Source: an uncultured Pseudomonadales bacterium (GTDB taxonomy: Bacteria; Patescibacteriota; Microgenomatia; UBA1400; PJMF01). From it: a DNA stretch of 64,000 nucleotides. The notes under the pieces were generated by a model. It did no database searches, was not told the origin of the DNA, and worked only from the letters and a program-made list of their open reading frames with translations. The stretch covers positions 13,369 through 77,368 of the forward strand of contig CAZYBC010000003.1 of assembly GCA_964645645.1 (NCBI GenBank), read 5' to 3'. A program made the position numbers and the translations under genes. Below are positions 1 through 64,000 of this stretch, one piece after another (position 1 is the stretch's first letter; every line of letters begins with the position of its first letter).

Positions 1-199
1 TTTGGAACTCATGGTTTTATAACCTAATTTTGTAAACTCAGAGCTAGAAAAAACATATGAAACTAAAGTAAAACTCAAATAAAATATTAATGAGAAACTA
101 TCTCATTTTCATTAACTTTCAACTCTTTCAGATCCACTGATATCACTTTCAGCCAAAAAAAAGCGGCCAGTGTAAAACCGGCCGCTAGAAACAAAGAAA

Positions 200-421
200 C
201 TATTTTTTTGTGGCATAAGCTACACGCTTAAGCCACAAATAAAATAAAGATGCCCCCAAGGGGAATATCCAAACAAAAAAAAGGGACCTATTAGATAGTA
301 AGTCAAACAAAGCCCCTAACGCAAGGAAAAAACTTATTCCTCCAATCCACCGTCCAACTCTCAACCATTGATAAACATTCATCCCAAACCTCTTTTTTCC
401 TAAGCTTCCCAGGCCATTCAT
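200..421 (-). CDS. small hydrophobic hypothetical protein (73 aa)
   Basis: ORF with two predicted hydrophobic segments (GGISFFLALGALF, FFVWIFPLGASLFYLWL); no recognisable motif. Confidence 0.25.
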   Translation of the reverse strand: MNGLGSLGKKRFGMNVYQWLRVGRWIGGISFFLALGALFDLLSNRSLFFVWIFPLGASLFYLWLKRVAYATKK

Positions 422-555
422 GTTTGCCTGGGTCCCATTTTATTTAAAACAAGGGAGATTAATTAAGCTTTTAACTTTAAATCTTGGCTTTAAAAAAATT
501 TAAACCAAAACTAAGCTTAACTAATTTCCCTTGTTTTATTGGGTCAAAAAAATAG

Positions 556-719
556 ACTTACTGCGAAATAAAATTTCGCAGTGAAGAATCGATATTTAAG
601 AGCGAAAAGGTCTGTTTTTGAGCGAAGTAGTAGCCATGCTACTTCGAGCGAGAAAACAAGCTTTACAGCCCTAAAGAGCGATTCTGTAGCCGAAAGGCTT
701 ATTTCGCAGTAAGTCTAAT
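556..719. repeat. ~165-bp element flanked by inverted repeats, with an internal conserved hairpin; candidate structured RNA or MITE-like element (copy A)
   Basis: Terminal inverted repeat gacttactgcgaaata ... tatttcgcagtaagtc. Internal hairpin cgaagtagtagccatgctacttcg. Homologous core to the element at 56059-56228, with different but still complementary terminal arms. Confidence 0.4.
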
Positions 720-884
720 AAATAGTTTCTTTTTAAAGAACTCTAACAAGTCAAATTTGAATCCGCTGTTGGAATAAACGTTACTTATTAGATACGTATC
801 TAATTATAACAAAAAAACTTAAAAAAGTAAAATTATGGGCTAAAATTTTTCTACAAAACCAGGCTAAAATAATTCAAAATAAAA

Positions 885-1289
885 TTACCACTTGATCCGA
901 TAAACATATTTATCTTTATCTTGACTATAATCACGAATTTCGACGATATCACTATGGGGATAATAACGACCTTCAAATCTAGAGCCATCTTCTTCTTCAC
1001 CTCTAAAATCATAACCTTCTGGTAACAATAATTTAATTTTATTTGAACCTTTTCTCCAGGTAAATTCAATTTTCACTCCAGTAGGATTAGTTAAAAATTC
1101 ATCATGATTAGCCTGATAATATTTATCATCACGTAAATTAATAGAATTAGGTAAAATTTCGCCATTAAATTCATACATTTTTGCCTCATCAGGCATGCGT
1201 TTTACCCCAACTCGATGGCTATTAAAAAATTCCTTATTTTTAAAGGTATAAACTAGGGTGGCAATTAAGGCTCGTTCTCTATCAATCAT
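885..1289 (-). CDS. hypothetical protein (134 aa)
   Basis: Long ORF, coding-like composition, no recognisable motif; the overlapping + strand ORF 851-1069 is judged spurious. Confidence 0.4.
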   Translation of the reverse strand: MIDRERALIATLVYTFKNKEFFNSHRVGVKRMPDEAKMYEFNGEILPNSINLRDDKYYQANHDEFLTNPTGVKIEFTWRKGSNKIKLLLPEGYDFRGEEEDGSRFEGRYYPHSDIVEIRDYSQDKDKYVYRIKW

Positions 1290-1355
1290 AAGTTATATTA
1301 TACCCTAGATTTAACTTTTAAATAAGTTGATCTTGAGAAAAGCAACAATCTCAAC

Positions 1356-2279
1356 TCAAGATTGCAAAATCAGCTTTAGCGCGCCAAAAACCGGGGAGTC
1401 ATTAGGATAAATTATCTTCACTTGAGGATATTGTTCTGTTAAAAGTTGGCTTAATTGTTCTCTGAAGTTGGCTTGCTTAACTAGACCTCCTACAATAACT
1501 AAGTCAAAAATTTGTTGATTTAAGGCTAAATCTTCCACTACTGTTTTCACTAAATTGACTAAATCTAATTGAGCTTGATCAATAATTTCAATGGCTACTG
1601 GGTCTTGCTGAGCAATGGCTTGATCGAGTAGGGGAGCTAATTGAGCAATCTGTCTTTTTCTAAGCACGGGTTGATAAATTTTAGCTTTTAATTCTGGCCA
1701 ACTGAAAATTTGCAAATGCTCCATTAATAAATCTTCTAAATTAGTTTTAGGGCCACTGCCATCATAACTTTGGGCCGCGGCTTTTAAAACTGCTAAGCCT
1801 AAGGCATAGCCTGAGCCTTGATCAGAAAGTAAATGCCCCCAGCCGCCAGCTTTTGCCTGAGCACCCAAACTATTCCTCCCTAAACAATTAGAACCGGTGC
1901 CGGCAATTAAAACCACCGCGGCTGGGTTATCGGTGCCGCTGGCTAAAGCAATCCAAGCGTCATTAATCACTTGATATTTCAAACAATGAAATTTTTGCAA
2001 AACCGGCTTTAATAAAGCTTGGGCTTGCGCCTGTTCTAAATCGGTATCAACTCCAGCCATACCGATTACAGCTTGATCAATTAACCGTAATTCTGGTAAT
2101 GATGCTTGAGTGACTAAATCAGCTAGAGCTTGTTCAAAATTAGCTACTGCTTCAGCTGGAGTAACAGATCCCAAATTAGCTGGACCGGCTTGTGACCGAG
2201 CTAAAATCTGACCAGTTTCATTGGCCAAAAGCATGGCGGTTTTAGTGCCGCCGGCATCGACAGCTAAATAGATTGACAT
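1356..2279 (-). CDS. BadF/BadG/BcrA/BcrD-type ATPase; N-acetylglucosamine/sugar kinase-like
   Basis: N-terminal YLAVDAGGTKT phosphate-1 motif of the ASKHA/BadF-type sugar kinase family. Glycine-rich GMAGVD and AGTGSN motifs. Confidence 0.6.
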   Translation of the reverse strand: MSIYLAVDAGGTKTAMLLANETGQILARSQAGPANLGSVTPAEAVANFEQALADLVTQASLPELRLIDQAVIGMAGVDTDLEQAQAQALLKPVLQKFHCLKYQVINDAWIALASGTDNPAAVVLIAGTGSNCLGRNSLGAQAKAGGWGHLLSDQGSGYALGLAVLKAAAQSYDGSGPKTNLEDLLMEHLQIFSWPELKAKIYQPVLRKRQIAQLAPLLDQAIAQQDPVAIEIIDQAQLDLVNLVKTVVEDLALNQQIFDLVIVGGLVKQANFREQLSQLLTEQYPQVKIIYPNDSPVFGALKLILQS

Positions 2280-2283
2280 AATT

Positions 2284-4281
2284 TTATAATTGCGCTAATT
2301 TTTCTTGATTGGTTTTTAATTTTTCCTTATGGTCTAAATATTCCAAAATCAAATCTACATACACGGCATGGCTCCAAACCAAAGGCGTGGCTGACAAAGA
2401 TTCTTCACTGTAAGGATCTAATTGCTCAGCTAAAATCCCTGATTCATATTTGTGTTTAACTACCCAATCAATAATTTTTTCTACTTTTTCCAAATCTAAA
2501 GCAGTGACGTTGGGCTGGTGTAAAATCCGCATTGCTTCCCACATCGTTGTAATTAGCCAAGGATTAGATTTATCTGCTCGTCTAAAATAAGCGTCATTTT
2601 CATAACGAATTATTCCGCCTAAAGGAGTAGGATTAATCAAATTTTTGTTAATCTGCTCCAGAGTAGAGATAAACTTAGGATCATCTTGATTAAGAACATC
2701 AAAGTACCACAAACCAAACAAAGAACTGGCATCTAAAGTATTATTTTGCACTAATTGTTCACCCTGATATTCTGAAATTCTAATAAAAGCTTGACGGCGG
2801 GCACTAAACAAATGATCAATCATAGCTTGCTTTACATCTTTAGCGGCCTGCTTATACTCTCGCATATGATTACGCTTACCTAGCAGCTCGCTAAAATTAG
2901 CTGCTGCCATTAAACCACCATAAACAGCACAGCAAGTATAAGTAGAAACACCGATTTTTTCTTCCCATAAATCATAAGAGGGCAGAGGTAAACCAGTTTC
3001 TGGATCACGGAATTTAACCAAAAATTGAGCGATTTTTTCAATTAAAGGTTTATAAAGTTTTTCAATATATTCTAAATCTTTACAGTAAAGATAATGTTTC
3101 CATAAAGCAAATAATGCCCCAGCACTTTCATCTTCCTGAATAGGTAACTGTAAAATTTTATCTTTTAACCAAGCAGTTTGGGCGGTAGTAGAATGCCAAG
3201 TAGAACCTAAACTTCTATCGCTATTAAAACGGTGATGTAAATAACCATCTGGATGAAGGACATCTTGGCAAAATTCAAAGAATGGTCTAGTAACTGGCGC
3301 AAAGCCAGCTTTGTCTAAAACAGTACTAATAAAAGCCGCGTCTCTAGGCCACATATACGTATAATCATCTTTGCCATATTCAATCATTTCACTATCAGCA
3401 CTGGCAATAATGCTGCCTCGGTTATCCACGTGAGCGCGTAACACAAATAATGACGTATCAAATAAACGTTGTTGGTCTTCGCTTAATTCCTCAAAGTGTA
3501 AATTTTTCTTTTCTAACCAAGCATGCCAAAAATCTTCGGTGGAATGAATCATTCCTTCAGGAGTTTTTTCATTAACCATGGTGTTTAAATCATAAGCTTC
3601 TGTTAAAGTCTTACCCACACAAATCCAATAATAAATTCTGGTTTTTAGCTTAGCTTCTACTTGAATAGAAAAACGAATCACGCTATCTACACTGCCATGC
3701 TCAACCGCATTTTTACCTAATTGTCCGTCTTCAGCATCTTTATAAGTACCTTCTTTACCACCAAATTGATAAGCACCCACACAATAATCATCTAAACCAA
3801 CCCCGGTTTCAGTTTTACCATTGACCACAAACACCCGTCTGCCTTTATAATGCACAATAGAATTGTGCGTAGGATCATAAAAAGCAGTATTACGTTTACG
3901 GCTTTCACTAATCATAAATACTTGATGGAAAAAAACTTTCACTTCCATTTGATTTTCTGAATGGTTATAAACATCAACCTGACGCAAAAAAACATCAGTC
4001 TCGTTGTAAATAATATCTTCCATCACTAAACTGACTTGCAGACGGTCATTTTTACAGACTAAATAACCAACCATGGTTTCTTTTTTATAACCAATGTTAA
4101 TCTTCCAATCAGGATCATCTAGCCAAGAGAAAACTCCATTAACCATTATCCCAATCCGATGTTTATGACCACTAACATGATTTTCTAAACCAACATAATG
4201 AAAATGAAAATCACGAACAAACCCATGATTATCGAGAGTAACTAAGGAAGTGCCATTCCCTAGAACCAATGCTCTTGCCAT
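2284..4281 (-). CDS. glycoside hydrolase family 15 (glucoamylase/glucodextranase-like)
   Basis: 665 aa. N-terminal beta-sandwich-like region followed by an (alpha/alpha)6-like region with a YTYMWPRDAAF motif, as in GH15 WxRD. Adjacent to other alpha-glucan genes. Confidence 0.6.
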   Translation of the reverse strand: MARALVLGNGTSLVTLDNHGFVRDFHFHYVGLENHVSGHKHRIGIMVNGVFSWLDDPDWKINIGYKKETMVGYLVCKNDRLQVSLVMEDIIYNETDVFLRQVDVYNHSENQMEVKVFFHQVFMISESRKRNTAFYDPTHNSIVHYKGRRVFVVNGKTETGVGLDDYCVGAYQFGGKEGTYKDAEDGQLGKNAVEHGSVDSVIRFSIQVEAKLKTRIYYWICVGKTLTEAYDLNTMVNEKTPEGMIHSTEDFWHAWLEKKNLHFEELSEDQQRLFDTSLFVLRAHVDNRGSIIASADSEMIEYGKDDYTYMWPRDAAFISTVLDKAGFAPVTRPFFEFCQDVLHPDGYLHHRFNSDRSLGSTWHSTTAQTAWLKDKILQLPIQEDESAGALFALWKHYLYCKDLEYIEKLYKPLIEKIAQFLVKFRDPETGLPLPSYDLWEEKIGVSTYTCCAVYGGLMAAANFSELLGKRNHMREYKQAAKDVKQAMIDHLFSARRQAFIRISEYQGEQLVQNNTLDASSLFGLWYFDVLNQDDPKFISTLEQINKNLINPTPLGGIIRYENDAYFRRADKSNPWLITTMWEAMRILHQPNVTALDLEKVEKIIDWVVKHKYESGILAEQLDPYSEESLSATPLVWSHAVYVDLILEYLDHKEKLKTNQEKLAQL

Positions 4282-4300
4282 AGATTTTTTCCTTTCAGTT

Positions 4301-5497
4301 TCAAAGTAAGGCTTGTTTTAAAGACGCCAAAGCAATGCTATAACGCCGATAAGCCTCATAAGGGGAGTGATAAGGATTAAAATAAGCATGCACATCCCCA
4401 TCAGCACTCCACTTAGTGCACATATAATAAAAATGGTCGCTAGTTTGCAACTTGCGCCAGATTTCGATTAAATTTTCGTCCTTAGTATTAAGAATAGGCT
4501 GTTCTAACTCGTAGAGCAAGCGTAAAGTATCGGATTGCAAAGGATTGTCTCGCCAAGCTGTTAAATCTCTGTCCACATCTGCCCAAGAAATAGGCTGAGG
4601 AACATCGTAAGTAGGTAATTTTTTTTGACGAGCAGAATTAACCTGCTGAAAAACTTGACTAGGTGTCACAAATTTATTCCAAGATTTTTGTAAAAATTGT
4701 TCAACAAATTTTTTGAAAAATTTAAAAATGCCAGTATCAGCCCATTGATGTTCACCAAAAGTTTCAAAATCCATAAATAAGTTGATAATTTCATTTTCTG
4801 GATAAACTTCTAACCAATTAAGATAATTAGGCGCATAGAGTGGATAAGCCTCCCAGCTACGATTACTAAAACGAAACGCAATATCATCAGATAACTTGGC
4901 ATGCTTAAGCAATAATGACAAAGGCTGAGAAGTTTTACTAGCAAAAACTTGAGTAAAATTTTGGCCATTTAAATAACGAGGCACGGCTTCGGTTAAAACT
5001 CCAGCAAAATTAAAAGGCGCTAATAATTCAGCAATGTCATTAGAATAAATTAATTCGGTATTTCTAAATACCTTAGGTTTGATGGCAAATAAATCTTCCA
5101 TTAGGGCAGAATGTTGGACAATTTGTTGACGAAATTCTCCAGGTGAATATAAAAAAGCTAAAGAATGATAATAAGTTTCAGCTAAAATTTCTAATTGACC
5201 AGTTGCGGACAATTTTTGTAACCAATCAATAATTTCTGGCTGATAAGCAGCCGCTTGCTCTAAAAAAACTCCGCTCGCAGAAATTGCGAATTTAAAATCT
5301 GGGTATTGCTGAGTCAACTTAAATAATAACTGCAACATTGGCAAATAAGATTTAGCTGCTACTTTTTGGAAAATTGATTTATTACCATCTAATTCATCTT
5401 GAGAAAAAAATTCTGTCGTATTGCCTAACTCTAAAACATCTAAGTTATTTAAACGGTAAGGCTGATGAAGCTGAAAATATAAACAAACTTGAGGCAT
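4301..5497 (-). CDS. glycoside hydrolase family 57 (alpha-amylase/4-alpha-glucanotransferase-like)
   Basis: N-terminal ...YFQLHQPYR... HQP motif, which matches GH57 region I. Size ~400 aa. In a glycogen-type gene cluster. Confidence 0.55.
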   Translation of the reverse strand: MPQVCLYFQLHQPYRLNNLDVLELGNTTEFFSQDELDGNKSIFQKVAAKSYLPMLQLLFKLTQQYPDFKFAISASGVFLEQAAAYQPEIIDWLQKLSATGQLEILAETYYHSLAFLYSPGEFRQQIVQHSALMEDLFAIKPKVFRNTELIYSNDIAELLAPFNFAGVLTEAVPRYLNGQNFTQVFASKTSQPLSLLLKHAKLSDDIAFRFSNRSWEAYPLYAPNYLNWLEVYPENEIINLFMDFETFGEHQWADTGIFKFFKKFVEQFLQKSWNKFVTPSQVFQQVNSARQKKLPTYDVPQPISWADVDRDLTAWRDNPLQSDTLRLLYELEQPILNTKDENLIEIWRKLQTSDHFYYMCTKWSADGDVHAYFNPYHSPYEAYRRYSIALASLKQALL

Positions 5498-5506
5498 ATA
5501 AAATTC

Positions 5507-6724
5507 TCAACCTAAAAACACTTGGCGATAAACTTGCTTCATTTTTTGAGCACTATTTTGCCAAGTAGCAGATTTTAATTCTTCCAGTTGTTTTTCAGCA
5601 ACTTCGGTATAAAAACCTTGATCTTCTAATAAAGCAGCTACTGTATCAGCCATTTTCTCTACATCCCAAAAATCAATGGCAATACTACTAGGCATTACTT
5701 CGCTCACACCAGCTGTTTTAGAAACAATTACCGGTGTATGACGTAAAGCCGCTTCTACTGCTACTAAACCAAAAGGCTCCGAAACTGAAGGCATGATAAA
5801 AACATCAGTTCTAGCTAAAAGTTTATTTTTCTGTTTATCACGCACAAAACCGCTAAATAAAACGCTAGCAGAAAGCTGACTGCCCGCTGTTCTTAATAAA
5901 AGCTCTTGATACATATCACCTGAACCAGCCACAATAAATAAACAATTTGGCACTTGCTTAAGAATAGCTTGTGCTACTTGAAGAAAAAACTCAGGGCCTT
6001 TTTGCATGGTTAATCTCCCCATAAATGACACCACTGGCCGTTTTTGAGCAAAACTTTCTGGAGTGGGAGAGATGGGTTGATAAAAAATCCCATTATGCAC
6101 TACTTCAATTTTAGACGGATTAACCTGATATTTTTCAATTAATAATTTTCTGGTGTAATAACTAACTGCAATAATTTTATCTGCGGCTTGCATGCCTAAA
6201 TATTCAGTATGAGTAATATAGTGACTGCCCTGACCATTAGGGATGCGGTCAAACTCAGTAGAATGAATCTGCGCAATCATCGGTTTACCAGTTTTTTGCT
6301 TTAAGTTAATCGCAGCTGGAAAAGCCATCCAATCATGAGCATGAATTAAATTAAAATTACTTTTTACTTTTTTGGCTTGTTGCTCAACTAATTGACTATA
6401 ACGCTCTACTTTTTGCTCTAATTCTGAAGTAGGCAAAGCTGATAAAGTTTGAGTATCCAAAAGTTTATCTAACTTATGACTAACTAGCTGATTGTAAGCC
6501 TTAAAAGGTGGCTGCTTAGAGTCAGCCCATTGAGGGTCATAACAATCTAAAACCTGCATATGACTCAATTGCTTAGAAAAATGATAGGGTAAAGTAAAAT
6601 AAATTTGAGTATTAGCGTCAGCTAAAGCCTTAGTTAAACCAGCACAAGCTGTACCTAATCCACCACTATTGTGTGGAGGGTATTCCCATCCAATCATCAG
6701 AACTTGATCGCTAGTATTTAGCAT
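5507..6724 (-). CDS. glycosyltransferase, glycogen synthase-like (GT4/GT5, archaeal-type)
   Basis: N-terminal WEYPPHNSGGLGTACAGLTKALA, matching the E-x-P...GGL..AL signature of glycogen/starch synthases. C-terminal GT-B fold motifs (SVSEPFGLVAVEAA). Confidence 0.55.
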   Translation of the reverse strand: MLNTSDQVLMIGWEYPPHNSGGLGTACAGLTKALADANTQIYFTLPYHFSKQLSHMQVLDCYDPQWADSKQPPFKAYNQLVSHKLDKLLDTQTLSALPTSELEQKVERYSQLVEQQAKKVKSNFNLIHAHDWMAFPAAINLKQKTGKPMIAQIHSTEFDRIPNGQGSHYITHTEYLGMQAADKIIAVSYYTRKLLIEKYQVNPSKIEVVHNGIFYQPISPTPESFAQKRPVVSFMGRLTMQKGPEFFLQVAQAILKQVPNCLFIVAGSGDMYQELLLRTAGSQLSASVLFSGFVRDKQKNKLLARTDVFIMPSVSEPFGLVAVEAALRHTPVIVSKTAGVSEVMPSSIAIDFWDVEKMADTVAALLEDQGFYTEVAEKQLEELKSATWQNSAQKMKQVYRQVFLG

Positions 6725-6862
6725 GCAATTAAACTAATTTTAGTTTAGCGCTTTTTAATGAGAAAAAACAAGTAGAAGTTTAAAAATAAAAACAGAAATA
6801 ATTACTGAAAAATCAAATAAATATTTTGACGAAAATAAACTTAAGACTTAAGTTTATTTTCA

Positions 6863-8110
6863 ATGCTTTATAATAGCTTTATGCTTAATGATTTACTCTA
6901 TTATTTAAAACGTCCTTATCATTTTTTTAAGACTGGACTTTTATCAGCTTTACCAGCCCAATTAAAATATCGATTTCCAGCTCGCAAACTTAAAATTTTA
7001 ATGATTACTGGAACAGATGGCAAAACTACTTCTTCAACTCTCTTATATTATATACTCAAGACAGCTAATAAAAAGGTCGGTTTAATTTCTACAGTTAACG
7101 CTCAAATTGGGGATGAACAACTAGATACTGGTTTACACGTCACTACCCCAGAGCCACCAATGTTAGCCAAAATGATGGCTAAAATGGTTAAAGCTCATTT
7201 GGAATATCTAGTATTGGAATTTACTTCTCATGCTGCCTATCAATATCGCAATTGGGGTATCAAAGCTTTTTTAGCTGGTTTAACCAATATTCACTATGAA
7301 CATTTAGATTACCATCTCAATTATGAAAACTATCTCCAAGCCAAAGCTCTAATTTTAAGTCAACCTAAAACTGTTGTTCTTAACCAAGATGATAGTTCAT
7401 ATAATAAAATGTTAAAATTTTTAAACAAAGAACGGCAAACTATCTTAACTTATAGCCAAAATGATTCATTGCCTAAAATCATTAATCAAGCAATTGAGGC
7501 TAGATTCCCCGAAAATTACAATCAGATGAATGCCCGTTTAGTTTATACCATGGCTAAACAACTAGAGATTGCTGACCAAGATATTGCTCAAGCTATTAAA
7601 ACTTTTCCTGGTGTACCTGGCAGATTACAGAAAGTAACTAATAAACGTGGCTACAAAATATATGTTGATTTTGCTCATACTTCGCAAGGTGTAGAGGCTG
7701 TTTTAACTGCTCTACGTCAACAAATAAAAAGAGATAAATCAACGGGCAGGCTGATTGTCTTACTTGGTTGTGCGGGTTTAAGAGACAAAGAAAAACGGCC
7801 TGTGATTGGTAAATTGGCTACCCAATTAGCTGATTATGCCGTCTTTACCGCCGATGACCCTCGCGTTGAAGGAGTCTGGTCCATTATTCGTCAGATGAAA
7901 GAACAACTAACTGAAGGTCATGATAAAGTAATTTCTATTGCTGATCGTGAACAAGCCATTGATTTTGTTATTAACAACTTAGCTAAAAAAGGTGACGTTT
8001 TAGCTTTCTTAGGTAAGGGTCCTGAAAAAAGTTTAGCCTTAGCTAATAAAGAAATGCCTTGGGATGAAATCAATATTATTCAGCAAAAATTAAATAAAAC
8101 TAAACAATAA
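6863..8110 (+). CDS. Mur ligase family protein (MurE-like, short form)
   Basis: ITGTDGKTT P-loop and DFAHT motif. 415 aa, so it lacks the usual N-terminal domain. Confidence 0.6.
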   Translation: MLYNSFMLNDLLYYLKRPYHFFKTGLLSALPAQLKYRFPARKLKILMITGTDGKTTSSTLLYYILKTANKKVGLISTVNAQIGDEQLDTGLHVTTPEPPMLAKMMAKMVKAHLEYLVLEFTSHAAYQYRNWGIKAFLAGLTNIHYEHLDYHLNYENYLQAKALILSQPKTVVLNQDDSSYNKMLKFLNKERQTILTYSQNDSLPKIINQAIEARFPENYNQMNARLVYTMAKQLEIADQDIAQAIKTFPGVPGRLQKVTNKRGYKIYVDFAHTSQGVEAVLTALRQQIKRDKSTGRLIVLLGCAGLRDKEKRPVIGKLATQLADYAVFTADDPRVEGVWSIIRQMKEQLTEGHDKVISIADREQAIDFVINNLAKKGDVLAFLGKGPEKSLALANKEMPWDEINIIQQKLNKTKQ

Positions 8111-8118
8111 CTTAACTT

Positions 8119-9567
8119 ATGTCTTATTATTCTTGGCCTCAAGCCCGCACTAATTTATTAACTTTTCAACATTTTTATCTAGTTGGAATCAAGGGCGTCG
8201 CCATGACTTCTTTGGCCCAATGCCTCTTAGATGCCAATAAAAAAGTGAGCGGTTGTGATGTGGCTGAAGAATTTGTCACTCAACCATTATTGAATCAATT
8301 AGCTTTAAAGATTGAAACAGGCTTTGACCACCCCTTACCTGAACAAACTGATTGTTTAATTTATACTAGCGCCCATCAAGCTGAACTTAATCCCATGGTG
8401 CAACAAGCTAAAAAACGCGGTTTGGCAATTTTTTCTCAGGCTGAAGCCTTAGCCAGTTTGTTTAATCAAAAGCAAGGTATTGCTGTATGTGGAGTGGGCG
8501 GGAAGTCAACTGTCTCAGCTATGCTCAGTTTTATTTTAGAAAAAACCAATAAAAAACCTTCTTTCAGTGTGGGAGTAGGGGAAATTATTGGTTTAGATAG
8601 AACTGGAGTATGGCGCCAAAATAGTGACATTTTTGTAGCTGAAGCTGACGAATATGTGATTAACCCTCAAGCTAGAAATAATGGAGAAGAAATTATTCCA
8701 CGCTTTGCTTTTTTACAACCCAGTACCATTATTTGTACTAATCTAAAATTTGATCATCCTGATGTTTATGAAAATTTAGAACATACTAAAAAAGTTTTTT
8801 ATCAATTTTTTACTCAGCTTAAACCCAATGGCAAATTAGTTTTTAATGCTGACAATGCTGATTTATTAGAACTGGCTCAACAATTGCAACAAGAACGCCC
8901 TGACTTAAAATTAGTCAGTTTTGCCAGTCAAAATTCTCAAGCTGATTTTTATTTACAAGATTATCAAGTGGCAGAAGCTACTAGCCTAAGCAATTTTCAA
9001 TTCCAAAATCAAAGTTACCAATTAAAACTGAAAATTCCTGGCCAATTTAATATGCTTAATGCCTTAGCGGCTCTGGCCAGTTTAGATTTTAAAACTGAAA
9101 ATTTAACTGCTCTAGAAAATTTCGCTTCTACTAAACGACGCTTTGAATTTATCGGCCAAAAAAATGGCATCTATTATTACGACGACTACGCTCACCATCC
9201 TAGCGAAGTGGCAGCGGTGATTACAGCTTTACAACAATGGCATCCTCAACAAAGAATTGTAGTAGCTTTTCAATCACACACCTTTTCACGCACCAAACAA
9301 CTCTTTGATCAATTTGTGGAAGCTTTTAAAAATGCTCCAGAAGTAGTAATGATTGATATCTTTCCTAGTGCCAGAGAAGCTTTTGATGCCAGTGTTAGCA
9401 GTGATTTGCTGTGCGAAAAAATTAGTCAAACTTATCCACAGATTAAGTGCCAAAATTTAAAAAACACAGAAAATTTGGCCAAGTTTTGTAAAACTGAGCT
9501 AAAACAAGGTGATGTCTTTATCACAATTGGGGCTGGAGATATTTATTTAGTTCATGATTTAATATAA
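8119..9567 (+). CDS. murC: UDP-N-acetylmuramate--L-alanine ligase-like Mur ligase
   Basis: N-terminal GIKGVAMTSLAQ Rossmann motif, GVGGKST P-loop and DDYAHHPSEV motif typical of MurC. Confidence 0.65.
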   Translation: MSYYSWPQARTNLLTFQHFYLVGIKGVAMTSLAQCLLDANKKVSGCDVAEEFVTQPLLNQLALKIETGFDHPLPEQTDCLIYTSAHQAELNPMVQQAKKRGLAIFSQAEALASLFNQKQGIAVCGVGGKSTVSAMLSFILEKTNKKPSFSVGVGEIIGLDRTGVWRQNSDIFVAEADEYVINPQARNNGEEIIPRFAFLQPSTIICTNLKFDHPDVYENLEHTKKVFYQFFTQLKPNGKLVFNADNADLLELAQQLQQERPDLKLVSFASQNSQADFYLQDYQVAEATSLSNFQFQNQSYQLKLKIPGQFNMLNALAALASLDFKTENLTALENFASTKRRFEFIGQKNGIYYYDDYAHHPSEVAAVITALQQWHPQQRIVVAFQSHTFSRTKQLFDQFVEAFKNAPEVVMIDIFPSAREAFDASVSSDLLCEKISQTYPQIKCQNLKNTENLAKFCKTELKQGDVFITIGAGDIYLVHDLI

Positions 9568-9624
9568 AATAATGTTATAATTTGCTTTGTTAAAAAAGCT
9601 GTTTAAAATTAAAATAAAACTTTT

Positions 9625-9708
9625 GCCTCTGTGGCGGAATTGGCAGACGCGCGAGACTTAAAATCTCGTGATCGCAAGATCGTGTGGGTTCGACCCCCTC
9701 CGGAGGCA
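9625..9708 (+). tRNA. tRNA-Leu (anticodon TAA)
   Basis: Cloverleaf readable by eye: acceptor GCCTCTG/CGGAGGC, anticodon stem CGAGA/TCTCG with loop CTTAAAA, long variable arm, and T-loop GGTTCGACCCC. Confidence 0.8.
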
Positions 9709-9721
9709 CTTGATCATCATT

Positions 9722-10033
9722 ATGGTAAAAAAAGTAATTTTGATTTTTGGGATAATCATTGTTTTATTTATCACTATTTTAAAATTAAATTTATTGAGAG
9801 TAGAAATTTCACCTGGAGCTTATTTTTTTAAAATTCCACTCATAAAATTATTTCTTTTAATCAAAACTTCAGATAAAGCAAATCAAAAAAATGAATTTGG
9901 ATATCTAACTGATTATTTAAAAGCTGATGGTTTTGAACCATATGACCAATTGGGTTGTTTAATTAAATATAAAAAAGCAGCCAAAACTAAAAATTATAAC
10001 TGTACCGACATTAAAACTATTAGGTTATACTAG
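9722..10033 (+). CDS. small membrane-anchored hypothetical protein (103 aa)
   Basis: ATG just after tRNA-Leu with a strongly hydrophobic N-terminus (VILIFGIIIVLFITIL). The longer tracked ORFs 9631/9668 start inside the tRNA and are rejected. Confidence 0.25.
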   Translation: MVKKVILIFGIIIVLFITILKLNLLRVEISPGAYFFKIPLIKLFLLIKTSDKANQKNEFGYLTDYLKADGFEPYDQLGCLIKYKKAAKTKNYNCTDIKTIRLY

Positions 10034-10052
10034 ACTTATTGAAAATTAAAAT

Positions 10053-10126
10053 CGGGGAATAGCTCAGATGGCTAGAGCGCACGGTTTGGGACCGTGAGGC
10101 CGCAGGTTCGAGTCCTGTTTCCCCGA
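10053..10126 (+). tRNA. tRNA-Pro (anticodon TGG)
   Basis: Acceptor CGGGGAA/TTCCCCG, D-loop AGCTCAGATGGCTAGAGC, anticodon stem CACGG/CCGTG with loop TTTGGGA, and T-loop GGTTCGAGTCC. Confidence 0.8.
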
Positions 10127-10147
10127 CAACTTCAGCTAGCGTAACGT

Positions 10148-11245
10148 TTACAAAGATTTAGAGGCTATTAAAAAATCTTCATAGCCTCTTTTTCTCAAAA
10201 AATCAGTATATCCGTTGTAATCTTTGACGATGATATTTGTTTTAACCTGAGGTATATCCTGGAACCGTGGAATCAACTTAGTCGCCTCCTCCTTATTACT
10301 GGAAATAATTTCTAATGTAAGCAGTCCTTGCAAATTTTCCTTCATGAGATCAAGTAAATACTTATCTTGTGCTCTCCAACCAACAACAAGAATTCTATCC
10401 ACCTTTTTAATTTCATTGATGAGCACTTTAATATGTGCTGGCGGGCAGACACTTTTTGCTTTTGAAGCGATAGGAACCGCTATAGCAGGCAAATAATACA
10501 ACCAAGAATCACCATCAAACTGATTATTTTTACGCTCTCTGTAAGCTTCAAGGCTAAATTTTTCTTTAAAATAATCAAAGTCTCTGATAATATTGGGATA
10601 TACTTCTTGGCTATTATATTTCTGATACAGTTTTTGCCCACCAGATACAAAGAATTCATACACATCTTTTTTTTGAAAATCTATTTCTGGCTTGTATCTC
10701 CAATTATGAGCTCCATGGATTTTTATTACTTTAATATTGCCAGAAACGTAGCTATTTATATCTTTACTTGAATTTATCTCTTTGATGTTTTTTTCTAAAA
10801 GAGTATCGTAGTTAAAATTTACAAATAAGGCTTTTCCGACTCTATTGTTGATTTCATTGAGTAAATGGTTATGGTTATTAGTATGTCGATAAAATCTGTT
10901 GGAAACATTACTAAAAAGTTCTGCTAGATAAAAACGCAGTGCAATTATTTGTGGATAACTCCTTTCTGGGAATTGTATTTCTAATTCAGATAAGTACTTT
11001 TCAAAATCAAAAGGGTCGTCACTATCTGTGATATTAATGATAGCTGAAGCTAGTGGTTTAACATGTTCATAATTTCCTATAATTTCCAAAAATCTTGCAA
11101 CGTCAAAAATATTGTTGGTTAATGGCGGTCTCCAATTATTTAAGTCGTATTGATTAGCCCCACTGAAACGTCCTATCTTTTGGAAATCATAAGACGCTCC
11201 AGCCCCGAGGATAATTAATGGATATGCCATAGATTTTAACTCCAA
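10148..11245 (-). CDS. SIR2_2-like (ThsA-type SIR2/DHS-like NAD-binding) domain protein
   Basis: N-terminal IILGAGAS motif, FNYDTLLE (TNYD-like) motif and IKIHGAHNW (HG catalytic-His region), spaced as in SIR2_2/ThsA domains. C-terminal ~180 aa unassigned. Confidence 0.55.
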   Translation of the reverse strand: MELKSMAYPLIILGAGASYDFQKIGRFSGANQYDLNNWRPPLTNNIFDVARFLEIIGNYEHVKPLASAIINITDSDDPFDFEKYLSELEIQFPERSYPQIIALRFYLAELFSNVSNRFYRHTNNHNHLLNEINNRVGKALFVNFNYDTLLEKNIKEINSSKDINSYVSGNIKVIKIHGAHNWRYKPEIDFQKKDVYEFFVSGGQKLYQKYNSQEVYPNIIRDFDYFKEKFSLEAYRERKNNQFDGDSWLYYLPAIAVPIASKAKSVCPPAHIKVLINEIKKVDRILVVGWRAQDKYLLDLMKENLQGLLTLEIISSNKEEATKLIPRFQDIPQVKTNIIVKDYNGYTDFLRKRGYEDFLIASKSL

Positions 11246-11755
11246 TTACCATATAATACGCTAAGAATATATCATTTACACTAGTATCCACATATCTAAT
11301 GCTAACAATGACTTTTTTGAGTGCCTAGAAAAAATTTGAAGAGATATAACTACCTTTGAATTTTTAATGCGTTGTGCAATTGCCAAAAAAAACAAAAATA
11401 GGGATACATAATGAAAAAAGTTGATGATAATAAAGCATAAAAAAAGTTTAGATTGACCTAATCTAAGCTTGTTTTACATTTCTAGTAAAAACGCTACAAG
11501 TTATGGGATTATTAATCTGGAAACAAGTTTTCATTCCATAGATCAGACACGAATTTTTTTCCTAACTTAACTTCCATTAACTCTTAACTATTTCAAATTA
11601 ACGAGATCCACTAATTTGTCATCTTTTTGTCATAATTTATTGGTATTATTATATAAATACCACTAAACTATTTTGATCTATTTATAAACACTCAAATTGT
11701 GGTTATATTTGGTGTTTATTCGTTTCACAGATCAGGATAAAATAGACTAATATAT

Positions 11756-14700
11756 ATGAACCTCTTCAACAAAAAACTTTTAGCCCAACATCTAGTTAAA
11801 TATAATTTTCCTAACGGTCAACAATTAGAAGATATCCAAAAAATCCTATCCGGTTGGCAAAAAGCTCTAAAAGACAGCAATCTTGATCGTACTAAAGAAA
11901 CTAGTATTCAAGGTCAATTCTTAACTAAATTTTTTGAAACTATTCTTGGATACGACACGCAAACATCTGGCAAAGAACTTTGGCATTTAAACCAAGAACC
12001 TAAAACCGAAGTTGATGCACAAGAGGCTGATGGAGCATTAGGCTTTTTTACCAAAAATTCAAGTAAAGTTTTAGCAGTCATTGAACTTAAAGATGCAAAA
12101 ACTTCTCTAGACAAAAAACAATCTGGCAGAATCGGTAAACTCACGCCAGTTGAACAAGCTTTTCAATATCTTAATAAATTTGATGGCTGTAAGTGGGCAA
12201 TTGTTGCAAACTTTAGAGAGATTAGAATTTACAGCAAACTTCGAGGCCAAGGTTTCTATGAAAAATTTGATATTATTAGCCTGACAGAAGAACCTGAATT
12301 TAAACGTTTTTATTACATTTTTAATAAAAATAATCTTATTAATGAAGGTAAAATATCAGTTACTGAATCTTTAGCTGCTGATACTACTGTCCAAGAAGAA
12401 AATATCACCAAAAAATTCTATGAGCAGTACAAAGAAATTAGACTTAAAGTTCTTAATCATTTATTTGAATACAATCCACAGGTTGATCGCTTAGTGCTAG
12501 TAGAAAAAACTCAAAAATTATTAGATAGATTATTGTTTACTTTAGTCTGTGAAGACTCAACCACCCTTTTACCAACACACATTGTTAAAACCACCTATGA
12601 TAGAAGTTTTCAATCCTTTGCTCTATCTGGCAACAATCAGCGAGTCTGGCTAAACTTTAAAGGCTTGTTTAAAGCTATTGATGAAGGTGTTAAGGATATC
12701 GATCCGCCAATCAATAAATATAACGGTGGTTTATTCAAAAATGATGAAATTTTAGATAATTTGATTATTAAAGATGACATCTGGAAAGAAATTATCAAGC
12801 TTACTCAATATGATTTTGAAAGCGATCTAAACGTCAATGTTCTGGGTCATATCTTTGAACAAAGTATTAGTGACCTAGAAGAAATCAAAGCTCAAGTTGA
12901 GGGTGAAGCGGTTGATAAGAAAAAATCATTACGAAAAAAACAAGGTATTTTTTATACTCCAGAATACATTACCAAATTTATTGTTGAAAATACTGTGGGT
13001 AAATACCTAGAAAAAAATCCTGATAAACTCAAAACTATCAAAATTCTTGATCCTGCTTGCGGTAGTGGAGCATTTTTAAATCAAGCTCATTCATTCTTGC
13101 TCAATCAATACAAGGTTAGAGATGAAGAAAAGCAACTAGAATTACAAAAGCAAGGGAAAGCCACTAGTTTATTTGATCTAAGTTGGGTAGAAAATGATAA
13201 AACTATTTTACTTAATAATTTATATGGAGTTGACTTAAGCCCTGAGAGTGTCGAAATTACCAAGCTTGCTCTGTGGCTGAAAACTGCCAAGGCTACTGAA
13301 CCACTGCAAAATCTAGACAATAATATTAAGTGTGGTAACTCACTGATTGATGATCCAGAAATTGCTGGTGATAAAGCATTTAATTGGAATACTGAATTTA
13401 AAGACATTATGGATGAAGGCGGATTTGATGTGATTATTGGGAATCCACCGTATGTGTACGCTAGGGAAAAAATTTCTTTTAACGAAAAGGAATATTTCAA
13501 CTCTGAATATTTATCAGCTGAATATCAGCTCAACACTTTTGTTTTATTTATAGAAAAATCAATTAAACTCTTGAAAGATAAAGGATTGCTTGGTTTTATT
13601 ATTCCCAATAGTTTACTAAAAATTGGTTCAATTTCAAAATTAAGAAAATACATTTTAGACAATACATCTGTCAATATTATAGTAAGTTTGTCTGGGTATT
13701 CATTTGAGAGTGTTAATGTGGAAACCGTAATACTTGTGGTCCAAAAAAACTCAAAAAATTCATATGTAGATGTAAAGAAAATTGAATCAGATACTGATAT
13801 ATATTCACAAGAATCATTTTCTGTTAATAGCTCAAGATGGAAAACGAATCAAAACTATGAATTTGATATTTTCTCATCAGATTCCGACTTAAAGCTGATC
13901 AGTAAAATTCAAACAAGCTCTCAAACTCTTGAGAGCTTGTTTAACGTAAAGGCTGGACTTCAAGCATACGAAAAAGGCAAAGGAAATCCAGTTCAAAATG
14001 AAGAAGATGTTAGGAATAGACCATATGACTTCCAAACTAAGGTTGATGAAAATACCCATAAATATTTAGAAGGAAAAAATATATCAAGATATCTTATCCA
14101 AGGATTTAGTTACTGGCTTAAATACGGTGATAACTTAGCTGCACCAAGATCATTCGATATTTTTTGTAGACCAAGAATATTGATCAGGGAAATAACAAAT
14201 AACCAACCATACTGCTTTCATGCATCCTATGTTGAAGAAACTTTTTTAAATAATAGAAGCATCATCAATGTGTTGGATCCCCAAAATGATAGGCAGAAAT
14301 TGCTGAATTTATTGGCAATAATCAATAGCAAACTAGCATCATGGTATTTCGTTAAAACTAATCCAAAAGCCAATAGATCAATGTTTCCAAAGCTGATTCT
14401 TAGAGATCTAGCAAATTTTCCCATTACTTTACCCAAAAACAAGATAAATCTGGATAAAGTAGAAAAATTAATAATCAAAATTTCAAAATTAAATACAAAA
14501 CTGTTCACTGAAAAAGGTAGATTGAATGAAATTATTGTTTCAAAATTTAAGTTAAAAAATAAAACAAACTTAATCAATTTTTACCAACTCGGTTGGAACG
14601 GATTCATTGCAGAACTTGAAAAACAAAAAGTTAAACTTGATGTCAGTGAACAAGATAAACTTAATAAGTGGTTCAACAAAGTTGGAAAGTCTTTATTGGA

Positions 14701-14803
14701 TCTTGAACAAGAAATTAGTGATCTAGACAGACAAATTGATCAATTTGTCTATGAGCTTTATGACTTAACCAAAGAAGAAATAAAATTAATAGAAAAAGAA
14801 TAA
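11756..14803 (+). CDS. Type IIG/IIL restriction-modification enzyme (gamma-class N6-adenine MTase with target-recognition C-terminus; putative N-terminal nuclease)
   Basis: 1015-aa single polypeptide. SAM-binding motif I LDPACGSGAFL and catalytic motif IV VIIGNPPY. N-terminal region has an IELKDAK stretch compatible with PD-ExK. No BREX partners nearby. Confidence 0.8.
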   Translation: MNLFNKKLLAQHLVKYNFPNGQQLEDIQKILSGWQKALKDSNLDRTKETSIQGQFLTKFFETILGYDTQTSGKELWHLNQEPKTEVDAQEADGALGFFTKNSSKVLAVIELKDAKTSLDKKQSGRIGKLTPVEQAFQYLNKFDGCKWAIVANFREIRIYSKLRGQGFYEKFDIISLTEEPEFKRFYYIFNKNNLINEGKISVTESLAADTTVQEENITKKFYEQYKEIRLKVLNHLFEYNPQVDRLVLVEKTQKLLDRLLFTLVCEDSTTLLPTHIVKTTYDRSFQSFALSGNNQRVWLNFKGLFKAIDEGVKDIDPPINKYNGGLFKNDEILDNLIIKDDIWKEIIKLTQYDFESDLNVNVLGHIFEQSISDLEEIKAQVEGEAVDKKKSLRKKQGIFYTPEYITKFIVENTVGKYLEKNPDKLKTIKILDPACGSGAFLNQAHSFLLNQYKVRDEEKQLELQKQGKATSLFDLSWVENDKTILLNNLYGVDLSPESVEITKLALWLKTAKATEPLQNLDNNIKCGNSLIDDPEIAGDKAFNWNTEFKDIMDEGGFDVIIGNPPYVYAREKISFNEKEYFNSEYLSAEYQLNTFVLFIEKSIKLLKDKGLLGFIIPNSLLKIGSISKLRKYILDNTSVNIIVSLSGYSFESVNVETVILVVQKNSKNSYVDVKKIESDTDIYSQESFSVNSSRWKTNQNYEFDIFSSDSDLKLISKIQTSSQTLESLFNVKAGLQAYEKGKGNPVQNEEDVRNRPYDFQTKVDENTHKYLEGKNISRYLIQGFSYWLKYGDNLAAPRSFDIFCRPRILIREITNNQPYCFHASYVEETFLNNRSIINVLDPQNDRQKLLNLLAIINSKLASWYFVKTNPKANRSMFPKLILRDLANFPITLPKNKINLDKVEKLIIKISKLNTKLFTEKGRLNEIIVSKFKLKNKTNLINFYQLGWNGFIAELEKQKVKLDVSEQDKLNKWFNKVGKSLLDLEQEISDLDRQIDQFVYELYDLTKEEIKLIEKE

Positions 14804-14815
14804 TAATAACTTAAA

Positions 14816-15586
14816 ATGACACAAACAAAAATAGCAGAGCTACAAGAAGAATTAAAAAACATCAAAAGTTATTTTATTGCTGATGGAAGATATTCTTTAG
14901 ATGGATTAGTAAAGTGGTCAGCAAAAACAGCTGCTTTTTTTGAAACCGTTGGAGTTCCTCAAAATGTTATTGATCATTTTTTAATAATTTTTAACATAAA
15001 TTATCTTAAAGAAAAAGAAATATCACCTCTAGAAAGAGATCCAAGAGATGGAGCTTTCGTTTACTTTAAAAAATTTTCAGAAGATCGATTAATGCCTCTT
15101 TGGATAGCCATTGAATATGCAGAAATCAAAATAAAGTATATGCAGTTTGAGGAATCATTGGTTCCAAGATGGTTGCTATCAACACTTTCAAATAAAAAAG
15201 GGGTTGAACACATTTCTTCTGCACTACAGGCTTTGGATCAAGCATTTGAAAATAGATCAGCAAAAGACATTTTGAATCACTCCAATTCATTGTTGGAGAG
15301 CATACTTAACCTAGATAGTAGACTTACTACTAAAGATCTAGGTCCAAAACTACAAACTTTATCAGAAGATAGAGATGGAAAAATTCGTTATAAGTTTGGT
15401 GGTCTTAGTTGTGATTTTTTTAGAGGTATTAATGCCTCAAGACTGATAAGAAATGAAAGAGTAGTGCATTCAAATATAGGAATGAATCATAACATCCCAT
15501 TTATTGTTGGAGCATCATCAGCTTATCTAGTTGTTACCCTGCTTGAAGCAACGTTGTCTGCTGGAAAACTAGTTAAGTTAACATAA
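14816..15586 (+). CDS. hypothetical protein co-operonic with the RM enzyme (256 aa)
   Basis: Starts 12 nt after the RM stop on the same strand; no recognisable motif. Confidence 0.45.
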   Translation: MTQTKIAELQEELKNIKSYFIADGRYSLDGLVKWSAKTAAFFETVGVPQNVIDHFLIIFNINYLKEKEISPLERDPRDGAFVYFKKFSEDRLMPLWIAIEYAEIKIKYMQFEESLVPRWLLSTLSNKKGVEHISSALQALDQAFENRSAKDILNHSNSLLESILNLDSRLTTKDLGPKLQTLSEDRDGKIRYKFGGLSCDFFRGINASRLIRNERVVHSNIGMNHNIPFIVGASSAYLVVTLLEATLSAGKLVKLT

Positions 15587-15735
15587 CTCTCACCTTGCTT
15601 GCTTAACACTAGCTAGGTTATATTTTTGTGATTTTGGTCTTGAATCTGTATTAAAAACGAAGAATTCTATAGGTTTTTCTATCTGAAAGAATGTTATAAT
15701 TTCATTCCAAAGGTCCGACAAAAGTTTATAAAAAA

Positions 15736-15765
15736 ATCCCCAGATTTCATACTGGGGATTTTTTA
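15736..15765. terminator. bidirectional intrinsic terminator
   Basis: Hairpin atccccag-N8-ctggggat, flanked by an A-run upstream and a T-run downstream, between convergent genes. Confidence 0.5.
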
Positions 15766-15781
15766 AATCTTACTTACTCAT

Positions 15782-17176
15782 TTACCGATTTAATAAGAAA
15801 TAAAGTTTTCCAGTCGCTAAAGGTGTAGCCCAATTAGTATAGTTACCAACAATATAAGAGGCTTTAACTTTAGGATTATTATCTCTAGTAAGCATAAAAC
15901 GATTAATGTTAGCATCTGCTTTAATAATTGATTCTGTATAATCAATATTATTAGTATAAGGATTGTAAATTATCTCTTTAATTTCATGTCTAAAAGAGGA
16001 GTAAAGAGCAATTTTACCGTCAGCTAAAGTTTCTGAATCCCATAAAACAATCCTATCAGCTTTAGCTTCTCGATAATTTAAGACTGTTTTTTTCCATTCT
16101 CCATTAAGATATCGTAAATTATAAAGTTGATAAAATTGTTGACCATTAGCATCAGTGATTAAATCAGTTGCAAAAATTATGGGAGCTCCTTCAGCGGTAA
16201 ATCCTAAACATAGAGTAAGATTAGAGCCAGCTGTACTCATAGTTGGTTTTTTTTCAACCAGGGTAAGAGCCATCTTAGGCCCAACTTTTTTACCATCAAT
16301 CGTCTCTAATTTATCTGTTTTAGTATTAAAAATTCCAAAAAAATTATGGCCGTAATAAGCACCATAATTACCCCTTAAACTCCACAAAATAGCTAATTTA
16401 TGCCTTTCTTTAGGCATGGGTAAAATAGAAGCCACAGAAGTGTTATTCCAATTAATAGTTTCATTATTGAATTGTTCTTCTCTCCTTTGATAAGTAATGT
16501 ACTGAATAGGTTTACTCCAAGCCTTAGTGTCATAATCATATTTGACATAATATTGAGTCCCTTTTACATAATAAGCTTGATCTTTTTTACCTTCTGGATA
16601 AAGAGTATCGCGATAAAAGTAATACAACGCATTATTTCCTGGCATAGCTACTCCATAAGTAGCTCTAAAAGTATCTGGAATTTCCACTAAATTAGAACCG
16701 TCAAAACTACTGAAATGTAAATTGTGATTAGCATGGTAAGATTCCATGACTGCGAATTCATCTTGATCTAATCTGAAAAGCTGAGGATAATTATGTGAAT
16801 CACTTTTTACAGCTGGTTCAAAAATTCGTCTTTCTGTAACTTTTTCAGTTTTATGGTCAAAAGAGGCTAAATAAGGAGCTGTTTCTGAAAGGCCATTAGG
16901 CATTTTACCAGCAGGGTAAACAATGTAAGTTCTATTGGTATTATTGTCATATATCATTGTTCCCCAACCCATATTTCTACCAGGGGCACCAACTACTTCA
17001 GTGATATTAGAAGCAATTAAAACTGAACGATATCTATCTACTGCTGCTGAAGCATCTTCTGGATTGACGTTTTTTTTGCTGTTTAACATGGCCACACTGG
17101 CCAACAAACTCACTCCAGCAATTAAGATAAAACAAATGCTAATTATGGTGATTAAAAATTTTCTGTTTTTGTACAT
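15782..17176 (-). CDS. membrane-anchored extracytoplasmic hypothetical protein (464 aa)
   Basis: Single N-terminal transmembrane helix (FLITIISICFILIAGVSLLASVAML) followed by a large Tyr/Asn/Gly/Thr-rich soluble domain; no catalytic motif recognised. Confidence 0.5.
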   Translation of the reverse strand: MYKNRKFLITIISICFILIAGVSLLASVAMLNSKKNVNPEDASAAVDRYRSVLIASNITEVVGAPGRNMGWGTMIYDNNTNRTYIVYPAGKMPNGLSETAPYLASFDHKTEKVTERRIFEPAVKSDSHNYPQLFRLDQDEFAVMESYHANHNLHFSSFDGSNLVEIPDTFRATYGVAMPGNNALYYFYRDTLYPEGKKDQAYYVKGTQYYVKYDYDTKAWSKPIQYITYQRREEQFNNETINWNNTSVASILPMPKERHKLAILWSLRGNYGAYYGHNFFGIFNTKTDKLETIDGKKVGPKMALTLVEKKPTMSTAGSNLTLCLGFTAEGAPIIFATDLITDANGQQFYQLYNLRYLNGEWKKTVLNYREAKADRIVLWDSETLADGKIALYSSFRHEIKEIIYNPYTNNIDYTESIIKADANINRFMLTRDNNPKVKASYIVGNYTNWATPLATGKLYFLLNR

Positions 17177-17269
17177 AAACTAAAACTAATTTATAGATAT
17201 TTTCATAATACACTATTTATACTAATAATTGCTAATGCAAAGTAAAACTGGCTGATATAATCACTGATT

Positions 17270-17518
17270 ATGTCCTTAAAATATCCATTCCCCTTTAAAA
17301 CTAGTTCAGCTCATTCTGAAAAAATTTCTAAAAAAATTGATCTAAATCAATTTCAAAAAGAAAACTTACAAAATCAGCTTGATGATCTAACTAAACAACA
17401 ACAACGACTTAAAGCAGCAGTTAATATTGGTGCTAAATCATTTGAAAGTTTTATTAAAGCACGTAGTGAAATCGTAAAAAATAGAATTGCTGATTTACAA
17501 GCTAGATTAAAAGATTAA
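17270..17518 (+). CDS. small coiled-coil hypothetical protein (82 aa)
   Basis: ORF rich in heptad-like charged repeats; no motif. Confidence 0.3.
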   Translation: MSLKYPFPFKTSSAHSEKISKKIDLNQFQKENLQNQLDDLTKQQQRLKAAVNIGAKSFESFIKARSEIVKNRIADLQARLKD

Positions 17519-17529
17519 CTGTCAGTTGT

Positions 17530-18990
17530 TTGTTAAGATTAGCGCTTAAGCTAAAATTAATGTCAACTTTTTCCAATCTGCTTTTAGCTAAACAAACCTT
17601 ACAAAAATACTTTCATTATCAAGACTTTAGACCAAAGCAAACAGCCATTGTTCAAAGCATTCTCAATCAGCATGATACTTTAGCTATCTTAGCAACCGGA
17701 GGAGGAAAATCAATTTGTTTTCAGATCCCTGGCTTAATTTTTGCCGGAACAACTTTAGTGATTTCTCCTTTAATTTCTTTAATGAAAGATCAAGTAGCTC
17801 ATTTAGCCGCTAAAAAAATTCCCGCTAGTTTCTTAAATAGTAGCCTTGATAAAGCAGAACAACAGCAGCGCTTAAAAAATTTAGCCAAACAAAAATACAA
17901 ATTTTTTTATCTCGCTCCAGAAAGATTAGACAATCCTCAGTTAATTAAAATTTGCCAAGCCATCAAGATTCCTTTATTGGTCATTGATGAGGCTCACTGT
18001 ATCTCTTTATGGGGGCACAATTTTAGACCAAATTATCTTAAAATTAATCATTTTATTAAACAGCTTCAACCAAGACCCACTGTAGCTAGCTTTACAGCTA
18101 CCGCCACACCATTAGTAATTAAAGACATTAAGCAATCTTTAAAACTCAATCATCCTCAGCTATTCATTAATTCTTTTGTACGACCTAATTTGCAATTAAT
18201 TATTTATCATTGTCAAGAAAATTTTTTAAAAGAAATTTTATTATTTTGTTTGCTAAAAAAACACTTAAATCAAGCTGGCATTATTTACACCGCTACTCGC
18301 AAAGAAGCAGAACGGCTTTATCAATTAATTAAAAATTATGATTTTAAACAACAATTTAAATTAGCTTTTTATCATGGTGGCCTAGATCACCGACAACGTG
18401 ACCAAATTCAAGAAGATTTTTTAACTGATAAAATTAAAATTATCATTGCTACCAACGCTTTTGGCATGGGAGTTGATAAAAGTAATATCAGATTTGTAAT
18501 TCACTACCAAATTCCTGGTTGTTTGGAAAATTACAGCCAAGAAATTGGACGAGCGGGGAGAGATCAACAAGCGGCAGTTTGCTATTTGTTGTTTTATCAA
18601 CCTGACATATTAATTCAACAACAATTTATAGCAAATAAAAAAAATTTAGTTGACCAACAACAGATTGAGCAAACTAAACTAAAAAAAATGTTAGCCTTTG
18701 TCACTGAGCCAGGTTGTTTACAACAAAAAATTGCTCAATATTTTCAACAAAAACCAATATCTACTTGTAACCAATGTAGTAACTGTGTTAAGCCTCAGCT
18801 TCCAATTGACCCAATTTTTAAACAACGGTATATTCAGCTTCATCAAACTTTATCGCAATTAGCAATTGAAGATTTCCCGATTATTGAAAAAACTCAACTT
18901 TTACTTGCTTTACACCAGCCTCAAAACAAAGACCAATTATTAAAAATTGCTGGAGTAGGGCGGGGGCTTTGCCAATATTTAAATTTTTAA
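17530..18990 (+). CDS. recQ: ATP-dependent DNA helicase RecQ (short form without HRDC)
   Basis: FRPKQ motif, Walker A ATGGGKSICFQIPGL, DEAHCISLWGHNFRPNY (DEAH box plus RecQ signature), and a C-terminal Zn-binding Cys cluster CNQCSNC. Confidence 0.8.
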   Translation: MLRLALKLKLMSTFSNLLLAKQTLQKYFHYQDFRPKQTAIVQSILNQHDTLAILATGGGKSICFQIPGLIFAGTTLVISPLISLMKDQVAHLAAKKIPASFLNSSLDKAEQQQRLKNLAKQKYKFFYLAPERLDNPQLIKICQAIKIPLLVIDEAHCISLWGHNFRPNYLKINHFIKQLQPRPTVASFTATATPLVIKDIKQSLKLNHPQLFINSFVRPNLQLIIYHCQENFLKEILLFCLLKKHLNQAGIIYTATRKEAERLYQLIKNYDFKQQFKLAFYHGGLDHRQRDQIQEDFLTDKIKIIIATNAFGMGVDKSNIRFVIHYQIPGCLENYSQEIGRAGRDQQAAVCYLLFYQPDILIQQQFIANKKNLVDQQQIEQTKLKKMLAFVTEPGCLQQKIAQYFQQKPISTCNQCSNCVKPQLPIDPIFKQRYIQLHQTLSQLAIEDFPIIEKTQLLLALHQPQNKDQLLKIAGVGRGLCQYLNF

Positions 18991-19042
18991 GTCAGGGCTA
19001 CGCTCAAAGGGCGTGGCTTGACTTAGCCATAGTGGAAAAAAA

Positions 19043-19077
19043 ACTCCCCCCGCAGGGGGAGTTAAATCATTTTGGTT
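19043..19077. terminator. bidirectional intrinsic terminator
   Basis: GC-rich hairpin actccccccgcagggggagt with an A-run on one side and T-rich sequence on the other, between convergent recQ and the LTXXQ gene. Confidence 0.5.
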
Positions 19078-19105
19078 TTTAACCAACGGTGAGGTTTTTA
19101 AAAAT

Positions 19106-19645
19106 TTACTCAGTAGCTTGATGAAGCATCATGCCTCTACCTTTGCCTTGAGGACCATTTTCAAACTCACCTCTGCCCAGATTAAAATATTTCATATCAA
19201 TCCCATTTGCTTCTGCCCAAGCTTTTAATTCAGCTTGTCTGTTTTCTCGTTCAGTTTTTTCGGCTTGCATTTGAGTTTGACGTTCTTCTGCGCTTAAATT
19301 TTTCCAATCTTCACCTTTAGGGCCTCGATTTTGATTTTGTTGTTGTAACTCTTGATGTTTGGCTAAAATTAAAGCTTTTTGTTCAGCAGTAAGTTCTCCA
19401 GCTGTGACAGCTTCTTCTAATTTAGCTTCAAACCTAGCTTGATTTTCTTGCTGTCTAGCTTGTTGATCTTCTTGAAAAACAGTTTCTACTTCTTCTTTTT
19501 TAAGACCAAATTTAGCTACTAAACGATCAACAATCGATTGATGATTGTTTTGACCTTCTTGAGCGTTGACTGGTCTCGTAAGAAAAATCCCAGTGCCAAC
19601 TGCTGTCATTAATAAGGCAGCTGGAATAATCAATTTTTTATTCAT
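19106..19645 (-). CDS. periplasmic LTXXQ-motif protein (Spy/CpxP/ZraP-like)
   Basis: Signal-peptide-like N-terminus. Highly charged Gln/Glu-rich helical body with an LTAEQKALI (LTXXQ) motif. Immediately downstream of a two-component system. Confidence 0.5.
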   Translation of the reverse strand: MNKKLIIPAALLMTAVGTGIFLTRPVNAQEGQNNHQSIVDRLVAKFGLKKEEVETVFQEDQQARQQENQARFEAKLEEAVTAGELTAEQKALILAKHQELQQQNQNRGPKGEDWKNLSAEERQTQMQAEKTERENRQAELKAWAEANGIDMKYFNLGRGEFENGPQGKGRGMMLHQATE

Positions 19646-19733
19646 TGATCCCTTTCTTTTAAGATTAATTAATACTAAAGTTAATATACAAAACTAAGTT
19701 GAAAAGAAGTTGAAAAATAACAAGGAGTCTATC

Positions 19734-20762
19734 CTAGGCTTTATTTAAACTAAGTGTAAAAACACTACCTTTACCTAATTGGCTAGCTACTTTTAATGAG
19801 CCTTGATGTTTATCAACAATAGCCTTAGCAATTGCTAAACCCAAACCTACTCCTTGCTTAGCAGTTCTAGCTGTATCAACTTGATAAAAACGTTCAAAAA
19901 TTTTATTAAGATGCTCTTTAGCAATTCCATCACCAAAGTCTTGAACAGCAAAATTAACCTGATTCTTCTGACTCAATATCAATTTAATTGAAGCTCCTTT
20001 TTTAGAATGCTTAATTGCATTATCCAACAAAATTGTTATTACCTGAGTAAAGGCGGCTGGCTCAACTCTTACAAAATGATCTTTTTTATCTGATTCCACT
20101 AAAATTTTAATTTTCTTATTTTTAATTAAAGCCCGTAAATTTAATAAGGCTTGATCTAATAAAGAATCTAAAGCTAAAACTTGAAATTGATAAATAGCCG
20201 TTTCATTTTTGGCCAAATCTAATAAACTTTGAGTTAATAGTTCTAATCTTTTAACATCTTCTAAATAGCTAATTAAAAGTTGTTGAGTTTTTGCTGGCAA
20301 CTTTTGATCTAATAAATCTGCCTCAATCCCTGTTTTTAAGGCTGTTAGAGGTGTTCTTAATTCATGGGCTGCATCGCTAACAAAGCGCTGTTGTTGTTCT
20401 AACGACTCTTGCAATGGCGCTAAAGTTTTCCCTGAAACATAAAAACTCGCTAATAAAATAATAGCGCCAATATAAAGATTAATTAATAAAATTTGTTCTA
20501 ATAAATCTTGACGAATTTTTAAATAATCTTCTGGGGCTACTCGCCAATTTCTTAACAAACCGGCTGGAGGAGGATTTAAAGGCTGGTTAAACTGATTCTG
20601 TAAGCGATCTTGCCAATGTTCAAATTGAGTTTTTAAAATTCCATTCACACGCCAATAAAGTAAGGCAGAAATTGTGCCAGTAATTGTTAAAGTAATTAAT
20701 GTATAAAGTAAACTTAATTTTAACCTAGCTAAAAAAAAGGTTTTTTTATTTTGTGTATTCAT
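19734..20762 (-). CDS. sensor histidine kinase
   Basis: N-terminal transmembrane segments, H-box HELRTPLTAL, N-box LLDNAIKHS, G-boxes DFGDGI and GVGLGLAIAK. Confidence 0.8.
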   Translation of the reverse strand: MNTQNKKTFFLARLKLSLLYTLITLTITGTISALLYWRVNGILKTQFEHWQDRLQNQFNQPLNPPPAGLLRNWRVAPEDYLKIRQDLLEQILLINLYIGAIILLASFYVSGKTLAPLQESLEQQQRFVSDAAHELRTPLTALKTGIEADLLDQKLPAKTQQLLISYLEDVKRLELLTQSLLDLAKNETAIYQFQVLALDSLLDQALLNLRALIKNKKIKILVESDKKDHFVRVEPAAFTQVITILLDNAIKHSKKGASIKLILSQKNQVNFAVQDFGDGIAKEHLNKIFERFYQVDTARTAKQGVGLGLAIAKAIVDKHQGSLKVASQLGKGSVFTLSLNKA

Positions 20763-21438
20763 CTGGTACTTTCAAAGCATAACCAAAACCACGCTTGGTT
20801 AAGATTAATGCTGGTAAGTGTTGAAAGGCTTGATCAATTTTTTTTCTTAAATAACCCAAATAAACTTGAGCGGTATTAGCTAAAACATTGTCTTCATAAG
20901 CCCAAACTTTTTCTACCAATTCATCCGCACTAAAAAAACGATTGGGATTACGCATTAAAAATTCTAATAATAAATATTCTTTTCGACTTAAATCAATTTT
21001 TTGCTTAGCTCTTTTAACTTCTTGAGTGTCAAAATTCAACTCTAAATCAACTATTTTGAGCATCTCTTGTTTATTGATTTTTGGTCTTCTAGTTAAAGCT
21101 TTAAGTCTAGCCAGTAATTCAGCAAAGGCAAATGGTTTTGCTAAATAATCATCTGCTCCAGCTTCTAAACCTTCTACTTTATCATTAATCATGGTTTTAG
21201 CAGTTAACATTAAAATGGGAGTAAAATTTTGTTTTTCTCGTAACTTTTGACAAACACTTAAACCATCTAAACTTGGCAACATTCGATCTAAAATAATCAC
21301 TTGATAATAATCATCTAAGGCCATTTCCAGACCAGTTATTCCATCTTCAGCCACATCAACGACATAGTTTTTAAACTCTAAACCTTTTTTAAGGTTGCTG
21401 GCAATTTTAGCATCATCCTCAATAATTAAAATTTTCAT
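20746..21438 (-). CDS. OmpR-family response regulator
   Basis: Receiver domain (IIEDD, D in ILDRMLP, Thr, Lys-Pro) plus a C-terminal winged-helix with GFGYAL; overlaps the kinase start. Confidence 0.85.
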   Translation of the reverse strand: MKILIIEDDAKIASNLKKGLEFKNYVVDVAEDGITGLEMALDDYYQVIILDRMLPSLDGLSVCQKLREKQNFTPILMLTAKTMINDKVEGLEAGADDYLAKPFAFAELLARLKALTRRPKINKQEMLKIVDLELNFDTQEVKRAKQKIDLSRKEYLLLEFLMRNPNRFFSADELVEKVWAYEDNVLANTAQVYLGYLRKKIDQAFQHLPALILTKRGFGYALKVPDEYTK

Positions 21439-21446
21439 AATAATTT

Positions 21447-21575
21447 CTTAATCTATACTCTTTCTAAACGCACCGCAGGCGGAATGGTTTAGAAAGAGTA
21501 TAGATTAAGTTCATATTTTCATATCTTTTCTAAACACATCGCGAGCAGAATGGTTTAAAAAAAAATATAGATTAA
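21447..21575. repeat. long hairpin with conserved loop (CATTCCGCCTGCGGTG family, inverted orientation) plus a degenerate second copy
   Basis: The 23-bp arms cttaatctatactctttctaaac / gtttagaaagagtatagattaag flank the loop gcaccgcaggcggaatg. A second related unit follows at 21523-21575. Confidence 0.5.
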
Positions 21576-21615
21576 GTTTATATTTTAGTAGATTAACTTA
21601 AAATTATCTTGAGAA

Positions 21616-23457
21616 TCAGTCTTTTTTCTCAGCTTCTACTAAGTCACAAATTTGATATAAGCTAACTTGATTAAAACCTCTATCTTGGTAATATTCTTTG
21701 GTGCCAATGGCAGAAATAACCGCTAACTTTTGATAACCAGCTGCTTGAGCTAATTTTTTAGCTTCAATAATTAATTTGCTACCAAATCCACCATGTTGAG
21801 CCAAATGTTGATCTTTTTTACCTAAAGCCGCTGTAACTCCATAAACGTGAACTTCACGGATCATCGCTGATTGATTCAATTCTGGCAAAAGAATAGGCTG
21901 ATTCTTTTTGGGTAAACTTAAACGCAAAAAAGCTAAAATCTTTTGATTGTTTTTTAAGATGAATTGCAAAAAAATCTCCTGACTAACAGCTGTTTCATAA
22001 ACAATTTGATCTAAAACCACATCATCTAAATTAAATTGCTCACGCCGAATTTCTCTTGCTCTAATATTCTGCGATTCTTGATGAAGTTTAGCTAAATAAT
22101 CTTGGGCAATCTGTCGGAAATTAGTTTTTTTATTTCCCACAACGATATTTTGCGAAGGAATATCCCTAATTACTCTCGTAATTCGGCAATAAGCCGGTGT
22201 ATTTTGTAACGCAAAACTAACTACCGCCAATAATTCTTCTTCAGTATATGGTTGCCATAAACCTTGCTGATATTTTTCCACTAAAGGAGCGCTGGCTAAT
22301 AAAGAGCAAGGATAAATCTTAATTTCATCTGGTCTAAAAGCTGGATCAGCAAAAATTTTTAAATAATCTTGCTGATCTTTTTGAGGGTCGCTGCCATATA
22401 AATTAGCCATCCAATGAATATGAATTTTAAAACCGGCCAAACGCAATAAAGCAAAAGCCTGTTTAGTCTGAGCCACAGTATGACCACGTTGATTTTTAGC
22501 TAAAACCTCATCATCCAAACTTTGCACGCCGATTTGCACTTTAGTACAGCCCAAACGGCGTAATTGTAAAACTCGCTGGGGAGTAATTCTATCTGGACGA
22601 GTTTCTAAAACTAAACCAACACAGCGCTTTTGCGCCTTTTGGTTAGTGGCTTGTTCAACTTCCAAGTCTGCCCAATCAGCTTGTTGATAAATATCTAAGC
22701 CCACCGCTTTTTCTGGACCAAGATATAATTCTTCCACAATTTGATTAAAACGTTGCGTTTTATTTTTGGCTGATAAATTCTTTTCTAACTGAATTTGATT
22801 TTTTTCTGGATTACTACTGCGAGCAAAAAAACCTAACTGCTCAGATTTTTTAGAAAAATTTTCATATAACTGTTCAATTTTTTGACAATCATTATTAACC
22901 CCAAATTCATTCATCGCCCGAAAACATTCTTTAATAAACCAAATTTGATAAGCGAGCGGATAATAATCCCATGTTCCACCCAAAACAATTAACTCTACTT
23001 TATCAATAGTATGACCCATTGCTTGTAGAGATTCCAAACGGCGATAGACTTGCAAATAAGGATCAAAAAAATTCCGCTCAGCCCGTTGCGCACCTGGCTC
23101 ATCAGCTAAATAACTTTTAGGCATGCGTAAATCATTAGGACAAAATAGACAATTGCCAGGACAAGGATAAGGTTTAGTGAGCACTGTTACAGGCGCTACT
23201 CCAGAGCTAGTGCGAATTGGTTTCATCTGCAATTGCGCCACAAATTGTGGATTAAAAGCTTGAAGGCCATGACTACCAGCCAACGCTCGATAAGCGGTAA
23301 TTAAATCAGTTTGCGAAAATAAATGCCCATTTACTTGAGGATATTTTTTCTTTAAGCGTTGTAATTCATCACCACTAAGCGGCAAATTTTTTTCTAGTTG
23401 CTTTAACAAGTCCAGAATCACTGGTAAATGTTTAGTATAATCAAAATTATGAGCCAT
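21616..23457 (-). CDS. Elp3-family radical SAM/GNAT protein (tRNA uridine-34 carboxymethyl/acetyl-transferase-like)
   Basis: CPGNCLFCPND radical-SAM Cys motif, followed by DPYLQVYRRLESLQAMGHTIDKVELIVLGGTW, which closely parallels the Elp3 block [32 protein letters not shown]. C-terminal GNAT-like region. Confidence 0.8.
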   Translation of the reverse strand: MAHNFDYTKHLPVILDLLKQLEKNLPLSGDELQRLKKKYPQVNGHLFSQTDLITAYRALAGSHGLQAFNPQFVAQLQMKPIRTSSGVAPVTVLTKPYPCPGNCLFCPNDLRMPKSYLADEPGAQRAERNFFDPYLQVYRRLESLQAMGHTIDKVELIVLGGTWDYYPLAYQIWFIKECFRAMNEFGVNNDCQKIEQLYENFSKKSEQLGFFARSSNPEKNQIQLEKNLSAKNKTQRFNQIVEELYLGPEKAVGLDIYQQADWADLEVEQATNQKAQKRCVGLVLETRPDRITPQRVLQLRRLGCTKVQIGVQSLDDEVLAKNQRGHTVAQTKQAFALLRLAGFKIHIHWMANLYGSDPQKDQQDYLKIFADPAFRPDEIKIYPCSLLASAPLVEKYQQGLWQPYTEEELLAVVSFALQNTPAYCRITRVIRDIPSQNIVVGNKKTNFRQIAQDYLAKLHQESQNIRAREIRREQFNLDDVVLDQIVYETAVSQEIFLQFILKNNQKILAFLRLSLPKKNQPILLPELNQSAMIREVHVYGVTAALGKKDQHLAQHGGFGSKLIIEAKKLAQAAGYQKLAVISAIGTKEYYQDRGFNQVSLYQICDLVEAEKKD

Positions 23458-23487
23458 GATCTAATTATACCTGGCTAGTAAAGCAAA

Positions 23488-24246
23488 ATGGACTTACAAA
23501 CAATTTCAACCCTCAATCAGCTTAATCAAACTTTCTACCAAACAGTGGCTCAAGACTTTAGTAACACCCGTAATTATTCTTGGCCTGGCTGGGAAAAACT
23601 ATTACCAAGCATTACCGAATTGCTAAAAAACAAAAAAACTATTCGCGTCTTAGACCTTGGTTGCGGGAATGGTCGCTTTGCGTTATTTTTAGCCCAACAC
23701 TTTGCTGGACAAATTGATTATTTAGGTTTAGATAGTGACGAACAATTATTATCAATTGCTCAAAAAAAATTAAGCGATCAAAACATCAAGACAAAATTTG
23801 AACAATTTGATTTAGTGGAAAATTTACTAAATCAGCAATTAACTGATAAGCTCACAGAAAAATTTGATCTGATTGTAATGTTTGGGGTCATTCATCATTT
23901 ACCAGCTTTACAACTTCGCCAACAGTTAATGAGTAGTTTAAATAGTTTATTAAATCATGATGGATTATTAATTTTTAGCTGTTGGCAATTTGCCAAAGAC
24001 GAAAGATTTAAAGATAGAGTAGTGGATCCTAAAAACTTAAAAATTGATCCCCAAAATTTAGAACATAACGACTATATTTTAGATTGGAAGCAAGGCCAAA
24101 CCGCTTATCGCTACTGTCATTTTGTTGATGAACAAGAATTGGCTAATTTAACTAACTCTGCCAATTGGCAAACTCAACAAACTTTTTTAGCCGACGGGAA
24201 AAGCGGTCAGCTAAATTTATATTGGGTAGGGGAATTGGGGAAATAA
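23488..24246 (+). CDS. class I SAM-dependent methyltransferase
   Basis: Motif I VLDLGCGNGRFALFLA, and post-I acidic D in LGLDSDE. Confidence 0.65.
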   Translation: MDLQTISTLNQLNQTFYQTVAQDFSNTRNYSWPGWEKLLPSITELLKNKKTIRVLDLGCGNGRFALFLAQHFAGQIDYLGLDSDEQLLSIAQKKLSDQNIKTKFEQFDLVENLLNQQLTDKLTEKFDLIVMFGVIHHLPALQLRQQLMSSLNSLLNHDGLLIFSCWQFAKDERFKDRVVDPKNLKIDPQNLEHNDYILDWKQGQTAYRYCHFVDEQELANLTNSANWQTQQTFLADGKSGQLNLYWVGELGK

Positions 24247-24511
24247 TCTTTGCTTGATTTGCTTGGCTTCGCCAAGAGATCTGCGCAAAGATTATTTCCC
24301 CAATTTATCATTCTGCCCTCGGTGTGTTTAATTAGAATAGCTAATATTAGATCTTGTAAATCGTTCCACTCGCGGTGCGTTTAACTAGGAAACTAATACT
24401 ATACTTTTCAAATCATTCCGCTTCTTGCGGGGCATTTAATTAGAATAGCTAATATTAGATCTTGTAAATCGTTCCGCCTGCGGCGTATTTACAAGATCTA
24501 ATATTAGAGAA
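24247..24511. repeat. composite repeat locus: conserved ~45-nt leader plus four hairpin/loop units of the CATTCCGCCTGCGGTG family
   Basis: Begins ttgcttgatttgcttggcttcgccaagagatctgcgcaaag, ~90% identical to 52495-52540. Contains the units cattctgccctcggtgtgtttaattag, cgttccactcgcggtgcgtttaactag, cattccgcttcttgcggggcatttaattag and cgttccgcctgcggcgtatttacaag. The last 21-bp-stem hairpin spans 24449-24507. Confidence 0.55.
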
Positions 24512-25726
24512 TCATTCATATCTCAGCGCATCAATTGGTTGTAAGTTAGCTGCTTTATTAGCTGGATAAATTCCAAACACTAAACCAATTAAGGCTGACA
24601 CTCCAAAAGCCAAACCGATTGATGAACCATTGACACTAAAAGGTAAACTCATACTTTTAGCTAAAAAGTAAGAAACACCAACTCCCATTAAAATGCCAAT
24701 AATTCCTCCAATGGCAGTAATTAAAATTGTTTCAATTAAAAATTGATAAACAATAATTTTTTTCTTAGCCCCCAAGGCTTTGCGTAAACCAATTTCTCTG
24801 GTTCTTTCTGTCACCGTTACCAACATAATATTCATAATCCCAATTCCACCAACCACCAAAGAAATAGCCGCAATGCCAGATAATAAAGTAACAAAAGTAG
24901 AAGTCACTTCAGTCATGGTTGATAAGATTTCTTCCTGAGACATAATATTAAAATCAGCTGAAGCTTCATCAACAATCTGGTGTCGCTGCATTAAAAGTTG
25001 AGTAATATCTGCTTGTAATTGAGTCATCACTTCTTCATTGCTTGCACTCACAGATAAACTACTTAAATAATCCTGACCAAATAAAACTTTTTGTGCCACT
25101 GTAATTGGCACAAAAACTGTTTCGTCTGCGCTTCCGACCATATTTCCGCCCTTACTTTTGCTTACGCCAATAATAGTAAATGATTGATTATTAATTCTAA
25201 TTTTTTCCCCAATAGCATTGGCTCCTTCGCCAAATAAATCTTCAACCACAGTTGGTCCTACCACTGCTACTTTTTTAAGCCCGATAATTTGACTGGTTGA
25301 AAAAAAGCTACCACTCGCAATTTCTAAATTATTAACCGTTGGATAATCAATCGTAACTCCATAAACACTATTATTACTATTATTTCTGCCAGCCACTAAT
25401 TGAGCATTTCCAGAAATCAATGGGGCAATAGCTTGAACATTATCTAATTGAGCAACTGCTTCAGCATCATCCATAGTTAATGTGGTAGAGCTACCAAAGC
25501 TACTTCTTACCCCGCCACTTCTGGCTGCACCAGGACGAATAGTTAATAAATTAGCTCCCAAAGATTGAATATTATTAGTAATACTTTTTTGTGAAGATTG
25601 ACCTAAAGACATTAAAGCAATCACACTGCCAATGCCAATAATTACTCCCAACATAGCTAAACCGGTGCGAATTTTATTAACTGTTAAAGTAGTAGTGCTT
25701 TCACTAACAAGTTCAAAAATGTCCAT
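24512..25726 (-). CDS. ABC transporter permease, MacB/FtsX family
   Basis: N-terminal transmembrane helix, large periplasmic domain, C-terminal FtsX-type four-helix region. Confidence 0.8.
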   Translation of the reverse strand: MDIFELVSESTTTLTVNKIRTGLAMLGVIIGIGSVIALMSLGQSSQKSITNNIQSLGANLLTIRPGAARSGGVRSSFGSSTTLTMDDAEAVAQLDNVQAIAPLISGNAQLVAGRNNSNNSVYGVTIDYPTVNNLEIASGSFFSTSQIIGLKKVAVVGPTVVEDLFGEGANAIGEKIRINNQSFTIIGVSKSKGGNMVGSADETVFVPITVAQKVLFGQDYLSSLSVSASNEEVMTQLQADITQLLMQRHQIVDEASADFNIMSQEEILSTMTEVTSTFVTLLSGIAAISLVVGGIGIMNIMLVTVTERTREIGLRKALGAKKKIIVYQFLIETILITAIGGIIGILMGVGVSYFLAKSMSLPFSVNGSSIGLAFGVSALIGLVFGIYPANKAANLQPIDALRYE

Positions 25727-25727
25727 A

Positions 25728-26414
25728 TTATTTTTTATTCTGATAATCTTTTACTAAATGACCAGCTCGGATTAATAAAATTCGTTTAGCATAAGCAGCG
25801 ATTTCTTCATCGTGAGTAATTAAAATAATGGTATGACCTTGCTTATTAAGTTGCTGCAAAGTTCTCATAATTTCATCTACATTTTTTCCAGAAATATTGC
25901 CGGTTGGTTCATCAGCTAAAATAATGCTAGGGTTCATTGCTAAAGCCCGAGCAATAGCAACACGTTGTTTTTGTCCACCGGATAACTGATTAGATTTGTG
26001 ATACATTCTGTCTTCTAAACCAACCAAAGCTAAGTATTTTTTAGCTAAATTTTCTCTTTTATCTTTAGCAATATCACCATACATCATCGGAATTATTACA
26101 TTGCGTAAAGAAGTAGTACGAGGTAATAAATTAAATGACTGAAAAACAAAACCAATTTTTTTGTTACGGATTTCTGCCAACTGGTCATCTTTTAATTCAC
26201 TCACTTTTTCGCCATCTAAATAATATTCACCACTGGTGGGAATGTCTAATGCTCCAAGAATATGCATTAATGTAGATTTACCAGAACCAGAAGGACCCAT
26301 GATGGCCACAAATTCACCTTTTTTAATCTCGAAATTAATCTCTTTTAAAGCATGAGTTTCAATATCATCTACTTTATAAACTTTAGATAGATTTTTAATT
26401 TTAATTAATGACAT
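25728..26414 (-). CDS. ABC transporter ATP-binding protein (MacB/LolD-type)
   Basis: Walker [10 protein letters not shown], signature [15 protein letters not shown], and Walker [10 protein letters not shown]. Confidence 0.85.
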
Positions 26415-26428
26415 AACTTTATTTGGAT

Positions 26429-27742
26429 TTAATCACGATGATTAGTCATCAGCCCTCTAACCTGACCACCGCCCATTCCACCTCCAACAGGAATTAAACT
26501 AGAAGGTCTTTGCTCATTATTATTTGGGGTTTTGGTAGAAGTAGCTGAAGTTGATCCATTTTGTAAAATCACAATATCACCTTCTGACAAACCATTCGTA
26601 ATTTCTACTTGCGTATCATTTTCTAAACCTGTTTCTACTGCGCGTATTTCTTCGTTACCATTTACTTGTACTTTTACAAATTTTTTATCTCTAAGAGTTG
26701 TCACAGCAGACAGAGGGATAACAACTACATCTTTACGGCTATCTAAAACAATTTGCGCATTAACAGCCATATTGGTTAAAATTTTGTCCAAATTTTCCTG
26801 GCTGTCAAATTTAATTAAAACTGGATATTGAGTCACATTGCTAGTGACACTGCCAACTCTATCCACCGCTACCACTGTACCAATGTAAGTTAAATCTTCT
26901 AAACTATCTAAAGTTAAAGTGACTTGCTGACCAACTTTTATCTGCCCAATATCAACTTCACTAACATTAAATAAGGCAATGGGAGTACCTTGGGTTTGAA
27001 TTTTTGCTACAGTTTGGCTAGAAGCATTACCGCTACTACCTTCACTATATGAAATAGTTAAACCTTCGGCTAAATTCATCCCCACAATTTTGCCATCAAC
27101 TGGAGCTGTGACAGTAGCTTGATAAAGCTGATAATTATACCAAGCATTAGAAACCGAAGCTTGAGATTGAGCAACAGCTTGTTGCTGACTAAGATAAGTT
27201 TGTTCAGCAGCTAGCCAATCACGATTAGTTTGAATATAAATAGGATCATCAACTGACAATTCAGTGTCTAAAGCTTTAGATTCAAAAGTTTCATGAGCTG
27301 CCCACATGCTTGATTCTAAAGATAATTTTTTAGTTTTTGAGCTATCTAATGAATTTTTAGCTGACAAATAACTCGCCCAAGCTGAAGACTGGCTAGTAAT
27401 ACCTTCACTATCTAAAGTAATTTCTGCTAATTTATCTCCAGCTTTAACTTGCTGCCCATCAGTGACATAAACTTTGCTAACTACACCGCTTGCTTTAGTT
27501 AAAACGGAAATTAAATTAGATTGTTCAATTTGCCCAGATAAATCTAAAGCTTGAAAAATATCTGATTTTTGAACTGAAAGAGTCTGGATTTTAACAGTCT
27601 GATCATTGCTCTGTTTTTTAGCTATTTGCCAAATACCTACGCCAACTCCAGCCACAATTATTAAGGCCAAAATTTTAAATTTCCAATTCCATTTAAAAGG
27701 ATTTGACCAATGTGATTTAAAAAAATTAAAAACTTTTTTCAT
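26429..27742 (-). CDS. HlyD-family membrane fusion/periplasmic adaptor protein (MacA-like)
   Basis: N-terminal membrane anchor with coiled-coil and beta-barrel/lipoyl-like regions. Operonic with the MacB-type permease and ATPase. Gly-rich C-terminal tail. Confidence 0.65.
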   Translation of the reverse strand: MKKVFNFFKSHWSNPFKWNWKFKILALIIVAGVGVGIWQIAKKQSNDQTVKIQTLSVQKSDIFQALDLSGQIEQSNLISVLTKASGVVSKVYVTDGQQVKAGDKLAEITLDSEGITSQSSAWASYLSAKNSLDSSKTKKLSLESSMWAAHETFESKALDTELSVDDPIYIQTNRDWLAAEQTYLSQQQAVAQSQASVSNAWYNYQLYQATVTAPVDGKIVGMNLAEGLTISYSEGSSGNASSQTVAKIQTQGTPIALFNVSEVDIGQIKVGQQVTLTLDSLEDLTYIGTVVAVDRVGSVTSNVTQYPVLIKFDSQENLDKILTNMAVNAQIVLDSRKDVVVIPLSAVTTLRDKKFVKVQVNGNEEIRAVETGLENDTQVEITNGLSEGDIVILQNGSTSATSTKTPNNNEQRPSSLIPVGGGMGGGQVRGLMTNHRD

Positions 27743-27835
27743 GATTGATTTCTAAAAAATAATATTTCGAGATTTAGCCATAATCATAAAAAAAATTTTT
27801 GAGAATAAATTGAGAAACTAGGTATAATTAAAAAA

Positions 27836-27860
27836 AGCCTGTGGTTTTAAGGTCACAGGC
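27836..27860 (-). terminator. intrinsic terminator for the minus-strand cupin/SDR operon
   Basis: Hairpin gcctgtgg-N8-tcacaggc; on the minus strand it is followed by a T-run. Confidence 0.4.
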
Positions 27861-27887
27861 TTTAATTTATTTCTTTTAAAATGAAAA

Positions 27888-28268
27888 TTATTCAGCTTTT
27901 TCTGCTTCTAAAGCATCTGCTTTAGTGGGATGCACAGTGCCATCTGGATGATGGGCTGGAGAATAAATTGTATACATTTTAAGCATTTCGCTCACTGATA
28001 AATTAATGACATTGTGTTTAGCCCCAGCAGGAATAACCACCGCATCGCCAGCTTCAACCATAAATTCTTCGCCATCAATCACTACTTTACCAGTTCCTTC
28101 CTCAAAACGGAAAAACTGATCATTTTCTGGATGAACTTCCATGCCAATTTCTTCTAATGGTTGCAGCGCCATCAGCACTAACTGGCTATGAGGCCCGGTA
28201 TGAAGAACTTTCCTAAAAAAAGTATTATTAACAGTTTGTTCTTCAAGTTTAACAAAATATCCTGACAT
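27888..28268 (-). CDS. cupin domain protein
   Basis: Small beta-barrel protein with a DAVVIPAGAKHNVIN cupin_2-like motif. Confidence 0.6.
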   Translation of the reverse strand: MSGYFVKLEEQTVNNTFFRKVLHTGPHSQLVLMALQPLEEIGMEVHPENDQFFRFEEGTGKVVIDGEEFMVEAGDAVVIPAGAKHNVINLSVSEMLKMYTIYSPAHHPDGTVHPTKADALEAEKAE

Positions 28269-28334
28269 ATAAGTCTCCTTTTCTACAACGGCCTTAAGCC
28301 GCTAGTTAATTTAACTATACACTTTTTTTAATGT

Positions 28335-29123
28335 TTAGACAGCTGTCCAGCCACCATCAACACAAATTATCTGGCCAGTAAGATAACTGGATTCTTTGGC
28401 AGCCAATAATAATAAGGTTGTATCTAATTCTCCAGCTTTACCAATTCTTCTTTTAGGACAGCCACCTTCTACATAAGCTTTAAAATTAGGATCAGCAATT
28501 GAAGCAGCGGTCATCTCTGATTCAAAAAAACCAGGCCCAATGGCATTAACGCAGATATCACCTTTATTTGCCCATTCACCAGCTAAAGCTTTAGTTAAGC
28601 CAACCACGCCACTTTTAGCGGCATGATAATTAACTACCCCAAAAGCAGTATTTCCTACAACGCCATAAATAGAGGCAATATTTACTAATCGGCCATAACC
28701 TTTGGCTAAAAAATGTTGCCCAATGTGTTTCGCCACCAAAAACACTCCTTTTAAATTAACATTTAACACTTTATCCCAATCTTCTTGGCTCATTTGCTCG
28801 GCAGGGGAAATAGCGGAAACGCCAGCATTATTAACTAAAATATGCACTTGGCCAAATTTAGCCACCGCTTGATCAACTAAGTTTTTTACTTGAGTTTCAT
28901 CGGTAACATCGGTGGGAACAGTTAAAACTTCAACGCCCAGCTGACGAAGAGTAGTCGCTACTTGATCTAGTTTATCTTGCCGTCTAGCGGCCAAAACCAA
29001 ATTAGCCCCCTGTTTAGCTAAAGCCGTGGCAAATTGCACCCCCAAACCACTCGAGGCGCCAGTAACAATGGCAGTTTGACCAGAAAAATTGAAAAGTGGA
29101 GATGCTGAGGCAAGATTAGACAT
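28335..29123 (-). CDS. SDR-family oxidoreductase (3-oxoacyl-ACP reductase-like)
   Basis: TGASSGLG cofactor motif, NNAG, catalytic YHAAKSG (YxxxK), and IGPG. Confidence 0.85.
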   Translation of the reverse strand: MSNLASASPLFNFSGQTAIVTGASSGLGVQFATALAKQGANLVLAARRQDKLDQVATTLRQLGVEVLTVPTDVTDETQVKNLVDQAVAKFGQVHILVNNAGVSAISPAEQMSQEDWDKVLNVNLKGVFLVAKHIGQHFLAKGYGRLVNIASIYGVVGNTAFGVVNYHAAKSGVVGLTKALAGEWANKGDICVNAIGPGFFESEMTAASIADPNFKAYVEGGCPKRRIGKAGELDTTLLLLAAKESSYLTGQIICVDGGWTAV

Positions 29124-29318
29124 TGGATTCCTTAGTTATTAGCTTTATAGCGAAATAAAAGCTTAGTTCGCGATAAATTTAGATAAATTTATAAAGGTAA
29201 ATCCAGCATAACGAAAAAACAGGAGTGTGTCAAACTAAAGGGGGAGTTTTTTGATATCTAGAAAATGCACTTAACAAAAGTGCTATCGAAAATTTAATAA
29301 GGAAAAAAGTCAAAAAAA

Positions 29319-29344
29319 ATCCCCGACAAAAAAAAGTCGGGGAT
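29319..29344 (-). terminator. intrinsic terminator downstream of the small peptide gene
   Basis: Hairpin atccccgac-A8-gtcggggat; on the minus strand it is followed by TTTTTTTTG. Confidence 0.45.
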
Positions 29345-29355
29345 GGTAAGTGGGA

Positions 29356-29502
29356 TTAGTGGAACAAAACATAAGCGTAAGTGCCAAGAAAAATGGCAAT
29401 GGCTATGTGTAAAACAACCGGAATTGGCCATATTGCAATCGCAATGCAGCCGCCTAAAAGAACTATTAACATTACTAAAACTTTAGTTTTATATTTCATC
29501 AT
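29356..29502 (-). CDS. 48-aa hydrophobic peptide (MMKYKTKVLVMLIVLLGGCIAIAIWPIPVVLHIAIAIFLGTYAYVLFH), not in the ORF track
   Basis: ATGATG start preceded by a GGAGGAT ribosome-binding site 5 nt upstream. Single transmembrane-like segment. Immediately followed by a strong terminator. Confidence 0.35.
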   Translation of the reverse strand: MMKYKTKVLVMLIVLLGGCIAIAIWPIPVVLHIAIAIFLGTYAYVLFH

Positions 29503-29778
29503 ATCCTCCAAAAAAAACCACTAAATTTACAGACTTTCAGGCTCCTTTGTAGAGCCGACATTTAAGTCTGTAGATAAAATTACCAGCTGGATAGTAACTT
29601 TATTTACAGACCTAAATTCATCTGTTTTTATTAAAGAGCTTTTAGTTTAATTATTTTGCAATAAAATAACAAACTAAAATATTTAATACTCAATATTATA
29701 AGACATTAAACCATTTTTGTCAATAGTTATAGGACGTAAACAAAAAAAATTCTATACAAACTAAACACCAATTCAAAC

Positions 29779-30516
29779 TTATTGTTTCCCCAAAATTCCA
29801 ACTTGAGTATTCTCTAAATCTCTAACTAGCAACCATCTGGGCGCAACTTGCTGATCTTCCACTTGAGCATAAAGATTTTTACCATGAGCTAAATAATATG
29901 GTAGTTCTGGAAAAAGCTTAATAGCCTGAGCATCCTGATAAATCATCTTAAAAACACTTTCTGGTGGATGCAAAACCAGCCTTGTTCCTAAACCCATCAC
30001 TGCCAATTTTCTTATAGCTATATTAGAATCTTCATCTTTTTCTAATTGCGTACAATCAAAAATACGATCACTGGCAATTTTTACTTTCAACATATAAACA
30101 TGCAAATTGGGATTTTCACCAATTTTATAAGCATTAGGCATATTTGCTGTATATAAACCTTCCCCTAAAGTTGAACGTAAATAAGTGGTAATTGGTGAAT
30201 TCTTATCAGAATTAAACAAATCATTTATCTGTGTTTGAGCCAACGGCTGATCAGCAGTTAAACCAGTACGGAAAATAATCAAATTTCCCTGATCATCTTC
30301 AAAAAATCCATCTTTTCTAAGTCTGAAATTAGGGATTTCACCAGTCCATTGAAAATCTTTTAATAAAGGAATTTCATTAGCTGGCGTAAAATTTTTTTCT
30401 TGATTTGACTCTATTTGACTACTTAAATTTTTCGCAACACTAGATGAATTATCTGCTCCTCCCAAAGTAACCCTAGAAGAAAAATCAGGTTGAAGATAAG
30501 ATTCTGTTGATGTCAT
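29779..30516 (-). CDS. hypothetical protein (245 aa)
   Basis: Long ORF downstream of the helicase on the same strand; no recognisable motif. Confidence 0.45.
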   Translation of the reverse strand: MTSTESYLQPDFSSRVTLGGADNSSSVAKNLSSQIESNQEKNFTPANEIPLLKDFQWTGEIPNFRLRKDGFFEDDQGNLIIFRTGLTADQPLAQTQINDLFNSDKNSPITTYLRSTLGEGLYTANMPNAYKIGENPNLHVYMLKVKIASDRIFDCTQLEKDEDSNIAIRKLAVMGLGTRLVLHPPESVFKMIYQDAQAIKLFPELPYYLAHGKNLYAQVEDQQVAPRWLLVRDLENTQVGILGKQ

Positions 30517-30607
30517 AGATCGAGATTTTAATTAATTAACTCATTTTTACTCTTTATATCTAACTTTAGCAAGACTTCAATAAAATATACTTAATCAATT
30601 CATCACG

Positions 30608-31783
30608 CTACCCAAAAATATAAAGTTCTTCCTGCGCCCTCGTTACCGCCGTATACAACCACCGCCGCCATTGTTGCTCATCAATCTGTTTAAAACGCTC
30701 TTCCAACAAAATCACGCGCTTAGCTTGACTGCCTTGAGCCTTGTGGACAGTGAGAGCATAACCAAAATCAAACAAATCACCTTTAACAGTTAAAGCTCGT
30801 TGCTGAGTAAAGTTAAGAGGTGAGGTGCTATTAAATTGCTGACGAGCAATTAAACCAGTATAGTTTTGCTGTTCATCATCCATAGCAATTTCTGCTTCAT
30901 ACCAATTTTCATCCTTAGGTTTAATAGCAACCAGCGTACCCAGCATACCATTAAAAATGTGTTTAATATGATTGTTACGTAAACAAATAACTCGGTCATT
31001 TACTTGAGGAGATAGAGAAGTAAAACCTAAGGCTGTTCTGATAAAACTATTTAATTGCCGACGAGTATTGTTATAAGCACATAAGACCAAAGTATCTTGA
31101 TTAAAACTACTCAATAGTGATTCTAAAATCTCTTGATTATCAGATTCTTTACGAGAATATTTTTTAACGCCTTCACCATAATTATCAATTGGGATTAAGC
31201 CCTTCATTCTAGCTTCTATAGACAAAGCAATAATAGGGTTCTCTTGAGCTTGGCGATGAATTTTATCTAAAATTAAATCTGGTTTCTTCATTAAACTAAA
31301 TTCACCATTAATTGGAGGAAGCTGGCCATGATCACCAACAGCAATAATTGGTTTTTGATAAGCTAAAAGATGCTGCCAAATAGTTTGATCAACCATTGAG
31401 GCTTCATCAATAATAATCAAATCCTGATCTATTTTTTCTTTGGCTTGCCAACCCACAATTTCTTGTTGATTATTTAAAAGCGGCGAATAAATTAAAGCAT
31501 GGATGGTACTGACACTGTCTTTAGCTTGAATAGCTTTAGCTTCATTTAAACGTTGATATAAAACTCGGCTAGCTTTACCGGTATAACTAACAAAAGCTAC
31601 TTTAAGTTTAGGAAATTTGTCAGCCAATTGCTGACGCAGAATAGCTAAAAGCGTAGTTTTTCCTGTCCCAGCATAACCACCTAAGGTAACGTAAGGCATG
31701 GAAACTTTGTCTTTAACATACCATTCTAAAAGATGATCTAAGGCTTGTTGTTGATCAGCAGAAATTTCAAACATAAACTGCAT
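30608..31783 (-). CDS. Dda/Pif1/RecD-like superfamily 1 helicase (short, 391 aa)
   Basis: Walker A GYAGTGKTT, Walker B IIIDEASMVD, and C-terminal YALTVHKAQGSQAKRVILL (motif VI, typical of the RecD/Pif1/Dda clade). Confidence 0.7.
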   Translation of the reverse strand: MQFMFEISADQQQALDHLLEWYVKDKVSMPYVTLGGYAGTGKTTLLAILRQQLADKFPKLKVAFVSYTGKASRVLYQRLNEAKAIQAKDSVSTIHALIYSPLLNNQQEIVGWQAKEKIDQDLIIIDEASMVDQTIWQHLLAYQKPIIAVGDHGQLPPINGEFSLMKKPDLILDKIHRQAQENPIIALSIEARMKGLIPIDNYGEGVKKYSRKESDNQEILESLLSSFNQDTLVLCAYNNTRRQLNSFIRTALGFTSLSPQVNDRVICLRNNHIKHIFNGMLGTLVAIKPKDENWYEAEIAMDDEQQNYTGLIARQQFNSTSPLNFTQQRALTVKGDLFDFGYALTVHKAQGSQAKRVILLEERFKQIDEQQWRRWLYTAVTRAQEELYIFG

Positions 31784-31808
31784 TATAAAGGATAATTAAT
31801 CATCTCAT

Positions 31809-32426
31809 TCATTGACTAATTTTATAACAGCTTATTGATGGCAAATATCCTTTATTTATCAATTCATTAAGTTTTTTGATATTTATTTCTTGATTTTTCC
31901 AGGTAGTGCCTTGTCCAATTAAATCAATAAAAATCCTAAAAATATTTTTTCCTTCTGCTTCTGCCATCTTAATCATAGCTGTCATTAAATCAGATACCTT
32001 AATAACTCTTAAAGTAGGCCTCTTCCTAATTTCTCCACTATAACCTGAATAAACAAAATTTAAAGCAGTATCAATATCAAAAGTCCAATGACTCCCCACA
32101 TAACTAAGATCTCCACCATGATAAATCATGGTTTCTGACGGTAATTTAACAAATAAATCAAATAATTGTCCATTAGTAAAACCACCTGGATCTTTTTCTC
32201 CTGTAACGCTTTCTACAATCTTTGATATCAGCTCTAATGTCCTACTTTGTTCTTTTTCTGGAATCTGCAATGCTAATTTTAATAAATCTGGATTAATTAA
32301 AGGAATAGAAGCATACTCTCTATCTAGTTGCTCATTTTTTAATCTTACTTGTTCCATTATCTTACTTAAATCAATACCAACAGATTCAGTAGAACTATTT
32401 TTTTGAATGTTTAAAGTTTCACCCAT
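31809..32426 (-). CDS. hypothetical protein (205 aa), first gene of the helicase operon
   Basis: ORF 25 nt upstream of the helicase on the same strand; no recognisable motif. Confidence 0.45.
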   Translation of the reverse strand: MGETLNIQKNSSTESVGIDLSKIMEQVRLKNEQLDREYASIPLINPDLLKLALQIPEKEQSRTLELISKIVESVTGEKDPGGFTNGQLFDLFVKLPSETMIYHGGDLSYVGSHWTFDIDTALNFVYSGYSGEIRKRPTLRVIKVSDLMTAMIKMAEAEGKNIFRIFIDLIGQGTTWKNQEINIKKLNELINKGYLPSISCYKISQ

Positions 32427-32557
32427 ACATTGTTTCTAACATACTAAATATTAAATAACAATAAACTGCTAACAAAATTTAGATCTTAAGATAGTAATTA
32501 GTAAGATTATTGCATTGACAATTCAAACGGGTATACAATAAAAAAAGAGGGATCTAT

Positions 32558-32926
32558 ATGCAAAAAATTCTTTTTATTGAAGACGATTTAATCTTTTTAA
32601 AAGCTTATGCTACTAAATTAAAAATGGAAGGTTTAGAAGTAACTGCTGTAGATAATTGTGATGAAGCTTTAGAGTTAATTAAAAAAGATTGCCCTGATCT
32701 TATTATTTTAGACATTATGCTAAAAGGCAAAAAAAATGGCTTTGATTTTTTAGAGCTAGTTAAAGCTGATCCATGTTTATCTAAAATTCCAGTTATAGTT
32801 CTAACTAATTTAGATTCAGAAGAAAAAGTGGCAAAAGAAATTGGTGCAGTAGCTTACTTAACTAAAACCAAGACTGATCCTAAGTCTGTAAGCAATTATA
32901 TCAAAAAAATATTATCTAAAAATTAA
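32558..32926 (+). CDS. single-domain response regulator (CheY-like receiver)
   Basis: ILFIEDD, phospho-acceptor D in LIILDIML, and KIPVIVLT..EE. 122 aa with no output domain. Confidence 0.8.
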   Translation: MQKILFIEDDLIFLKAYATKLKMEGLEVTAVDNCDEALELIKKDCPDLIILDIMLKGKKNGFDFLELVKADPCLSKIPVIVLTNLDSEEKVAKEIGAVAYLTKTKTDPKSVSNYIKKILSKN

Positions 32927-32969
32927 TATTATTTTTAATGCCAAACATTAAAAAACAAAGGCTAGTAAT

Positions 32970-35900
32970 ATGAATTGGCAAAGATGGTTTAAATCAATTT
33001 TAATTTCTTTAATTATTTTTACTTTTATTTGCCAAATACCACTAAACTTATTTAAAACTTATGCCAGCGAAAACAAGATTATCAAAGTGGGTGTTTATGA
33101 AAACAAACCCAAAGTTTATCGTGCTAACGATGGTAAAATTACCGGATTTTTTCCAGATGTTCTAAATTACATTGCTCAACAAGAAAATTGGCAATTGGAA
33201 TATGTACATGGCACTTGGGAAGAAGGTTTAAATCAATTAAAAAATGGTGAAATTGATCTAATGGTTGATGTTGCTATCTCTCCAGAAAGACAAGTGGAAT
33301 TTGATTTTACTAACGAGACTGTGTTAAATAGCTGGGCAGTTATTTGTGTTAAAAATAATTCTAAAATAAAATCATTTTCTGATTTGGAAGGTAAAAAAAT
33401 TGGTATTTTAAAATCAAGTGTCTATTTACAAGGTCCTCAATCAATTACTTACTACTTAAAATCATTTGGCATCAATGCTGAATTTATTTACGTTGATGAA
33501 TATTCTCAACTTTGCAAATTATTAGAAGAAGATAAAATTGATGCAGCAGTGGTTAGCAGAATTTTTGCTCTATATAATGCTAAAAATTATCAAAATATCA
33601 AACAAACAGATCTTGTTTTTAATCCAACAGAATTACGCTTTGCCCTTAATAAAAATAATCCCGATAACCCTTATTTAATTGAACGACTCGATTATTGGGT
33701 AAAAAAAATTAAGAATAAAGAAACTTATTATCAATTATTAAAAAAATATAATTTAGAAGAAGTAGAGATCATTAAAAAAATTCCACCTGTTTGGTTATTT
33801 TATGTCTTGCCAATCTTAATAGTTATTTTAACTGGCCTAATCATTACTATCATTTTGATTAGACGTTCTAAAAATATTGCTTTAAAAAAATGGAAATCTA
33901 GTGAAAAAAAGTTTCAATCTTTGTATGAATCAATGGATGAACTGATTGCAATTCATGAAATTATCAACGATAAACATGGTCAAGCCATTGATTACAAAAT
34001 TATTGAATGTAATAAGGCTTACAATCAATTAACCCATTTATCACGTGCCAAAGTAATTGGCCAATTAGCCTCAAAGCTTTATAAAATTAACCCACCGCCT
34101 TTTTTATCTTTTTTTGCTAATGTAGCTAAAACTGGCAAACCAGGACATTTTGAATATTATTCTCCAGATTTGAATCAACACTTATATGTCTCTGTTTTTT
34201 CGCCAGCCCCAGGGATATTCGGAACAATTATAAGTAACATGTCAGAACTCAAACAAATGGAACAGTCTTTAAAAATAGAACGTGACCGTGCTGAACTTTA
34301 TTTAAATACCGTTGAAACTATTATCGTAGCCTTAGACAAAGATGGAAAGATTATTTCGATTAATCGTAAAGGCTACGAGCTATTAGGCTATAAAAAGGAT
34401 GAATTAATTGGTCAATCCTGGTTTGAAACTTGTTTACTACAACCTGAAGGAAAAGAGAAAGTTTATCCTGTTTTTAAAAAATTAGTCACTGGTAAAGGCA
34501 AAAATGTTGAATTTTTTGAAAATAAAATAATTACCAAAAATGGAGAAATTAAACTAATTTCTTGGCATAACGCACTATTGCGTGATAAAAACAAAAAAAT
34601 TATTGGCACATTAAGTTCTGGCAACAACATTACTGTCCAAAAACAAGTTCAAGAAAAACTGATTCAAAGTGAACAGAAATTTGCTACTATTTTTGCCACT
34701 TCAACATATGCTATTACGATTACTCAATTAGCAGATGGTAGTTTTATTGATGTTAATGATGCTTATGTAAAACTAACTGGCTTTACTAAAAAAGAAACTC
34801 TGTTTAATTCATCAATCAGCCTAAAACTTTGGGCAAATCCAAAAGATAGAAAAACAGTAGTCAGTGACCTCCAAAAAGGTAAACCTGTTATTAACCGAGA
34901 ATTTCTTTTTAAAATCAAAGATGGCTCTTTAATAAATGGTTTATTTTCTGCTCGAATTATTAGTATTAATAACCAGCCATTCATCATGTCCAGCATTGCA
35001 GATATTACCGAACTAAAACAAGCAGAACAAAAAATCATAGAAACTAAAGACAGAGAGCATGCTATTTTAACAAGCATAGGCGACGCGGTTTTTGCAATAG
35101 ACACCAAAGGGATAATTTTATTATTTAATAAAATGGCTGAAAAACTTAGTGGCATTAGTACTGATCAAGCTATTGGGAACCATTATTCTAAAATTGTAAA
35201 ATTTATAAAAAAGAACAGTAATATTGTTGGGGATAATTTTATCAATCAAGCATTAGAAGAAGATAAAATTACGGCCATGGCTAATGATACTATGCTACTA
35301 AAATCAGATGGCAGTGAAATTCCCGTAGCAGATTCAGCTGCCCCAATCAAAGATATCAATGGCAAAATAATTGGCTGTGTTGTAGTTTTTCGTGATGTAA
35401 GCAAAGATTATGAGCTTAACAAAACCAAATCAGAGTTTGTGTCAATTGTTTCTCATGAATTACGTGCTCCATTAGGTATTATTAAAGCCTTTAATTCAAT
35501 GATTTTTGATGGTGATTATGGACCAATTAATCCTCAACTTAAAGAACCATTATCCGAAATTAAAAATTCAACCGACCACTTAGCTTCCTTAGTTAATGAT
35601 ATTTTAAATGTTTCTAGACTTGAATCTGGTAAACTATCACTAAAACTCTCTAAGTTTGATCCTCAAAAATTAATTAATGAAGCCGTAAAAAATTTTACCA
35701 CTGTGGTAAATAAAAAAGTAAATTTAAAAACAGGCAAATTAAACCAATCAATGATTGAAGCAGATCAAGATAAATTTTTGATTATTTTAAATAACTTACT
35801 AAGCAACGCTGTTAAATTTACTAATAAAGGAAGTATTACTGTCAAATCAGAAGCCGTTGGTAAATTTGTTAACTTTATAATTACTGATACAGGCATTGGC

Positions 35901-36098
35901 ATTAAATCCATTAATCAAAAAAATATTTTTGGGAAATTCCAACAAATTATTGAAAGTGAATCTGGCAAACCTCCAGGGACTGGTTTGGGTTTGTATATTA
36001 GCAAACAGTTGGTTGAAAAAATGGGAGGTAAAATTTGGCTGGAATCATCAATCCCTGGAAAAGGCAGTACTTTTATCTTCTCTCTTCCAAAAGCATAA
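32970..36098 (+). CDS. multi-domain sensor histidine kinase (periplasmic solute-binding family-3 domain, several PAS domains, HisKA and HATPase)
   Basis: Signal/transmembrane N-terminus. SBP_bac_3-like periplasmic region, then a transmembrane helix (WLFYVLPILIVILTGLIITIILI), repeated PAS-like blocks, H-box SHELRAPL, and GTGLGLYISKQLVEKMGGKIW. Confidence 0.8.
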   Translation: MNWQRWFKSILISLIIFTFICQIPLNLFKTYASENKIIKVGVYENKPKVYRANDGKITGFFPDVLNYIAQQENWQLEYVHGTWEEGLNQLKNGEIDLMVDVAISPERQVEFDFTNETVLNSWAVICVKNNSKIKSFSDLEGKKIGILKSSVYLQGPQSITYYLKSFGINAEFIYVDEYSQLCKLLEEDKIDAAVVSRIFALYNAKNYQNIKQTDLVFNPTELRFALNKNNPDNPYLIERLDYWVKKIKNKETYYQLLKKYNLEEVEIIKKIPPVWLFYVLPILIVILTGLIITIILIRRSKNIALKKWKSSEKKFQSLYESMDELIAIHEIINDKHGQAIDYKIIECNKAYNQLTHLSRAKVIGQLASKLYKINPPPFLSFFANVAKTGKPGHFEYYSPDLNQHLYVSVFSPAPGIFGTIISNMSELKQMEQSLKIERDRAELYLNTVETIIVALDKDGKIISINRKGYELLGYKKDELIGQSWFETCLLQPEGKEKVYPVFKKLVTGKGKNVEFFENKIITKNGEIKLISWHNALLRDKNKKIIGTLSSGNNITVQKQVQEKLIQSEQKFATIFATSTYAITITQLADGSFIDVNDAYVKLTGFTKKETLFNSSISLKLWANPKDRKTVVSDLQKGKPVINREFLFKIKDGSLINGLFSARIISINNQPFIMSSIADITELKQAEQKIIETKDREHAILTSIGDAVFAIDTKGIILLFNKMAEKLSGISTDQAIGNHYSKIVKFIKKNSNIVGDNFINQALEEDKITAMANDTMLLKSDGSEIPVADSAAPIKDINGKIIGCVVVFRDVSKDYELNKTKSEFVSIVSHELRAPLGIIKAFNSMIFDGDYGPINPQLKEPLSEIKNSTDHLASLVNDILNVSRLESGKLSLKLSKFDPQKLINEAVKNFTTVVNKKVNLKTGKLNQSMIEADQDKFLIILNNLLSNAVKFTNKGSITVKSEAVGKFVNFIITDTGIGIKSINQKNIFGKFQQIIESESGKPPGTGLGLYISKQLVEKMGGKIWLESSIPGKGSTFIFSLPKA

Positions 36099-36121
36099 AT
36101 AAATATGTCATAATAAATTTA

Positions 36122-36544
36122 ATGTCAAAAATTCTTATTGTTGATGACGATTTAGTTTATATTAGAATCTATCAATTAAAACTAAAAAATGATGGTTATG
36201 ATGTGGAAATTGCTAATGATGGGGAAGAAGCCTTACTCAAAGTTGAGACTTTTAAACCAGATCTGATTTTATTAGATATTATGATGCCTAAAATTGATGG
36301 CTTTGAAGTTTTAAAACAACTTAAAAAAAATTCTGCAACCAAAAATATTCCCGTTATTATGCTCACTAACTTGGGCGGAGATGAAGCTAACATTCTAAAA
36401 GGTATTGATTTGGGAGCAGTTTCTTATTTAATTAAATCTGCTTATACACCAAAAGAAGTTGTCCAAAAAATCAAAGAAATCTTAGCTGCTTATGCTCCAG
36501 AAATACCTAAAGTTAAAACGGTGATGAAAAAATTAGAATTTTAA
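36122..36544 (+). CDS. single-domain response regulator (receiver)
   Basis: Start reassigned to MSKILIVDDD at 36122; the tracked ORF 36035 overlaps the kinase end. D in LILLDIMMP and KNIPVIMLT. Confidence 0.75.
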   Translation: MSKILIVDDDLVYIRIYQLKLKNDGYDVEIANDGEEALLKVETFKPDLILLDIMMPKIDGFEVLKQLKKNSATKNIPVIMLTNLGGDEANILKGIDLGAVSYLIKSAYTPKEVVQKIKEILAAYAPEIPKVKTVMKKLEF

Positions 36545-36766
36545 ATAATTATCATTTTCCTGGCAAAAACCCATATATCTGTTATAATGTTAATATTGTA
36601 CGACATAAATATACAGTTACCCATGGGGTAAAATTTTAATAACTTCAAGAAAATTTTCTTCTAGACATAAAAATATAACTGTACTACACAGTTTTTTAGC
36701 ATATTTATCACGCATAATAAATTTAATCTCAACTTTTTTTATTAAGTTATTTTAGGAAAAATTAAC

Positions 36767-37828
36767 ATGCAAGCTTTCATCTATTCTAGATTTACCCCCA
36801 ATGGCCTTATAAAAGGTCAAAATATTAGTAGCAGTACTAAAATCGCTTTACAAGAAGCTGAAAAACTTGGTGTAACTTGGGAAACTATTCCCAATACAAA
36901 AATTATTAAACTTCAATTAGCAGATAAAATTCATTTTTTTCATCATCAAATTCCAACTAATACCAAAGCTATTAGTTTATTTGCTTGTAGCAAAACTAAT
37001 ACTAAAAGTTTTTTACAACTAAATAATATCTCTACCGCCAAAGGTTTTACGATTTATAAAAATGATCCCCAAGAATATTGGCAAGAAATTTTTGACTGCT
37101 TAACTAAACCTTTAGTTATTAAACCCACCCATGGAAGTCATGGCGATGGCGTTATTATTGGCATTAACAAATTTGAAAGATATCAAAAAATTATTAGTAA
37201 AATGTTAGAAAAAATTATTGATGAACAAACTGGTGTTTTAGTAGAAGAAATGTTTCAAAATGCCAAAGAGTTTAGAATTTTAACAACCAAAAAACAAGTA
37301 ATTGGCATTACCCATAGAATGCCGGCTAATGTCATTGGCGATGGTTTAGCCACTATTGAAGAACTTATTAAAGAAAAAAACAATGATCCTAGAAGAGGTG
37401 ATAAATGGTCTGATGGGACAACTTTATTAAAAATTAAAATTAATAAAACTTTATTGAAATATTTAGAAAAACAACATAAATCTCTAACTTATATTCCTCA
37501 AAAAAATGAACAAATTTTTTTAAGAAAAGTGTCTAATTTATCCCAAGGAGGGGATAGCTTTGATTTTACAGATCAAGCTCATCCCAGTGTTAAAGAAATT
37601 GCCCTTAAAGCAATCAATGCCCTTCCTGAATTAAATTTTGCAGGCATTGATTTTATGACCCGTGATATTACAAAAGAACAAAATCCAGAAGATTATATTA
37701 TTGCTGAAATAAATGATTCTCCAGGTTTTGATATGCATGATTATCCTTATGAAGGCATCAATCGCCATGCAGCTAGAGCATTTATCAATTTAATTTTTCC
37801 GGAATTAGTTAATGTTAATTATGTTTAA
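36767..37828 (+). CDS. ATP-grasp family protein (RimK/glutathione-synthetase-like)
   Basis: KPTHGSHGDGV ATP-binding loop and C-terminal IIAEINDSPGFD, resembling the RimK E-x-N-x-SPG motif. Confidence 0.5.
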   Translation: MQAFIYSRFTPNGLIKGQNISSSTKIALQEAEKLGVTWETIPNTKIIKLQLADKIHFFHHQIPTNTKAISLFACSKTNTKSFLQLNNISTAKGFTIYKNDPQEYWQEIFDCLTKPLVIKPTHGSHGDGVIIGINKFERYQKIISKMLEKIIDEQTGVLVEEMFQNAKEFRILTTKKQVIGITHRMPANVIGDGLATIEELIKEKNNDPRRGDKWSDGTTLLKIKINKTLLKYLEKQHKSLTYIPQKNEQIFLRKVSNLSQGGDSFDFTDQAHPSVKEIALKAINALPELNFAGIDFMTRDITKEQNPEDYIIAEINDSPGFDMHDYPYEGINRHAARAFINLIFPELVNVNYV

Positions 37829-37834
37829 TTAGGC

Positions 37835-38836
37835 CTAGTTAGGTTTAATCACAAAGGGATAAGTAAAACTTTCGCCTGGCAAAAGATAAACTTTTTCTAT
37901 TGCTTGTAAATCTTTTTCATATTCGTGATGAGTTTGTAAAACTTTTTCGATTGTGCTTTCTTGATACAAATCAAAATCATGCATGAACTTAAACAAATGC
38001 AAAGACACTAAAACTTTAGGATGAAGATCGCGAAGATTATAAGGATGAAGCATAATATTACCCAACAAAATATCAAAATCTTTCATTGCATAAACTTGCG
38101 CTTGTTCAGCTTTATTTTTAAAATCTCGGCCATCGCCGGTATGTAATAATTTAAACCCATCTACTTCAATTAAATACCAAGCTCCTTCTGCAAAATTACC
38201 ATCACCACGATGATCGGTATGATAAGCAGTAATTTTCACTGAATTAATTGTTTTTGTTTCTCCGCTAGCTAGTTTAATAATATTATCTGGTTTTTTACCA
38301 TTGAAAAAAAACTGATCAGAAAAAACCACTTTTTTATTTTGTGCCAAAGCTTTATTAAGCAACACGGCATCAAAATGGTCGCCATCAGCATGAGTAACAA
38401 TAAAAATATCAGCTAAATCAGCTAACTGATTATGAGCCATAGAAAAAGGCAAGTTAGCAGTATCAATGGCAATCGTTTGACCGGATGTTTTAATTACTAC
38501 TCCCATATTTAACAAACTCCAAATCTTAATCTTGCCTGGCTCTATAGTAGTATTTTTAATTTCTTCAATCGCTTTCTTAACTCTTAAATCTGCTAATTTT
38601 CTTTGTTTAGCATACCAATAAAAATATAATTTTGGAGTTGTGGCAGGTAAACCATCAGCCACAAAATTAGCATATTCTTTAACCAAATTTAAGCGAACTT
38701 CATCCAAAATTAAAGGCTGAGATTGATTAACTTTTTGATGAAACTTCTTAACTTGGGGAGGATTATAAAAATAAAAGATCAAAAGCAAAAGCGCAAGAAA
38801 TATAACAATAATGACATCATTAAGATATTTTTTCAC
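37835..38836 (-). CDS. membrane-anchored MBL-fold metallo-hydrolase
   Basis: N-terminal transmembrane helix. IVTHADGDHFD (His/Asp metal-binding cluster), HTDHRGDG and LHTGDG. Confidence 0.5.
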   Translation of the reverse strand: MKKYLNDVIIVIFLALLLLIFYFYNPPQVKKFHQKVNQSQPLILDEVRLNLVKEYANFVADGLPATTPKLYFYWYAKQRKLADLRVKKAIEEIKNTTIEPGKIKIWSLLNMGVVIKTSGQTIAIDTANLPFSMAHNQLADLADIFIVTHADGDHFDAVLLNKALAQNKKVVFSDQFFFNGKKPDNIIKLASGETKTINSVKITAYHTDHRGDGNFAEGAWYLIEVDGFKLLHTGDGRDFKNKAEQAQVYAMKDFDILLGNIMLHPYNLRDLHPKVLVSLHLFKFMHDFDLYQESTIEKVLQTHHEYEKDLQAIEKVYLLPGESFTYPFVIKPN

Positions 38837-38885
38837 TAATAAAAGTATAGCATTTTGATCAGCTTTTGTGAGGCTTTATCCTTAA

Positions 38886-39356
38886 TTAATTTTTTTCAAA
38901 CTCATCCCAGCTAAAAGGATTAAAAAATGAAGGACACTTTTCAGTGCGTTTTATTTGACTTGGATTAATTATCCCAATCTGAAGAACTATACAATTTGCA
39001 TGCCATCTTAAATAATAAAAATAAGTAAAAATTAAACTAACAGTCATCAAAAAAATAATTTTAGTTAAAATAACTAATTTTCGTTCTTGATGATATTTTT
39101 TAGTTACCTCAAATATTAAAGAAGCAAAACCATAAAAAACTAAAACAAGTAACAAGGAAAAGTAATTAATATTATGAGGAAATTTCCAAACTACACACAT
39201 CTCACAACCTGGACAACCAGGATTAGGCGCACAACCATTTTTAAAAAAAATACGATTATTAAAACTAGATACTCCAATTAAATAAACCAAAAAACAAAAA
39301 AATATTGTTAATAAAATTTTAGTTAAATTGGGTTTTAAAAATTCTATAATTTTCAT
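38886..39356 (-). CDS. polytopic membrane protein with Cys cluster (hypothetical)
   Basis: Four hydrophobic segments plus GCAPNPGCPGCEMC between helices 1 and 2. Confidence 0.4.
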   Translation of the reverse strand: MKIIEFLKPNLTKILLTIFFCFLVYLIGVSSFNNRIFFKNGCAPNPGCPGCEMCVVWKFPHNINYFSLLLVLVFYGFASLIFEVTKKYHQERKLVILTKIIFLMTVSLIFTYFYYLRWHANCIVLQIGIINPSQIKRTEKCPSFFNPFSWDEFEKN

Positions 39357-39639
39357 TATTTTTATTGTAACATGGCTTATTTTTTAAAATATTAACGATA
39401 AAAATTTATTTCAATTAATCGTTAATATGCCCATAGTAATTTTTTGTAGCGGCTCTCACAATTTTTTCTTTGGTCAGTTTCTCAATTACAGCATCTTCCT
39501 CACCGCTAGTAACCTTTATAAAAAATAAGTTAATTGTTTTTAACACAGTTTGCTGTTCAGGAGTATATTTTTCAGCTTTCCAGTATCCATTAGTTCCTTC
39601 AATTTCTAGTCCTAAACTTGAAAATTGGCTAAACTTGCG

Positions 39640-39675
39640 CTTGACAAATGTGTCTTATTTGACACAATATAATTA
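39640..39675 (+). promoter_or_regulatory. putative autoregulated promoter/operator of the toxin-antitoxin pair
   Basis: TTGACA followed by a short inverted repeat tgtgtc...gacaca and a TATAAT hexamer, ending 1 nt before the higB-like ATG. Confidence 0.35.
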
Positions 39676-39984
39676 TTGAAAAAAGAAATCATCCTACATT
39701 TTTTAGCTATAAAAGAGCTTGATACTTTTTCTGTAGAAGTTAGAGCTAGATTCAATGATCTCTTTGAAATTTTAGGTGAAAAAGGCAAGTTAGAAATGCC
39801 TTTTTCAAAGAAAATAAACAATAAATTATTTGAAATTAGAATTAAACAAAAAGGTCAATGGAGAGCTATCTATGCTTACATCTCTAAAAAACAAATAATA
39901 ATTTTGTCTGCTTTTGCAAAAAAAACTCAAAAAACACCAAAGAAAGAATTAACAAAAGCATTAAAGAGGCTTAGAGAATATTAA
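39676..39984 (+). CDS. type II toxin, HigB/Gp49-like (DUF891, RelE/ParE superfamily)
   Basis: 102 aa. LFEIRIKQKGQWRAIYAYISKKQIIILSAFAKKTQKTPKKEL matches the Gp49/HigB block (...WELR...RI.Y......I.LLH.F.KKTQKTP..E). It precedes an HTH antitoxin. Confidence 0.6.
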   Translation: MKKEIILHFLAIKELDTFSVEVRARFNDLFEILGEKGKLEMPFSKKINNKLFEIRIKQKGQWRAIYAYISKKQIIILSAFAKKTQKTPKKELTKALKRLREY

Positions 39985-39991
39985 AAAATAT

Positions 39992-40273
39992 ATGAAAAAT
40001 AAAACCACAATTCCACTCCATCAATGGAGTCAACAATTTACTCCCGCGCAGAAAAAAAATGCACAAAAAGCTAATAATTACTATGCTGTTGTTGAAGAAT
40101 TTAAAAAAACTAGAAAAAAGCTTGGGCTTACTCAACAGCAATTAGCAGATAAAGCTAAAATTGATCGCACCGTTGTAACTAAAATAGAAACTGGAGCCAG
40201 AAATACTACTATCAATAGTTTAATGATCTTTGCGGAAGCAATGGGTAAAAAACTTAAAATAAGTTTTGTTTAA
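39992..40273 (+). CDS. HTH XRE-family antitoxin (HigA-like)
   Basis: LGLTQQQLADKAKIDRTVVTKIETGARNTTINSLMIFAEAMG is a canonical Cro/C1-type HTH; starts 8 nt after the toxin stop. Confidence 0.7.
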   Translation: MKNKTTIPLHQWSQQFTPAQKKNAQKANNYYAVVEEFKKTRKKLGLTQQQLADKAKIDRTVVTKIETGARNTTINSLMIFAEAMGKKLKISFV

Positions 40274-40327
40274 GCTGTAAAAACGCGCCCGTTTTGGAAC
40301 GGTGTCGTGTCACGGTGTCAATGTTGA

Positions 40328-40397
40328 TGCCCGACCTGGATTCGAACCAGGATTGAAGGCTTCAAAGGCCTCTGTCCTGCCATTAGACGATCGGGCA
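40328..40397 (-). tRNA. tRNA-Gln (anticodon TTG)
   Basis: Reverse complement TGCCCGATCGTCTAATGGCAGGACAGAGGCCTTTGAAGCCTTCAATCCTGGTTCGAATCCAGGTCGGGCA. U1-A72 acceptor pair typical of tRNA-Gln, anticodon loop CTTTGAA, and T-loop GGTTCGAATCC. Confidence 0.7.
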
Positions 40398-40448
40398 ATT
40401 ACATTAAGTTAATTTAACTTTATTTTAACTCACTGATTATATCAAAAC

Positions 40449-41084
40449 TTGAGCAAATTCCCAAAAGCTATTTTAATCCTGGATTCATTTATCCGCAACC
40501 AAAGCTTACAGTATAATAGACTTATGATTTTTAGCTTTATTCAACTGATTTTTTTAATTTTATTTATCCGTCAAATTATTATTTTTCTTTTAGCTTGGTA
40601 TACTGGTACTCAAACTGAAGTACCTTTTAAACCAACTTCACTGACTCATATTTGGCGCTTAACTAAATATTTACAAGGGCAACTAAATAAAAATCAAAGC
40701 TACACTGTTTTGGAAATTGGCAGTGGCAGTGGACGAGTTAGCCTAGAGTTAGCAAAAAAATTTCCTTTTAAAATTACAGCCATTGAAAAAAATCCTATTT
40801 TGCATGTTTTATCAAAAGTTAAAAGCTATTTAAATTTTAAAAAGGGAACAATTAATTGGCAACAGGCTGATTTATTTAAAACCAGTTTTGCTGGCTATGA
40901 AATTATCTACTTTTATTTACTCCCCAATATCATTGCTGACATTGCTGATCGCTTAGTTAAAGAAACTCCCAGTAAATTCCTAATCATTAGCTATTGTTTT
41001 CCGGTTAAGCATCCTCGCTTAAATTTGCAAACTAAACTTGGTGGCAATAAAAATCCACTTTATATTTATCAAAAAAAAGCTTAA
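40449..41084 (+). CDS. class I SAM-dependent methyltransferase with N-terminal membrane segment
   Basis: VLEIGSGSGRVSLELA motif I; hydrophobic N-terminus; the true start may be internal. Confidence 0.5.
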   Translation: MSKFPKAILILDSFIRNQSLQYNRLMIFSFIQLIFLILFIRQIIIFLLAWYTGTQTEVPFKPTSLTHIWRLTKYLQGQLNKNQSYTVLEIGSGSGRVSLELAKKFPFKITAIEKNPILHVLSKVKSYLNFKKGTINWQQADLFKTSFAGYEIIYFYLLPNIIADIADRLVKETPSKFLIISYCFPVKHPRLNLQTKLGGNKNPLYIYQKKA

Positions 41085-41108
41085 TTTTTGCTGGCTGTAC
41101 TTTTAAAA

Positions 41109-41783
41109 TTATTTTTTAAACACTGATTTGGCTTTTTTGTAGATTCTTTCCCAATTCTTACGTAAAAATAAGAAAGCCCAACCACAAGCACTCATCACAA
41201 TTAAGATTTCAAAAATACTATTGGTGGCATCAACGGTATTAAGCATGCCTTCATATTTTTTCACTCCCTGATAAGCGAGGATTAAATAAAACATAAAACG
41301 AATGTACGTACCAATAAAAGTTGTTACCATAAAAGAAACAATGTTTAGTTTAACTAAACCGGCAATCACAGACACTGGTAAAGTTGGTACAAATGGCAGA
41401 GCCCGCAAAATTATCATTACCACTTCATCTTTGCGAGTGCCGTTAAAAAACTTACCCATTTGTTCAATTTCGTGCTTATCTATGCCCAAAATTTTACCGA
41501 TTTTACTGCCAGTTAAAAAATCTTCTAATTTATCTGCAATCCAATAAGTTAAAAGAGTTGCCAAGGTTTTACCAAGCGTACCAAAAAAAGCAATTACAAA
41601 TAAAAACCAAAAAGCTTTATTTTGCGTAAAGGCTAAAGTACCGCTCGTAATGGGAACTAAAGGAGAGGGCACAATGGCCACAATTTCATCTACTAAAGAC
41701 CCGACAAAAGCAAACACAGTTAAAGGTACTTGATGTGCAAAAGCTTGAAGCCAATTTATCACTGGTTGAATAAGTTGCTGCAT
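41109..41783 (-). CDS. DedA/SNARE-associated family membrane protein
   Basis: ~220 aa, multi-pass, with a central G-rich re-entrant-like region (FFGTLGKTLATLLTYWIADK, FVPTLPVSVIAGL) typical of DedA/TVP38. Confidence 0.45.
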   Translation of the reverse strand: MQQLIQPVINWLQAFAHQVPLTVFAFVGSLVDEIVAIVPSPLVPITSGTLAFTQNKAFWFLFVIAFFGTLGKTLATLLTYWIADKLEDFLTGSKIGKILGIDKHEIEQMGKFFNGTRKDEVVMIILRALPFVPTLPVSVIAGLVKLNIVSFMVTTFIGTYIRFMFYLILAYQGVKKYEGMLNTVDATNSIFEILIVMSACGWAFLFLRKNWERIYKKAKSVFKK

Positions 41784-41856
41784 AATTTCTTTCTATAATT
41801 AGGATTATTTCCTATGGGAAAATTCCGCGCTAAACTATTTTTCAATAGCTTTGATT

Positions 41857-41891
41857 AGCCTTACTGCTAAATAAAATTTCGTAGTAAGGCT
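41857..41891. repeat. palindromic hairpin of the cttactgcNaaat family
   Basis: agccttactgctaaataaaatttcgtagtaaggct is a near-perfect 15-bp stem, related to the hairpins at 556-590 and 51133-51150. Confidence 0.4.
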
Positions 41892-41923
41892 ATTATATCT
41901 ATAGATCATAATTTTACACAAGC

Positions 41924-42841
41924 CTAACTCATTAGAGGCAAGACTGCGGCCAAGTCTCTAGTTTGTGTTGCTCTAGAAATTAAAGTTTGATCTTTAAGAC
42001 AAATTTGCTGTTGATGATAAGCTGGCCGATGATCTTGGTAAAAAATACCTAAAGGAATCCTCTGATCTGGCTGCATTTTTTGCCAAGCTTGAGTTTTATC
42101 ACCAGCTTGATAGCCTTCTTTAGCCATGTCATAAACTCGGCTAGCAAACCATTGGTAAGTATTATGCTTATTAAACGTTGGACAAGGTTGCAAAATATCC
42201 ACCAAAGAAAAACCAACGTGATTAATAGCTGCTTTCAAAATTTCTACAAACTGCATTACTTGGCCAACATAAGCCCGAGCCACAAAACTAGCTCCAGTGT
42301 CTAAAGCAGTCACCAATGGATTTAAAGGTTGTTCGATCAAACCTTGTGGTGTTGATTTAGTCTTGGTGCCTTGTTCAGTAGTGGGAGAACTTTGCCCAGT
42401 GGTCAAACTATACATTTGGTTATTATGCACTAAGACAGTAATATCATGATTACCTCTGGCTGCTCCAATTAAATGATTAAGCCCTTCACCATAAAGATCG
42501 CCATCACCACCCACCACAATAATTTTTAAATCATGGTTGGCTAATTTGGCTCCAATCGCACTGGCTACCGCTCTACCATGAAGGCCATGAAAACCATAAA
42601 CATTATTGAAATCTGCCATGTTGCCACTACAACCAATACCATAAAAGATAGCTAATTTTTCTTGAGGAATAGCAAGCTGTTCAATTGCTTGTCTTAAGGC
42701 AGCTAAGATAGCAAAATTACCGCAACCTGGACACCAAGTTGGTTTAATAGGTGAAGCAATGGTTTGTTGAGTAAAATTTTCCATAATAAGTTTTCTTTTT
42801 ACAGTTTTGTTATTTAAGTTGCTAGCTGATTTTTTAGCCAA
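41924..42841 (-). CDS. 2-oxoacid:ferredoxin oxidoreductase beta subunit (TPP-binding)
   Basis: WCPGCGNF Cys motif and GDG...N TPP/Mg-binding region (VVGGDGDLYGEGLNH); overlaps the alpha gene. Confidence 0.8.
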   Translation of the reverse strand: MAKKSASNLNNKTVKRKLIMENFTQQTIASPIKPTWCPGCGNFAILAALRQAIEQLAIPQEKLAIFYGIGCSGNMADFNNVYGFHGLHGRAVASAIGAKLANHDLKIIVVGGDGDLYGEGLNHLIGAARGNHDITVLVHNNQMYSLTTGQSSPTTEQGTKTKSTPQGLIEQPLNPLVTALDTGASFVARAYVGQVMQFVEILKAAINHVGFSLVDILQPCPTFNKHNTYQWFASRVYDMAKEGYQAGDKTQAWQKMQPDQRIPLGIFYQDHRPAYHQQQICLKDQTLISRATQTRDLAAVLPLMS

Positions 42842-44565
42842 ATTAGTAAATCTTCGGCATAAAATGGTCGGCCATCATAACGCAAAATTTTATCTTTGAT
42901 GTCAATGCCGGTTTCCTGACGAATTAACTTAGCCCCTTGGCCGGTTACATTTGCTTCCACCATTACCAAATGCTTAGCTTGGCTAGCTAATTGTTGGAAC
43001 TGTTCAGTGGGGAAGGGCCACATACAAGGCAAATGAATCATATTCACTAAAGTCTGACCTGGTTGATCAAGTTCAAACCAAGCTAAAAGCTGTTTAAAAA
43101 CATTAACCGTAGATCCCCAACCCACCATCGTAAATTGAGCTTGAGCTGGCCCCAATAAAACTGGTTGAGGAACTTCTTTACTCAAAGCTGACATTTTTTT
43201 CTGCCGTTTATTTACTTGAGCAATAATTGGTTCAGCTAATTCTGTTGCAAACCCAAATTCATCATGTTCATAAGAATTAGTAATCCCCAAACCAAAATCT
43301 TGACCAGGAATAGAACGAGGCGAAATACCGTTATCAGTAACACGATAACGACGATAGGAATTATCTGGTTTTAATTCTGCTGCACCAGCAATACTATAGC
43401 GTTCTACAGTATATTGAGTAGCTGGCATCGGCATAGTTTGATGAGATTCCAAAATGAGTTTGTCAGATAAAATTAGAACTGGAATTTGGTACCTTTCCGC
43501 CAATTCTAAAGCTAGCTTACCAGCCTGAAAATGTTCTTCAACGGTACCAGGAGTTAAAACTACGCGCACAAAATCACCATGACCAGCTGTTAAGACAAAT
43601 TCTAAATCAGCTTGAGAAGTCCAAGTTGGTAAACCTGTGCCTGGAGCACCCCGTTGAGCAACTAAAATAGCTAAAGGCACTTCGGCCACCCCAATCAAAG
43701 ATAAAGCTTCTACCATCAACGCAAAACCGCCACCCGCACTGCCAGTCATTGCTCTTACGCCAGCATACGCTGCGCCGATAGCTTGATTAATAGCAGCAAT
43801 TTCATCCTCAACATGTTTAACTACTAAAGGATAATTATTTTGCTGTTCAGCTAAAAAGTGGAGTAAACCAGAAGCAGGTGTCATCGGATAGGCGCTGTAA
43901 TATTGAATACCACCAGCTAATGCCCCCAAACCAATCGCTTCACTACCAGTCATTAATAAAGTTTGAGTTTGAGCTTGATTAAATTTAACTTCCTTTGAAC
44001 TAGTGGCTTGAGCCACTTGATAACCTGCCACAAAAGCGGCTAGAATTTTGGCAATTACTTCTGTTGGCTTATCCGCAAATTCTTGATTTAAAACGGTCTG
44101 AATAATTTCTTGTTTAAATTCCACACCAGCCAAATAAAAAGCTGCCCCCGTAGCCACAGCATTAATGGAAATTTTAGACCCAGAAGCTTGCACGGCTAAT
44201 TGTTCTAAAGGAAAATTATAAAAACTAGCCTTAACACCTTGATAGTCAGTAAAAGTAGCTGGCTGATCAGCAAATTCACCAACAATTATCGTGTTTGGAG
44301 TAAGTTCTCCTTGATAAAGAGGCAATGACGTTGGATCTAAAGTGATGAGTAAATCTAAAGCTCTTTTTTGGCAGAAAGCTTGTTCAGCCGCATAAACCTG
44401 ACCAGTTTGTTGACCGCCTTTAATTAGCGACGGATACTCGTAGTAATTAAAAATTTGGTAGCCTAATTTTTGTAAAACTCTGGCTACAATTTTAGAGCTG
44501 GTCATAATTCCGGCCCCAGCTGGACCGGTAATTTTAAGGTTTAGGGAAAGAGTTTGAGTTGACAT
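42814..44565 (-). CDS. 2-oxoacid:ferredoxin oxidoreductase alpha subunit (fused gamma-alpha)
   Basis: 583 aa. N-terminal gamma-like Rossmann (ITGPAGAGIMTSS) fused to alpha domains (GYPMTPAS, transketolase-C-like). No delta ferredoxin subunit, i.e. the two-subunit OFOR architecture. Confidence 0.8.
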   Translation of the reverse strand: MSTQTLSLNLKITGPAGAGIMTSSKIVARVLQKLGYQIFNYYEYPSLIKGGQQTGQVYAAEQAFCQKRALDLLITLDPTSLPLYQGELTPNTIIVGEFADQPATFTDYQGVKASFYNFPLEQLAVQASGSKISINAVATGAAFYLAGVEFKQEIIQTVLNQEFADKPTEVIAKILAAFVAGYQVAQATSSKEVKFNQAQTQTLLMTGSEAIGLGALAGGIQYYSAYPMTPASGLLHFLAEQQNNYPLVVKHVEDEIAAINQAIGAAYAGVRAMTGSAGGGFALMVEALSLIGVAEVPLAILVAQRGAPGTGLPTWTSQADLEFVLTAGHGDFVRVVLTPGTVEEHFQAGKLALELAERYQIPVLILSDKLILESHQTMPMPATQYTVERYSIAGAAELKPDNSYRRYRVTDNGISPRSIPGQDFGLGITNSYEHDEFGFATELAEPIIAQVNKRQKKMSALSKEVPQPVLLGPAQAQFTMVGWGSTVNVFKQLLAWFELDQPGQTLVNMIHLPCMWPFPTEQFQQLASQAKHLVMVEANVTGQGAKLIRQETGIDIKDKILRYDGRPFYAEDLLIWLKNQLAT

Positions 44566-44720
44566 GATGCGTTTTTATTGTAAACCAAAATTAGCAATGA
44601 GGGAACATTAGACTTACGGCAGGTAGATCGCTTGGTGGCAAAAACCTTAAATTCTGCTATATTAAAAAAGATAATAAGTTGGCTTTTAGCCAAATAATTA
44701 ACAATTTTTAAGGAACCACT

Positions 44721-45170
44721 ATGTCCCAACTTTTACTCGTTTATGGCACTACTACTGGCAACACTGAAACCGTAGCACTTAAAATTCAACAATTACTTAC
44801 TCAAGCTAACCACCAAGTAACGGTTAAAAATGTCACTGAAACTAGTGTCGAGGAATTAAAAAATTATGAAAACTTCATCTTCGGTAGCTCTACTTGGGAT
44901 GATGGTCAATTGCAAGCTGATATGAAAGAATTTTTAGCTAAATTAGCTGGCAGTGGTTTTAAGTTAGTTGGTAAAAAAGTTGCCTTATTTGCCTTGGGTG
45001 ACTCTGGTTATCCAGCTTTTTGCGCTAGTGCAGAATTATTAAAAACAGCCTTAATTACCGACGGTGTTAATCAAGTAGGCGAAGTGCTAAAAGTTGATGG
45101 CTTCCCAGATATGGGAGAAAATCCTCAAAAAATTACTGCTTGGGTAACTAATCTAAGTGCCAACTTATAG
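44721..45170 (+). CDS. flavodoxin
   Basis: LLVYGTTTGNTE FMN-phosphate-binding signature and SSTWDDG; 149 aa. Confidence 0.8.
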   Translation: MSQLLLVYGTTTGNTETVALKIQQLLTQANHQVTVKNVTETSVEELKNYENFIFGSSTWDDGQLQADMKEFLAKLAGSGFKLVGKKVALFALGDSGYPAFCASAELLKTALITDGVNQVGEVLKVDGFPDMGENPQKITAWVTNLSANL

Positions 45171-46604
45171 CTTACACTCATAAATTGCTACATCGTCAAA
45201 AATTTCTTGATCATTGCCATTAATGATAGTTAATTGGTGACAGGTTTTTACGAAAACTTCTTCTGCAAAATAACCTTCATAACCAGTATCAGGTTTGGCG
45301 TTGTAGCTTAAATTTGCCACTTTAGTAAATAAATAAATACCTTGTTCAGCTGCTTGCTGGCTAACAGCTTGTTTATCCAAAGCCCCAGAGGCAAAAAGTT
45401 GAGTATTGGTATCAATTAGCTCACCAAATAATTCTTTGTGGCTGGCTAAAGCAACTAAAGGAGCCACTTCATGCGAACCATAAAATTTGTAATTTTTAGT
45501 TAAATGATTATTAACATAATTAACAACTTCAACTAATTGAACAAATTTTCCTTGATCATGAAACACTTGCATATAATTTAAAAAACGAGGAACAGTTACA
45601 AGCAAATAAAAAACAGCCACTGATACTAAAACCTGCTTCTGCCAAGATTTACTTTGTTGCCAAAAAGATGCCAAATTTTCCAATAATAATAAACTAAAAA
45701 AAGGACTAAAAACTCCCAAGTATAAATAATATAAATCTGCAAAGCTAAGAAAAAAGATTAGCAAAGCAATAATCGGTAAAACTAGACGATAATCTTTTTT
45801 CTTAACTGTGTTAATAGCGCTCCAAACTAATAACATTAATAACAAAAAATCTTTTTCAATAAAAAATTTAATGATTGTTAATTTATCTAAACCCTTTGGC
45901 CGAGCGAGTTGATGCAACAAAGTAAAATTAAATACTTCTTTAAAAGCTGTTAACAAAAATGGCAACATGACTAATAAACCAGTTGCAATAAAACCCAACA
46001 AAAATTTTGCTAATTTTTGCCAATCTTTTTTTAAAACTAAATACAAGCAATAAGCTAACAAAGCTGGCGCTGTGTAAAGTTTGATTAAACTAGCTAAGGC
46101 CCAAAAAATGCCACTCATTAACGGTTGGTCCTCAAAGTACCAAGCTAAACTTAAAAATAAAATCACCCAATGCAAACCAGTAACATAATCGCTAGTGGAT
46201 AAAATCAAAAAAGAAAATAAATGAATAAAACTAACTAGGGGAGCAAAGTGATTGTGAGCTTTTTTTAATTTTAAAAATAAAACTAGAACTGTCAGTAACT
46301 CACAAATAATCGGCACAGCTTGAAATAAAATTAAATGATCACCAATCAAAAATTTAACTCCGGCTAGTAAATAAACTAATAAAGGCGGATCAGCTAACGG
46401 AAAATCTAAATAAGGTTTAGCCCCGTGCAAGATTTGATCAGCCATGTAAAAATAAGCATTGCCATCACCAAAACGCAAAGCTAAATGACTGAATTTGTAC
46501 CATGCAAAAAAAATCATTGGCAATAAAAAAATCAACCAACTAAAAACTGACTTTTTAGCTAGATTAGCAAAGTCTAATTGCAAATTTTTTTTTAAGCCAA
46601 GCAT
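45165..46604 (-). CDS. polytopic membrane protein, GT-C/DUF2029-like putative glycosyltransferase
   Basis: ~10 transmembrane segments with an Asp-containing first loop (RFGDGNAYFY, DFPLADPP) and a C-terminal soluble domain. Assignment by architecture only. Confidence 0.35.
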   Translation of the reverse strand: MLGLKKNLQLDFANLAKKSVFSWLIFLLPMIFFAWYKFSHLALRFGDGNAYFYMADQILHGAKPYLDFPLADPPLLVYLLAGVKFLIGDHLILFQAVPIICELLTVLVLFLKLKKAHNHFAPLVSFIHLFSFLILSTSDYVTGLHWVILFLSLAWYFEDQPLMSGIFWALASLIKLYTAPALLAYCLYLVLKKDWQKLAKFLLGFIATGLLVMLPFLLTAFKEVFNFTLLHQLARPKGLDKLTIIKFFIEKDFLLLMLLVWSAINTVKKKDYRLVLPIIALLIFFLSFADLYYLYLGVFSPFFSLLLLENLASFWQQSKSWQKQVLVSVAVFYLLVTVPRFLNYMQVFHDQGKFVQLVEVVNYVNNHLTKNYKFYGSHEVAPLVALASHKELFGELIDTNTQLFASGALDKQAVSQQAAEQGIYLFTKVANLSYNAKPDTGYEGYFAEEVFVKTCHQLTIINGNDQEIFDDVAIYECKL

Positions 46605-46610
46605 GGCAAA

Positions 46611-46895
46611 CTATCTTCTGGATTTGGCTTTAGCGGCAGCTTTTTGATAGGCTTTTACTGCTTTTTTGGCTGTTTTGCTAGCCACTTTTTTAGCAGTTTT
46701 TTTAGCATTACTAATCACTTTTTCTGGATTTTTATCCCATTCTTTCTTTAAGTGTTTAGCTTTACCAGCAGCTTTTACGGCAGCCTTTTTAGCCTTCACT
46801 CGATTTTCTTTTTTAGAAAGAAACAATCCTGCGGCACCAATAGCTACTCCAGTGAGTAAAGCTAAAAGTCCTCCGCCTGAATTTCTCTTTGACAT
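46611..46895 (-). CDS. membrane-anchored Lys/Ala-rich basic protein (94 aa)
   Basis: N-terminal transmembrane helix (LLALLTGVAIGAAGLFL) followed by a highly basic AKK-repeat tail. Confidence 0.35.
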   Translation of the reverse strand: MSKRNSGGGLLALLTGVAIGAAGLFLSKKENRVKAKKAAVKAAGKAKHLKKEWDKNPEKVISNAKKTAKKVASKTAKKAVKAYQKAAAKAKSRR

Positions 46896-47434
46896 GGCAG
46901 GTCCTTTCTTAATAATAGTTTAGTACTATTATTAACCATAATAAGATCACTTTGCAAGAAAGGACTTTGTTCTTTTCTAAAATTGCTAGAAATATTTTTA
47001 AAATTAAATATAAAAAATAAAAATCCAATAATTAAACTAATAAATTGAATAAATAAAAGAAATCTTCTTCCACCAAGCAAATCTGTTTTTTTTGTTATTA
47101 ATTTAAATATTCTAGGAAATGTCTCAAAAACACCCAACTTTTTTTTAATTTTACTAAAATTTGGAAAATATTCTTCTTCTATAGTATTAAAACTTTCAAT
47201 TGATTCAACTAATCTTACTATAAAAAATAGTAATCCGAGAGTTATTGATATTAGAACAGATATTGTTGATAGTTTTTCTTCTATAGTTAAAATTTGCCCA
47301 ATATTCAATAATGCAAAAAAACCAATAGCAATAATAATCATTTGTTCAGATAATCTTTGTTCATCTATCAGAAAAATCTTTTGAAGATTATTTAGTTCAG
47401 ATATTGCTTTATTTTCTGACCAAGGATTTTTCAT
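46862..47434 (-). CDS. hypothetical membrane protein (190 aa)
   Basis: Several hydrophobic segments; overlaps the downstream ORF by 34 nt. Confidence 0.3.
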   Translation of the reverse strand: MKNPWSENKAISELNNLQKIFLIDEQRLSEQMIIIAIGFFALLNIGQILTIEEKLSTISVLISITLGLLFFIVRLVESIESFNTIEEEYFPNFSKIKKKLGVFETFPRIFKLITKKTDLLGGRRFLLFIQFISLIIGFLFFIFNFKNISSNFRKEQSPFLQSDLIMVNNSTKLLLRKDLPCQREIQAEDF

Positions 47435-47519
47435 TGTATAAATTTTAACATCTAAATTTTTAAATTCACTATCAGCTCAACACTTGGCAAACTCCTTAAA
47501 TCATGTTAAAACTAGCTTA

Positions 47520-47712
47520 TTAAAAATTAATTAAGATTGTTTGGAAGTAAGGTGAAAATCCTTCGCTGTGCCGCAACGGTTAAAGTCCGATACAAGCAAT
47601 CACTTTGAATTATTTTCAAAGTTAAACTGACGAGCATCGGGTTTTTGGTTGCCCAATAAATATTGGCAAACAAAAAAATTTCCCCGTATTGCTCCTCTTT
47701 TGAGGAGTTTTT
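47520..47712 (+). promoter_or_regulatory. cobalamin (AdoCbl-variant-like) riboswitch with terminator expression platform
   Basis: GGAAGTAAGGTGAAAATCCTTCGCTGTGCCGCAACGGTTAAAGTCCGATAC matches the cobalamin aptamer core (GGTGnAAnTCC ... CnGnCCCGCnACnGTnA ... AGYCnGAnAC B12-box-like), without a long peripheral extension. Followed by the hairpin gctcctcttttgaggag plus TTTTTT at 47691-47712, immediately before the ATG. Confidence 0.55.
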
Positions 47713-47714
47713 TA

Positions 47715-48320
47715 ATGGCTATTAACGCCGAATTACTTAGACCAACACGAGTTTTTCATCCAGAAAAAAGTACTCATTTCTGGCAAGATTTAACAGCCGT
47801 AGCTGTTGGTTTTTTTAGTAACTTAAAACTCAATTCCAAAAATCTTTTTCACCCCAATACTAATAAACAAGCTGGTGAAACTTGGCAAAGTTTGTCGTAT
47901 CTAAACAATCGCGATCAGTATCAGCAGCTAACTCAGTTGCTTGAATATATGGCTTTAGAATTGCGAACATATTTTGATGAATATGTCGCTTTAAAAGTTA
48001 TCAAAACTTATCCTAATTTTGGCGAAAAAGGCATTGATAATATTGCTCCATTTAATTTAGTCAGTATTGCTCAGCAAACTAAACAAGATTTAGCCGAAAA
48101 AGGTTTTGATACAACTAGAGCTGATTTAGAAATTATCGCTATGCAAAAACTGCTTAATTTTCTTAGTGATGAACAAGTTCCGATTGGCAGTTGTCTCGTT
48201 TACATTAGTCCACGTGGGCCTAAATATATGTATTTAGGTTATGAACTAAGCAATAACAATTATCTTAATTTGTATCTTAAAAACCGGGCCGGGGCAAGCT
48301 CGATTAATTCAATTGCTTAA
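47715..48320 (+). CDS. hypothetical protein (201 aa), first gene under the riboswitch
   Basis: Start reassigned to MAINAELL, right after the terminator. The tracked start 47649 lies inside the expression platform. Soluble, no motif. Confidence 0.45.
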   Translation: MAINAELLRPTRVFHPEKSTHFWQDLTAVAVGFFSNLKLNSKNLFHPNTNKQAGETWQSLSYLNNRDQYQQLTQLLEYMALELRTYFDEYVALKVIKTYPNFGEKGIDNIAPFNLVSIAQQTKQDLAEKGFDTTRADLEIIAMQKLLNFLSDEQVPIGSCLVYISPRGPKYMYLGYELSNNNYLNLYLKNRAGASSINSIA

Positions 48321-48786
48321 CTATGACGTTAATGAAAGTTTAATTAATCAATTTTTACCTTTTTTAAGCCAACAACAAGCAGCGCAAATTTATTCACCGT
48401 TTCAATCAGCTAATCCTTTGCATCATTTAGCCGCTGGGTCTTTAAGTGATGAACATTTTTTGATTAATACTTTAATGCTCATTCCAGCTGACCAATTCAA
48501 TTTAGATCTAGTCATTCAGCAAGCGTTCCAAAATTCAGCGCAATGGCTAACTAAAATTAGCGACTTTCCTCAATTTGATTATCAAGCTTATGTTCAGCAA
48601 GAAAATCAATTATTAGCTTTATTTAAACAATTAACTGAACAAGTTTTTTCTGCAAATGAAGATCCCCAGTTAAACGCCCAAAAGCTTGATCAATTAGTGG
48701 CCATTATGAAAAAAATTTTCAAAAATGGACAGAAGAAAATGCGAGCAACTATCATCCAGTTAAACAAATTAGCAAACTTAATTTGA
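48313..48786 (+). CDS. hypothetical protein (157 aa)
   Basis: Overlaps the upstream stop by 8 nt (translational coupling); Gln-rich; no motif. Confidence 0.45.
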   Translation: MLNYDVNESLINQFLPFLSQQQAAQIYSPFQSANPLHHLAAGSLSDEHFLINTLMLIPADQFNLDLVIQQAFQNSAQWLTKISDFPQFDYQAYVQQENQLLALFKQLTEQVFSANEDPQLNAQKLDQLVAIMKKIFKNGQKKMRATIIQLNKLANLI

Positions 48787-49367
48787 TGGATATTGAAACT
48801 GAATGGCGCTTAGCTTGTAAAAAAATCACTGGCCAACAACTCAATCAACAAGAGCAACAACACGCGAAACAACTTCAACAACGTTATCAACTTAATCCTA
48901 GTTTGCCTTTACAAAAAATTAGCCACTTAAATTTTTGTTTACCACGTTTTAATTTAGCTAGAAATTTACAAATCCATACTGGGCAAGGATTAAGTAATTT
49001 ACAAGGTTTAGAACTAAATCAATTTTTGCGAAAACAAAAATACATTACTTTAAAACTAGCTGGGCAAGAATGGAAAGTGCCAGCTAGTTACTTAAAAGGC
49101 AAAGGTTGTTATGAAAATGGAGGAGTGGCCTATGGCCCGTGTGGCATTCCTTTAGCGCAAGATCCTTATGCCATTACTTTGGCAGATTATCAGCAGTTGT
49201 TAGACCGTCAACGCTCAGAAAAAAAATCATCCAAAAAAGCTAATCAAAATTTACCGGCCACTAACGATAATGAAAAAATTGATTTGCCACCAGTGAGTCT
49301 AACTGCTTTTATTAATAGTTTGGTTTTTGGCGACCCACTAGAAATCACTAACTTAGACTTAGATTAG
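48783..49367 (+). CDS. hypothetical protein (194 aa)
   Basis: Overlaps the upstream stop by 4 nt. Gln-rich N-terminus and a GCYENGGVAYGPCGIP Cys/Gly motif. Confidence 0.45.
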   Translation: MMDIETEWRLACKKITGQQLNQQEQQHAKQLQQRYQLNPSLPLQKISHLNFCLPRFNLARNLQIHTGQGLSNLQGLELNQFLRKQKYITLKLAGQEWKVPASYLKGKGCYENGGVAYGPCGIPLAQDPYAITLADYQQLLDRQRSEKKSSKKANQNLPATNDNEKIDLPPVSLTAFINSLVFGDPLEITNLDLD

Positions 49368-50371
49368 CTTTGCCCAGCTAATTGCCCACACGCGGCTTTA
49401 ATATCATCACCCATGGTTACTCTAATTGAATAAGCAATGCCAGCTTGATCTAAAATTTGGGCAAAATGATGAATGCGATTTTTGCTTGGCCTAGCAAAAC
49501 TTTCACCGGCTACTGGATTGTACGGAATTAAATTAACATGAGCTAAACGATTTTTTAATAATTTAGCTAATTGTTGCGCATGTTCAGATGAATCATTAAA
49601 GTTTTCAATTAAAATGTATTCATAAGTAATTCTTTTATTAGTCAAACGAACATATTCGTCCATGGCTTGAAATAATTCATCCAAAATATAAGTTTTAGCC
49701 ACAGGCATTAATTGTTCACGCAACGCTTGATTGGGCGCGTGCAAACTAATTGCCACTCTGCCTCTAAAACCTAGTTTAACAATTTGTCTAAATTCTCGCA
49801 CAAAGCCAGCGGTAGAAAGTGTCACTCGTCTTTTACCTAACGCAAACTTTTTTTCATCAGTTAAAGTTTGAATAGCTTGCCAAACATTGTCTAAATTGAG
49901 CAACGGTTCACCCATACCCATAAAAACTACATTCGTAATTTGCTGATTTCCACTCTGAAGTAGCCGGGCAAAATATAAAACTTGATCGACAATTTCTTGA
50001 GCATTTAATTTACCCAAAAAAACCATTTTGCCAGTGGCGCAAAATTTACAACCCACGGGACAACCTACCATACAACTAACACAAACACTATTGCGCCCAT
50101 CTTCATGTTGCATCAGTACTGCTTCTAATTTTTGACCATTTTCCCGCTCTAATAAAACCTTCGTTGTGCCGCCATCGGCTGAAACTAATTTTTTAATAAA
50201 TTTAAGCGAACTAAAAGCCACCGCTGCTTTTAGCTTAGTGCGTAAATCTTTAGACCAAGTAGTAAGCTGATCAAAATCACTAATCAATTGCTGATAAATA
50301 GCTTGATTAAATTGTTGCCAGCGGTAATTAGGTAATTTTTCTTGTTCAAAAAATTGCTCGATCGTTATCAT
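49364..50371 (-). CDS. rlmN: dual-specificity RNA methyltransferase RlmN (radical SAM)
   Basis: CVSCMVGCPVGCKFCATG radical-SAM cluster in the RlmN/Cfr context, MGMGEPLLN, and C-terminal catalytic Cys (AACGQL). Confidence 0.8.
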   Translation of the reverse strand: MITIEQFFEQEKLPNYRWQQFNQAIYQQLISDFDQLTTWSKDLRTKLKAAVAFSSLKFIKKLVSADGGTTKVLLERENGQKLEAVLMQHEDGRNSVCVSCMVGCPVGCKFCATGKMVFLGKLNAQEIVDQVLYFARLLQSGNQQITNVVFMGMGEPLLNLDNVWQAIQTLTDEKKFALGKRRVTLSTAGFVREFRQIVKLGFRGRVAISLHAPNQALREQLMPVAKTYILDELFQAMDEYVRLTNKRITYEYILIENFNDSSEHAQQLAKLLKNRLAHVNLIPYNPVAGESFARPSKNRIHHFAQILDQAGIAYSIRVTMGDDIKAACGQLAGQS

Positions 50372-50420
50372 TACCAGGTATTGTATAATTTTTAATAAGA
50401 GAATACTATCTAAAATAGCT

Positions 50421-51131
50421 ATGCTTAAAAAATTAGAAAAAGAACTCCAACAATTAGCTAATCCACAACATGCTCAAACTTTGAGCCGTTTTTTTAAAAC
50501 TGGCCCAGGTCAATATGGAGAAGGCGATATTTTTTTAGGCATTAAAACACCGGTATTGCGACAATTAGTTAAAAAATATAAAGATTTAAGTTTGTCGGAT
50601 TTAACTCAATTACTTAAAAGTAAAATTCACGAACATCGAGCTGTTGCCTTATCCATTTTAACAACTAGATTTGCTAAAGCCGATGACAATCTTCGTCAGC
50701 AAATTTATCAGTTTTATTTAGCTAACACTCAATACATTAATAACTGGGATTTGGTTGACATTAGCGCCCCTAAAATTGTAGGTTCATATTTATTAGATAA
50801 AGAAAAGGAACGAAAAATTCTTTATTCTTTGGCAAAATCACAAGACTTATGGCAAAAAAGAATTGCCATGCTTAGCACTTATACTTTTATCAAAAAATCT
50901 CAATTTACAGATGCTTTAGCCATTGCTCAAATTTTAGTTAATGATCAGCATGATTTAATTCATAAAGCTGTAGGCTGGATGTTGCGCGAATTAGGCAAAA
51001 TTGATCAAAATGTTGAAGAACAATTTCTTAACCAATACGCCGCGACCATGCCTCGTACTATGTTGCGCTATGCTATTGAAAAATTTAATGACAATAAAAG
51101 AAAACATTATCTAAATTTTCGTGCTAAATAA
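50421..51131 (+). CDS. DNA alkylation repair protein (AlkC/AlkD-like HEAT-repeat glycosylase family)
   Basis: N-terminal ANPQHAQTLSRFFKTGPGQYGEGDIFLGIKTPVLR is typical of the DNA_alkylation family. ~236 aa, all-helical. Confidence 0.6.
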   Translation: MLKKLEKELQQLANPQHAQTLSRFFKTGPGQYGEGDIFLGIKTPVLRQLVKKYKDLSLSDLTQLLKSKIHEHRAVALSILTTRFAKADDNLRQQIYQFYLANTQYINNWDLVDISAPKIVGSYLLDKEKERKILYSLAKSQDLWQKRIAMLSTYTFIKKSQFTDALAIAQILVNDQHDLIHKAVGWMLRELGKIDQNVEEQFLNQYAATMPRTMLRYAIEKFNDNKRKHYLNFRAK

Positions 51132-51159
51132 TAGCCTTACTGCGAAATAAAACAACAAA

Positions 51160-52500
51160 ATGAAAAAAATTTTAGCCTTAATTTTACTTAGCTACTTTAG
51201 ATTTTTTGCTCAGCTACAACTTAAAAAAATTAAACCGTTAATTATTGGCGTTACTGGTACAGCTGGTAAAACCAGCACCCGTGATGAAATTTATGCCATC
51301 CTCAAAAACCACTTTAAAGTAAAAGTTAGTTATAAAGCCAATAGTGAAAGTGGCATTCCGCTTAATATTTTAGGCTTAGCGCCAACTAATTTTTCATTAC
51401 TAGATTGGTTGCGCTTAGCCATTTTAGCGCCTGTAAAATTGCTTACCAATTGGGAAAAATATGATATTTATTTGGTAGAAATGGCCATTGATGGCCCAAC
51501 TCCTCCCAAAAACATGGGCTACCTCTTAACCATTATTAAGCCTGACATTGGCGTTTTTCTAAATACCGCCCTTGTCCACAGTCTTGCTTTTGATCATTTA
51601 GTGGAAGAAACCGATCCAAAATTACGAGCTAAAAAAATCCGCCAAATCATTGCCGCTGAAAAGGGTAAATTAATTACTCAATTACCAAAAAATGGTTTAG
51701 CGGTTTTAAACGCTGATGATGAATCAGTAGCTAATTTTGCTAAACAAACTCAAGCCCAAGTAACTTTATTTGGTCAAAATAAATCCGCCCAATTAAAAAT
51801 CGGCCTGATTACTCAAAATTTAAGCGGCAGTACTTTTACCCTCAGTTATCAACAAGAAAGCGTAACAATCAAAATTAAAAATTATTTACTCCCTGACCAT
51901 TTTGCTTACAGTTTAGCTGCCGCCTGTGCAGTAGGCTTGCATTTAGGTTTAACTCTAGCCACCTGTGCCAAAAACCTTGAAGCTAATTTTAAACTTGCTC
52001 CTGGTAGAGCGACATTAATTCCAGGAATTAAACAAAGTTTAATTTTTGATAGCTCTTACAACTCTTCTCCAAATACAGTGATTGATGGGCTGACAATGTT
52101 GAGCAAAATCAAAGCCAAACGCTTAATTGCGGTACTAGGGGACATGCGCGAAATGGGCCAGCAGAGCAAAACCGAACACGAAAAAGTCGCCCAATTTGCC
52201 GCCAAAACTGCTGATCAAATTATTTTAGTTGGCCAAGAAATGCAAGCTTATGCTTTGCCAGTGTTGGAAAAACTACAAGCTAAAGTAACAAGTTTTGACA
52301 ATGCCTATCAAGCCGCTGATTACTTAAAAACCCAAATTAAGCCAAGTGATCTAATTTTTGTCAAAGGGTCACAAAATACTATTTTCTTAGAAATTGTCGT
52401 AGAAGCCATTATGGCTAATCCCAGTAAAGCTGAACAATTGTTATGCCGAAGAGGGGAAATGTGGGGAAAAAAGAGAATATCAATAAAATCACTTGCTTGA
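51160..52500 (+). CDS. murF: UDP-N-acetylmuramoyl-tripeptide--D-alanyl-D-alanine ligase-like Mur ligase
   Basis: GVTGTAGKTST P-loop, DSSYNSSPNT (MurF DDSYNANP-like), 446 aa. Confidence 0.65.
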   Translation: MKKILALILLSYFRFFAQLQLKKIKPLIIGVTGTAGKTSTRDEIYAILKNHFKVKVSYKANSESGIPLNILGLAPTNFSLLDWLRLAILAPVKLLTNWEKYDIYLVEMAIDGPTPPKNMGYLLTIIKPDIGVFLNTALVHSLAFDHLVEETDPKLRAKKIRQIIAAEKGKLITQLPKNGLAVLNADDESVANFAKQTQAQVTLFGQNKSAQLKIGLITQNLSGSTFTLSYQQESVTIKIKNYLLPDHFAYSLAAACAVGLHLGLTLATCAKNLEANFKLAPGRATLIPGIKQSLIFDSSYNSSPNTVIDGLTMLSKIKAKRLIAVLGDMREMGQQSKTEHEKVAQFAAKTADQIILVGQEMQAYALPVLEKLQAKVTSFDNAYQAADYLKTQIKPSDLIFVKGSQNTIFLEIVVEAIMANPSKAEQLLCRRGEMWGKKRISIKSLA

Positions 52501-52723
52501 TTTGCTTGGCTTTGCCAAGAGATCTACACAAGTGATTTTATTTCTATCTATACTTTTCAAATTATTTAAGTGGAGCGCTTTTATGTTTTAAAAATAAGTT
52601 CATGAACTTAATATTAGCCTTTCTAAATCATTCCGCTTGCGGTGTGTTTAACTAGAAAAATAGTAATAGACCTTGTAAACCATTCCGCCTGCGGTGTGTT
52701 TACAAGGTCTATTACTATTTTTT
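52495..52723. repeat. composite repeat locus (second copy): conserved leader plus loop units; terminal 20-bp-stem hairpin 52660-52718
   Basis: cttgcttgatttgcttggctttgccaagagatctacacaag, then ctatacttttcaaat, then cattccgcttgcggtgtgtttaactag, then atagtaatagaccttgtaaa-c-cattccgcctgcggtgtg-tttacaaggtctattactat followed by T8. Confidence 0.55.
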
Positions 52724-54466
52724 TTATTCATACTTCTCTTTTTTCTTATACTCCGTATGCAGTAGCTCATGCTCTCGTTCATGGCCTAAACTTTTAGCAT
52801 ACTCCACAAAATCAGTGGCAATTTGATTGTGGTGCGCACAACGCAAATCCATTTTTTTATCAATGGCGTAAAGCCCAGCAATCCGCTGTTCAACAATTTT
52901 TTCAGTGCTAGGAATAGGTTGTCCACCGCCTCCAATACAACCACCGGGGCAAGCCATAAATTCAACATAATCATAGGCTTTGGGATCTCGTTTAATTTCT
53001 CGTAGAACTCGGTGCGCATTAGCTGGGGTAGCCACTACCGCTACTTTAAGGCTTAAATTATCAATCTGAATAGTGGCTTTTTTAATCCCTTTCATGCCGC
53101 GCACTTGTTCAAAATCTACCTTGTCTAAATCTTTACCTGTCAGCATATAAACTGCTGTACGCAAGGCTGATTCCATCACTCCGCCAGAAGCGCCATAAAT
53201 GGCCGCCGCTCCAGAATAATGACCTAATTCATCTAGTTCGCTATCTTCCAGTTTAGTAGGATCTAAACCATATTCACGTAACAAAACCGCTGTTTCACGA
53301 GTGGTCAAAACATAATCTACAGGGGACATCCCGTCAATTTTTAATTTTTCATGGTGACATTCATATTTTTTGGAAGTACAAGGCATAAAAGACACCACCA
53401 CTACTTTTTTAGGATCAATCCCAACTAATTCTGCCCACCAAGTTTTATAAGCTCCACCAGAATGAATTTGCGGTGACCTGGCCGTAGTTAAATGAGGGAT
53501 CATTTCTGGATAATAAAACTCCAAAAATTTTACCCAACCTGGACAACAAGAAGTAAACATCGGTAAAACCTGATCATTTTTAATCCGATTCACTAATTCT
53601 TCAGCTTCCACCAAGGTGGTAATATCCGCGCCCATGTTAACATCAAAAATATAGTCAAAACCAATCTGACGAAAAGCCGTAAACATTTTTTTCTCCAAAT
53701 TAACTCCAGGTTCAATCCCAAATTCTTCACCAATACTGGCCCTCACTGAAGGTGCCATCTGGGCAATCACTACTTTGTCTTCATCTTTAAGAGCGGCAAT
53801 GACTGCTGCCAAATGGCTCTGTTCTCGTACCGCCCCCACGGGGCAATGCACGGTACATTGACCGCAATAAATACAATCAGTTTTAGGATCTTTGTCATGA
53901 TCAATATGATTATCAACGCCCTTACCTTCCAATTGCAAAAAACCAATCCCAATTTTTTCGCACACTTCCACACATTTATTACATTTAATACACATATTGG
54001 GATCAATCTCCGCCGCCGTCACCATCTTATGAATCTTCCAATCTTTTTTTAACTTGTCATACTTTTTACCAGTGATACCATAACTTTTCATCTTTTCATA
54101 AGTGGCACAGTAAAAACCTTGCTGACATTTAGGACATAAATCTAAATGAGAGGCAAATAACAACTCCAGATTTTCTTGACGTAGTTTTTTAACCTGCTCA
54201 GTTAAACTGCTTACCTTTAAACCTTCACTAGCCATTAATGAGCAAGAAGTAACCACCTGGCCAGCTTTTAACTTTTTGTTGTCTCCAGGATCAAGCACTT
54301 CCACCAGGCAAGTGCGGCAACTAGCGCCGACTGGCAAATCTTCGTGATAACAAAAATGAGCAATATCAATTTGCTGAGCTAACGCTACCTGTAGCACATT
54401 TTGTTCAGCTTGAGCTTCACAGGCTTGATCATTAATACTGAGATGAATAATTGGCTTATCTGACAC
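52724..54466 (-). CDS. hydA: [FeFe]-hydrogenase catalytic subunit HydA (with N-terminal 2Fe-2S and 4Fe-4S ferredoxin-like domains)
   Basis: H-cluster motifs FTSCCPGW (L2), FMPCTSKKYE (L1) and EFMACPGGCIGGGGQP (L3). Ferredoxin motifs CIKCNKCVEVCE and CIYCGQCTVHCP. Confidence 0.85.
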   Translation of the reverse strand: MSDKPIIHLSINDQACEAQAEQNVLQVALAQQIDIAHFCYHEDLPVGASCRTCLVEVLDPGDNKKLKAGQVVTSCSLMASEGLKVSSLTEQVKKLRQENLELLFASHLDLCPKCQQGFYCATYEKMKSYGITGKKYDKLKKDWKIHKMVTAAEIDPNMCIKCNKCVEVCEKIGIGFLQLEGKGVDNHIDHDKDPKTDCIYCGQCTVHCPVGAVREQSHLAAVIAALKDEDKVVIAQMAPSVRASIGEEFGIEPGVNLEKKMFTAFRQIGFDYIFDVNMGADITTLVEAEELVNRIKNDQVLPMFTSCCPGWVKFLEFYYPEMIPHLTTARSPQIHSGGAYKTWWAELVGIDPKKVVVVSFMPCTSKKYECHHEKLKIDGMSPVDYVLTTRETAVLLREYGLDPTKLEDSELDELGHYSGAAAIYGASGGVMESALRTAVYMLTGKDLDKVDFEQVRGMKGIKKATIQIDNLSLKVAVVATPANAHRVLREIKRDPKAYDYVEFMACPGGCIGGGGQPIPSTEKIVEQRIAGLYAIDKKMDLRCAHHNQIATDFVEYAKSLGHEREHELLHTEYKKKEKYE

Positions 54467-55496
54467 TGTTTTCCTCCATGTTTAAGACATTTTTCATATA
54501 CGAGTGAATAGGCATTGCTAAAGATTTGCCTAAATCACAAAAAGAAGTTTTTTCCATAACCTGTACTAGCTCAGTAATTCTTGGCCAGGGGATAGGCTGA
54601 CCAAATTCTAATTTTTCTAGGAGAGCATAGAGCTGAGCACTACCTTCTCGGCAAGGGGTACACTTGCCACAGGTTTCATTTTTATAAAATTCAAACCAGC
54701 GTTTTAAAACATCATAGGGTTGGGCATCAGTGCCATAAACTTCAATTGCCCCACAACCAGTTAGCACTTGATTAGCTATCTGGTCAACATTAAAAACTTC
54801 ACCACTGGCACTGCCACCAACCTGAACAAAAAAATTAAAGCTGGGCCAATTCTGAGTGAGTTGCAAAATTTCCTTAACTGTCGCCTCATTAGCGACTTCA
54901 TAAACCCCAGGGTGGGGAATTGGGCCAGAGATAGTCGTAAAACGAGTGGGTTTAAAAGTCCCTTGCGCCACTCTAGCTACATCATAAAAAGTCTCAACAT
55001 TATTAATTAAGACCGGTTTACCAAAGATTCCACTTAAAGAAGGCGAAACTGTCTCGAGACGAGGCTGAGTACGTTTACCTTCAATAGCATTCAACATCGC
55101 TCCACTTTCACCTCCAATATAGCTTGGTTCTTCAATGAAAAAGTTAAATTTGAGCTTTTGGCGGTCTAAGTAGCTATCTGCTAATTTTTGCAGCTCCTTA
55201 CCAACTCGAGAAAAGTAGTGTTTATTGATATTAAAATAGGCTTCTTCCACCTCTAGAAACTGCATAGCTTCAACCATGCCTGCAAAAACCATTTGCGGAA
55301 AATGTTCCAAAATATACAAATCTTTTTTTACTCCAGGTTCACCTTCACTAGCATTACACACTACATAACCAATTGGCTTACCTAATTCTTTCAGCCTTTG
55401 CCATTTAAGATGAGCAGGGAAGCCCGCTCCACCACGGCCAACTAGGTTAGCCTGCTTAATTTTTTCTAAAATGGTATTGCTGTAGTCATTCGGCAT
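54456..55496 (-). CDS. NuoF-like flavoprotein subunit (HydB-like, short form)
   Basis: GRGGAGFP NADH/FMN-binding motif and 4Fe-4S motif CGKCTPCREG. 346 aa. Overlaps hydA by 11 nt. Confidence 0.7.
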   Translation of the reverse strand: MPNDYSNTILEKIKQANLVGRGGAGFPAHLKWQRLKELGKPIGYVVCNASEGEPGVKKDLYILEHFPQMVFAGMVEAMQFLEVEEAYFNINKHYFSRVGKELQKLADSYLDRQKLKFNFFIEEPSYIGGESGAMLNAIEGKRTQPRLETVSPSLSGIFGKPVLINNVETFYDVARVAQGTFKPTRFTTISGPIPHPGVYEVANEATVKEILQLTQNWPSFNFFVQVGGSASGEVFNVDQIANQVLTGCGAIEVYGTDAQPYDVLKRWFEFYKNETCGKCTPCREGSAQLYALLEKLEFGQPIPWPRITELVQVMEKTSFCDLGKSLAMPIHSYMKNVLNMEENSVR

Positions 55497-55498
55497 AA

Positions 55499-56065
55499 TT
55501 ATTTAGCTTGAGTTTTAAAAACTTGATAAACCGTATAAGCAATGAGCCCCCCCAGTAAAGCCGTGGCCAATTGTGGCCAACTCATCATTACTGACATGGG
55601 TGAAATAAACTTGGCAGGCAGAAGTTTAGTCAAAATTTGCTGGCTGAATAAATTCAGCCATAAAAATTTGATACTAGCCGCCGCCATCACACTTAAACCC
55701 CAATTCTTTTTTACTAATTTGGCAAAAATTAAAATATATAAACTATTACTTAACATAATAAAAGGCACCATGGCCGCTAAGGGAGCAGGTAAAGTACCAC
55801 TAGCTAAGGCTACAGTACTCGGAATTAAACCAAGTAGCATGGCTTCACTAGAACCCACCCACAAACAAGCTAAAAGCAAGCTGGCATTAACTAACGGGCC
55901 AGTAATAAACTGCTGATGGATAATGGCTGGAACAACTAGCATTATTGTACTCAGACCCAGCATCACGGCTAATTTTTGTAACCAAGCTAAATTAAGAGTT
56001 TGGCTGGTCACGACCGATTCAGAAGTATGATTAGAAAAAGATTTAGAAAAGGCAGAATTGGGCAT
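55499..56065 (-). CDS. polytopic membrane protein (possible ECF-transporter S-component/BioY-like)
   Basis: 188 aa, ~6 hydrophobic segments; assignment by size and topology only. Confidence 0.3.
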   Translation of the reverse strand: MPNSAFSKSFSNHTSESVVTSQTLNLAWLQKLAVMLGLSTIMLVVPAIIHQQFITGPLVNASLLLACLWVGSSEAMLLGLIPSTVALASGTLPAPLAAMVPFIMLSNSLYILIFAKLVKKNWGLSVMAAASIKFLWLNLFSQQILTKLLPAKFISPMSVMMSWPQLATALLGGLIAYTVYQVFKTQAK

Positions 56066-56228
56066 AGTAACCTGAATCTCAAAATAGATCTTGAGATAAT
56101 TGTATAATATTTAATTAATTTTAGCATTTTCTGATGACAATAGTAGCCGTAGCTACTTGCGAAAGAAGAAAATAGCTAAAATTGTTAAAGAGTATAAAAT
56201 TAGCCAAGATATATTTTGAGATTCAGGT
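56059..56228. repeat. ~170-bp inverted-repeat-flanked element homologous to 556-719 (copy B)
   Basis: Terminal inverted repeat aacctgaatctcaaaata ... tattttgagattcaggtt (18 bp). Internal caatagtagccgtagctacttgcgaaagaagaaaatag parallels cgaagtagtagccatgctacttcgagcgagaaaacaag of copy A. Shared taaagag and tagccNaa blocks. Confidence 0.4.
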
Positions 56229-56368
56229 TAAACAATATAAAATAAACTCAGGAGAATAAAAAAGTTGAAAGAAAACAAAACGCATGGTTTTAAACAAAAT
56301 TTTTTTAAGTAATATTAGTCGCGCAGATCTCTGCAGCGAAGCAAAGACAATCAAGCGACTATTATTAC

Positions 56369-57064
56369 TTAAAACCGCCACCCCACATAATGAATTTTTT
56401 TGCCTAATTTAAGATTCTTTTTTTCAAAGCGAGTTTGTACGCTAGTTAAAAAAGGGATCCCCAAATCTTGAGCATAAATATCCTGGCTCTGATTAATCAC
56501 CTGGGCACGATAAGCCGCCAATTCTGCTAAGGTAAAATCAAACAATCCTTGATTATCAGTTTTTAGCTGCACTAAACCACCGGGCTTAATAATTTGCTGA
56601 TAAAGTTGTAAAAATTTCTGACCAGTTAAACGTCTTTTAGCATGGCGATCTTTAGGGTATGGATCAGGGAAAGTCAGCCAAATTTCATCTACACTTTTAG
56701 TAGGGAGATAAGCTAATAATTCTTCAATATAAATGCGCAAAAAAAGCAAGTTATCTAAATGCAAATTTAAGGCTTGTTTGGCCCCACGGTATAAACGCTC
56801 ACCTTGAATATCAACGCCAATAAATTTTTTGTCAGGATTTTGCTCTGCCATTGCTACGCTATACTCACCATAGCCACAAGCTAATTCTAAAACTAAGGGT
56901 CTTGGGTCAACTAGAAATTTTTTTAACTGAGCTAAAATTTGCCAAAGTGGCGCTTGATCATCAGCCAACTTAACTGCTGAAGGATGAATTTCACCAGGCA
57001 GTCTTTGCACTACATTAGCAAAAGTATTAAGTTGGGCAAATTTTTCTAATTTGGTTTTTGGCAT
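56369..57064 (-). CDS. trmB: tRNA (guanine46-N7)-methyltransferase TrmB
   Basis: LELACGYGEYSVAMAEQNPDKKFIGVDIQ SAM motif plus the TrmB-specific context (W...FPDP). Confidence 0.75.
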   Translation of the reverse strand: MPKTKLEKFAQLNTFANVVQRLPGEIHPSAVKLADDQAPLWQILAQLKKFLVDPRPLVLELACGYGEYSVAMAEQNPDKKFIGVDIQGERLYRGAKQALNLHLDNLLFLRIYIEELLAYLPTKSVDEIWLTFPDPYPKDRHAKRRLTGQKFLQLYQQIIKPGGLVQLKTDNQGLFDFTLAELAAYRAQVINQSQDIYAQDLGIPFLTSVQTRFEKKNLKLGKKIHYVGWRF

Positions 57065-57138
57065 TGTTAAGTTTATTCTAACAAAAAAGGGGAATCATTT
57101 TGTAACGATTCCCCTTGAATATTTTTTCTAAAACAAAA

Positions 57139-57666
57139 TTATTCTAAAGTTAATTTCATAGAATCAACTGTACCAAAAGAGCCTTTGATATTGCCAAAAA
57201 CTCTAACAATGAAAGTTTTTTCTTGTTTGTTAGCCATTGAACTTAATTTACCAATAGCGCCAAAAACACCACCCATATCTTTAAGATCATCAGCATTAGT
57301 GTTAATTAAGCTATAAGCAACATCAAAATTCACTACTTTTTCACTACCAGCTTTCATGGTAAAACCTTCTAAAACTTTGTTGCCAACCAAATGAGTTTTG
57401 GATTTTTTAACTGGACCTTGAGCAGTACTCTTAGTTTCAGTAATGGTTTCTTCAATTTTAATTTCGATGTTATCAAGAGTAGTTTCATCTTTGCAGGTAA
57501 AGAGCAGTTTACCTTTTAAACTTTTACCTTTACTGCTAATAACTGGATCCATATCAATCTTAACTTTAGCCCCACCAATATTTAAAAGTTTTTTTGCTTT
57601 ACTAACTAAATTAGCAAAAAAGCCTGGTTGAGCATTTTTCTCTGTTTTGGTTTGATTTTCTGACAT
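57139..57666 (-). CDS. Spo0M-family-like protein (hypothetical)
   Basis: N-terminal FFANLVSKAKKLLNIGGAKVKIDMD resembles the Spo0M start (FKKLL.S.GIGAAKVDT); beta-rich. Confidence 0.35.
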   Translation of the reverse strand: MSENQTKTEKNAQPGFFANLVSKAKKLLNIGGAKVKIDMDPVISSKGKSLKGKLLFTCKDETTLDNIEIKIEETITETKSTAQGPVKKSKTHLVGNKVLEGFTMKAGSEKVVNFDVAYSLINTNADDLKDMGGVFGAIGKLSSMANKQEKTFIVRVFGNIKGSFGTVDSMKLTLE

Positions 57667-58016
57667 TTTTGACCTTTCTTAGTCTGATATTAAGTAGATT
57701 TATTCTAATCATAGCTAACTGATTTTCCAAGAGGGAAATGAAGAGAAAACTAGATAAGTTATCAAAAAAAAATTTATCAGCGTTAAGCAAGCATAGCAAT
57801 TTGTTGAAAATTTTTTAACATTAAACTAGCATTGCTGTTTGTAAAAATTTTTTTTGGATTGGAAAAATTTAACTGGCTAAAATAAAACTTTTTTTGCTTA
57901 ATCCCAGAGATAAACAAACAAATTAATCTGCGGCTTAACCACAGACTCAACTCACTGAAGTGGATAAAAAAAAGGCGGCAAACTATAAAGCTTGCCGCCA
58001 GAGAGAAAAGAGAGCA

Positions 58017-58274
58017 CTAGGGCTTTTGAAAAATCTTTTCCCAGTTAAACACCAAAAAAATCATGAAGGGGATGAATCCCCAGTTAAGGCCATTCTGCAC
58101 CCATGCTGGTGCAGACATCGCCGAAAAACACATGCCGAAAAATCCGGCAAAAATCAATCCAATCACAGCCCCGACAACCAATTTTACCCAAAACATACTA
58201 CGCATCTCAAACCTCCACCCCTTACCGTGTTTTATTCTCGTTTGTCCCAAGAATAGGTAAGGGATATCAAGCAA
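58017..58274 (-). CDS. small membrane protein (85 aa or shorter)
   Basis: Two hydrophobic helices (VKLVVGAVIGLIFAGFFGMCF, FIPFMIFLVFNW). Several overlapping + strand ORFs are rejected as shadow ORFs. Confidence 0.3.
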   Translation of the reverse strand: MLDIPYLFLGQTRIKHGKGWRFEMRSMFWVKLVVGAVIGLIFAGFFGMCFSAMSAPAWVQNGLNWGFIPFMIFLVFNWEKIFQKP

Positions 58275-58581
58275 GTTTTTACACTTAACTGATATCCCTC
58301 ACTTATTTCTCAGGATTTTTTTAGTTTCTCTTTTTCAAAGAACTTTGTTGAAATTAAAAAATGCCAGCTCTTGGCATAACTAATTTCGACAAATATGTAT
58401 TAATTATATCAAAAAATATCCTTTTTGTAAAATTATAGGCCAATGGTGCATTTCGTTTGCGAACTCAGGCCTCAGGACTTAGAAACTCAAAAACAGGTAT
58501 TACTAAAAAATACTTTTCCAAATAACTAAAAAAACTTCTAAGCTTTAAAAATAAAGCATTTATAGAGTAAAATAGCGTTTA

Positions 58582-59487
58582 ATGAAAACTTATTTTGCAC
58601 CTCACTGGCCTGATTATCAATTGCTGGATAGTGGCAAGCAACAACGCTTAGAAAAATTTGGTCCCTATTTAATTGTTAAACCAGACCCCATGGCTAATTG
58701 GCAACCCCAGTTGAGCCCAGCCGAGTGGAACAAAGCAACCGCAATTTTTTCTGGTAAACCAGGGCAAACAGATTTAACTTGGCAAATTAAAAACCAGCCA
58801 GCAAATTCTCAAATTACCATTGATAATTTAACTAACCAAGGCTGGCCTTTAAGTTTTGGTTCAATTAAATTTTATGCTCGCTTAACTCCTTATAAACACG
58901 TGGGTTTTTTTCCTGAGCAAGCTTTTCACTGGCAATGGTTAGAACAATTAGTCAAAACCCACCAATCCTCTAAACCGCTTAAAGCGCTTAATTTATTTGC
59001 TTATACTGGAGTAAGCTCTTTAGTTTTAGCATCATTAGGAGTGAAAGTGACTCACGTGGATTCTTCTTACCCAGCCATTGCGTGGGCTAAAAAAAACCAA
59101 GAGCTGTCTAACTTACCACCAGACTCTATCCGCTGGATTAGAGAAGATGCACTAAAATTTGTGCAAAGGGAAGTTAAACGTGGCAATCAATACCACATTA
59201 TTTTGTTGGATCCACCTGGTTTTGGGCATGGACCTCACAAAGAAAAATGGAGTTTTAATCAGCATTTTCCGCTTTTGCTTAAAGCCTGCCGACAAATCTT
59301 AGCTCCGGATGCCCTGGCTTTGCTGGTTAATGCTTATACTCAATCATCTTCTATTTTAAGTAAAACTTTTTTACAAACAATGGCCGATCTACCAGGTAAT
59401 ATCACTTTAGGTAAATTAGCCATCGCCAATAAAACAAAGATCGATAATGTTCTCACAACTGGTATTTTTGCTCGCTGGGAAAAATAA
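58582..59487 (+). CDS. class I SAM-dependent methyltransferase, RlmI/RlmKL-like
   Basis: LNLFAYTGVSSLVLA (motif I variant), HVDSS, and IILLDPPGFGHG (the DPPxF motif of the RlmI/YccW-type rRNA m5C methyltransferases). Confidence 0.55.
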   Translation: MKTYFAPHWPDYQLLDSGKQQRLEKFGPYLIVKPDPMANWQPQLSPAEWNKATAIFSGKPGQTDLTWQIKNQPANSQITIDNLTNQGWPLSFGSIKFYARLTPYKHVGFFPEQAFHWQWLEQLVKTHQSSKPLKALNLFAYTGVSSLVLASLGVKVTHVDSSYPAIAWAKKNQELSNLPPDSIRWIREDALKFVQREVKRGNQYHIILLDPPGFGHGPHKEKWSFNQHFPLLLKACRQILAPDALALLVNAYTQSSSILSKTFLQTMADLPGNITLGKLAIANKTKIDNVLTTGIFARWEK

Positions 59488-59494
59488 ACTAAGT

Positions 59495-62400
59495 TTATAG
59501 CGTTAAAACAAAGCCAATTTGCGCTAGATTAACCACTACCGTTGCTTTTTTTTCCAATTCAGGCAGATATTCCGCAAAAACCTGTCGCACTTGACCAATT
59601 AAGACAGCTTGCTTGGCTGGCTCAACTGGATTAGCTTGGTTTTGCCAAACGTAATTCATGTAATCAATAAATTGTTCTTGATAAAGTTTTACTGACTCCA
59701 CTAATTTAGGCCCATCGAGGTGCATACCGCATTCATAATTTTCATCACCACGGCATTCTGCCCGATTTTTTCCTGGCTTAGTACATTGTTCACAGCCAAC
59801 ACTGGCATGAGTTTCTTTTAAGCCATGTTCTGGCAAATGGTAGACAGCTGCCAACCGTTGTTTTTCGGCATCCATGTACTCTTTAGTCGCTGCTATCCAA
59901 GGATGGACGTGTAATTGGCCATCTTTAAGTTTTAAAACTTGATTACCCGCACGACCGCGCAAAGAGCTAAGCATCACTGGAGGACTATCTAGATCTAGAG
60001 TCCATTCTGCCAAGGCTAAAACTTTTCTTAACCCACAACACATTTTATTAAAAACCTGTTTATTAGTAGCTATTTCTTCTTGATCAGCTGAATCAGGCCA
60101 AAATTCATATTGGCTTTGGGGAAAACTGAAAATCGCTTCTAATTTTTCTACTAATGGTGATTTGACTTTAATGATATCTAAATTTAAAACTTCAGCAACT
60201 TGATCTAAATAAGCTAAAACTTCTGGGAAATGATTGCCTGTATCTCCAAAAACAACTGGCACTTTAAGCTCAGTTTTTTGGCTAATTTCCGCAATCGCTG
60301 ATAAAGCAAAACCACTATTAGGTTGCGCGGAGGTCATTAAATAAACGTTGCCTGGATCAAGCTTCACTGCCCAATCTAGAATTTCTTGAGGATTAAATTG
60401 GCCCATAAATTGATTGAGTTTTTCTAATTCATCAAGAGGCAAGGCCATAATGTCGGTTTTGGTATAAATTTTACCAAAACTTTGTAGCATTTTTTTCTCA
60501 ACTGAGTTGTGGTAAAGTTGTCTTTCCATTTCTCTAAAATTGCTGACCGTTTCCATTAAACGCCGACAGTTTTCTTGCCAAAGCTGAGTAATCATAAGTA
60601 GTTTATATTCCACGTCTAATAAACGATGAGAAACTTGAAAGCCATCTCTGTTTTCAATTAAACTTTCTGCTAAAATTTCTTTGCGTTTCATTAAAAGCTC
60701 AGTGATTAATTGCACTAACTCAATTTTTGGCCCAAAACGTAACATCGAAGGATGTTTTTTGCCTTTGTTAACAGCAACTCTGAGATTACCAGCTTCATCA
60801 GCTTCTGATTCCGCAGTAATATCAATAAAAGGGTTACCTGTAAAAATTTTGCTATCATTAAACTGTAATTGTCCGTTTTTTAAGCTTGTGCCAGCTCTTA
60901 ATAAAGCTCTGATTCTCTTTAATTCAGTATCGCTAAAAGCTTTACCATCTGTACCTTTAATTAAAAATGATAAAGTCATAGATGGGACTAAATCTGGATT
61001 ATTATCATCCATTAATTTAATTTGTTGCTGTTTAGCTAATTGCTTTCTAGTTAAAGAACGCAACCAATCAATACCTGCTTGTAAATAACCTTCTGGGAGA
61101 TGATGAAATTCATTATATTTTTTGGCTACTCCTAATTCTTTAGCCAAAACATTAAAGTTAACAGCTAAATCATCAGCTAAACCGGCTTCTTGTAATTTGG
61201 CTACTAATAATTTTTCCAAATCATCTGGCAAAAAACCAATGCCAAAGTAACGATAAAGTAAAGTTAATTCTTCTTGGCTAGCATATTGAATTTTATCTCT
61301 TAAAATAGCTATAGCTTGATCAGTATAGTAAAAAACTCCACCCAATTTTAAACCGCCAATTGCTTTGGAAAACGTGCTCATTAAAACCGCAGAAATATTA
61401 TTTTGTTCACAAGTTTCTAAAATTCTTTCTGGATTAACTAACCATCTTTCTTGAGCCACATCTAATACAAGCATAATTTGGCCTTGACGCTCCAAAAATT
61501 GAGCGACAATTTCTTTTTGGGCTGAAGTAAGTTGCTCGCTGGCTAAAAGTTTTTCCAAATTAAAATAGCTAATTAAAGTTTCAATATCTTTATAAATCAA
61601 ACCACCTTTGGGCGGAATCGCAATCACATGAGAATAAACTGGGGCGGGTAAACCTTCCGGTATCTCTAATTTTAAACATCGTTCTAAACCTTTGACTAAG
61701 GTATCTAAATGTAATCTGGAAAATTCTGCAAAAGATAAAGCTTCACCATCTTTTTTACGATAGGGGATAGTATTTAATTCCAAATGAGGGGTTGTGTTTT
61801 TTACTCCATCCTGATTAGCATATTCAGCTAAACCTCCTCCTAAGGCTGTCCCTTCTGCCGCATCTTTAACTGTACTGCCAGCCTCTACCACTTGGCCCAT
61901 TACCCCAATTGCTAAACCGCCTGCAAAACCAGCCGGATAAACCCCATGCGTGCCAGAAATAGCAAAAGATTGAGCAAAACTACGACCATTTTGACGATAT
62001 AAAGCAGTTTCATCTCTTAATACATCAAACAAAAACTTGGCAGCTTGTTTTCTTTGTTGAGGATTTTCTAATCTCTCTAAACGCATGGATAACTGCAACC
62101 AAGCTAAAGTATTTTTAAAAACTTGACTATTAAGATTAAGTGAATTGCCAGTTGTTGAATCCACGCCTAAAAGCAAAGGAATTAAGTTGTCTAAAAATTT
62201 TTGATGTTTTTCTCTAATTTTTTGCAAACATTGCACCTGTTGTTCATTTAAAGGTTGATTATGATCAAAATGAGCAAAAATAGCAGGAAAAGTAAGTTGG
62301 GCTAAATTTAGTAAAATTGCTTCTTCTTTTTCTTTAGTTAAAAAATTACCTTGAGTTAAACCATCCACATATGGATCAGATCCTGTCGGCAAAACCTTGG

Positions 62401-62881
62401 CTAAAGCTTGTCTTAATGCTTTTGCTTCTTTGCTAAGAGAGTCTGGCAATCCTCCTGGTAATTCTGGTTTTTCTTGACCAGCTTGAATTTGAGCTTCTAG
62501 CTCAACCCAAGAACGAGGCGTATTTCTGGTATCAACACCTTGATCTAAACATTTAGTCCAGGTTTGTAAAACTTCTTGCCTTAAGTCTGGGGATAAGGTT
62601 TCTAGTTGTTCTGCTAAAACTGACTCTGCTAAATTAGCTCTGGGTAAAAAAATGCCTACCTCCGCTAATTTAGTTTCTAAAATTTTAATCAATTCTCGCT
62701 CAGAATGGGGTTTTTGATCTTCTGGCAAATTTCCAAGCTCATTCAGAAAAAGTTTAGCAGCGATAATTGGATTAAGTGCTCCTATATCCCAAAGACTAGC
62801 TAAGTTGTTAGGTAAATGTCCTGGTTCAAAATCAATAGAATTATTAGGTTGAGTTTCAAGTTGATGCATAGACTTTTTCAA
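59495..62881 (-). CDS. 1128-aa multidomain protein: N-terminal unknown region, central PLP-dependent (cysteine-desulfurase/aminotransferase-like) fold, C-terminal PAPS-reductase-like ATP-pyrophosphatase domain
   Basis: Central LVLDVAQERW...MSTFSKAIGGLKLGGVFY resembles the PLP-lysine region of NifS/IscS (SxHK-x2-GPKGxGxLY) with Ser in place of His. C-terminal domain has CCGLRKVLALAEW and ECGMH (CysH/DndC-family KxECGLH signature), plus a CEQC...C...C cluster. Confidence 0.55.
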   Translation of the reverse strand: MKKSMHQLETQPNNSIDFEPGHLPNNLASLWDIGALNPIIAAKLFLNELGNLPEDQKPHSERELIKILETKLAEVGIFLPRANLAESVLAEQLETLSPDLRQEVLQTWTKCLDQGVDTRNTPRSWVELEAQIQAGQEKPELPGGLPDSLSKEAKALRQALAKVLPTGSDPYVDGLTQGNFLTKEKEEAILLNLAQLTFPAIFAHFDHNQPLNEQQVQCLQKIREKHQKFLDNLIPLLLGVDSTTGNSLNLNSQVFKNTLAWLQLSMRLERLENPQQRKQAAKFLFDVLRDETALYRQNGRSFAQSFAISGTHGVYPAGFAGGLAIGVMGQVVEAGSTVKDAAEGTALGGGLAEYANQDGVKNTTPHLELNTIPYRKKDGEALSFAEFSRLHLDTLVKGLERCLKLEIPEGLPAPVYSHVIAIPPKGGLIYKDIETLISYFNLEKLLASEQLTSAQKEIVAQFLERQGQIMLVLDVAQERWLVNPERILETCEQNNISAVLMSTFSKAIGGLKLGGVFYYTDQAIAILRDKIQYASQEELTLLYRYFGIGFLPDDLEKLLVAKLQEAGLADDLAVNFNVLAKELGVAKKYNEFHHLPEGYLQAGIDWLRSLTRKQLAKQQQIKLMDDNNPDLVPSMTLSFLIKGTDGKAFSDTELKRIRALLRAGTSLKNGQLQFNDSKIFTGNPFIDITAESEADEAGNLRVAVNKGKKHPSMLRFGPKIELVQLITELLMKRKEILAESLIENRDGFQVSHRLLDVEYKLLMITQLWQENCRRLMETVSNFREMERQLYHNSVEKKMLQSFGKIYTKTDIMALPLDELEKLNQFMGQFNPQEILDWAVKLDPGNVYLMTSAQPNSGFALSAIAEISQKTELKVPVVFGDTGNHFPEVLAYLDQVAEVLNLDIIKVKSPLVEKLEAIFSFPQSQYEFWPDSADQEEIATNKQVFNKMCCGLRKVLALAEWTLDLDSPPVMLSSLRGRAGNQVLKLKDGQLHVHPWIAATKEYMDAEKQRLAAVYHLPEHGLKETHASVGCEQCTKPGKNRAECRGDENYECGMHLDGPKLVESVKLYQEQFIDYMNYVWQNQANPVEPAKQAVLIGQVRQVFAEYLPELEKKATVVVNLAQIGFVLTL

Positions 62882-63066
62882 TATTTTAAATTATATATTG
62901 AGTCTTTAATAGTTACTTAAAGTTTATAGTTATTGGTTAATTTTCACTAAACCAAATAGAGTAAGTAATAAATATGTATAAAAAAAGATATTCTATGCGT
63001 ATTATAGGACTTTGTCAAGGTTAAACCAGGTTTATTTTTTATTTTAAGTTATAATTAATCAGATCT

Positions 63067-64000
63067 ATGAACCTTTATCTCCATTTTCCCTTTTGCCAAC
63101 AAAAATGTTTTTATTGTGATTTTTATTCATTGAGTGGCCAAGAAGCCTTAATTGATAATTATTGTCAAAGTTTAATCAAAGAAATCTTAATTTATGCTCA
63201 GCAATTTCCTCAGCTTAAAATTGACACTATTTATTTAGGCGGAGGCACACCTTCTTTAATTCCAGTTAAAAATTTAGCGGAAATTCTAGCTTGTCTTAAA
63301 CAAAACTTTAACATTGACCCTAAAGCCGAAATTTCTATTGAGGCTAATCCTGATTCTTTAAGCCAAGAAAAATTACAAGCATATCTACAAATGGGCATTA
63401 ACCGCTTAAGCCTTGGCGTGCAGGCTTGGCAAAACTCGCTACTTAAAAAAATTGGCCGAACTTATCAAATAGAAACTTTTTTGCAAGCCTACCACTGGGC
63501 AAGGGAAGCGGGTTTAAGCAATATTAATTTAGATCTAATTTTTGCTTTACCCACGCAAACCTTAACTCAATGGCAAGAAAGTTTAGAAAACGTGATTGCC
63601 CTAAAACCAGAACACATTGCTTGTTATAGTTTGGAATGGGATAACCATTCCATTTTTGCCCAACAATTAAAAAATGGCAAAATTGTCATGAATACTGATG
63701 AATTAGACAGACAGATGTATCAGCTAGCTTGTAATTTACTCAGCAAAGCTGGCTATCAGCAATATGAAATCTCCAACTTTGCTCTGCCTAGATTGGCCTG
63801 CCAGCATAATTTAGATTTTTGGCACAGCAAAGATTATTTAGGTTTAGGCGCAGGAGCGACCTCTTTAATTAATTCGCAAACTTGGCAAAATACCAAAAAT
63901 CTAAAAACATACTGTAACACATTAGCCAAAAATCAATTAACTAAAGAAAAAATTCATACTTTTAACCAAGAAGAATTAATAACTAATTTTATAATGTTAG
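63067..64000 (+). CDS. hemW: radical SAM heme chaperone HemW / HemN-like (partial, runs off window end)
   Basis: MNLYLHFPFCQQKCFYCDF radical-SAM start typical of HemW/HemN, and GGGTPS; no stop codon within the window. Confidence 0.75.
   Translation, partial: MNLYLHFPFCQQKCFYCDFYSLSGQEALIDNYCQSLIKEILIYAQQFPQLKIDTIYLGGGTPSLIPVKNLAEILACLKQNFNIDPKAEISIEANPDSLSQEKLQAYLQMGINRLSLGVQAWQNSLLKKIGRTYQIETFLQAYHWAREAGLSNINLDLIFALPTQTLTQWQESLENVIALKPEHIACYSLEWDNHSIFAQQLKNGKIVMNTDELDRQMYQLACNLLSKAGYQQYEISNFALPRLACQHNLDFWHSKDYLGLGAGATSLINSQTWQNTKNLKTYCNTLAKNQLTKEKIHTFNQEELITNFIML

What the first reader, a model, noticed from the sequence alone, without database searches (positions are those of the whole stretch)
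10148..11245. Stand-alone SIR2_2 (ThsA-type) protein beside tRNA-Pro and a Type IIG RM enzyme
A 365-aa protein carries the three hallmark blocks of defence-type SIR2 NADases (GAGAS, NYDTLLE, IHG..W) but lacks the SLOG, HerA, Argonaute or other partner domains of known SIR2 systems. Its C-terminal ~180 aa has an unassigned, Rossmann-like look (RILVVGWRAQDKYLLDLM). It sits directly after tRNA-Pro, a classic island insertion site, and is divergently adjacent to a large RM gene, which suggests a compact and possibly new SIR2-based defence configuration.
Basis: partly seen in the sequence, partly recalled or inferred. Interest (0 to 1): 0.65.

Follow-up and report, generated by a model that had tools for sequence, protein, structure and literature searches.

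The report
Stand-alone SIR2 enzyme linked to restriction systems
This gene encodes a compact, single-domain SIR2-type (probably NAD-destroying) enzyme from a large uncharacterised family, and its closest relatives sit inside restriction-modification operons, which suggests a back-up "cell-suicide" arm wired to DNA restriction.

Summary
The ORF is real: 10148-11245(-), most likely starting at the ATG at 11230, giving 360 aa. It is one SIR2 fold from end to end (AF2 pLDDT 94, pTM 0.92). Foldseek aligns about 360 columns to the SIR2 subunits of SIR2-HerA and to sirtuins. The "unassigned Rossmann-like C-terminus" is the second half of the split SIR2 Rossmann fold plus a family-specific insert.

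The window protein misses the Pfam SIR2_2 threshold (16.3 vs 24.5 bits) and hits no PADLOC or NCBIfam model. Its family does hit: 52/60 members match SIR2_2. The family comprises about 2,100 clusters at 50% identity, all stand-alone proteins of about 340 aa. The invariant N140/D142/H172 align with the catalytic N163/D165/H212 of PsSIR2.

It is not ThsA-type: no SLOG domain, no TIR partner. No att repeat or integrase supports an island at tRNA-Pro.

The main result is context. Among relatives at least 33% identical, 9/14 informative loci are RM-adjacent, rising to 11/18 with later look-ups. Ten loci read hsdS-SIR2-hsdR with junctions of -14 to +2 nt, and two lie directly downstream of Type IIG genes. 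Relatives below 28% identity show no enrichment (2/42).

Best reading: an RM-coupled NAD-depleting abortive-infection effector in a PrrC-like slot. That is a new variant of known kinds. Its function is untested.

The parts
10148..11230 (-). CDS of the stand-alone SIR2-like protein (360 aa from the ATG at 11230; the TTG at 11245 gives 365 aa)
   Evidence: ORF. P0001, 360 aa, is 100% identical. GGAG SD upstream of the ATG. AF2 model pLDDT 94.1, pTM 0.92. Full-length Foldseek matches to SIR2 folds.
11192..11206 (-). GAGAS glycine-rich NAD-binding loop after strand beta1 (G9-S13)
   Evidence: G9, A10 and G11 are invariant; A12 and S13 are >=90% conserved in 60 homologs.
10793..10813 (-). NYDTLLE motif (N140-E146), holding the predicted catalytic Asn and Asp
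   Evidence: N140, Y141 and D142 are invariant. They align to TTNYD of PsSIR2 (8w9l), i.e. N163/D165, named as putative catalytic residues in 10.1101/2023.11.13.566805.
10700..10723 (-). KIHGAHNW motif (K170-W177), holding the predicted catalytic His172
   Evidence: K170, H172 and G173 are invariant; W177 is >=90% conserved. Aligns to KLHGSINW of PsSIR2, i.e. H212.
10433..10489 (-). Family-specific conserved block P248...P253...K257...C262-P263..H266, between the variable insert and beta4
   Evidence: P248 and P253 are invariant; K257, C262, P263 and H266 are >=90% conserved. Role unknown.
10364..10396 (-).
   Evidence: G284 is invariant and W285 >=90% conserved. In register with 'ILItCGYSYKDQH' of PsSIR2. 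DSSP strand 279-283 in the model.
11231..11755 (.). 525-bp divergent intergenic region shared by the SIR2-like and RM genes
   Evidence: No ORF >=40 aa. Only consensus-level promoter matches, no more than in shuffles.
11756..14803 (+). Type IIG restriction-modification enzyme (1015 aa), the putative functional partner
   Evidence: Pfam Eco57I, N6_Mtase, MmeI_Mtase, TaqI_C and weak MmeI_N. PADLOC REase_MTase_IIG 6.6e-123. Full-length homolog (30% id over ~1000 aa) of the IIG gene that directly precedes the SIR2-like gene in L001.
14816..15586 (+). Orphan 256-aa ORF, 12 nt downstream of the RM gene (possibly part of the RM cassette; unknown)
   Evidence: No Pfam, PADLOC or NCBIfam hit. Only itself among 5.8 billion proteins.
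10053..10127 (+). tRNA-Pro(tgg), convergent neighbour (context only)
   Evidence: ARAGORN. No duplicated 3' end downstream.

Best explanation
The gene encodes a stand-alone, single-domain SIR2-superfamily enzyme. It belongs to a large family that no profile library has curated.

Shown:
- The whole chain is one SIR2 fold. A Rossmann core (beta1-beta6) is split by a helical small domain (about residues 25-130) and a variable insert (about 185-250).
- The Asn/Asp/His catalytic constellation of defence NADases is invariant.
- There is no zinc ribbon and no sensor domain.
- In this protein's own clade the gene is an accessory of restriction-modification systems. It is either translationally coupled to hsdR (order hsdM-x-hsdS-SIR2-hsdR) or abuts a Type IIG RM gene. 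In the window it abuts one divergently.

Inferred:
- It consumes NAD+ and acts as an abortive-infection effector.
- Its activity is gated by the restriction enzyme it travels with. One option is release when the RM complex is inhibited by phage anti-restriction proteins (PrrC-like guard). The other is activation when the restriction motor/nuclease engages unmodified DNA, analogous to SIR2 activation by the HerA translocase or by pAgo.
- Either way it would add an NAD-depletion layer behind restriction.
For: Fold:
- AF2 pLDDT 94.1, pTM 0.92.
- Foldseek probability 1.0 over about 360 columns to SIR2-HerA SIR2 subunits (8wld, 8w9l, 8su9) and to sirtuins.
- The family profile hits 8w9l at E = 2.8e-7.

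Family:
- 52/60 members hit PF13289.
- 46/60 hit PADLOC generic defence SIR2 models.
- 2,095 representatives at E <= 1e-30, and the top 150 are all full-length proteins of 314-406 aa.

Catalytic residues:
- N140, D142 and H172 are invariant.
- They align to PsSIR2 N163/D165/H212.

RM linkage:
- Type I-embedded loci: L003, L165, L170, L008, L010, L087, L089, L093, L024, L173, L174.
- SIR2 stop to hsdR start is -14 to +2 nt in 10/10 junctions.
- The HsdR partners are only 29-73% identical to one another.
- IIG gene followed by the SIR2-like gene in L001 (21 nt) and L028 (overlap). A second IIG family recurs within 6 kb in L166 and L022.
- Enrichment is 9/14 for relatives >=33% identical, against a 2-5% background (P about 1e-9 to 1e-12).

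Accessory character:
- The family is rare and patchy: 186 relatives found in the pattern-limited scan of one genome for each of 185,579 species.

Precedents:
- PrrC occupies the same hsdS-hsdR slot and guards its RM system (PMC12707154; Payne et al.).
- AbiH is a single-gene sirtuin-like Abi.
- SIR2 alone is autoinhibited and is activated by a DNA-translocase partner.
Against: - No biochemical or phage data exist for any member.
- The window protein itself is below the Pfam threshold and hits no defence model.
- In the window the gene is divergent from the RM gene, not co-transcribed with it.
- Close relatives also occur without adjacent RM genes (L168, L175, L172).
- Relatives below 28% identity show no RM enrichment (2/42). 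They sit next to housekeeping genes, for example lepA in four Acidobacteria. The protein can therefore presumably work without an RM partner in cis.
- Co-inheritance with HsdR is only weakly supported (Pearson 0.60, Spearman 0.23).
- No physical interaction could be modelled.
- Other genes also occupy these RM operons (NYN, KilA-N, SduA_C), so embedding may reflect a cargo hotspot rather than functional coupling.
Confidence: 0.55

Rival explanations
1. Autonomous single-gene abortive-infection NADase (AbiH-like). It senses infection by itself or through a phage protein, and it merely rides in RM operons and defence islands because these are cargo hotspots. There is no functional coupling to restriction.
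For: - Stand-alone architecture is the conserved state across about 2,100 clusters.
- Many members lack RM neighbours, including close ones (L168, L175) and nearly all distant ones.
- Other unrelated genes are embedded in the same operons (NYN, KilA-N, SduA_C).
- Embedded systems such as TgvAB and BrxU act independently of their host RM system.
- In the window the gene has its own divergent transcription unit.
Against: - The position is fixed immediately upstream of hsdR, with overlapping or 1-2-nt junctions in 10/10 Type I loci, while other cargo varies in position.
- The association recurs with at least three HsdR lineages and two IIG families.
- The protein has no recognisable sensor domain.
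- Solved stand-alone SIR2 subunits are autoinhibited and need a partner.
Confidence: 0.3
2. A regulator or modifier of the restriction enzyme rather than a suicide effector. It would be a SIR2-type ADP-ribosyltransferase or deacylase acting on HsdR, on the IIG enzyme or on DNA, for example to control restriction alleviation.
For: - Translational coupling specifically with the R subunit.
- The SIR2 superfamily includes protein-modifying enzymes (established knowledge; reviewed).
Against: - There is no zinc ribbon (a single Cys in the protein) and no PF02146 hit.
- The motifs (TxNYD, KxHG) and the nearest solved relatives are those of defence NADases.
- Many family members have no RM enzyme nearby to regulate.
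Confidence: 0.08
3. A housekeeping NAD-dependent enzyme unrelated to defence, whose RM adjacency is incidental.
For: Distant relatives sit beside lepA, recA, response regulators and assorted enzymes, with few defence hits.
Against: - Distribution is patchy and rare.
- RM adjacency is strongly enriched in the gene's own clade.
- Transposases, recombinases, TIR, Shedu-like and PLD genes occur nearby in several loci.
- There is no conserved metabolic neighbourhood.
Confidence: 0.05
4. A ThsA-type Thoeris effector, as labelled by the first reader, activated by a TIR-made signal.
For: - It shares the SIR2_2-type motifs.
- One close relative (L166/L167) has a TIR-domain gene 93 bp upstream.
Against: - There is no SLOG or Macro ligand-binding domain; the whole chain is SIR2.
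- There is no TIR gene in the window.
- The PADLOC ThsA model is not hit by this protein, and only 3/60 family members hit it weakly.
- The TIR neighbour is of the CAP12/Pycsar effector type and occurs in one lineage only.
Confidence: 0.02

Closest known systems
SIR2 subunit of SIR2-HerA (Nezha / GAO_19) systems, e.g. PsSIR2 (PDB 8w9l, 8wld) and E. coli Sir2 (8su9)
   Same: - Nearest solved relatives by sequence profile (E = 2.8e-7) and by fold.
- Similar size (about 360-400 aa) and a bilobed SIR2 with a helical small domain.
- Identical N-x-D...H-G catalytic constellation.
- A separate SIR2 polypeptide encoded next to a DNA-motor ATPase.
   Different: - No HerA gene at any locus examined.
- The recurrent neighbour is HsdR or a Type IIG RM enzyme.
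- Only remote similarity (11-16% identity, TM about 0.45).
- A family-specific insert and a P..P..K..CP..H block.
PrrC / RloC (anticodon nucleases embedded in Type I RM loci)
   Same: - Same genetic slot, between hsdS and hsdR of a Type I operon.
- An accessory, non-RM enzyme with toxic potential, consistent with an RM-guardian, second-line abortive role.
   Different: - Completely different protein: PrrC is an ABC-ATPase plus HEPN tRNase, this is a SIR2 fold.
- The predicted target is NAD+, not tRNA.
- Activation by RM inhibition is untested here.
AbiH (Lactococcus single-gene abortive infection protein, PF14253)
   Same: A stand-alone protein of roughly similar size that is predicted to be sirtuin-like and confers Abi as a single gene.
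   Different: - Not the same family. The window protein does not hit the Pfam or PADLOC AbiH models, and only 2/60 members touch PF14253, at E about 0.005.
- AbiH is associated with ICEs, not with RM operons.
ThsA (Thoeris), DSR1/DSR2, and SIR2-APAZ/pAgo (SPARSA)
   Same: A SIR2_2-type NADase catalytic core. These are defence effectors that deplete NAD+.
   Different: All of these carry or pair with a dedicated sensor: SLOG plus TIR, a large C-terminal domain, or APAZ plus pAgo. None is present here.
'Embedded' defence genes in Type I RM/BREX/DISARM (Payne et al. 2024; TgvAB in V. cholerae)
   Same: The same genomic principle: extra defence genes nested inside multi-gene RM operons.
   Different: SIR2 is not mentioned in the main text of that survey (supplements not checked). 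Here the embedded gene keeps a fixed position, translationally coupled to hsdR.

Membership tests
SIR2 superfamily / Pfam SIR2_2 (PF13289) | Profile match at or above the Pfam gathering score | tested here: inconclusive
   The window protein scores 16.3 bits against a cut-off of 24.5, matching residues 140-183 only. However, 52/60 homologs match PF13289 at E <= 0.01, best 2.4e-11.
SIR2 superfamily / Pfam SIR2_2 (PF13289) | SIR2 fold: split Rossmann core plus small domain | tested here: met
   AF2 pLDDT 94, pTM 0.92. Foldseek probability 1.0, with about 360 aligned columns to SIR2-HerA SIR2 subunits and to sirtuins, and to viral sirtuins.
SIR2 superfamily / Pfam SIR2_2 (PF13289) | Catalytic Asn/Asp and His (N-x-D ... 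H-G) plus the GAGxS NAD loop | tested here: met
   G9/A10/G11, N140/Y141/D142 and H172/G173 are invariant in 60 sequences. They align to PsSIR2 N163/D165/H212.
SIR2 superfamily / Pfam SIR2_2 (PF13289) | NAD+ hydrolase activity | not testable with these tools
   Requires biochemistry.
ThsA (Thoeris effector) | C-terminal SLOG (or Macro) signal-binding domain | tested here: not met
   The whole 360-aa chain is one SIR2 fold. No SLOG hit.
ThsA (Thoeris effector) | Adjacent TIR-domain ThsB gene | tested here: not met
   No TIR domain in the window neighbours. The PADLOC ThsA model is not hit.
SIR2-HerA (GAO_19 / Nezha) | Adjacent HerA-type ATPase gene | tested here: not met
   None in the window. 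No recurrent HerA-like neighbour in 80 genome loci.
DSR1/DSR2 | Large (~1000 aa) protein with a C-terminal phage-protein sensor domain | tested here: not met
   360 aa, single domain. The window protein does not hit the Dsr2 model, and only 5/60 members hit it weakly.
SPARSA (SIR2-APAZ + short pAgo) | APAZ fusion and an adjacent pAgo | tested here: not met
   No APAZ or PIWI in the protein or its neighbours. Aga_SIR2 models are hit only weakly by family members.
AbiH (PF14253) | Match to the AbiH profile | tested here: not met
   No hit for the window protein in Pfam or PADLOC. 2/60 members hit at E about 0.005.
Canonical sirtuin deacylases (PF02146) | Cys4 zinc ribbon in the small domain; PF02146 match | tested here: not met
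   The protein has a single Cys (sequence). No PF02146 hit.
RM-embedded accessory effectors (PrrC-like 'RM guardians') | Gene nested in or abutting an RM operon, recurrently across relatives | tested here: met
   Eleven Type I-embedded and three IIG-adjacent loci. 9/14 relatives at >=33% identity are RM-adjacent, against a 2-5% background. In the window the arrangement is divergent adjacency, not an operon.
RM-embedded accessory effectors (PrrC-like 'RM guardians') | Activity silenced by the RM complex and triggered by its inhibition | not testable with these tools
   Needs genetics or biochemistry.

The most novel reading that the evidence does not exclude
The SIR2-like protein is a true accessory subunit of restriction enzymes. 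It binds HsdR, or the HsdR_N/MmeI_N-type nuclease module of Type IIG enzymes. It then converts either restriction-enzyme engagement with unmodified DNA, or the enzyme's blockade by anti-restriction proteins, into NAD+ depletion. A classical RM enzyme would then be the non-self sensor of an NADase abortive-infection system, a 'SIR2-HsdR' analogue of SIR2-HerA and SIR2-pAgo. It would be concentrated in the tiny genomes of CPR/Patescibacteria, where RM is the dominant defence.
Probability: 0.25. Interest if true: 0.8.

Novelty: new variant of a known kind. Interest (0 to 1): 0.55.

Why it matters
SIR2 NADases are among the commonest suicide effectors in bacterial immunity. Each characterised one depends on a dedicated sensor: a TIR signal, HerA, pAgo, or a tail-tube-binding domain.

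This family has no sensor. It is large (about 2,100 clusters at 50% identity) and is absent from PADLOC 2.0, NCBIfam and the solved structures. In one clade it is translationally coupled to the R subunit of Type I restriction enzymes, or attached to Type IIG enzymes.

If the coupling is functional, it would be a second, mechanistically distinct example after PrrC of a toxic effector wired to an RM enzyme. It would show how restriction, a first-line defence, is backed by NAD depletion, a last-line one. It would also add to the sparse knowledge of immunity in CPR bacteria.

If the gene is merely embedded cargo, it still defines a new single-gene SIR2 defence candidate comparable to AbiH.

Tried and rejected
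1. ThsA/Thoeris assignment: rejected. No SLOG domain, TIR partner or model hit.
2. Separate C-terminal domain: rejected. It is beta4-beta6 of the SIR2 Rossmann fold plus an insert.
3. Integrative island at tRNA-Pro: no att-like repeat, no integrase, and GC essentially flat at 0.29-0.33 vs 0.31-0.38. Of the 15 relatives' loci scanned, only 2 have tRNAs nearby, and of different kinds.
4. A universal partner gene across the broad family: none. All-vs-all clustering of neighbours gave only HsdR, HsdS, MTase and a lepA synteny block.
5. Defence context for distant relatives: Pfam and PADLOC scans of 100 immediate neighbours showed mostly housekeeping genes and transposases with only scattered defence hits.
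6. Phage or plasmid carriage: no relatives in IMG/VR contigs, GenBank phages or PLSDB plasmids. BFVD gave only generic viral sirtuins.
7. Mirror-tree co-evolution with HsdR: weak (Pearson 0.60, Spearman 0.23).
8. Subfamily-specific positions in RM-linked members (e.g. L30, N138, I171, Y246, D289): present, but not separable from phylogeny.
11. The intergenic region shows no small ORF or above-chance promoter or terminator signal.
12. Literature searches found no description of an RM-embedded stand-alone SIR2.
Full report
**1. Observation**

The ORF 10148-11245(-) exists, 365 aa from a TTG. The better start is the ATG at 11230. A GGAG lies about 9 nt upstream of it on the coding strand, and an NCBI-called 360-aa protein is 100% identical (P0001). 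Residue numbers below count from that Met (M6 numbering).

- tRNA-Pro(tgg) is at 10053-10127(+). It ends 20 nt from the stop codon and is convergent with the gene. tRNA-Leu is at 9625-9709.
- The gene at 11756-14803(+) is an intact Type IIG RM enzyme: Eco57I 4.7e-44, N6_Mtase, MmeI_Mtase, TaqI_C, PADLOC REase_MTase_IIG 6.6e-123. It is divergent from the SIR2-like gene across 525 bp.
G9/A10/G11/D15, N140/Y141/D142 and K170/H172/G173 are invariant.

**2. What the protein is**

- Pfam SIR2_2 gives 16.3 bits against a gathering score of 24.5, and only over residues 140-183.
- Neither PADLOC nor NCBIfam gives a meaningful hit.
- phmmer against PDB finds nothing.

Family-level evidence settles the question.
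- The protein has 147 homologs at E <= 1e-3 in the word-indexed search.
- In the exhaustive search of 1.84 billion representatives there are 7,669 hits at E <= 1e-3 and 2,095 at E <= 1e-30. The top 150 are all full-length proteins of 314-406 aa.
- 52 of 60 members individually match PF13289. 46 of 60 weakly match PADLOC's generic defence SIR2 models, best 2.4e-10.
- The family profile hits the SIR2 subunit of SIR2-HerA (8w9l, E = 2.8e-7; also 8j4u).
- In that alignment the family's N-Y-D and H-G align with N163/D165 and H212 of PsSIR2. The structural paper names these as the putative catalytic residues and reports that the catalytic-dead mutant loses protection.

**3. Structure**

An AlphaFold2 model built from the alignment is very confident: pLDDT 94.1, pTM 0.92, no low-confidence segment.
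- Foldseek against PDB gives probability 1.0 over about 350-430 aligned columns. The matches are SIR2-HerA SIR2 subunits (8wld_K, 8w9l_A, 8su9_D; TMq 0.43-0.46) and classical sirtuins (SIRT2, Hst2, Sir2Af, CobB). BFVD returns only generic viral sirtuins.
- The secondary-structure order is that of a split SIR2 Rossmann fold:
  - beta1 (4-8, followed by GAGAS)
  - a helical small domain (25-130)
  - beta2 (134-138, followed by NYD)
  - beta3 (166-169, followed by HG)
  - a variable hairpin/helix insert (173-250)
  - beta4 (279-283, RILVV-GW), then beta5 (305-309) and beta6 (333-335)

**4. Context in the window**

Beyond the accessory segment the neighbours are housekeeping genes: GH15, GH57, a glycosyltransferase, two Mur ligases, RecQ and a histidine kinase. 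The segment itself holds the SIR2-like gene, the IIG RM gene, an orphan 256-aa ORF and an unknown 464-aa ORF.
- No HerA, TIR, SLOG, APAZ or pAgo gene is present.
- The island-at-tRNA-Pro idea has no direct support. There is no duplicate of the tRNA 3' end, no integrase, and GC is 0.29-0.33 against 0.31-0.38 outside.
- Only 2 of the 15 relatives' loci scanned have tRNAs nearby, and of other kinds.

**5. Context in relatives (the key result)**

Look-ups of the closest homologs gave the following arrangements.

| Protein / locus | Arrangement |
|---|---|
| P0012 / L001 (Levybacteria, 54% id) | Type IIG RM gene, then SIR2-like 21 nt downstream on the same strand |
| P0016 / L003 (Woesebacteria) | hsdM-NYN-hsdS-SIR2-hsdR |
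| P0002 / L165 | hsdM-hsdS-DUF1080-x-SIR2-hsdR |
| P0009 / L170 | hsdM-x-hsdS-SduA_C-SIR2-hsdR |
| P0034 / L173 | hsdM-x-x-hsdS-SIR2-hsdR |
| P0039 / L174 | hsdM-KilA-N-hsdS-SIR2-hsdR |
| P0004 / L166, L167 | CAP12-type TIR gene 93 bp upstream; an IIG gene about 6 kb away |
| P0017 / L168, P0058 / L175 | solo |
| P0027 / L172 | mobile or defence-island setting (recombinase, PLD, Shedu-like) |

- Profile scans of 172 fetched loci added L008, L010, L087, L089, L093 and L024 as Type I-embedded and L028 as IIG-then-SIR2 with overlapping genes.
- In all ten scorable Type I loci the SIR2 stop and the hsdR start are -14 to +2 nt apart (TAAnATG or ATGA overlaps). That is the signature of translational coupling. 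The HsdR partners are only 29-73% identical to each other, so several RM lineages are involved.
- The window's IIG enzyme is a full-length homolog (30% over about 1,000 aa) of the L001 enzyme. A second IIG family recurs at L028, L166 and L022.

Direct RM adjacency, stratified by identity to the window protein among loci with adequate flanks:

| Identity to window protein | RM-adjacent loci |
|---|---|
| >=45% | 5/7 |
| 33-45% | 4/7 |
| 28-33% | 2/11 |
| <28% | 2/42 |

- The background was measured on the loci's own distal flanks. It is about 4 RM genes per Mb, giving about 2.4% chance adjacency.
- Against that, 9/14 for the >=33% tier gives P about 4e-12, or 3e-9 with a generous 5% background. 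Adding L172-L175 makes it 11/18.
- These P values ignore shared ancestry. The diversity of RM partners argues for several independent or very old associations.

**6. The broader family**

Relatives at 23-30% identity come from Acidobacteria, Nitrospira, Chloroflexi, Actinobacteria and Bathyarchaeia. They share no partner.
- Their immediate neighbours are heterogeneous: lepA in four syntenic Acidobacteria with 3-6 nt gaps, response regulators, IS110/IS66 transposases and recA. Defence hits are only scattered.
- The family is rare. The pattern-limited scan of one genome for each of 185,579 species found 186 relatives.
- No relative was found on viral contigs, GenBank phages or PLSDB plasmids.
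- RM linkage is thus a property of the window protein's clade, largely CPR/Patescibacteria, and not of the whole family.

**7. Mechanism**

Shown:
- a single-domain SIR2 fold with an intact catalytic constellation;
- no sensor domain;
- recurrent, positionally fixed and translationally coupled association with restriction genes in this clade.

Inferred:
- NAD+ consumption, by analogy with every characterised SIR2_2-type defence enzyme;
- an abortive-infection role;
- gating by the restriction enzyme.

Two sub-models fit. In the PrrC-like guard, the effector sits in the same hsdS-hsdR slot, is silenced by the RM complex, and is released by anti-restriction proteins. In the sensor-effector relay, the DNA motor/nuclease activates SIR2 on engaging non-self DNA. 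That parallels HerA activating an otherwise autoinhibited SIR2 and pAgo activating SIR2-APAZ.

The main rival is an autonomous AbiH-like single-gene Abi that merely occupies a cargo hotspot. Supporting it are the solo members, the other cargo in the same operons, and the divergent arrangement in the window itself. Independent action of embedded systems has precedent in TgvAB and BrxU. I put the RM-coupled effector at about 0.55, autonomous Abi at about 0.30, an RM regulator or modifier at about 0.08, a housekeeping enzyme at about 0.05 and ThsA-type at about 0.02.

**8. Comparison with known systems, and novelty**

The protein works most like a defence SIR2 NADase. It is placed like PrrC.
- It is not a member of ThsA, DSR, SIR2-HerA, SPARSA, AbiH or the canonical sirtuins. 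Each has a defining feature that was tested here and not met (see the membership table).
- Full-text searches found the concept of embedded defence genes in Type I RM and PrrC as its archetype (Payne et al. 2024). They also found AbiH as a sirtuin-like single-gene Abi.
- They found no description of a stand-alone SIR2 coupled to hsdR or to Type IIG enzymes.
- I therefore class it as a new variant of known kinds. Interest is moderate to good (0.55): a concrete, testable hypothesis, but no experimental support and weaker local evidence in this particular window.

Noticed in passing
window 14816-15586 (+): A 256-aa ORF starts 12 nt after the Type IIG RM stop codon, so it is apparently operonic. 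It is a complete orphan: no Pfam, PADLOC or NCBIfam hit, and only itself among 5.8 billion proteins.
   Followed up: partly
window 15782-17176 (-): A 464-aa ORF with a hydrophobic N-terminus and no convincing family hit. Its cluster at 90% identity holds only one other sequence. Together with the orphan ORF it completes the non-housekeeping segment between tRNA-Pro and RecQ.
   Followed up: no
window 10160-10195 (+): A terminator-like hairpin (AGAGGCTAT-N12-ATAGCCTCT followed by a T-run) lies just downstream of tRNA-Pro, inside the last codons of the convergent SIR2-like CDS. It may terminate both transcripts.
   Followed up: no
window 11529-11556 and 15700-15727; also 9562-9583 and 15681-15702: A 28-nt imperfect direct repeat (79%) brackets the RM-plus-orphan-ORF cassette. 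Next to its second copy lies a 22-nt promoter-like repeat (TGTTATAAT) that also occurs upstream of tRNA-Leu. This could be a cassette boundary, a shared promoter, or chance.
   Followed up: no
L003 5807-6559; L174 5004-5822; L170 6898-7953; L165 6468-7884; L173 4445-5767: The Type I RM operons of relatives carry a second, variable cargo slot around hsdS (between hsdM and hsdS, or between hsdS and the SIR2-like gene). It holds NYN, KilA-N, SduA_C (Shedu-like), DUF1080 and unknown genes. HsdM often has an N-terminal MerR/HTH_17 fusion. This looks like a hotspot of embedded genes in CPR Type I systems.
   Followed up: partly
L016, L031, L041, L078 (about 7800-11030 in each): In four Acidobacteria (Bryobacterales/Terriglobia) a distant family member follows lepA on the same strand with a 3-6 nt gap. 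This is a conserved housekeeping-type synteny that does not fit a defence role.
   Followed up: partly
L166/L167 6820-7908 and 8001-9071: A CAP12/Pycsar-type TIR-domain protein is encoded 93 bp upstream of a 59%-identical SIR2-like gene. A GIY-YIG gene, tRNAs and a serine recombinase lie nearby. The TIR-plus-SIR2 pairing is superficially Thoeris-like but lacks a SLOG domain.
   Followed up: no
window 9631-10033 (+): Two mechanical ORFs (66 and 121 aa) overlap tRNA-Leu and the tRNA-Leu/tRNA-Pro spacer. They are almost certainly not genes.
   Followed up: no

What the first reader, a model, noticed from the sequence alone, without database searches (positions are those of the whole stretch)
11756..15586. 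Type IIG/IIL RM enzyme with a tightly coupled unknown 256-aa partner gene
The 1015-aa MTase/nuclease fusion (LDPACGSGAFL, NPPY) is followed after 12 nt by an ORF with no recognisable domain. Type IIG enzymes are normally solitary, so a co-transcribed partner could be an accessory specificity factor, an anti-restriction control factor or an abortive-infection module. The pair together with the upstream SIR2 gene forms a three-gene islet bounded by a terminator at 15736.
Basis: partly seen in the sequence, partly recalled or inferred. Interest (0 to 1): 0.6.

Follow-up and report, generated by a model that had tools for sequence, protein, structure and literature searches.

The report
Restriction enzyme with HEPN-like passenger gene
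An intact single-chain restriction-modification enzyme is followed 12 bases later by a small gene from an unannotated family that looks like a suicide-type RNase (HEPN) and often sits inside restriction operons, so this is a known kind of two-layer phage defence rather than a new enzyme subunit.

Summary
ORF 11756-14803 is a complete MmeI-like Type IIG/IIL enzyme, with an invariant D92/E110/K112 nuclease motif, an N6-adenine methyltransferase domain and a TaqI_C recognition domain. ORF 14816-15586 (256 aa) starts 12 nt later. A strong hairpin at 15731-15764 closes the pair.

The partner is a real gene. It has at least 79 relatives of 250-280 aa at the 50% cluster level. None matches Pfam, NCBIfam or PHROGs.

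The only invariant polar residues in the family are R212, N213 and H218 (RNx3-4H). In a confident AlphaFold model (pLDDT 89) they sit at the end of the third helix of a C-terminal helical bundle. That is the HEPN RNase signature, but Foldseek and profile searches did not link the family to any known HEPN family. One member gave a weak AbiJ hit.

The partner is absent next to all ten other homologous Type IIG genes I examined. Its relatives lie between hsdM and hsdS in three Type I operons and stand alone in the other five loci (one contig too short to judge).

The best reading is a mobile, abortive-infection-type HEPN-like module riding in restriction operons, as with PrrC or AbiJ. It is not a dedicated Type IIG subunit. 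I rate it a new member of a known kind, of moderate interest.

The parts
9625..10127 (+). tRNA-Leu(taa) 9625-9709 and tRNA-Pro(tgg) 10053-10127, the left border of the islet (context only)
   Evidence: ARAGORN and Rfam tRNA. G+C falls to 0.28-0.32 over 11-16 kb against 0.33-0.36 over 6-11 kb to the left; it stays low (0.30-0.35) to the right.
10148..11245 (-). 365-aa SIR2-like protein, divergent from the Type IIG gene; a link to the pair is not shown
   Evidence: Pfam SIR2_2 E = 0.011, below cut-off. No PADLOC or PDB sequence match. No homologue next to the three closest Type IIG orthologues.
11756..14803 (+). 1015-aa Type IIG/IIL restriction-modification enzyme (nuclease + N6-adenine methyltransferase + recognition domain in one chain)
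   Evidence: Pfam Eco57I, N6_Mtase, MmeI_Mtase and TaqI_C. PADLOC REase_MTase_IIG 6.6e-123. 7655 homologues at E<=1e-30.
12029..12091 (+). PD-(D/E)xK nuclease motif D92 ... E110-L-K112
   Evidence: D92, E110 and K112 are invariant in 120 aligned homologues.
13046..13453 (+). Methyltransferase motif I LDPACGSGAFL (13046-13078) to motif IV NPPY (13442-13453)
   Evidence: Read from the sequence. These residues are invariant in alignment A5. The domain matches the solved methyltransferases CamA, BrxX and TaqI.
14060..14425 (+). TaqI_C-like target recognition domain (residues 769-890)
   Evidence: Pfam TaqI_C 5.3e-16.
14816..15586 (+). 256-aa partner: N-terminal helical/beta-hairpin domain (about 1-125) plus C-terminal HEPN-like helical bundle (about 126-256)
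   Evidence: Family of 79 representatives, alignment A1, AlphaFold pLDDT 89.
15449..15469 (+). R212-N213-E-R-V-V-H218: predicted catalytic RNx4H motif (HEPN-type Rx4-6H)
   Evidence: R 80/80, N 79/80 and H 80/80 in the family; spacing is RNx3H or RNx4H; no other polar residue is as well conserved, the nearest being R209 (74/81). The motif sits at the end of helix 199-215 and the start of the loop to helix 229-249.
15731..15764 (.). Bidirectional intrinsic-terminator hairpin between the convergent partner gene and the 464-aa ORF
   Evidence: 13-bp stem, -18.2 kcal/mol, z = -5.2; A run before and T run after.

Best explanation
The locus is a two-gene defence cassette.

Gene 1 is an intact MmeI-like Type IIG/IIL enzyme. 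It methylates its own recognition sites and cuts unmodified incoming DNA.

Gene 2 belongs to an unannotated family of about 250 aa, found so far only in uncultured low-G+C bacteria. It has an N-terminal domain of unknown fold and a C-terminal four-helix bundle carrying an invariant R-N-x3-4-H motif. I read this as a HEPN-type, metal-independent RNase with an AbiJ-like layout (N-terminal sensor domain plus C-terminal HEPN).

The family is a mobile abortive-infection-type passenger, not a subunit of the Type IIG enzyme. It inserts repeatedly into restriction operons, between hsdM and hsdS of Type I systems and after the single-chain enzyme here. It also exists alone.

Inferred mechanism, not shown: the protein is co-transcribed with the restriction enzyme and dimerises, as HEPN RNases do, but stays latent. 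When a phage escapes or inhibits restriction, a cue sensed by its N-terminal domain releases the RNase. Cleavage of tRNA, rRNA or mRNA then stops translation and aborts the infection.

Shown here: the gene structure, the family, the invariant motif, the predicted helix order and the genomic contexts. Inferred: HEPN homology, RNase activity, the trigger and the outcome.
For: 1. It is a real, conserved family: 79 representatives at E<=1e-3, all 250-290 aa when complete.
2. R212 (80/80), N213 (79/80) and H218 (80/80) are the only invariant polar residues. Spacing varies between RNx3H and RNx4H. Apart from R209 (74/81), the other conserved positions are hydrophobic or structural (G, P). This is the HEPN signature as defined in PMC3710099: Rx4-6H with N, D or H after the R.
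3. The AlphaFold model (pLDDT 89, pTM 0.77) gives helices 131-145 and 149-164, then short inserted helices 175-193, then helix 199-215 ending in R212/N213, then a loop holding H218, then helix 229-249. [quoted passage not shown]
4. One member (P0142) matches PADLOC AbiJ at E = 4.1e-4. The match is co-linear (residues 89-209 against profile 106-228 of 281) and ends in its RN motif at 207.
5. Four of nine sampled loci are restriction operons:
- the window;
- L008, where the homologue starts 3 nt after hsdM and hsdS lies downstream;
- L016, where it starts 1 nt after hsdM and overlaps hsdS by 8 nt, followed by a reverse transcriptase and hsdR;
- L019, with hsdM, then the homologue overlapping hsdS by 11 nt, then hsdR.
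6. PMC3710099 reports at least 16 HEPN clades linked to restriction systems, including AbiJ 'solos'.
7. The restriction-linked members are not a single clade. P0123 is 45-50% identical to members found without an RM gene beside them (P0130, P0139) or on a contig too short to judge (P0124), and the window protein is closest to stand-alone P0122. Linkage was therefore gained or lost repeatedly, as expected of a mobile passenger.
Against: 1. No significant similarity to any known HEPN family. Pfam, NCBIfam and PHROGs gave nothing for the window protein, and Pfam and NCBIfam gave nothing credible for any of 38 members. A profile search of PDB sequences gave nothing.
3. The AbiJ hit is a single member, at an E-value similar to an obviously spurious JetC coiled-coil hit.
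4. The second acidic residue seen in many HEPN families is only semi-conserved here: D141 is mostly E or D but Q in some members.
5. Four of nine contexts have no restriction gene nearby and no obvious antitoxin (a fifth contig is too short to judge), so toxicity and its control are unexplained.
6. The pairing with a Type IIG enzyme was seen only once.
Confidence: 0.55

Rival explanations
1. PrrC-like guard. The partner binds the HsdM-type methyltransferase core, which Type I HsdM and the Type IIG enzyme share, and is held inactive by it. Phage anti-restriction proteins that disable the enzyme release the RNase.
For: In three of the four restriction contexts (window, L008, L016) the gene follows the gene encoding the N6_Mtase domain within 12 nt; in three (L008, L016, L019) it lies between hsdM and hsdS, overlapping hsdS in L016 and L019. 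The PrrC-EcoprrI precedent is described in PMC3710099 and PMC12707154.
Against: Four of nine family members sit with no restriction gene nearby, for example between grpE and dnaK or among housekeeping genes; a fifth contig is too short to judge. A latent state that depends on an RM partner therefore cannot be general. There is no ABC-ATPase domain as in PrrC. PMC3710099 notes that HEPN fusions are to nuclease and helicase subunits, not to methylases. No interaction data exist.
Confidence: 0.2
2. Dedicated accessory subunit of this Type IIG enzyme, such as a specificity factor, a controller of expression or an anti-restriction control factor.
For: The 12-nt gap, the shared strand and the absence of an intervening terminator suggest co-expression.
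Against: The partner is absent next to orthologues of 79, 66 and 59% identity and next to seven more distant homologues. The enzyme already has its own TaqI_C recognition domain. Partner homologues occur with unrelated Type I systems and alone. No DNA-binding domain was detected.
Confidence: 0.05
3. The R-N-H motif is not an RNase site. The protein is a non-catalytic or non-defence helical protein, for example a nucleotide- or ligand-binding HEPN-like domain or a scaffold. Its presence in restriction operons would then reflect insertion into permissive spots of mobile islands.
For: No fold or profile match to HEPN. Some members sit in housekeeping operons. HEPN-like domains that only bind substrate exist (PMC3710099).
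Against: Substrate-binding HEPN domains typically lose the Rx4-6H motif, whereas here it is invariant in 80/80 members. Four of nine loci inside restriction operons is far above what a random gene would show; that comparison is my inference.
Confidence: 0.15

Closest known systems
MmeI-family Type IIG/IIL restriction-modification enzymes (for ORF 11756-14803)
   Same: A single chain with an N-terminal PD-ExK nuclease (D92, E110, K112), a gamma-class N6-adenine methyltransferase (DPACGSG, NPPY) and a TaqI_C recognition domain. Homologues are mostly solitary genes.
   Different: Matches to the Pfam MmeI_N and MmeI_hel domains are below threshold. The recognition sequence and cut site are unknown. 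Here the gene carries a co-directional passenger.
PrrC anticodon nuclease embedded in the Type IC EcoprrI operon
   Same: A putative HEPN-type RNase gene embedded in, or appended to, a restriction-modification operon. This suggests RNA-level defence backing up DNA restriction.
   Different: No ABC-ATPase domain, 256 aa rather than about 400, and no detectable sequence similarity. Partner homologues also occur with no restriction gene nearby. Regulation by the restriction enzyme is untested.
AbiJ family (variable N-terminal domain + C-terminal HEPN; some solos lie in R-M operons; PMC3710099)
   Same: Two-domain layout of similar size (247-280 aa against a 281-position profile), RN...H motif near the C-terminus, and occasional restriction-operon context. 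One member hits PADLOC AbiJ at E = 4.1e-4, co-linearly.
   Different: 37 of 38 members, including the window protein, do not hit AbiJ, and none hits Pfam Abi_C or the AbiJ_NTD models. The N-terminal domain matches none of the described domains.
Other HEPN clades linked to restriction systems (DUF4145, Abi2/AbiD/AbiF, ApeA, Ymh, AbiU2 and others; at least 16 clades in PMC3710099)
   Same: The same genomic habit, especially insertion inside Type I operons. The same motif logic.
   Different: No profile match to any of them. So far the family is seen only in metagenome-derived, low-G+C contigs whose Type IIG relatives are named Woesebacteria, Shapirobacteria and Dojkabacteria. It is absent from the plasmid and phage collections.

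Membership tests
Type IIG/IIL RM enzyme (MmeI-like) | N-terminal PD-(D/E)xK endonuclease motif | tested here: met
   D92, E110 and K112 are invariant in 120 homologues. The PADLOC IIG model aligns residues 38-420.
Type IIG/IIL RM enzyme (MmeI-like) | Gamma-class N6-adenine methyltransferase motifs I and IV in the same chain | tested here: met
   LDPACGSGAFL and NPPY are present. Pfam Eco57I 4.7e-44, N6_Mtase 5.4e-27, MmeI_Mtase 4e-16.
Type IIG/IIL RM enzyme (MmeI-like) | C-terminal target recognition domain in the same chain | tested here: met
   Pfam TaqI_C 5.3e-16, residues 769-890.
Type IIG/IIL RM enzyme (MmeI-like) | Cleavage at a fixed distance from the site, and hemimethylation | not testable with these tools
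   Needs enzyme assays or methylome data.
BREX PglX / DISARM DrmMI (considered for the large gene) | Full-length match above the family cut-off, with companion BREX or DISARM genes nearby | tested here: not met
   NCBIfam BREX_1_MTaseX scores 122 bits against a cut-off of 500. The neighbours are tRNAs, a SIR2-like gene, an unknown 464-aa ORF and RecQ.
HEPN superfamily (partner) | Conserved Rx4-6H motif with a polar residue (N, D or H) after R | tested here: met
   R212 80/80, N213 79/80 and H218 80/80, with spacing x4-x5. Definition taken from PMC3710099.
HEPN superfamily (partner) | [quoted passage not shown] | tested here: inconclusive
HEPN superfamily (partner) | Significant profile similarity to an established HEPN family | tested here: not met
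   No Pfam or NCBIfam HEPN hit for 38 members, and no PHROGs HEPN hit for the window protein. The PDB profile search was empty. Only one weak AbiJ hit appeared.
HEPN superfamily (partner) | Metal-independent RNase activity dependent on R and H | not testable with these tools
   Needs biochemistry.
AbiJ family | Match to AbiJ/Abi_C HEPN models and to one of the AbiJ N-terminal domains 1-5 | tested here: not met
   One of 38 members hits PADLOC AbiJ at 4.1e-4. No Pfam Abi_C or AbiJ_NTD hit.
PrrC/RloC-type restriction guard | Gene embedded in a restriction-modification operon | tested here: met
   Four of nine loci.
PrrC/RloC-type restriction guard | N-terminal ABC-ATPase regulatory domain | tested here: not met
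   No ATPase domain in Pfam or NCBIfam for any member.
PrrC/RloC-type restriction guard | Held latent by the restriction enzyme and activated by an anti-restriction factor | not testable with these tools
   Needs genetics and biochemistry.
SIR2 (upstream gene 10148-11245) | Domain match above threshold | tested here: inconclusive
   Pfam SIR2_2 gives E = 0.011 and 16.3 bits against a cut-off of 24.5. No PDB sequence match. Only the GAGAS, NYD and HG motifs are seen.

The most novel reading that the evidence does not exclude
The family is a guard of HsdM-type methyltransferase cores, restricted to uncultured low-G+C bacteria that are probably candidate-phyla-radiation lineages. On this reading a small HEPN-like RNase docks on the methyltransferase module shared by Type I and single-chain Type IIG enzymes. 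It fires when a phage inhibitor disables that module. This would extend the PrrC paradigm to Type IIG enzymes and to bacteria with very small genomes.
Probability: 0.2. Interest if true: 0.55.

Novelty: new member of a known kind. Interest (0 to 1): 0.35.

Why it matters
HEPN-type RNases attached to restriction systems are thought to be a second line of defence that kills or arrests the cell when restriction fails. Only PrrC has been worked out experimentally.

This family is not covered by Pfam, NCBIfam, PHROGs or PADLOC. Defence-system annotation of uncultured small-genome bacteria therefore misses it. A simple profile built from alignment A1 would let it be annotated.

Its repeated position between hsdM and hsdS, and once after a Type IIG enzyme, gives a compact two-gene system in which the guard hypothesis could be tested.

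It does not change what is known about how Type IIG enzymes work.

Tried and rejected
- **Word-indexed homologue search.** The search with the partner found only itself. The same search with the family alignment returned three proteins. The exhaustive representative search was what revealed the family.
- **Single-sequence AlphaFold.** The model was poor, pLDDT 45, and was replaced by the alignment-based model.
- **Searching for related loci.** With the narrower A3 alignment, the genome and metagenome scans recovered only the P0122 locus, and the viral scan found nothing.
- **tblastn.** The window partner against plasmids and phages, and P0142 against plasmids, found nothing.
- **The AbiJ hit.** Locating the member that produced it took three PADLOC calls (59-61). 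Pfam then showed no Abi_C match for that member or its relatives.
- **Conserved SIR2-like gene beside the enzyme.** Rejected: tblastn found no homologue in the three closest orthologue loci.
- **Direct repeats flanking the pair as insertion scars.** An imperfect repeat of about 70 nt lies at 11482-11550 and 15648-15720. It scores 32 against 22 +/- 3 in shuffles, and 11 of 1000 shuffles reach it. Other window segments score 29. I treat it as marginal and not as evidence.
- **BREX or DISARM membership of the enzyme.** Rejected: scores are far below the cut-offs and there are no companion genes.
- **Local hhalign comparison.** I planned to compare the family with the two other HEPN-like ORFs of L008, but the script machine was lost.
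Full report
**Observation**

ORF 11756-14803 (+, 1015 aa) and ORF 14816-15586 (+, 256 aa) are separated by 12 nt.

The large protein is a complete single-chain Type IIG/IIL restriction-modification enzyme.
- Pfam gives Eco57I (4.7e-44), N6_Mtase (5.4e-27), MmeI_Mtase (4e-16) and TaqI_C (5.3e-16), with sub-threshold MmeI_N and MmeI_hel.
- The best PADLOC model is REase_MTase_IIG at 6.6e-123.
- Its matches to BREX PglX, DISARM DrmMI and MADS methylases are partial and far below the curated cut-offs.
- In an alignment of 120 homologues, D92, E110 and K112 are invariant. That is a PD-ExK nuclease motif, so the nuclease half looks intact.
- Motif I (LDPACGSGAFL) and motif IV (NPPY) are present and invariant.
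- Solved relatives cover only the methyltransferase part: CamA, BrxX and TaqI.

A hairpin at 15731-15764 has a 13-bp stem, an A run before it and a T run after it. Its energy is -18.2 kcal/mol, z = -5.2. It lies between the partner gene and a convergent 464-aa ORF and is a plausible bidirectional terminator. The consensus scan missed it. No terminator-like site on the + strand lies between the two genes.

**The partner is a real gene with a family**

Pfam, PADLOC, NCBIfam and PHROGs give nothing for the 256-aa protein. A word-indexed search found only the protein itself.

An exhaustive HMMER scan of 1.84 billion cluster representatives found 79 proteins at E<=1e-3, 53 at E<=1e-10, and a best hit of 39% identity. 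Nearly all are 250-290 aa and align end to end. The one member that carries a source name in the cluster look-ups (of 16 queried) is called 'hypothetical protein [bacterium]'. None of 38 aligned members has a credible Pfam or NCBIfam hit.

**What the family looks like**

Among 82 sequences, R212 (80/80), N213 (79/80) and H218 (80/80) are the only invariant polar residues, and R209 is nearly so. The spacing is RNx4H in most members and RNx3H in some. Apart from R209, every other well-conserved column is hydrophobic or structural (G, P).

With the family alignment, AlphaFold gives a confident model (pLDDT 89, pTM 0.77).
- The N-terminal half has helices and two small beta-hairpins.
- The C-terminal half has helices 131-145 and 149-164, then short inserted helices at 175-193.
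- Helix 199-215 ends in R212 and N213. A loop carries H218. A long last helix runs 229-249.

The reference analysis of the HEPN superfamily (PMC3710099) defines the fold as follows:
- a four-helix up-down bundle with frequent inserts between helices 2 and 3;
- an Rx4-6H motif with N, D or H after the R;

The partner fits each of these points at the level of sequence and predicted secondary structure.

Direct tests of membership were negative or unavailable.
- Foldseek of the model against PDB and BFVD gave no hit at E<=0.001.
- A family-profile search of PDB sequences was empty.
- One member, P0142, matches the PADLOC AbiJ model at E = 4.1e-4. The match is co-linear (residues 89-209 against profile 106-228 of 281) and stops in its RN motif at 207.
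- A spurious coiled-coil hit to JetC has a similar E-value, so I treat the AbiJ match as a lead only.

I therefore call the domain HEPN-like, with a probability of about 0.7. I do not file the family under any named HEPN family.

**Is the partner tied to this enzyme family?**

It is not.
- The three closest orthologues (79, 66 and 59% identity) have no partner homologue, by tblastn or by a family HMM run on all ORFs.
- Their downstream genes are a convergent 60-aa ORF plus a zeta toxin, an overlapping 512-aa PDDEXK/RNase_H_2-like gene, and a convergent 68-aa ORF.
- Seven further homologues on viral contigs also lack it.
- Six of the ten loci have a convergent gene directly downstream.

**Where the partner family lives**

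| Locus | Family member | Context |
|---|---|---|
| window | 256-aa partner | 12 nt after the Type IIG gene |
| L008 | P0123 | starts 3 nt after hsdM; hsdS downstream |
| L016 | P0131 | starts 1 nt after hsdM, overlaps hsdS by 8 nt, then a reverse transcriptase and hsdR |
| L019 | P0134 | hsdM, three small genes, then the homologue overlapping hsdS by 11 nt, then hsdR |
| L007/L012 | P0122 (closest relative) | after an unknown 183-aa gene |
| L015 | P0130 | beside an ORF-poor ~2.9-kb stretch (possibly rRNA; not checked) and what looks like an integrase N-terminal fragment |
| L017 | P0136 | among housekeeping genes |
| L018 | P0139 | between grpE and dnaK |
| L011 | P0124 | contig too short to judge |

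Four of the nine are restriction operons. I infer that this is far above the rate for a random gene.

The restriction-linked members are not a single clade, so linkage has been gained or lost repeatedly. This is how a mobile defence passenger behaves. PMC3710099 describes the same pattern for at least 16 HEPN clades, including AbiJ 'solos'.

**Mechanism**

I commit to the following. The pair is a two-layer defence cassette. The Type IIG enzyme restricts unmodified DNA. The partner is a latent, probably dimeric, HEPN-like RNase with an N-terminal sensor domain. Once activated during infection it cleaves cellular or phage RNA and aborts the infection.

The trigger is unknown. Because about half of the family stands alone, I favour self-contained sensing through the N-terminal domain, as proposed for AbiJ-type proteins. 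The alternative is PrrC-like latency imposed by the restriction enzyme. It remains a serious rival at 0.2, because three of the four restriction-linked members directly follow the gene that encodes the HsdM-type methyltransferase domain and three lie between hsdM and hsdS.

A dedicated specificity or control subunit is unlikely (0.05). A non-catalytic role remains possible (0.15), given the failed fold and profile tests.

**The 'three-gene islet'**

The upstream 365-aa gene is divergent, with a 510-nt spacer. It has only a sub-threshold SIR2_2 hit (E = 0.011) plus SIR2-like GAGAS, NYD and HG motifs. It has no PADLOC or PDB sequence match and no homologue in the three closest orthologue loci.

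The segment lies directly after tRNA-Leu and tRNA-Pro and has slightly lower G+C than the 6-11 kb stretch to its left. That is compatible with a small defence island. Imperfect repeats flanking the Type IIG and partner pair are only marginally above chance. A functional three-gene unit is not supported.

**Verdict**

The large gene is an ordinary member of a large Type IIG family. The partner belongs to a new, unannotated family that most likely falls in the known class of restriction-linked HEPN abortive-infection modules.

Novelty is 'new member of a known kind' and interest is moderate (0.35). The host is probably a candidate-phyla-radiation bacterium. That is inferred only from the names attached to Type IIG homologues (Woesebacteria, Shapirobacteria, Dojkabacteria).

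Noticed in passing
L008:3157-3747 and L008:5686-6600: The Type I operon that holds partner homologue P0123 carries two more unannotated ORFs with HEPN-like motifs: a 196-aa ORF with 'NNRLRNKFVHY' (RNx3H) and a 304-aa ORF with 'GIRHRLVHGEY' (RHx3H). The partner-family HMM does not detect either, so one restriction operon may carry three different HEPN-like passengers.
   Followed up: partly
L016:5820-7328: A 502-aa reverse transcriptase (Pfam RVT_1) lies between hsdS and hsdR, just downstream of partner homologue P0131. Its sequence has no Rx4-6H motif, so it is not an obvious AbiA-type RT-HEPN fusion.
   Followed up: partly
L003:8104-9642: The 66%-identical Type IIG orthologue has a different, overlapping (11 nt) downstream gene: 512 aa with weak PDDEXK_1 and RNase_H_2 hits. 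The 3' flank of this enzyme family seems to accept varied cargo.
   Followed up: no
L018:6001-6810: Partner homologue P0139 is inserted between grpE and dnaK in an hrcA-grpE-X-dnaK-dnaJ heat-shock cluster. This is an odd place for a presumed toxin gene.
   Followed up: no
window:59495-62881 (-): A 1128-aa ORF whose only Pfam hit is a C-terminal PAPS_reduct domain (residues 864-1035, 2.9e-7). The first ~860 residues are unannotated.
   Followed up: no
window:47527-47603 (+): An AdoCbl-II (cobalamin) riboswitch above Rfam's gathering score (47.4 bits), upstream of ORF 47649-48320.
   Followed up: no
window:11482-11550 and 15648-15720: An imperfect direct repeat of about 70 nt flanks the Type IIG and partner pair. 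Its local alignment score is 32 against 22 +/- 3 for shuffles, and 11 of 1000 shuffles reach it. It is marginal and may be chance in AT-rich spacers.
   Followed up: yes
window:15782-17176 (-): A convergent 464-aa ORF with an N-terminal hydrophobic segment and no credible hit in Pfam, PADLOC, NCBIfam or PHROGs. It shares the bidirectional terminator with the partner gene.
   Followed up: partly
window:32970-36098 (+): In the lowest-G+C stretch of the window (0.27-0.31) lies a 1042-aa sensor histidine kinase with a periplasmic SBP_bac_3 domain and several PAS domains. It is not a second restriction enzyme.
   Followed up: yes

Follow-up and report, generated by a model that had tools for sequence, protein, structure and literature searches.

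The intergenic DNA of the window (the whole 64-kb stretch analyzed here, from a Microgenomates-like Patescibacteria genome) harbors short tandem repeats that end in long perfect hairpins. Judged by its sequence, this family, here called B, is best read as a real, previously undescribed, and lineage-specific family of non-coding intergenic repeats of a fairly ordinary, REP- or NIME-like kind. The last unit of each of these lineage-specific arrays may well have become a perfect hairpin by template-switch copying. A preliminary description of the same DNA had reported three convergent sites that carry perfect hairpins with a conserved loop and completely different stems, and had attributed the loop conservation to recognition by a protein or at the RNA level. 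The observation is confirmed in part, and the interpretation is partly supported.

Family B is characterized by a core of ∼26 nt (AAAY-CRTTCCGC-YT-GCGGYG-YRTTTA, also written AAAY-C-RTT-CCGC-YT-GCGG-YGY-RTTTA) that is present in eight copies at three loci of the window (Table 1). All eight copies are intergenic, take on the same direct orientation inside each locus, and are spaced by 52–67 nt. The motif CATTCCGCCTGCGGTG has five matches in the window at up to three mismatches, where 0.05 would be expected. The eight copies were aligned, and a covariance model built from this alignment was used to search the window. It recovers exactly its eight cores at 34.6–46.2 bits, with the next-best match at 17 bits, so that the repeat family reported in the preliminary description is genuine. 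The same holds for the perfect hairpin at each locus (23, 21, and 25 bp) and for the stem-less copies that precede the hairpins, of which five are found. The spans that had been assigned to the second and third locus (24247–24511 and 52495–52723) do contain the B arrays, but they also take in hairpins of a second family, A (24233–24305 and 52482–52542), that had not been separated from them.

Table 1. Repeat features of the three loci and related sequences, in coordinates of the window.
Feature	Position	Strand	Description
Locus 1 terminal B hairpin	21447..21509	-	23-bp perfect arms around core CATTCCGCCTGCGGTGC (21462-21492); 9 nt separate its end from the start codon of the response regulator (21438)
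Locus 1 upstream B core	21528..21558	-	degenerate, 4 mismatches to consensus; stem decayed, imperfect; part of a 67-nt tandem unit
Locus 2 A hairpin	24233..24305	+	21-bp perfect arms around core TTGATTTGCTTGGCTTCGCCAAGAGATCTGC
Locus 2 B core 1	24303..24333	+	stem-less, degenerate
Locus 2 B core 2	24356..24386	+	stem-less
Locus 2 B core 3	24408..24441	+	stem-less; apex loop enlarged by a 3-nt insertion
Locus 2 terminal B hairpin	24449..24507	+	21-bp perfect arms, core 24464-24494; its end lies 4 nt short of the convergent MacB-type permease stop (24512)
Locus 3 A hairpin	52482..52542	+	14-bp perfect arms; stop TGA of the Mur ligase (51160-52500) inside the conserved core
Possible relic B unit, locus 3	52559..52591	+	AAATTATTTAAGTGGAGCGCTTTTATGTTTTAA; aligns positionally with locus 2 B cores; below model threshold, not recovered by the model
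Locus 3 B core 1	52623..52653	+	stem-less; 1 mismatch to consensus
Locus 3 terminal B hairpin	52656..52722	+	25-bp perfect arms, core 52675-52705; A5 tract before, T8 after; ends 1 nt before the convergent [FeFe]-hydrogenase stop (52724)
Doubtful diverged B relative, not counted as a member	19062..19103	+	AAATCATT...CGGTGAGGTTTTTAA, different apex; another convergent gap; 15 bits, E 0.6

The core takes on a small internal structure. A mini-stem of 3–4 bp, CCG(C)/(G)CGG, is capped by a CYUG tetraloop, and all eight copies keep one U-G pair together with the same asymmetric mismatches, a bulged C and a U-U. The Y-R pair occurs as C-G, U-G, or U-A. The whole hairpin unit is one imperfect helix of ∼35 bp, in which the 17 nt that had been taken for a loop continue the helix instead. 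The 5′ flanks of the cores read GTAAAY, CTAAAY, or TCAAAT. Repeats within an array are 60–90% alike and diverge by as many as 5 of 26 positions and one indel. The hairpin cores deviate from the consensus by 0, 1, and 3 mismatches, and the four stem-less cores that align gap-free by 1, 4, 5, and 5 (core 3 of locus 2, with its 3-nt insertion, was left out of the scoring). In two of the three pairwise comparisons between hairpins, the core is more conserved than the arms (16/17 versus 12/21 positions, Fisher p=0.011; 14/17 versus 9/21, p=0.015). Covariation within the core does not exceed that of shuffle controls, and the strand asymmetry of its folding is small and inconsistent among copies, giving no strand call. 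RNA folding of the three loci gives z-scores of −8.2, −10.9, and −8.6 (overall −8 to −11).

Each B unit of 52–67 nt consists of a semi-conserved spacer and the 26-nt core, and the units form short direct tandem arrays directly downstream of genes. The array period is ∼52–54 nt, with a 27-nt conserved segment alternating with a less conserved one of 25–26 nt. Two related spacer types can be told apart, and they are shared among loci. Loci 2 and 3 can be aligned from one end to the other, through the A hairpin, the B units, and the B hairpin, with one extra 108-nt duplication in locus 2; there, a 41-nt run (24327–24367) is identical to 24435–24475, which includes part of the 5′ arm of the terminal B hairpin. 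The arms of the hairpins are related as well. Those of loci 2 and 3 are identical at 16 of 21 positions (76%), or at 13 of 17 outside of AAAY (P about 1e-4), and the arm of locus 1 has homologs in two places, namely the spacer that precedes the locus 3 stem-less core and the unit lying 67 nt upstream of the arm itself. The stems hence do not differ completely, as had been thought. What stands of the picture of a conserved loop between divergent stems is the higher conservation of the core in two of the three comparisons; the contrast was overstated, as the arms are homologous and have diverged.

The relationship between hairpins and stem-less copies gives the direction of change. The 5′ arms of all three B hairpins have paralogs in direct orientation before stem-less cores. 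On the 3′ side, stem-less cores are followed by CTAGRAAA..., and hairpin cores only by the reverse complement of their own 5′ flank. In locus 2, a stem-less copy continues as CTAGGAAAC..., which is homologous to the flank in locus 3, and what follows the terminal copy is solely the reverse complement of the spacer in front of it. Since the 5′ arms have direct paralogs and the 3′ arms exist only as inverted copies, it is the hairpin that is derived. The same polarity is seen in the A hairpin of locus 2. Its 5′ arm consists of the final four methyltransferase codons with the stop codon of this gene, and the gene's homolog in a relative ends at the same place; because this arm is a coding end with its stop codon, the 3′ arm must be the copy. 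Taken together, these flanks show a polarity in which the 5′ arm is the template and the 3′ arm is the copy.

The way in which the arms vary distinguishes copying from compensation. The three B hairpins were trimmed to 21-bp arms and compared, with 500 shuffles as control. Twelve of the 21 arm pairs differ by double substitutions (14 cells, often A-U/U-A or G-C/C-G transversion flips), and there are no one-sided changes, no unpaired positions, and no G-U pairs, values that are reached by none of the 500 shuffles. Covariation, which the preliminary description proposed to test, is present in the arms; in the core, it does not exceed the controls. Fold-back copying is preferred as the explanation, since all-or-none double changes with perfect Watson–Crick pairing are what it yields. 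The absence of G-U pairs and mismatches, together with 3′ arms that are reverse complements, points to copying at the DNA level rather than compensation at the RNA level. Recognition of the loop by a protein or as RNA, as had been proposed, fits this arm pattern less well, and no candidate binding or mobilizing protein is found in the window.

In the terminal unit of every array, an exact reverse complement of the 5′ spacer has taken the place of what followed the core. In the proposed mechanism, this replacement would proceed via intra-strand template switching (fold-back copying) during replication, and the small GC-clamped hairpin of the core may nucleate the switch. The outcome is a perfect palindrome of 21–25 bp around a conserved apex, and family A is built likewise at two of the loci. 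Template switching is documented to give rise, in a single event, to perfect stems and to compensatory changes of several bases (PMC8794818), and quasipalindrome template-switch mutation is well studied in bacteria (PMC7202029). The hairpins share with these mutations that one arm is an exact reverse complement, that multi-base differences arise without G-T intermediates, and that arms can extend into the flanks (PMC8794818; PMC7202029). Template-switch mutation is a process, however, and not a family of elements; here, it has apparently acted repeatedly on members of both A and B, always beside a small conserved hairpin. The fold-back reading is based on three loci in one 64-kb window, and the core speaks against it in two ways: its bulged C, U-U, and U-G are conserved and not “corrected”, and the hairpin copies are nearer to the consensus than most stem-less ones. 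Both hint at a constraint on the core that the fold-back model leaves unexplained. That a U tract, a canonical terminator feature, accompanies only one of the three B hairpins also counts against the overall reading.

Alternatively, the asymmetric core could be the recognition site of a trans-acting protein or RNP, for example a HUH/Y1 transposase as on REP or IS200/IS605 ends or an RNA-binding protein, and the family would be mobilized or used through its core. This alternative is unlikely, though several of the features above speak for it, namely the conservation of the core over the arms in two of three comparisons, the mismatches and the U-G pair kept in all eight copies, and the hairpin copies being nearest to the consensus. 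The loci are also 3 kb and 28 kb apart, hence the spread was not purely local. Against it, no transposase, RAYT/HUH, integrase, Cas, or Nop gene was found among the 59 distinct ORFs scanned in the window. The copies are moreover related by descent, and their conservation may reflect recent ancestry alone; covariation in the core stays within the shuffle controls, the motif was not found in the public collections searched, and the copies are arranged in direct tandem rather than in the inverted pairs typical of REPINs and BIMEs.

The REP, BIME (PU), and REPIN elements of Proteobacteria are among the closest known counterparts. Like family B, they are short (20–40 nt) imperfect extragenic palindromes at gene 3′ ends, especially convergent ones, with a lineage-specific sequence and with RNA hairpins that are able to stabilize the upstream mRNA. 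The B core is itself an imperfect extragenic palindrome. Differences to the REP/RAYT system are the lack of a 5′ GTAG tetranucleotide in every B copy, the direct tandem order in place of alternating or inverted pairs, and the lack of a RAYT gene among the ORFs of the window. In contrast to REP and BIME elements, family B additionally carries long perfect outer arms that are locus-specific and lie outside of the conserved element. The NIMEs (Neisseria intergenic mosaic elements) are built from dRS3 repeats that flank RS blocks of 50–150 nt. Like the B loci, they are intergenic mosaics, where copies of a small, conserved palindrome take turns with blocks that are less conserved and occur again at other loci. 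The B blocks, however, have only ∼26 nt, show no similarity to dRS3, and have no visible link to prophage integration, and the terminal perfect fold-back hairpins found in B are not known as a NIME trait.

Other classes of elements were considered and rejected. A MITE does not fit, as the outer arms differ between loci, the left arm of A and the right arm of B, which bound the composite, are not inverted copies of each other, and flanking direct duplications are absent. Integron attC sites carry the boxes R′′ (RYYYAAC) and R′ (GTTRRRY) at the base of an imperfect hairpin of 57–141 nt with a variable center. The TAAAC/GTTTA boxes of the B repeats misfit this pattern, and here it is the center that is conserved and not the base; the window also contains neither an integrase nor cassettes. 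An IS200/IS605-derived element (PATE), which would have subterminal hairpins that are alike at both ends and a fixed tetra- or pentanucleotide target, is rejected because the left (A) and right (B) hairpins are unrelated and tnpA/tnpB are missing from the window.

The position of the repeats relative to genes bears on their possible function. Every locus starts at a stop codon or a few nt from it and occupies the entire gap to the next gene, and the genes that flank the repeats are housekeeping genes. Only two of the three sites are convergent as had been reported, site 2 between the methyltransferase (23488–24246) and the MacB permease, and site 3 between the Mur ligase and the [FeFe]-hydrogenase. 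Site 1 lies between Elp3 (21616–23457) and a response regulator (20746–21438), which are co-directional on the minus strand. At the convergent sites, the copied 3′ arms end 1–4 nt short of the native stop codons. A TATGAAT that is shared beside two hairpins was considered as a target site and rejected, as it represents the native Tyr-Glu-stop of the MacB and hydrogenase genes. Both endings are taken as native, since the C-terminal KYE of the hydrogenase is conserved in relatives and the ALRYE ending of MacB is typical of its family. Transcripts of the flanking genes would acquire highly stable 3′-terminal hairpins from these modules. Judged by their position, the hairpins likely reside in the 3′ UTRs of the upstream genes, with one of them intercistronic and 9 nt before a start codon, and may act in termination, protection from 3′-exonucleases, or RNase III processing.

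An alternative reading regards the repeats as ordinary factor-independent (bidirectional) terminators or mRNA 3′-end stabilizers that were duplicated among a few gene ends and need neither mobility nor a special mechanism. Their location directly after the stop codons of convergent genes and the filled gaps agree with this, as do the generally hairpin-rich gene 3′ ends of the window and the locus 3 hairpin (52656–52722), which, like the plain terminator at 15731–15764, has its stem preceded by an A tract and followed by a T tract. A T8 run is, however, seen only after this B hairpin; the other two B hairpins and both A hairpins have no T tract, and hence no U tract in the transcript. A terminator scan calls none of the long A or B hairpins, and its only calls inside of the loci are two overlapping ones on stem-less core 3 (24416–24433), which supports the view that these are probably not canonical intrinsic terminators. 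The stems are AT-rich, perfect, and 21–25 bp long, compared to 13–14 bp and GC-containing in the terminators elsewhere in the window. Neither an apex that is common to several loci nor extra stem-less tandem cores, which have no terminator role, belong to rho-independent terminators. Perfect stems of more than 20 bp would furthermore be substrates of RNase III. A purely terminator-based origin is therefore improbable for these loci.

Long hairpins are abundant in the window beyond family B. The 64-kb window contains nine perfect hairpins of at least 12 bp, compared to about 0.6 in block shuffles and one in 44 kb of its closest relatives. Family A is unrelated to B and follows the same design, with the core TTGATTTGCTTGGCTTYGCCAAGAGATCTRC, and is present at loci 2 and 3. 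Family C comprises two hairpins of ∼165 nt each (553–718 and 56068–56230; z about −10) with the common apex AGTAGCC-RT-GCTACTT and unrelated outer arms. In a fourth family, arms of CTTACTGCGAAAT recur at three sites. Palindromes with shared centers and locus-specific arms thus seem to be a property of this genome. A genomic background that is permissive for the growth of palindromes by template switching fits this, and so does an undescribed hairpin-generating element, which is less likely. In its most specific form, the latter supposes that the small hairpin apexes of B, A, and perhaps C are recognized by an undescribed CPR-specific enzyme that mobilizes a tiny unit, and that the arms are built by self-primed fold-back synthesis from the flank of the insertion site. 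This is a long shot; if true, it would define a new class of hairpin-generating mobile element and explain why the genome has so many long palindromes with shared centers compared to its relatives.

Even less probable is an insertion model, in which the 26-nt core moves as a minute palindrome into the centers of palindromes that were already there, and the stems are unrelated host sequence. Variable arms around a conserved apex would be expected in this case, and IS elements that target the loops of REP/BIME palindromes exist. The reading is disfavored by the arms being 76% identical at loci 2 and 3, by the paralog that every 5′ arm has before stem-less cores, by five cores that are entirely stem-less, by the coding sequence in the 5′ arm of the locus 2 A hairpin, and by relatives that contain no empty palindrome at the syntenic sites.

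Guide-RNA arrays, either CRISPR-like mini-arrays or TIGR dual-repeat/stem-loop arrays, are effectively refuted by the anatomy of the loci. TIGR arrays need two variable spacers of ∼9 nt, each bracketed by box C/D-type motifs, plus a tas gene, and are frequent in CPR (PMC12045711; bioRxiv 10.64898/2026.09.09.750476). The loci share with TIGR stem-loop arrays the CPR host, tandem hairpins, variable palindromic stems with short conserved inner motifs, and sometimes a secondary loop hairpin (PMC12045711; bioRxiv 10.64898/2026.09.09.750476), and the regular period of ∼52–54 nt with its alternation of conserved and less conserved segments is array-like. The B interior, however, consists of 17 conserved nt and is too small for two 9-nt spacers with box C/D motifs (at least 28 nt), and the A interior of 31–33 nt hardly differs between its two copies, with C-N9-D intervals absent from both strands. 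As for CRISPR, the “spacers” share homology both inside a locus and from one locus to another, one of them being an exact duplicate, the repeats are too divergent at 60–90% similarity within an array, and no cas gene is present in the 64-kb window. No tas gene was found in the window either: Pfam searches for the Nop domain, which a divergent Tas might escape, gave no match at E up to 1 for unannotated ORFs and up to 1e-5 or 1e-3 for the others.

The family is as yet confined to this genome. The window has a G+C content of 33.7%, and its proteins are closest to MAG proteins of Patescibacteria/Microgenomates (Woesebacteria-like). The best non-self relatives, which are syntenic, have 71% identity in Elp3 and 58–60% in the Mur ligase. 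In 64 kb of the relatives' syntenic DNA, the covariance model for B finds nothing above 14.4 bits, and neither an A nor a B core is present. The convergent gap of the methyltransferase comprises 9 nt in relatives, and the gap between the Mur ligase and the hydrogenase is occupied in two relatives by an additional gene, which is not the same one in both. Neither GTDB species genomes nor JGI metagenome contigs contain a match to a strict pattern of the B core, and a looser gapped pattern has none among IMG/VR viral contigs. The looser pattern gives five single matches (L005–L009); the three that were inspected (L005, L006, and L008) lack hairpin flanks and are probably due to chance. The A core has no match in viral contigs, and the A+B composite has none in phage or plasmid collections. 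In agreement with the preliminary description, which did not recognize the family, an Rfam search of the whole window at gathering thresholds places no family at the three loci; relaxed scans of loci 2 and 3 give just sub-threshold matches to generic long hairpins (miRNA precursors). As matches are missing from the public collections searched and from relatives, the B family is young and lineage-restricted, and has so far been found only in this candidate-phyla-radiation bacterium.

The compact genomes of Patescibacteria are thought to hold little repetitive DNA, and to our knowledge, small intergenic repeat families have hardly been described in them. If the fold-back reading holds, the B loci represent a clean natural case in which template switching turns a tandem unit into a long perfect palindrome, and the “perfect covariation” of a hairpin may stem from DNA copying and not from selection on RNA structure. 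In CPR genomes, such palindromes may pass for guide-RNA arrays or structured RNAs. They also break assemblies, as in a 962-nt Logan contig (L001) that has the same sequence as the locus 2 A hairpin up to the apex and ends exactly there.

Two long intergenic hairpins, each a near-continuous fold, follow the same design as the B family (the repeats with ~26-nt cores), namely a conserved centre with locus-specific arms. An apex of ~45 nt that centres on AGTAGCC-RT-GCTACTT is common to both, while their outer arms are unrelated; a search of Rfam returned no match for either. The base of the hairpin at 553-718 re-uses an arm from a further small hairpin family, CTTACTGCGAAAT-AAA-ATTTCGCAGTAAG, which is characterized by conserved stems. 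Six arm instances of this family are distributed over three loci, and a doubtful extra match with two mismatches lies within the ORF 59495-62881, giving seven matches in total versus 2.3 expected when the doubtful one is counted. This ORF encodes 1128 aa, and its sole Pfam match is a PAPS-reductase-like domain at the C-terminal end.

Intergenic and intragenic hairpin features of the window
Feature	Position	Structure	MFE (kcal/mol)	z	Location
Long intergenic hairpin	553-718	~165 nt	-70.9	~ -10	
Long intergenic hairpin	56068-56230	~165 nt	-64.4	~ -10	
CTTACTGCGAAAT-AAA-ATTTCGCAGTAAG arms	557-585				
CTTACTGCGAAAT-AAA-ATTTCGCAGTAAG arms	701-713				
CTTACTGCGAAAT-AAA-ATTTCGCAGTAAG arms	41860-41888				
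CTTACTGCGAAAT-AAA-ATTTCGCAGTAAG arms	51136-51148				
Perfect inverted repeat	45746-45804	15-bp arms, 29-nt loop			ORF 45165-46604
Perfect inverted repeat	13911-13942	14-bp arms			type IIG restriction-modification gene

A half copy of the small hairpin is located immediately 5' of the Mur ligase start codon. At its other end, the Mur ligase gene converges with an [FeFe]-hydrogenase gene, and the junction between them (52500-52724) is a variable spot. In this genome it holds the A/B repeat module only; in the corresponding DNA of two relatives (L010, 11333-11831; L012, 2647-3841), the junction is occupied by a 158-aa ORF of unknown function in one and by a 365-aa ORF in the other. The convergent gap 18991-19105 contains two GC-rich hairpins, of which AAAAAAAACTCCCCC-CGCA-GGGGGAGTT looks terminator-like. 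Both are followed by the stretch AAATCATT…CGGTGAGGTTTTTAA (15 bits, E 0.6), a possible diverged B-like unit.

An A hairpin, from the second hairpin family, lies across the 3' end of a methyltransferase gene that is identical in a 962-nt Logan contig from SRR11845629. The contig (positions 938-962) stops precisely at the A-hairpin apex (…gcttggcttc), which shows that de Bruijn assemblies break at palindromes of this kind. For the 5' half of the hairpin the contig is corroborating evidence, although the MAG may have been built from this very run.

Perfect inverted repeats additionally occur within coding regions. One host ORF has a weak match to PMT_2 (glycosyltransferase); the other (11756-14803) encodes a large single-polypeptide restriction-modification enzyme that combines an Eco57I/MmeI-type methylase with a TaqI_C specificity domain. 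An AdoCbl-II (cobalamin) riboswitch at 47527-47603 lies 5' of three small ORFs (47649-49367) that gave no Pfam match and possibly encode a transporter. A toxin-antitoxin pair at 39676-40273, made up of a Gp49-like (HigB-type) toxin and an HTH antitoxin, adjoins a tRNA gene at 40327-40397.
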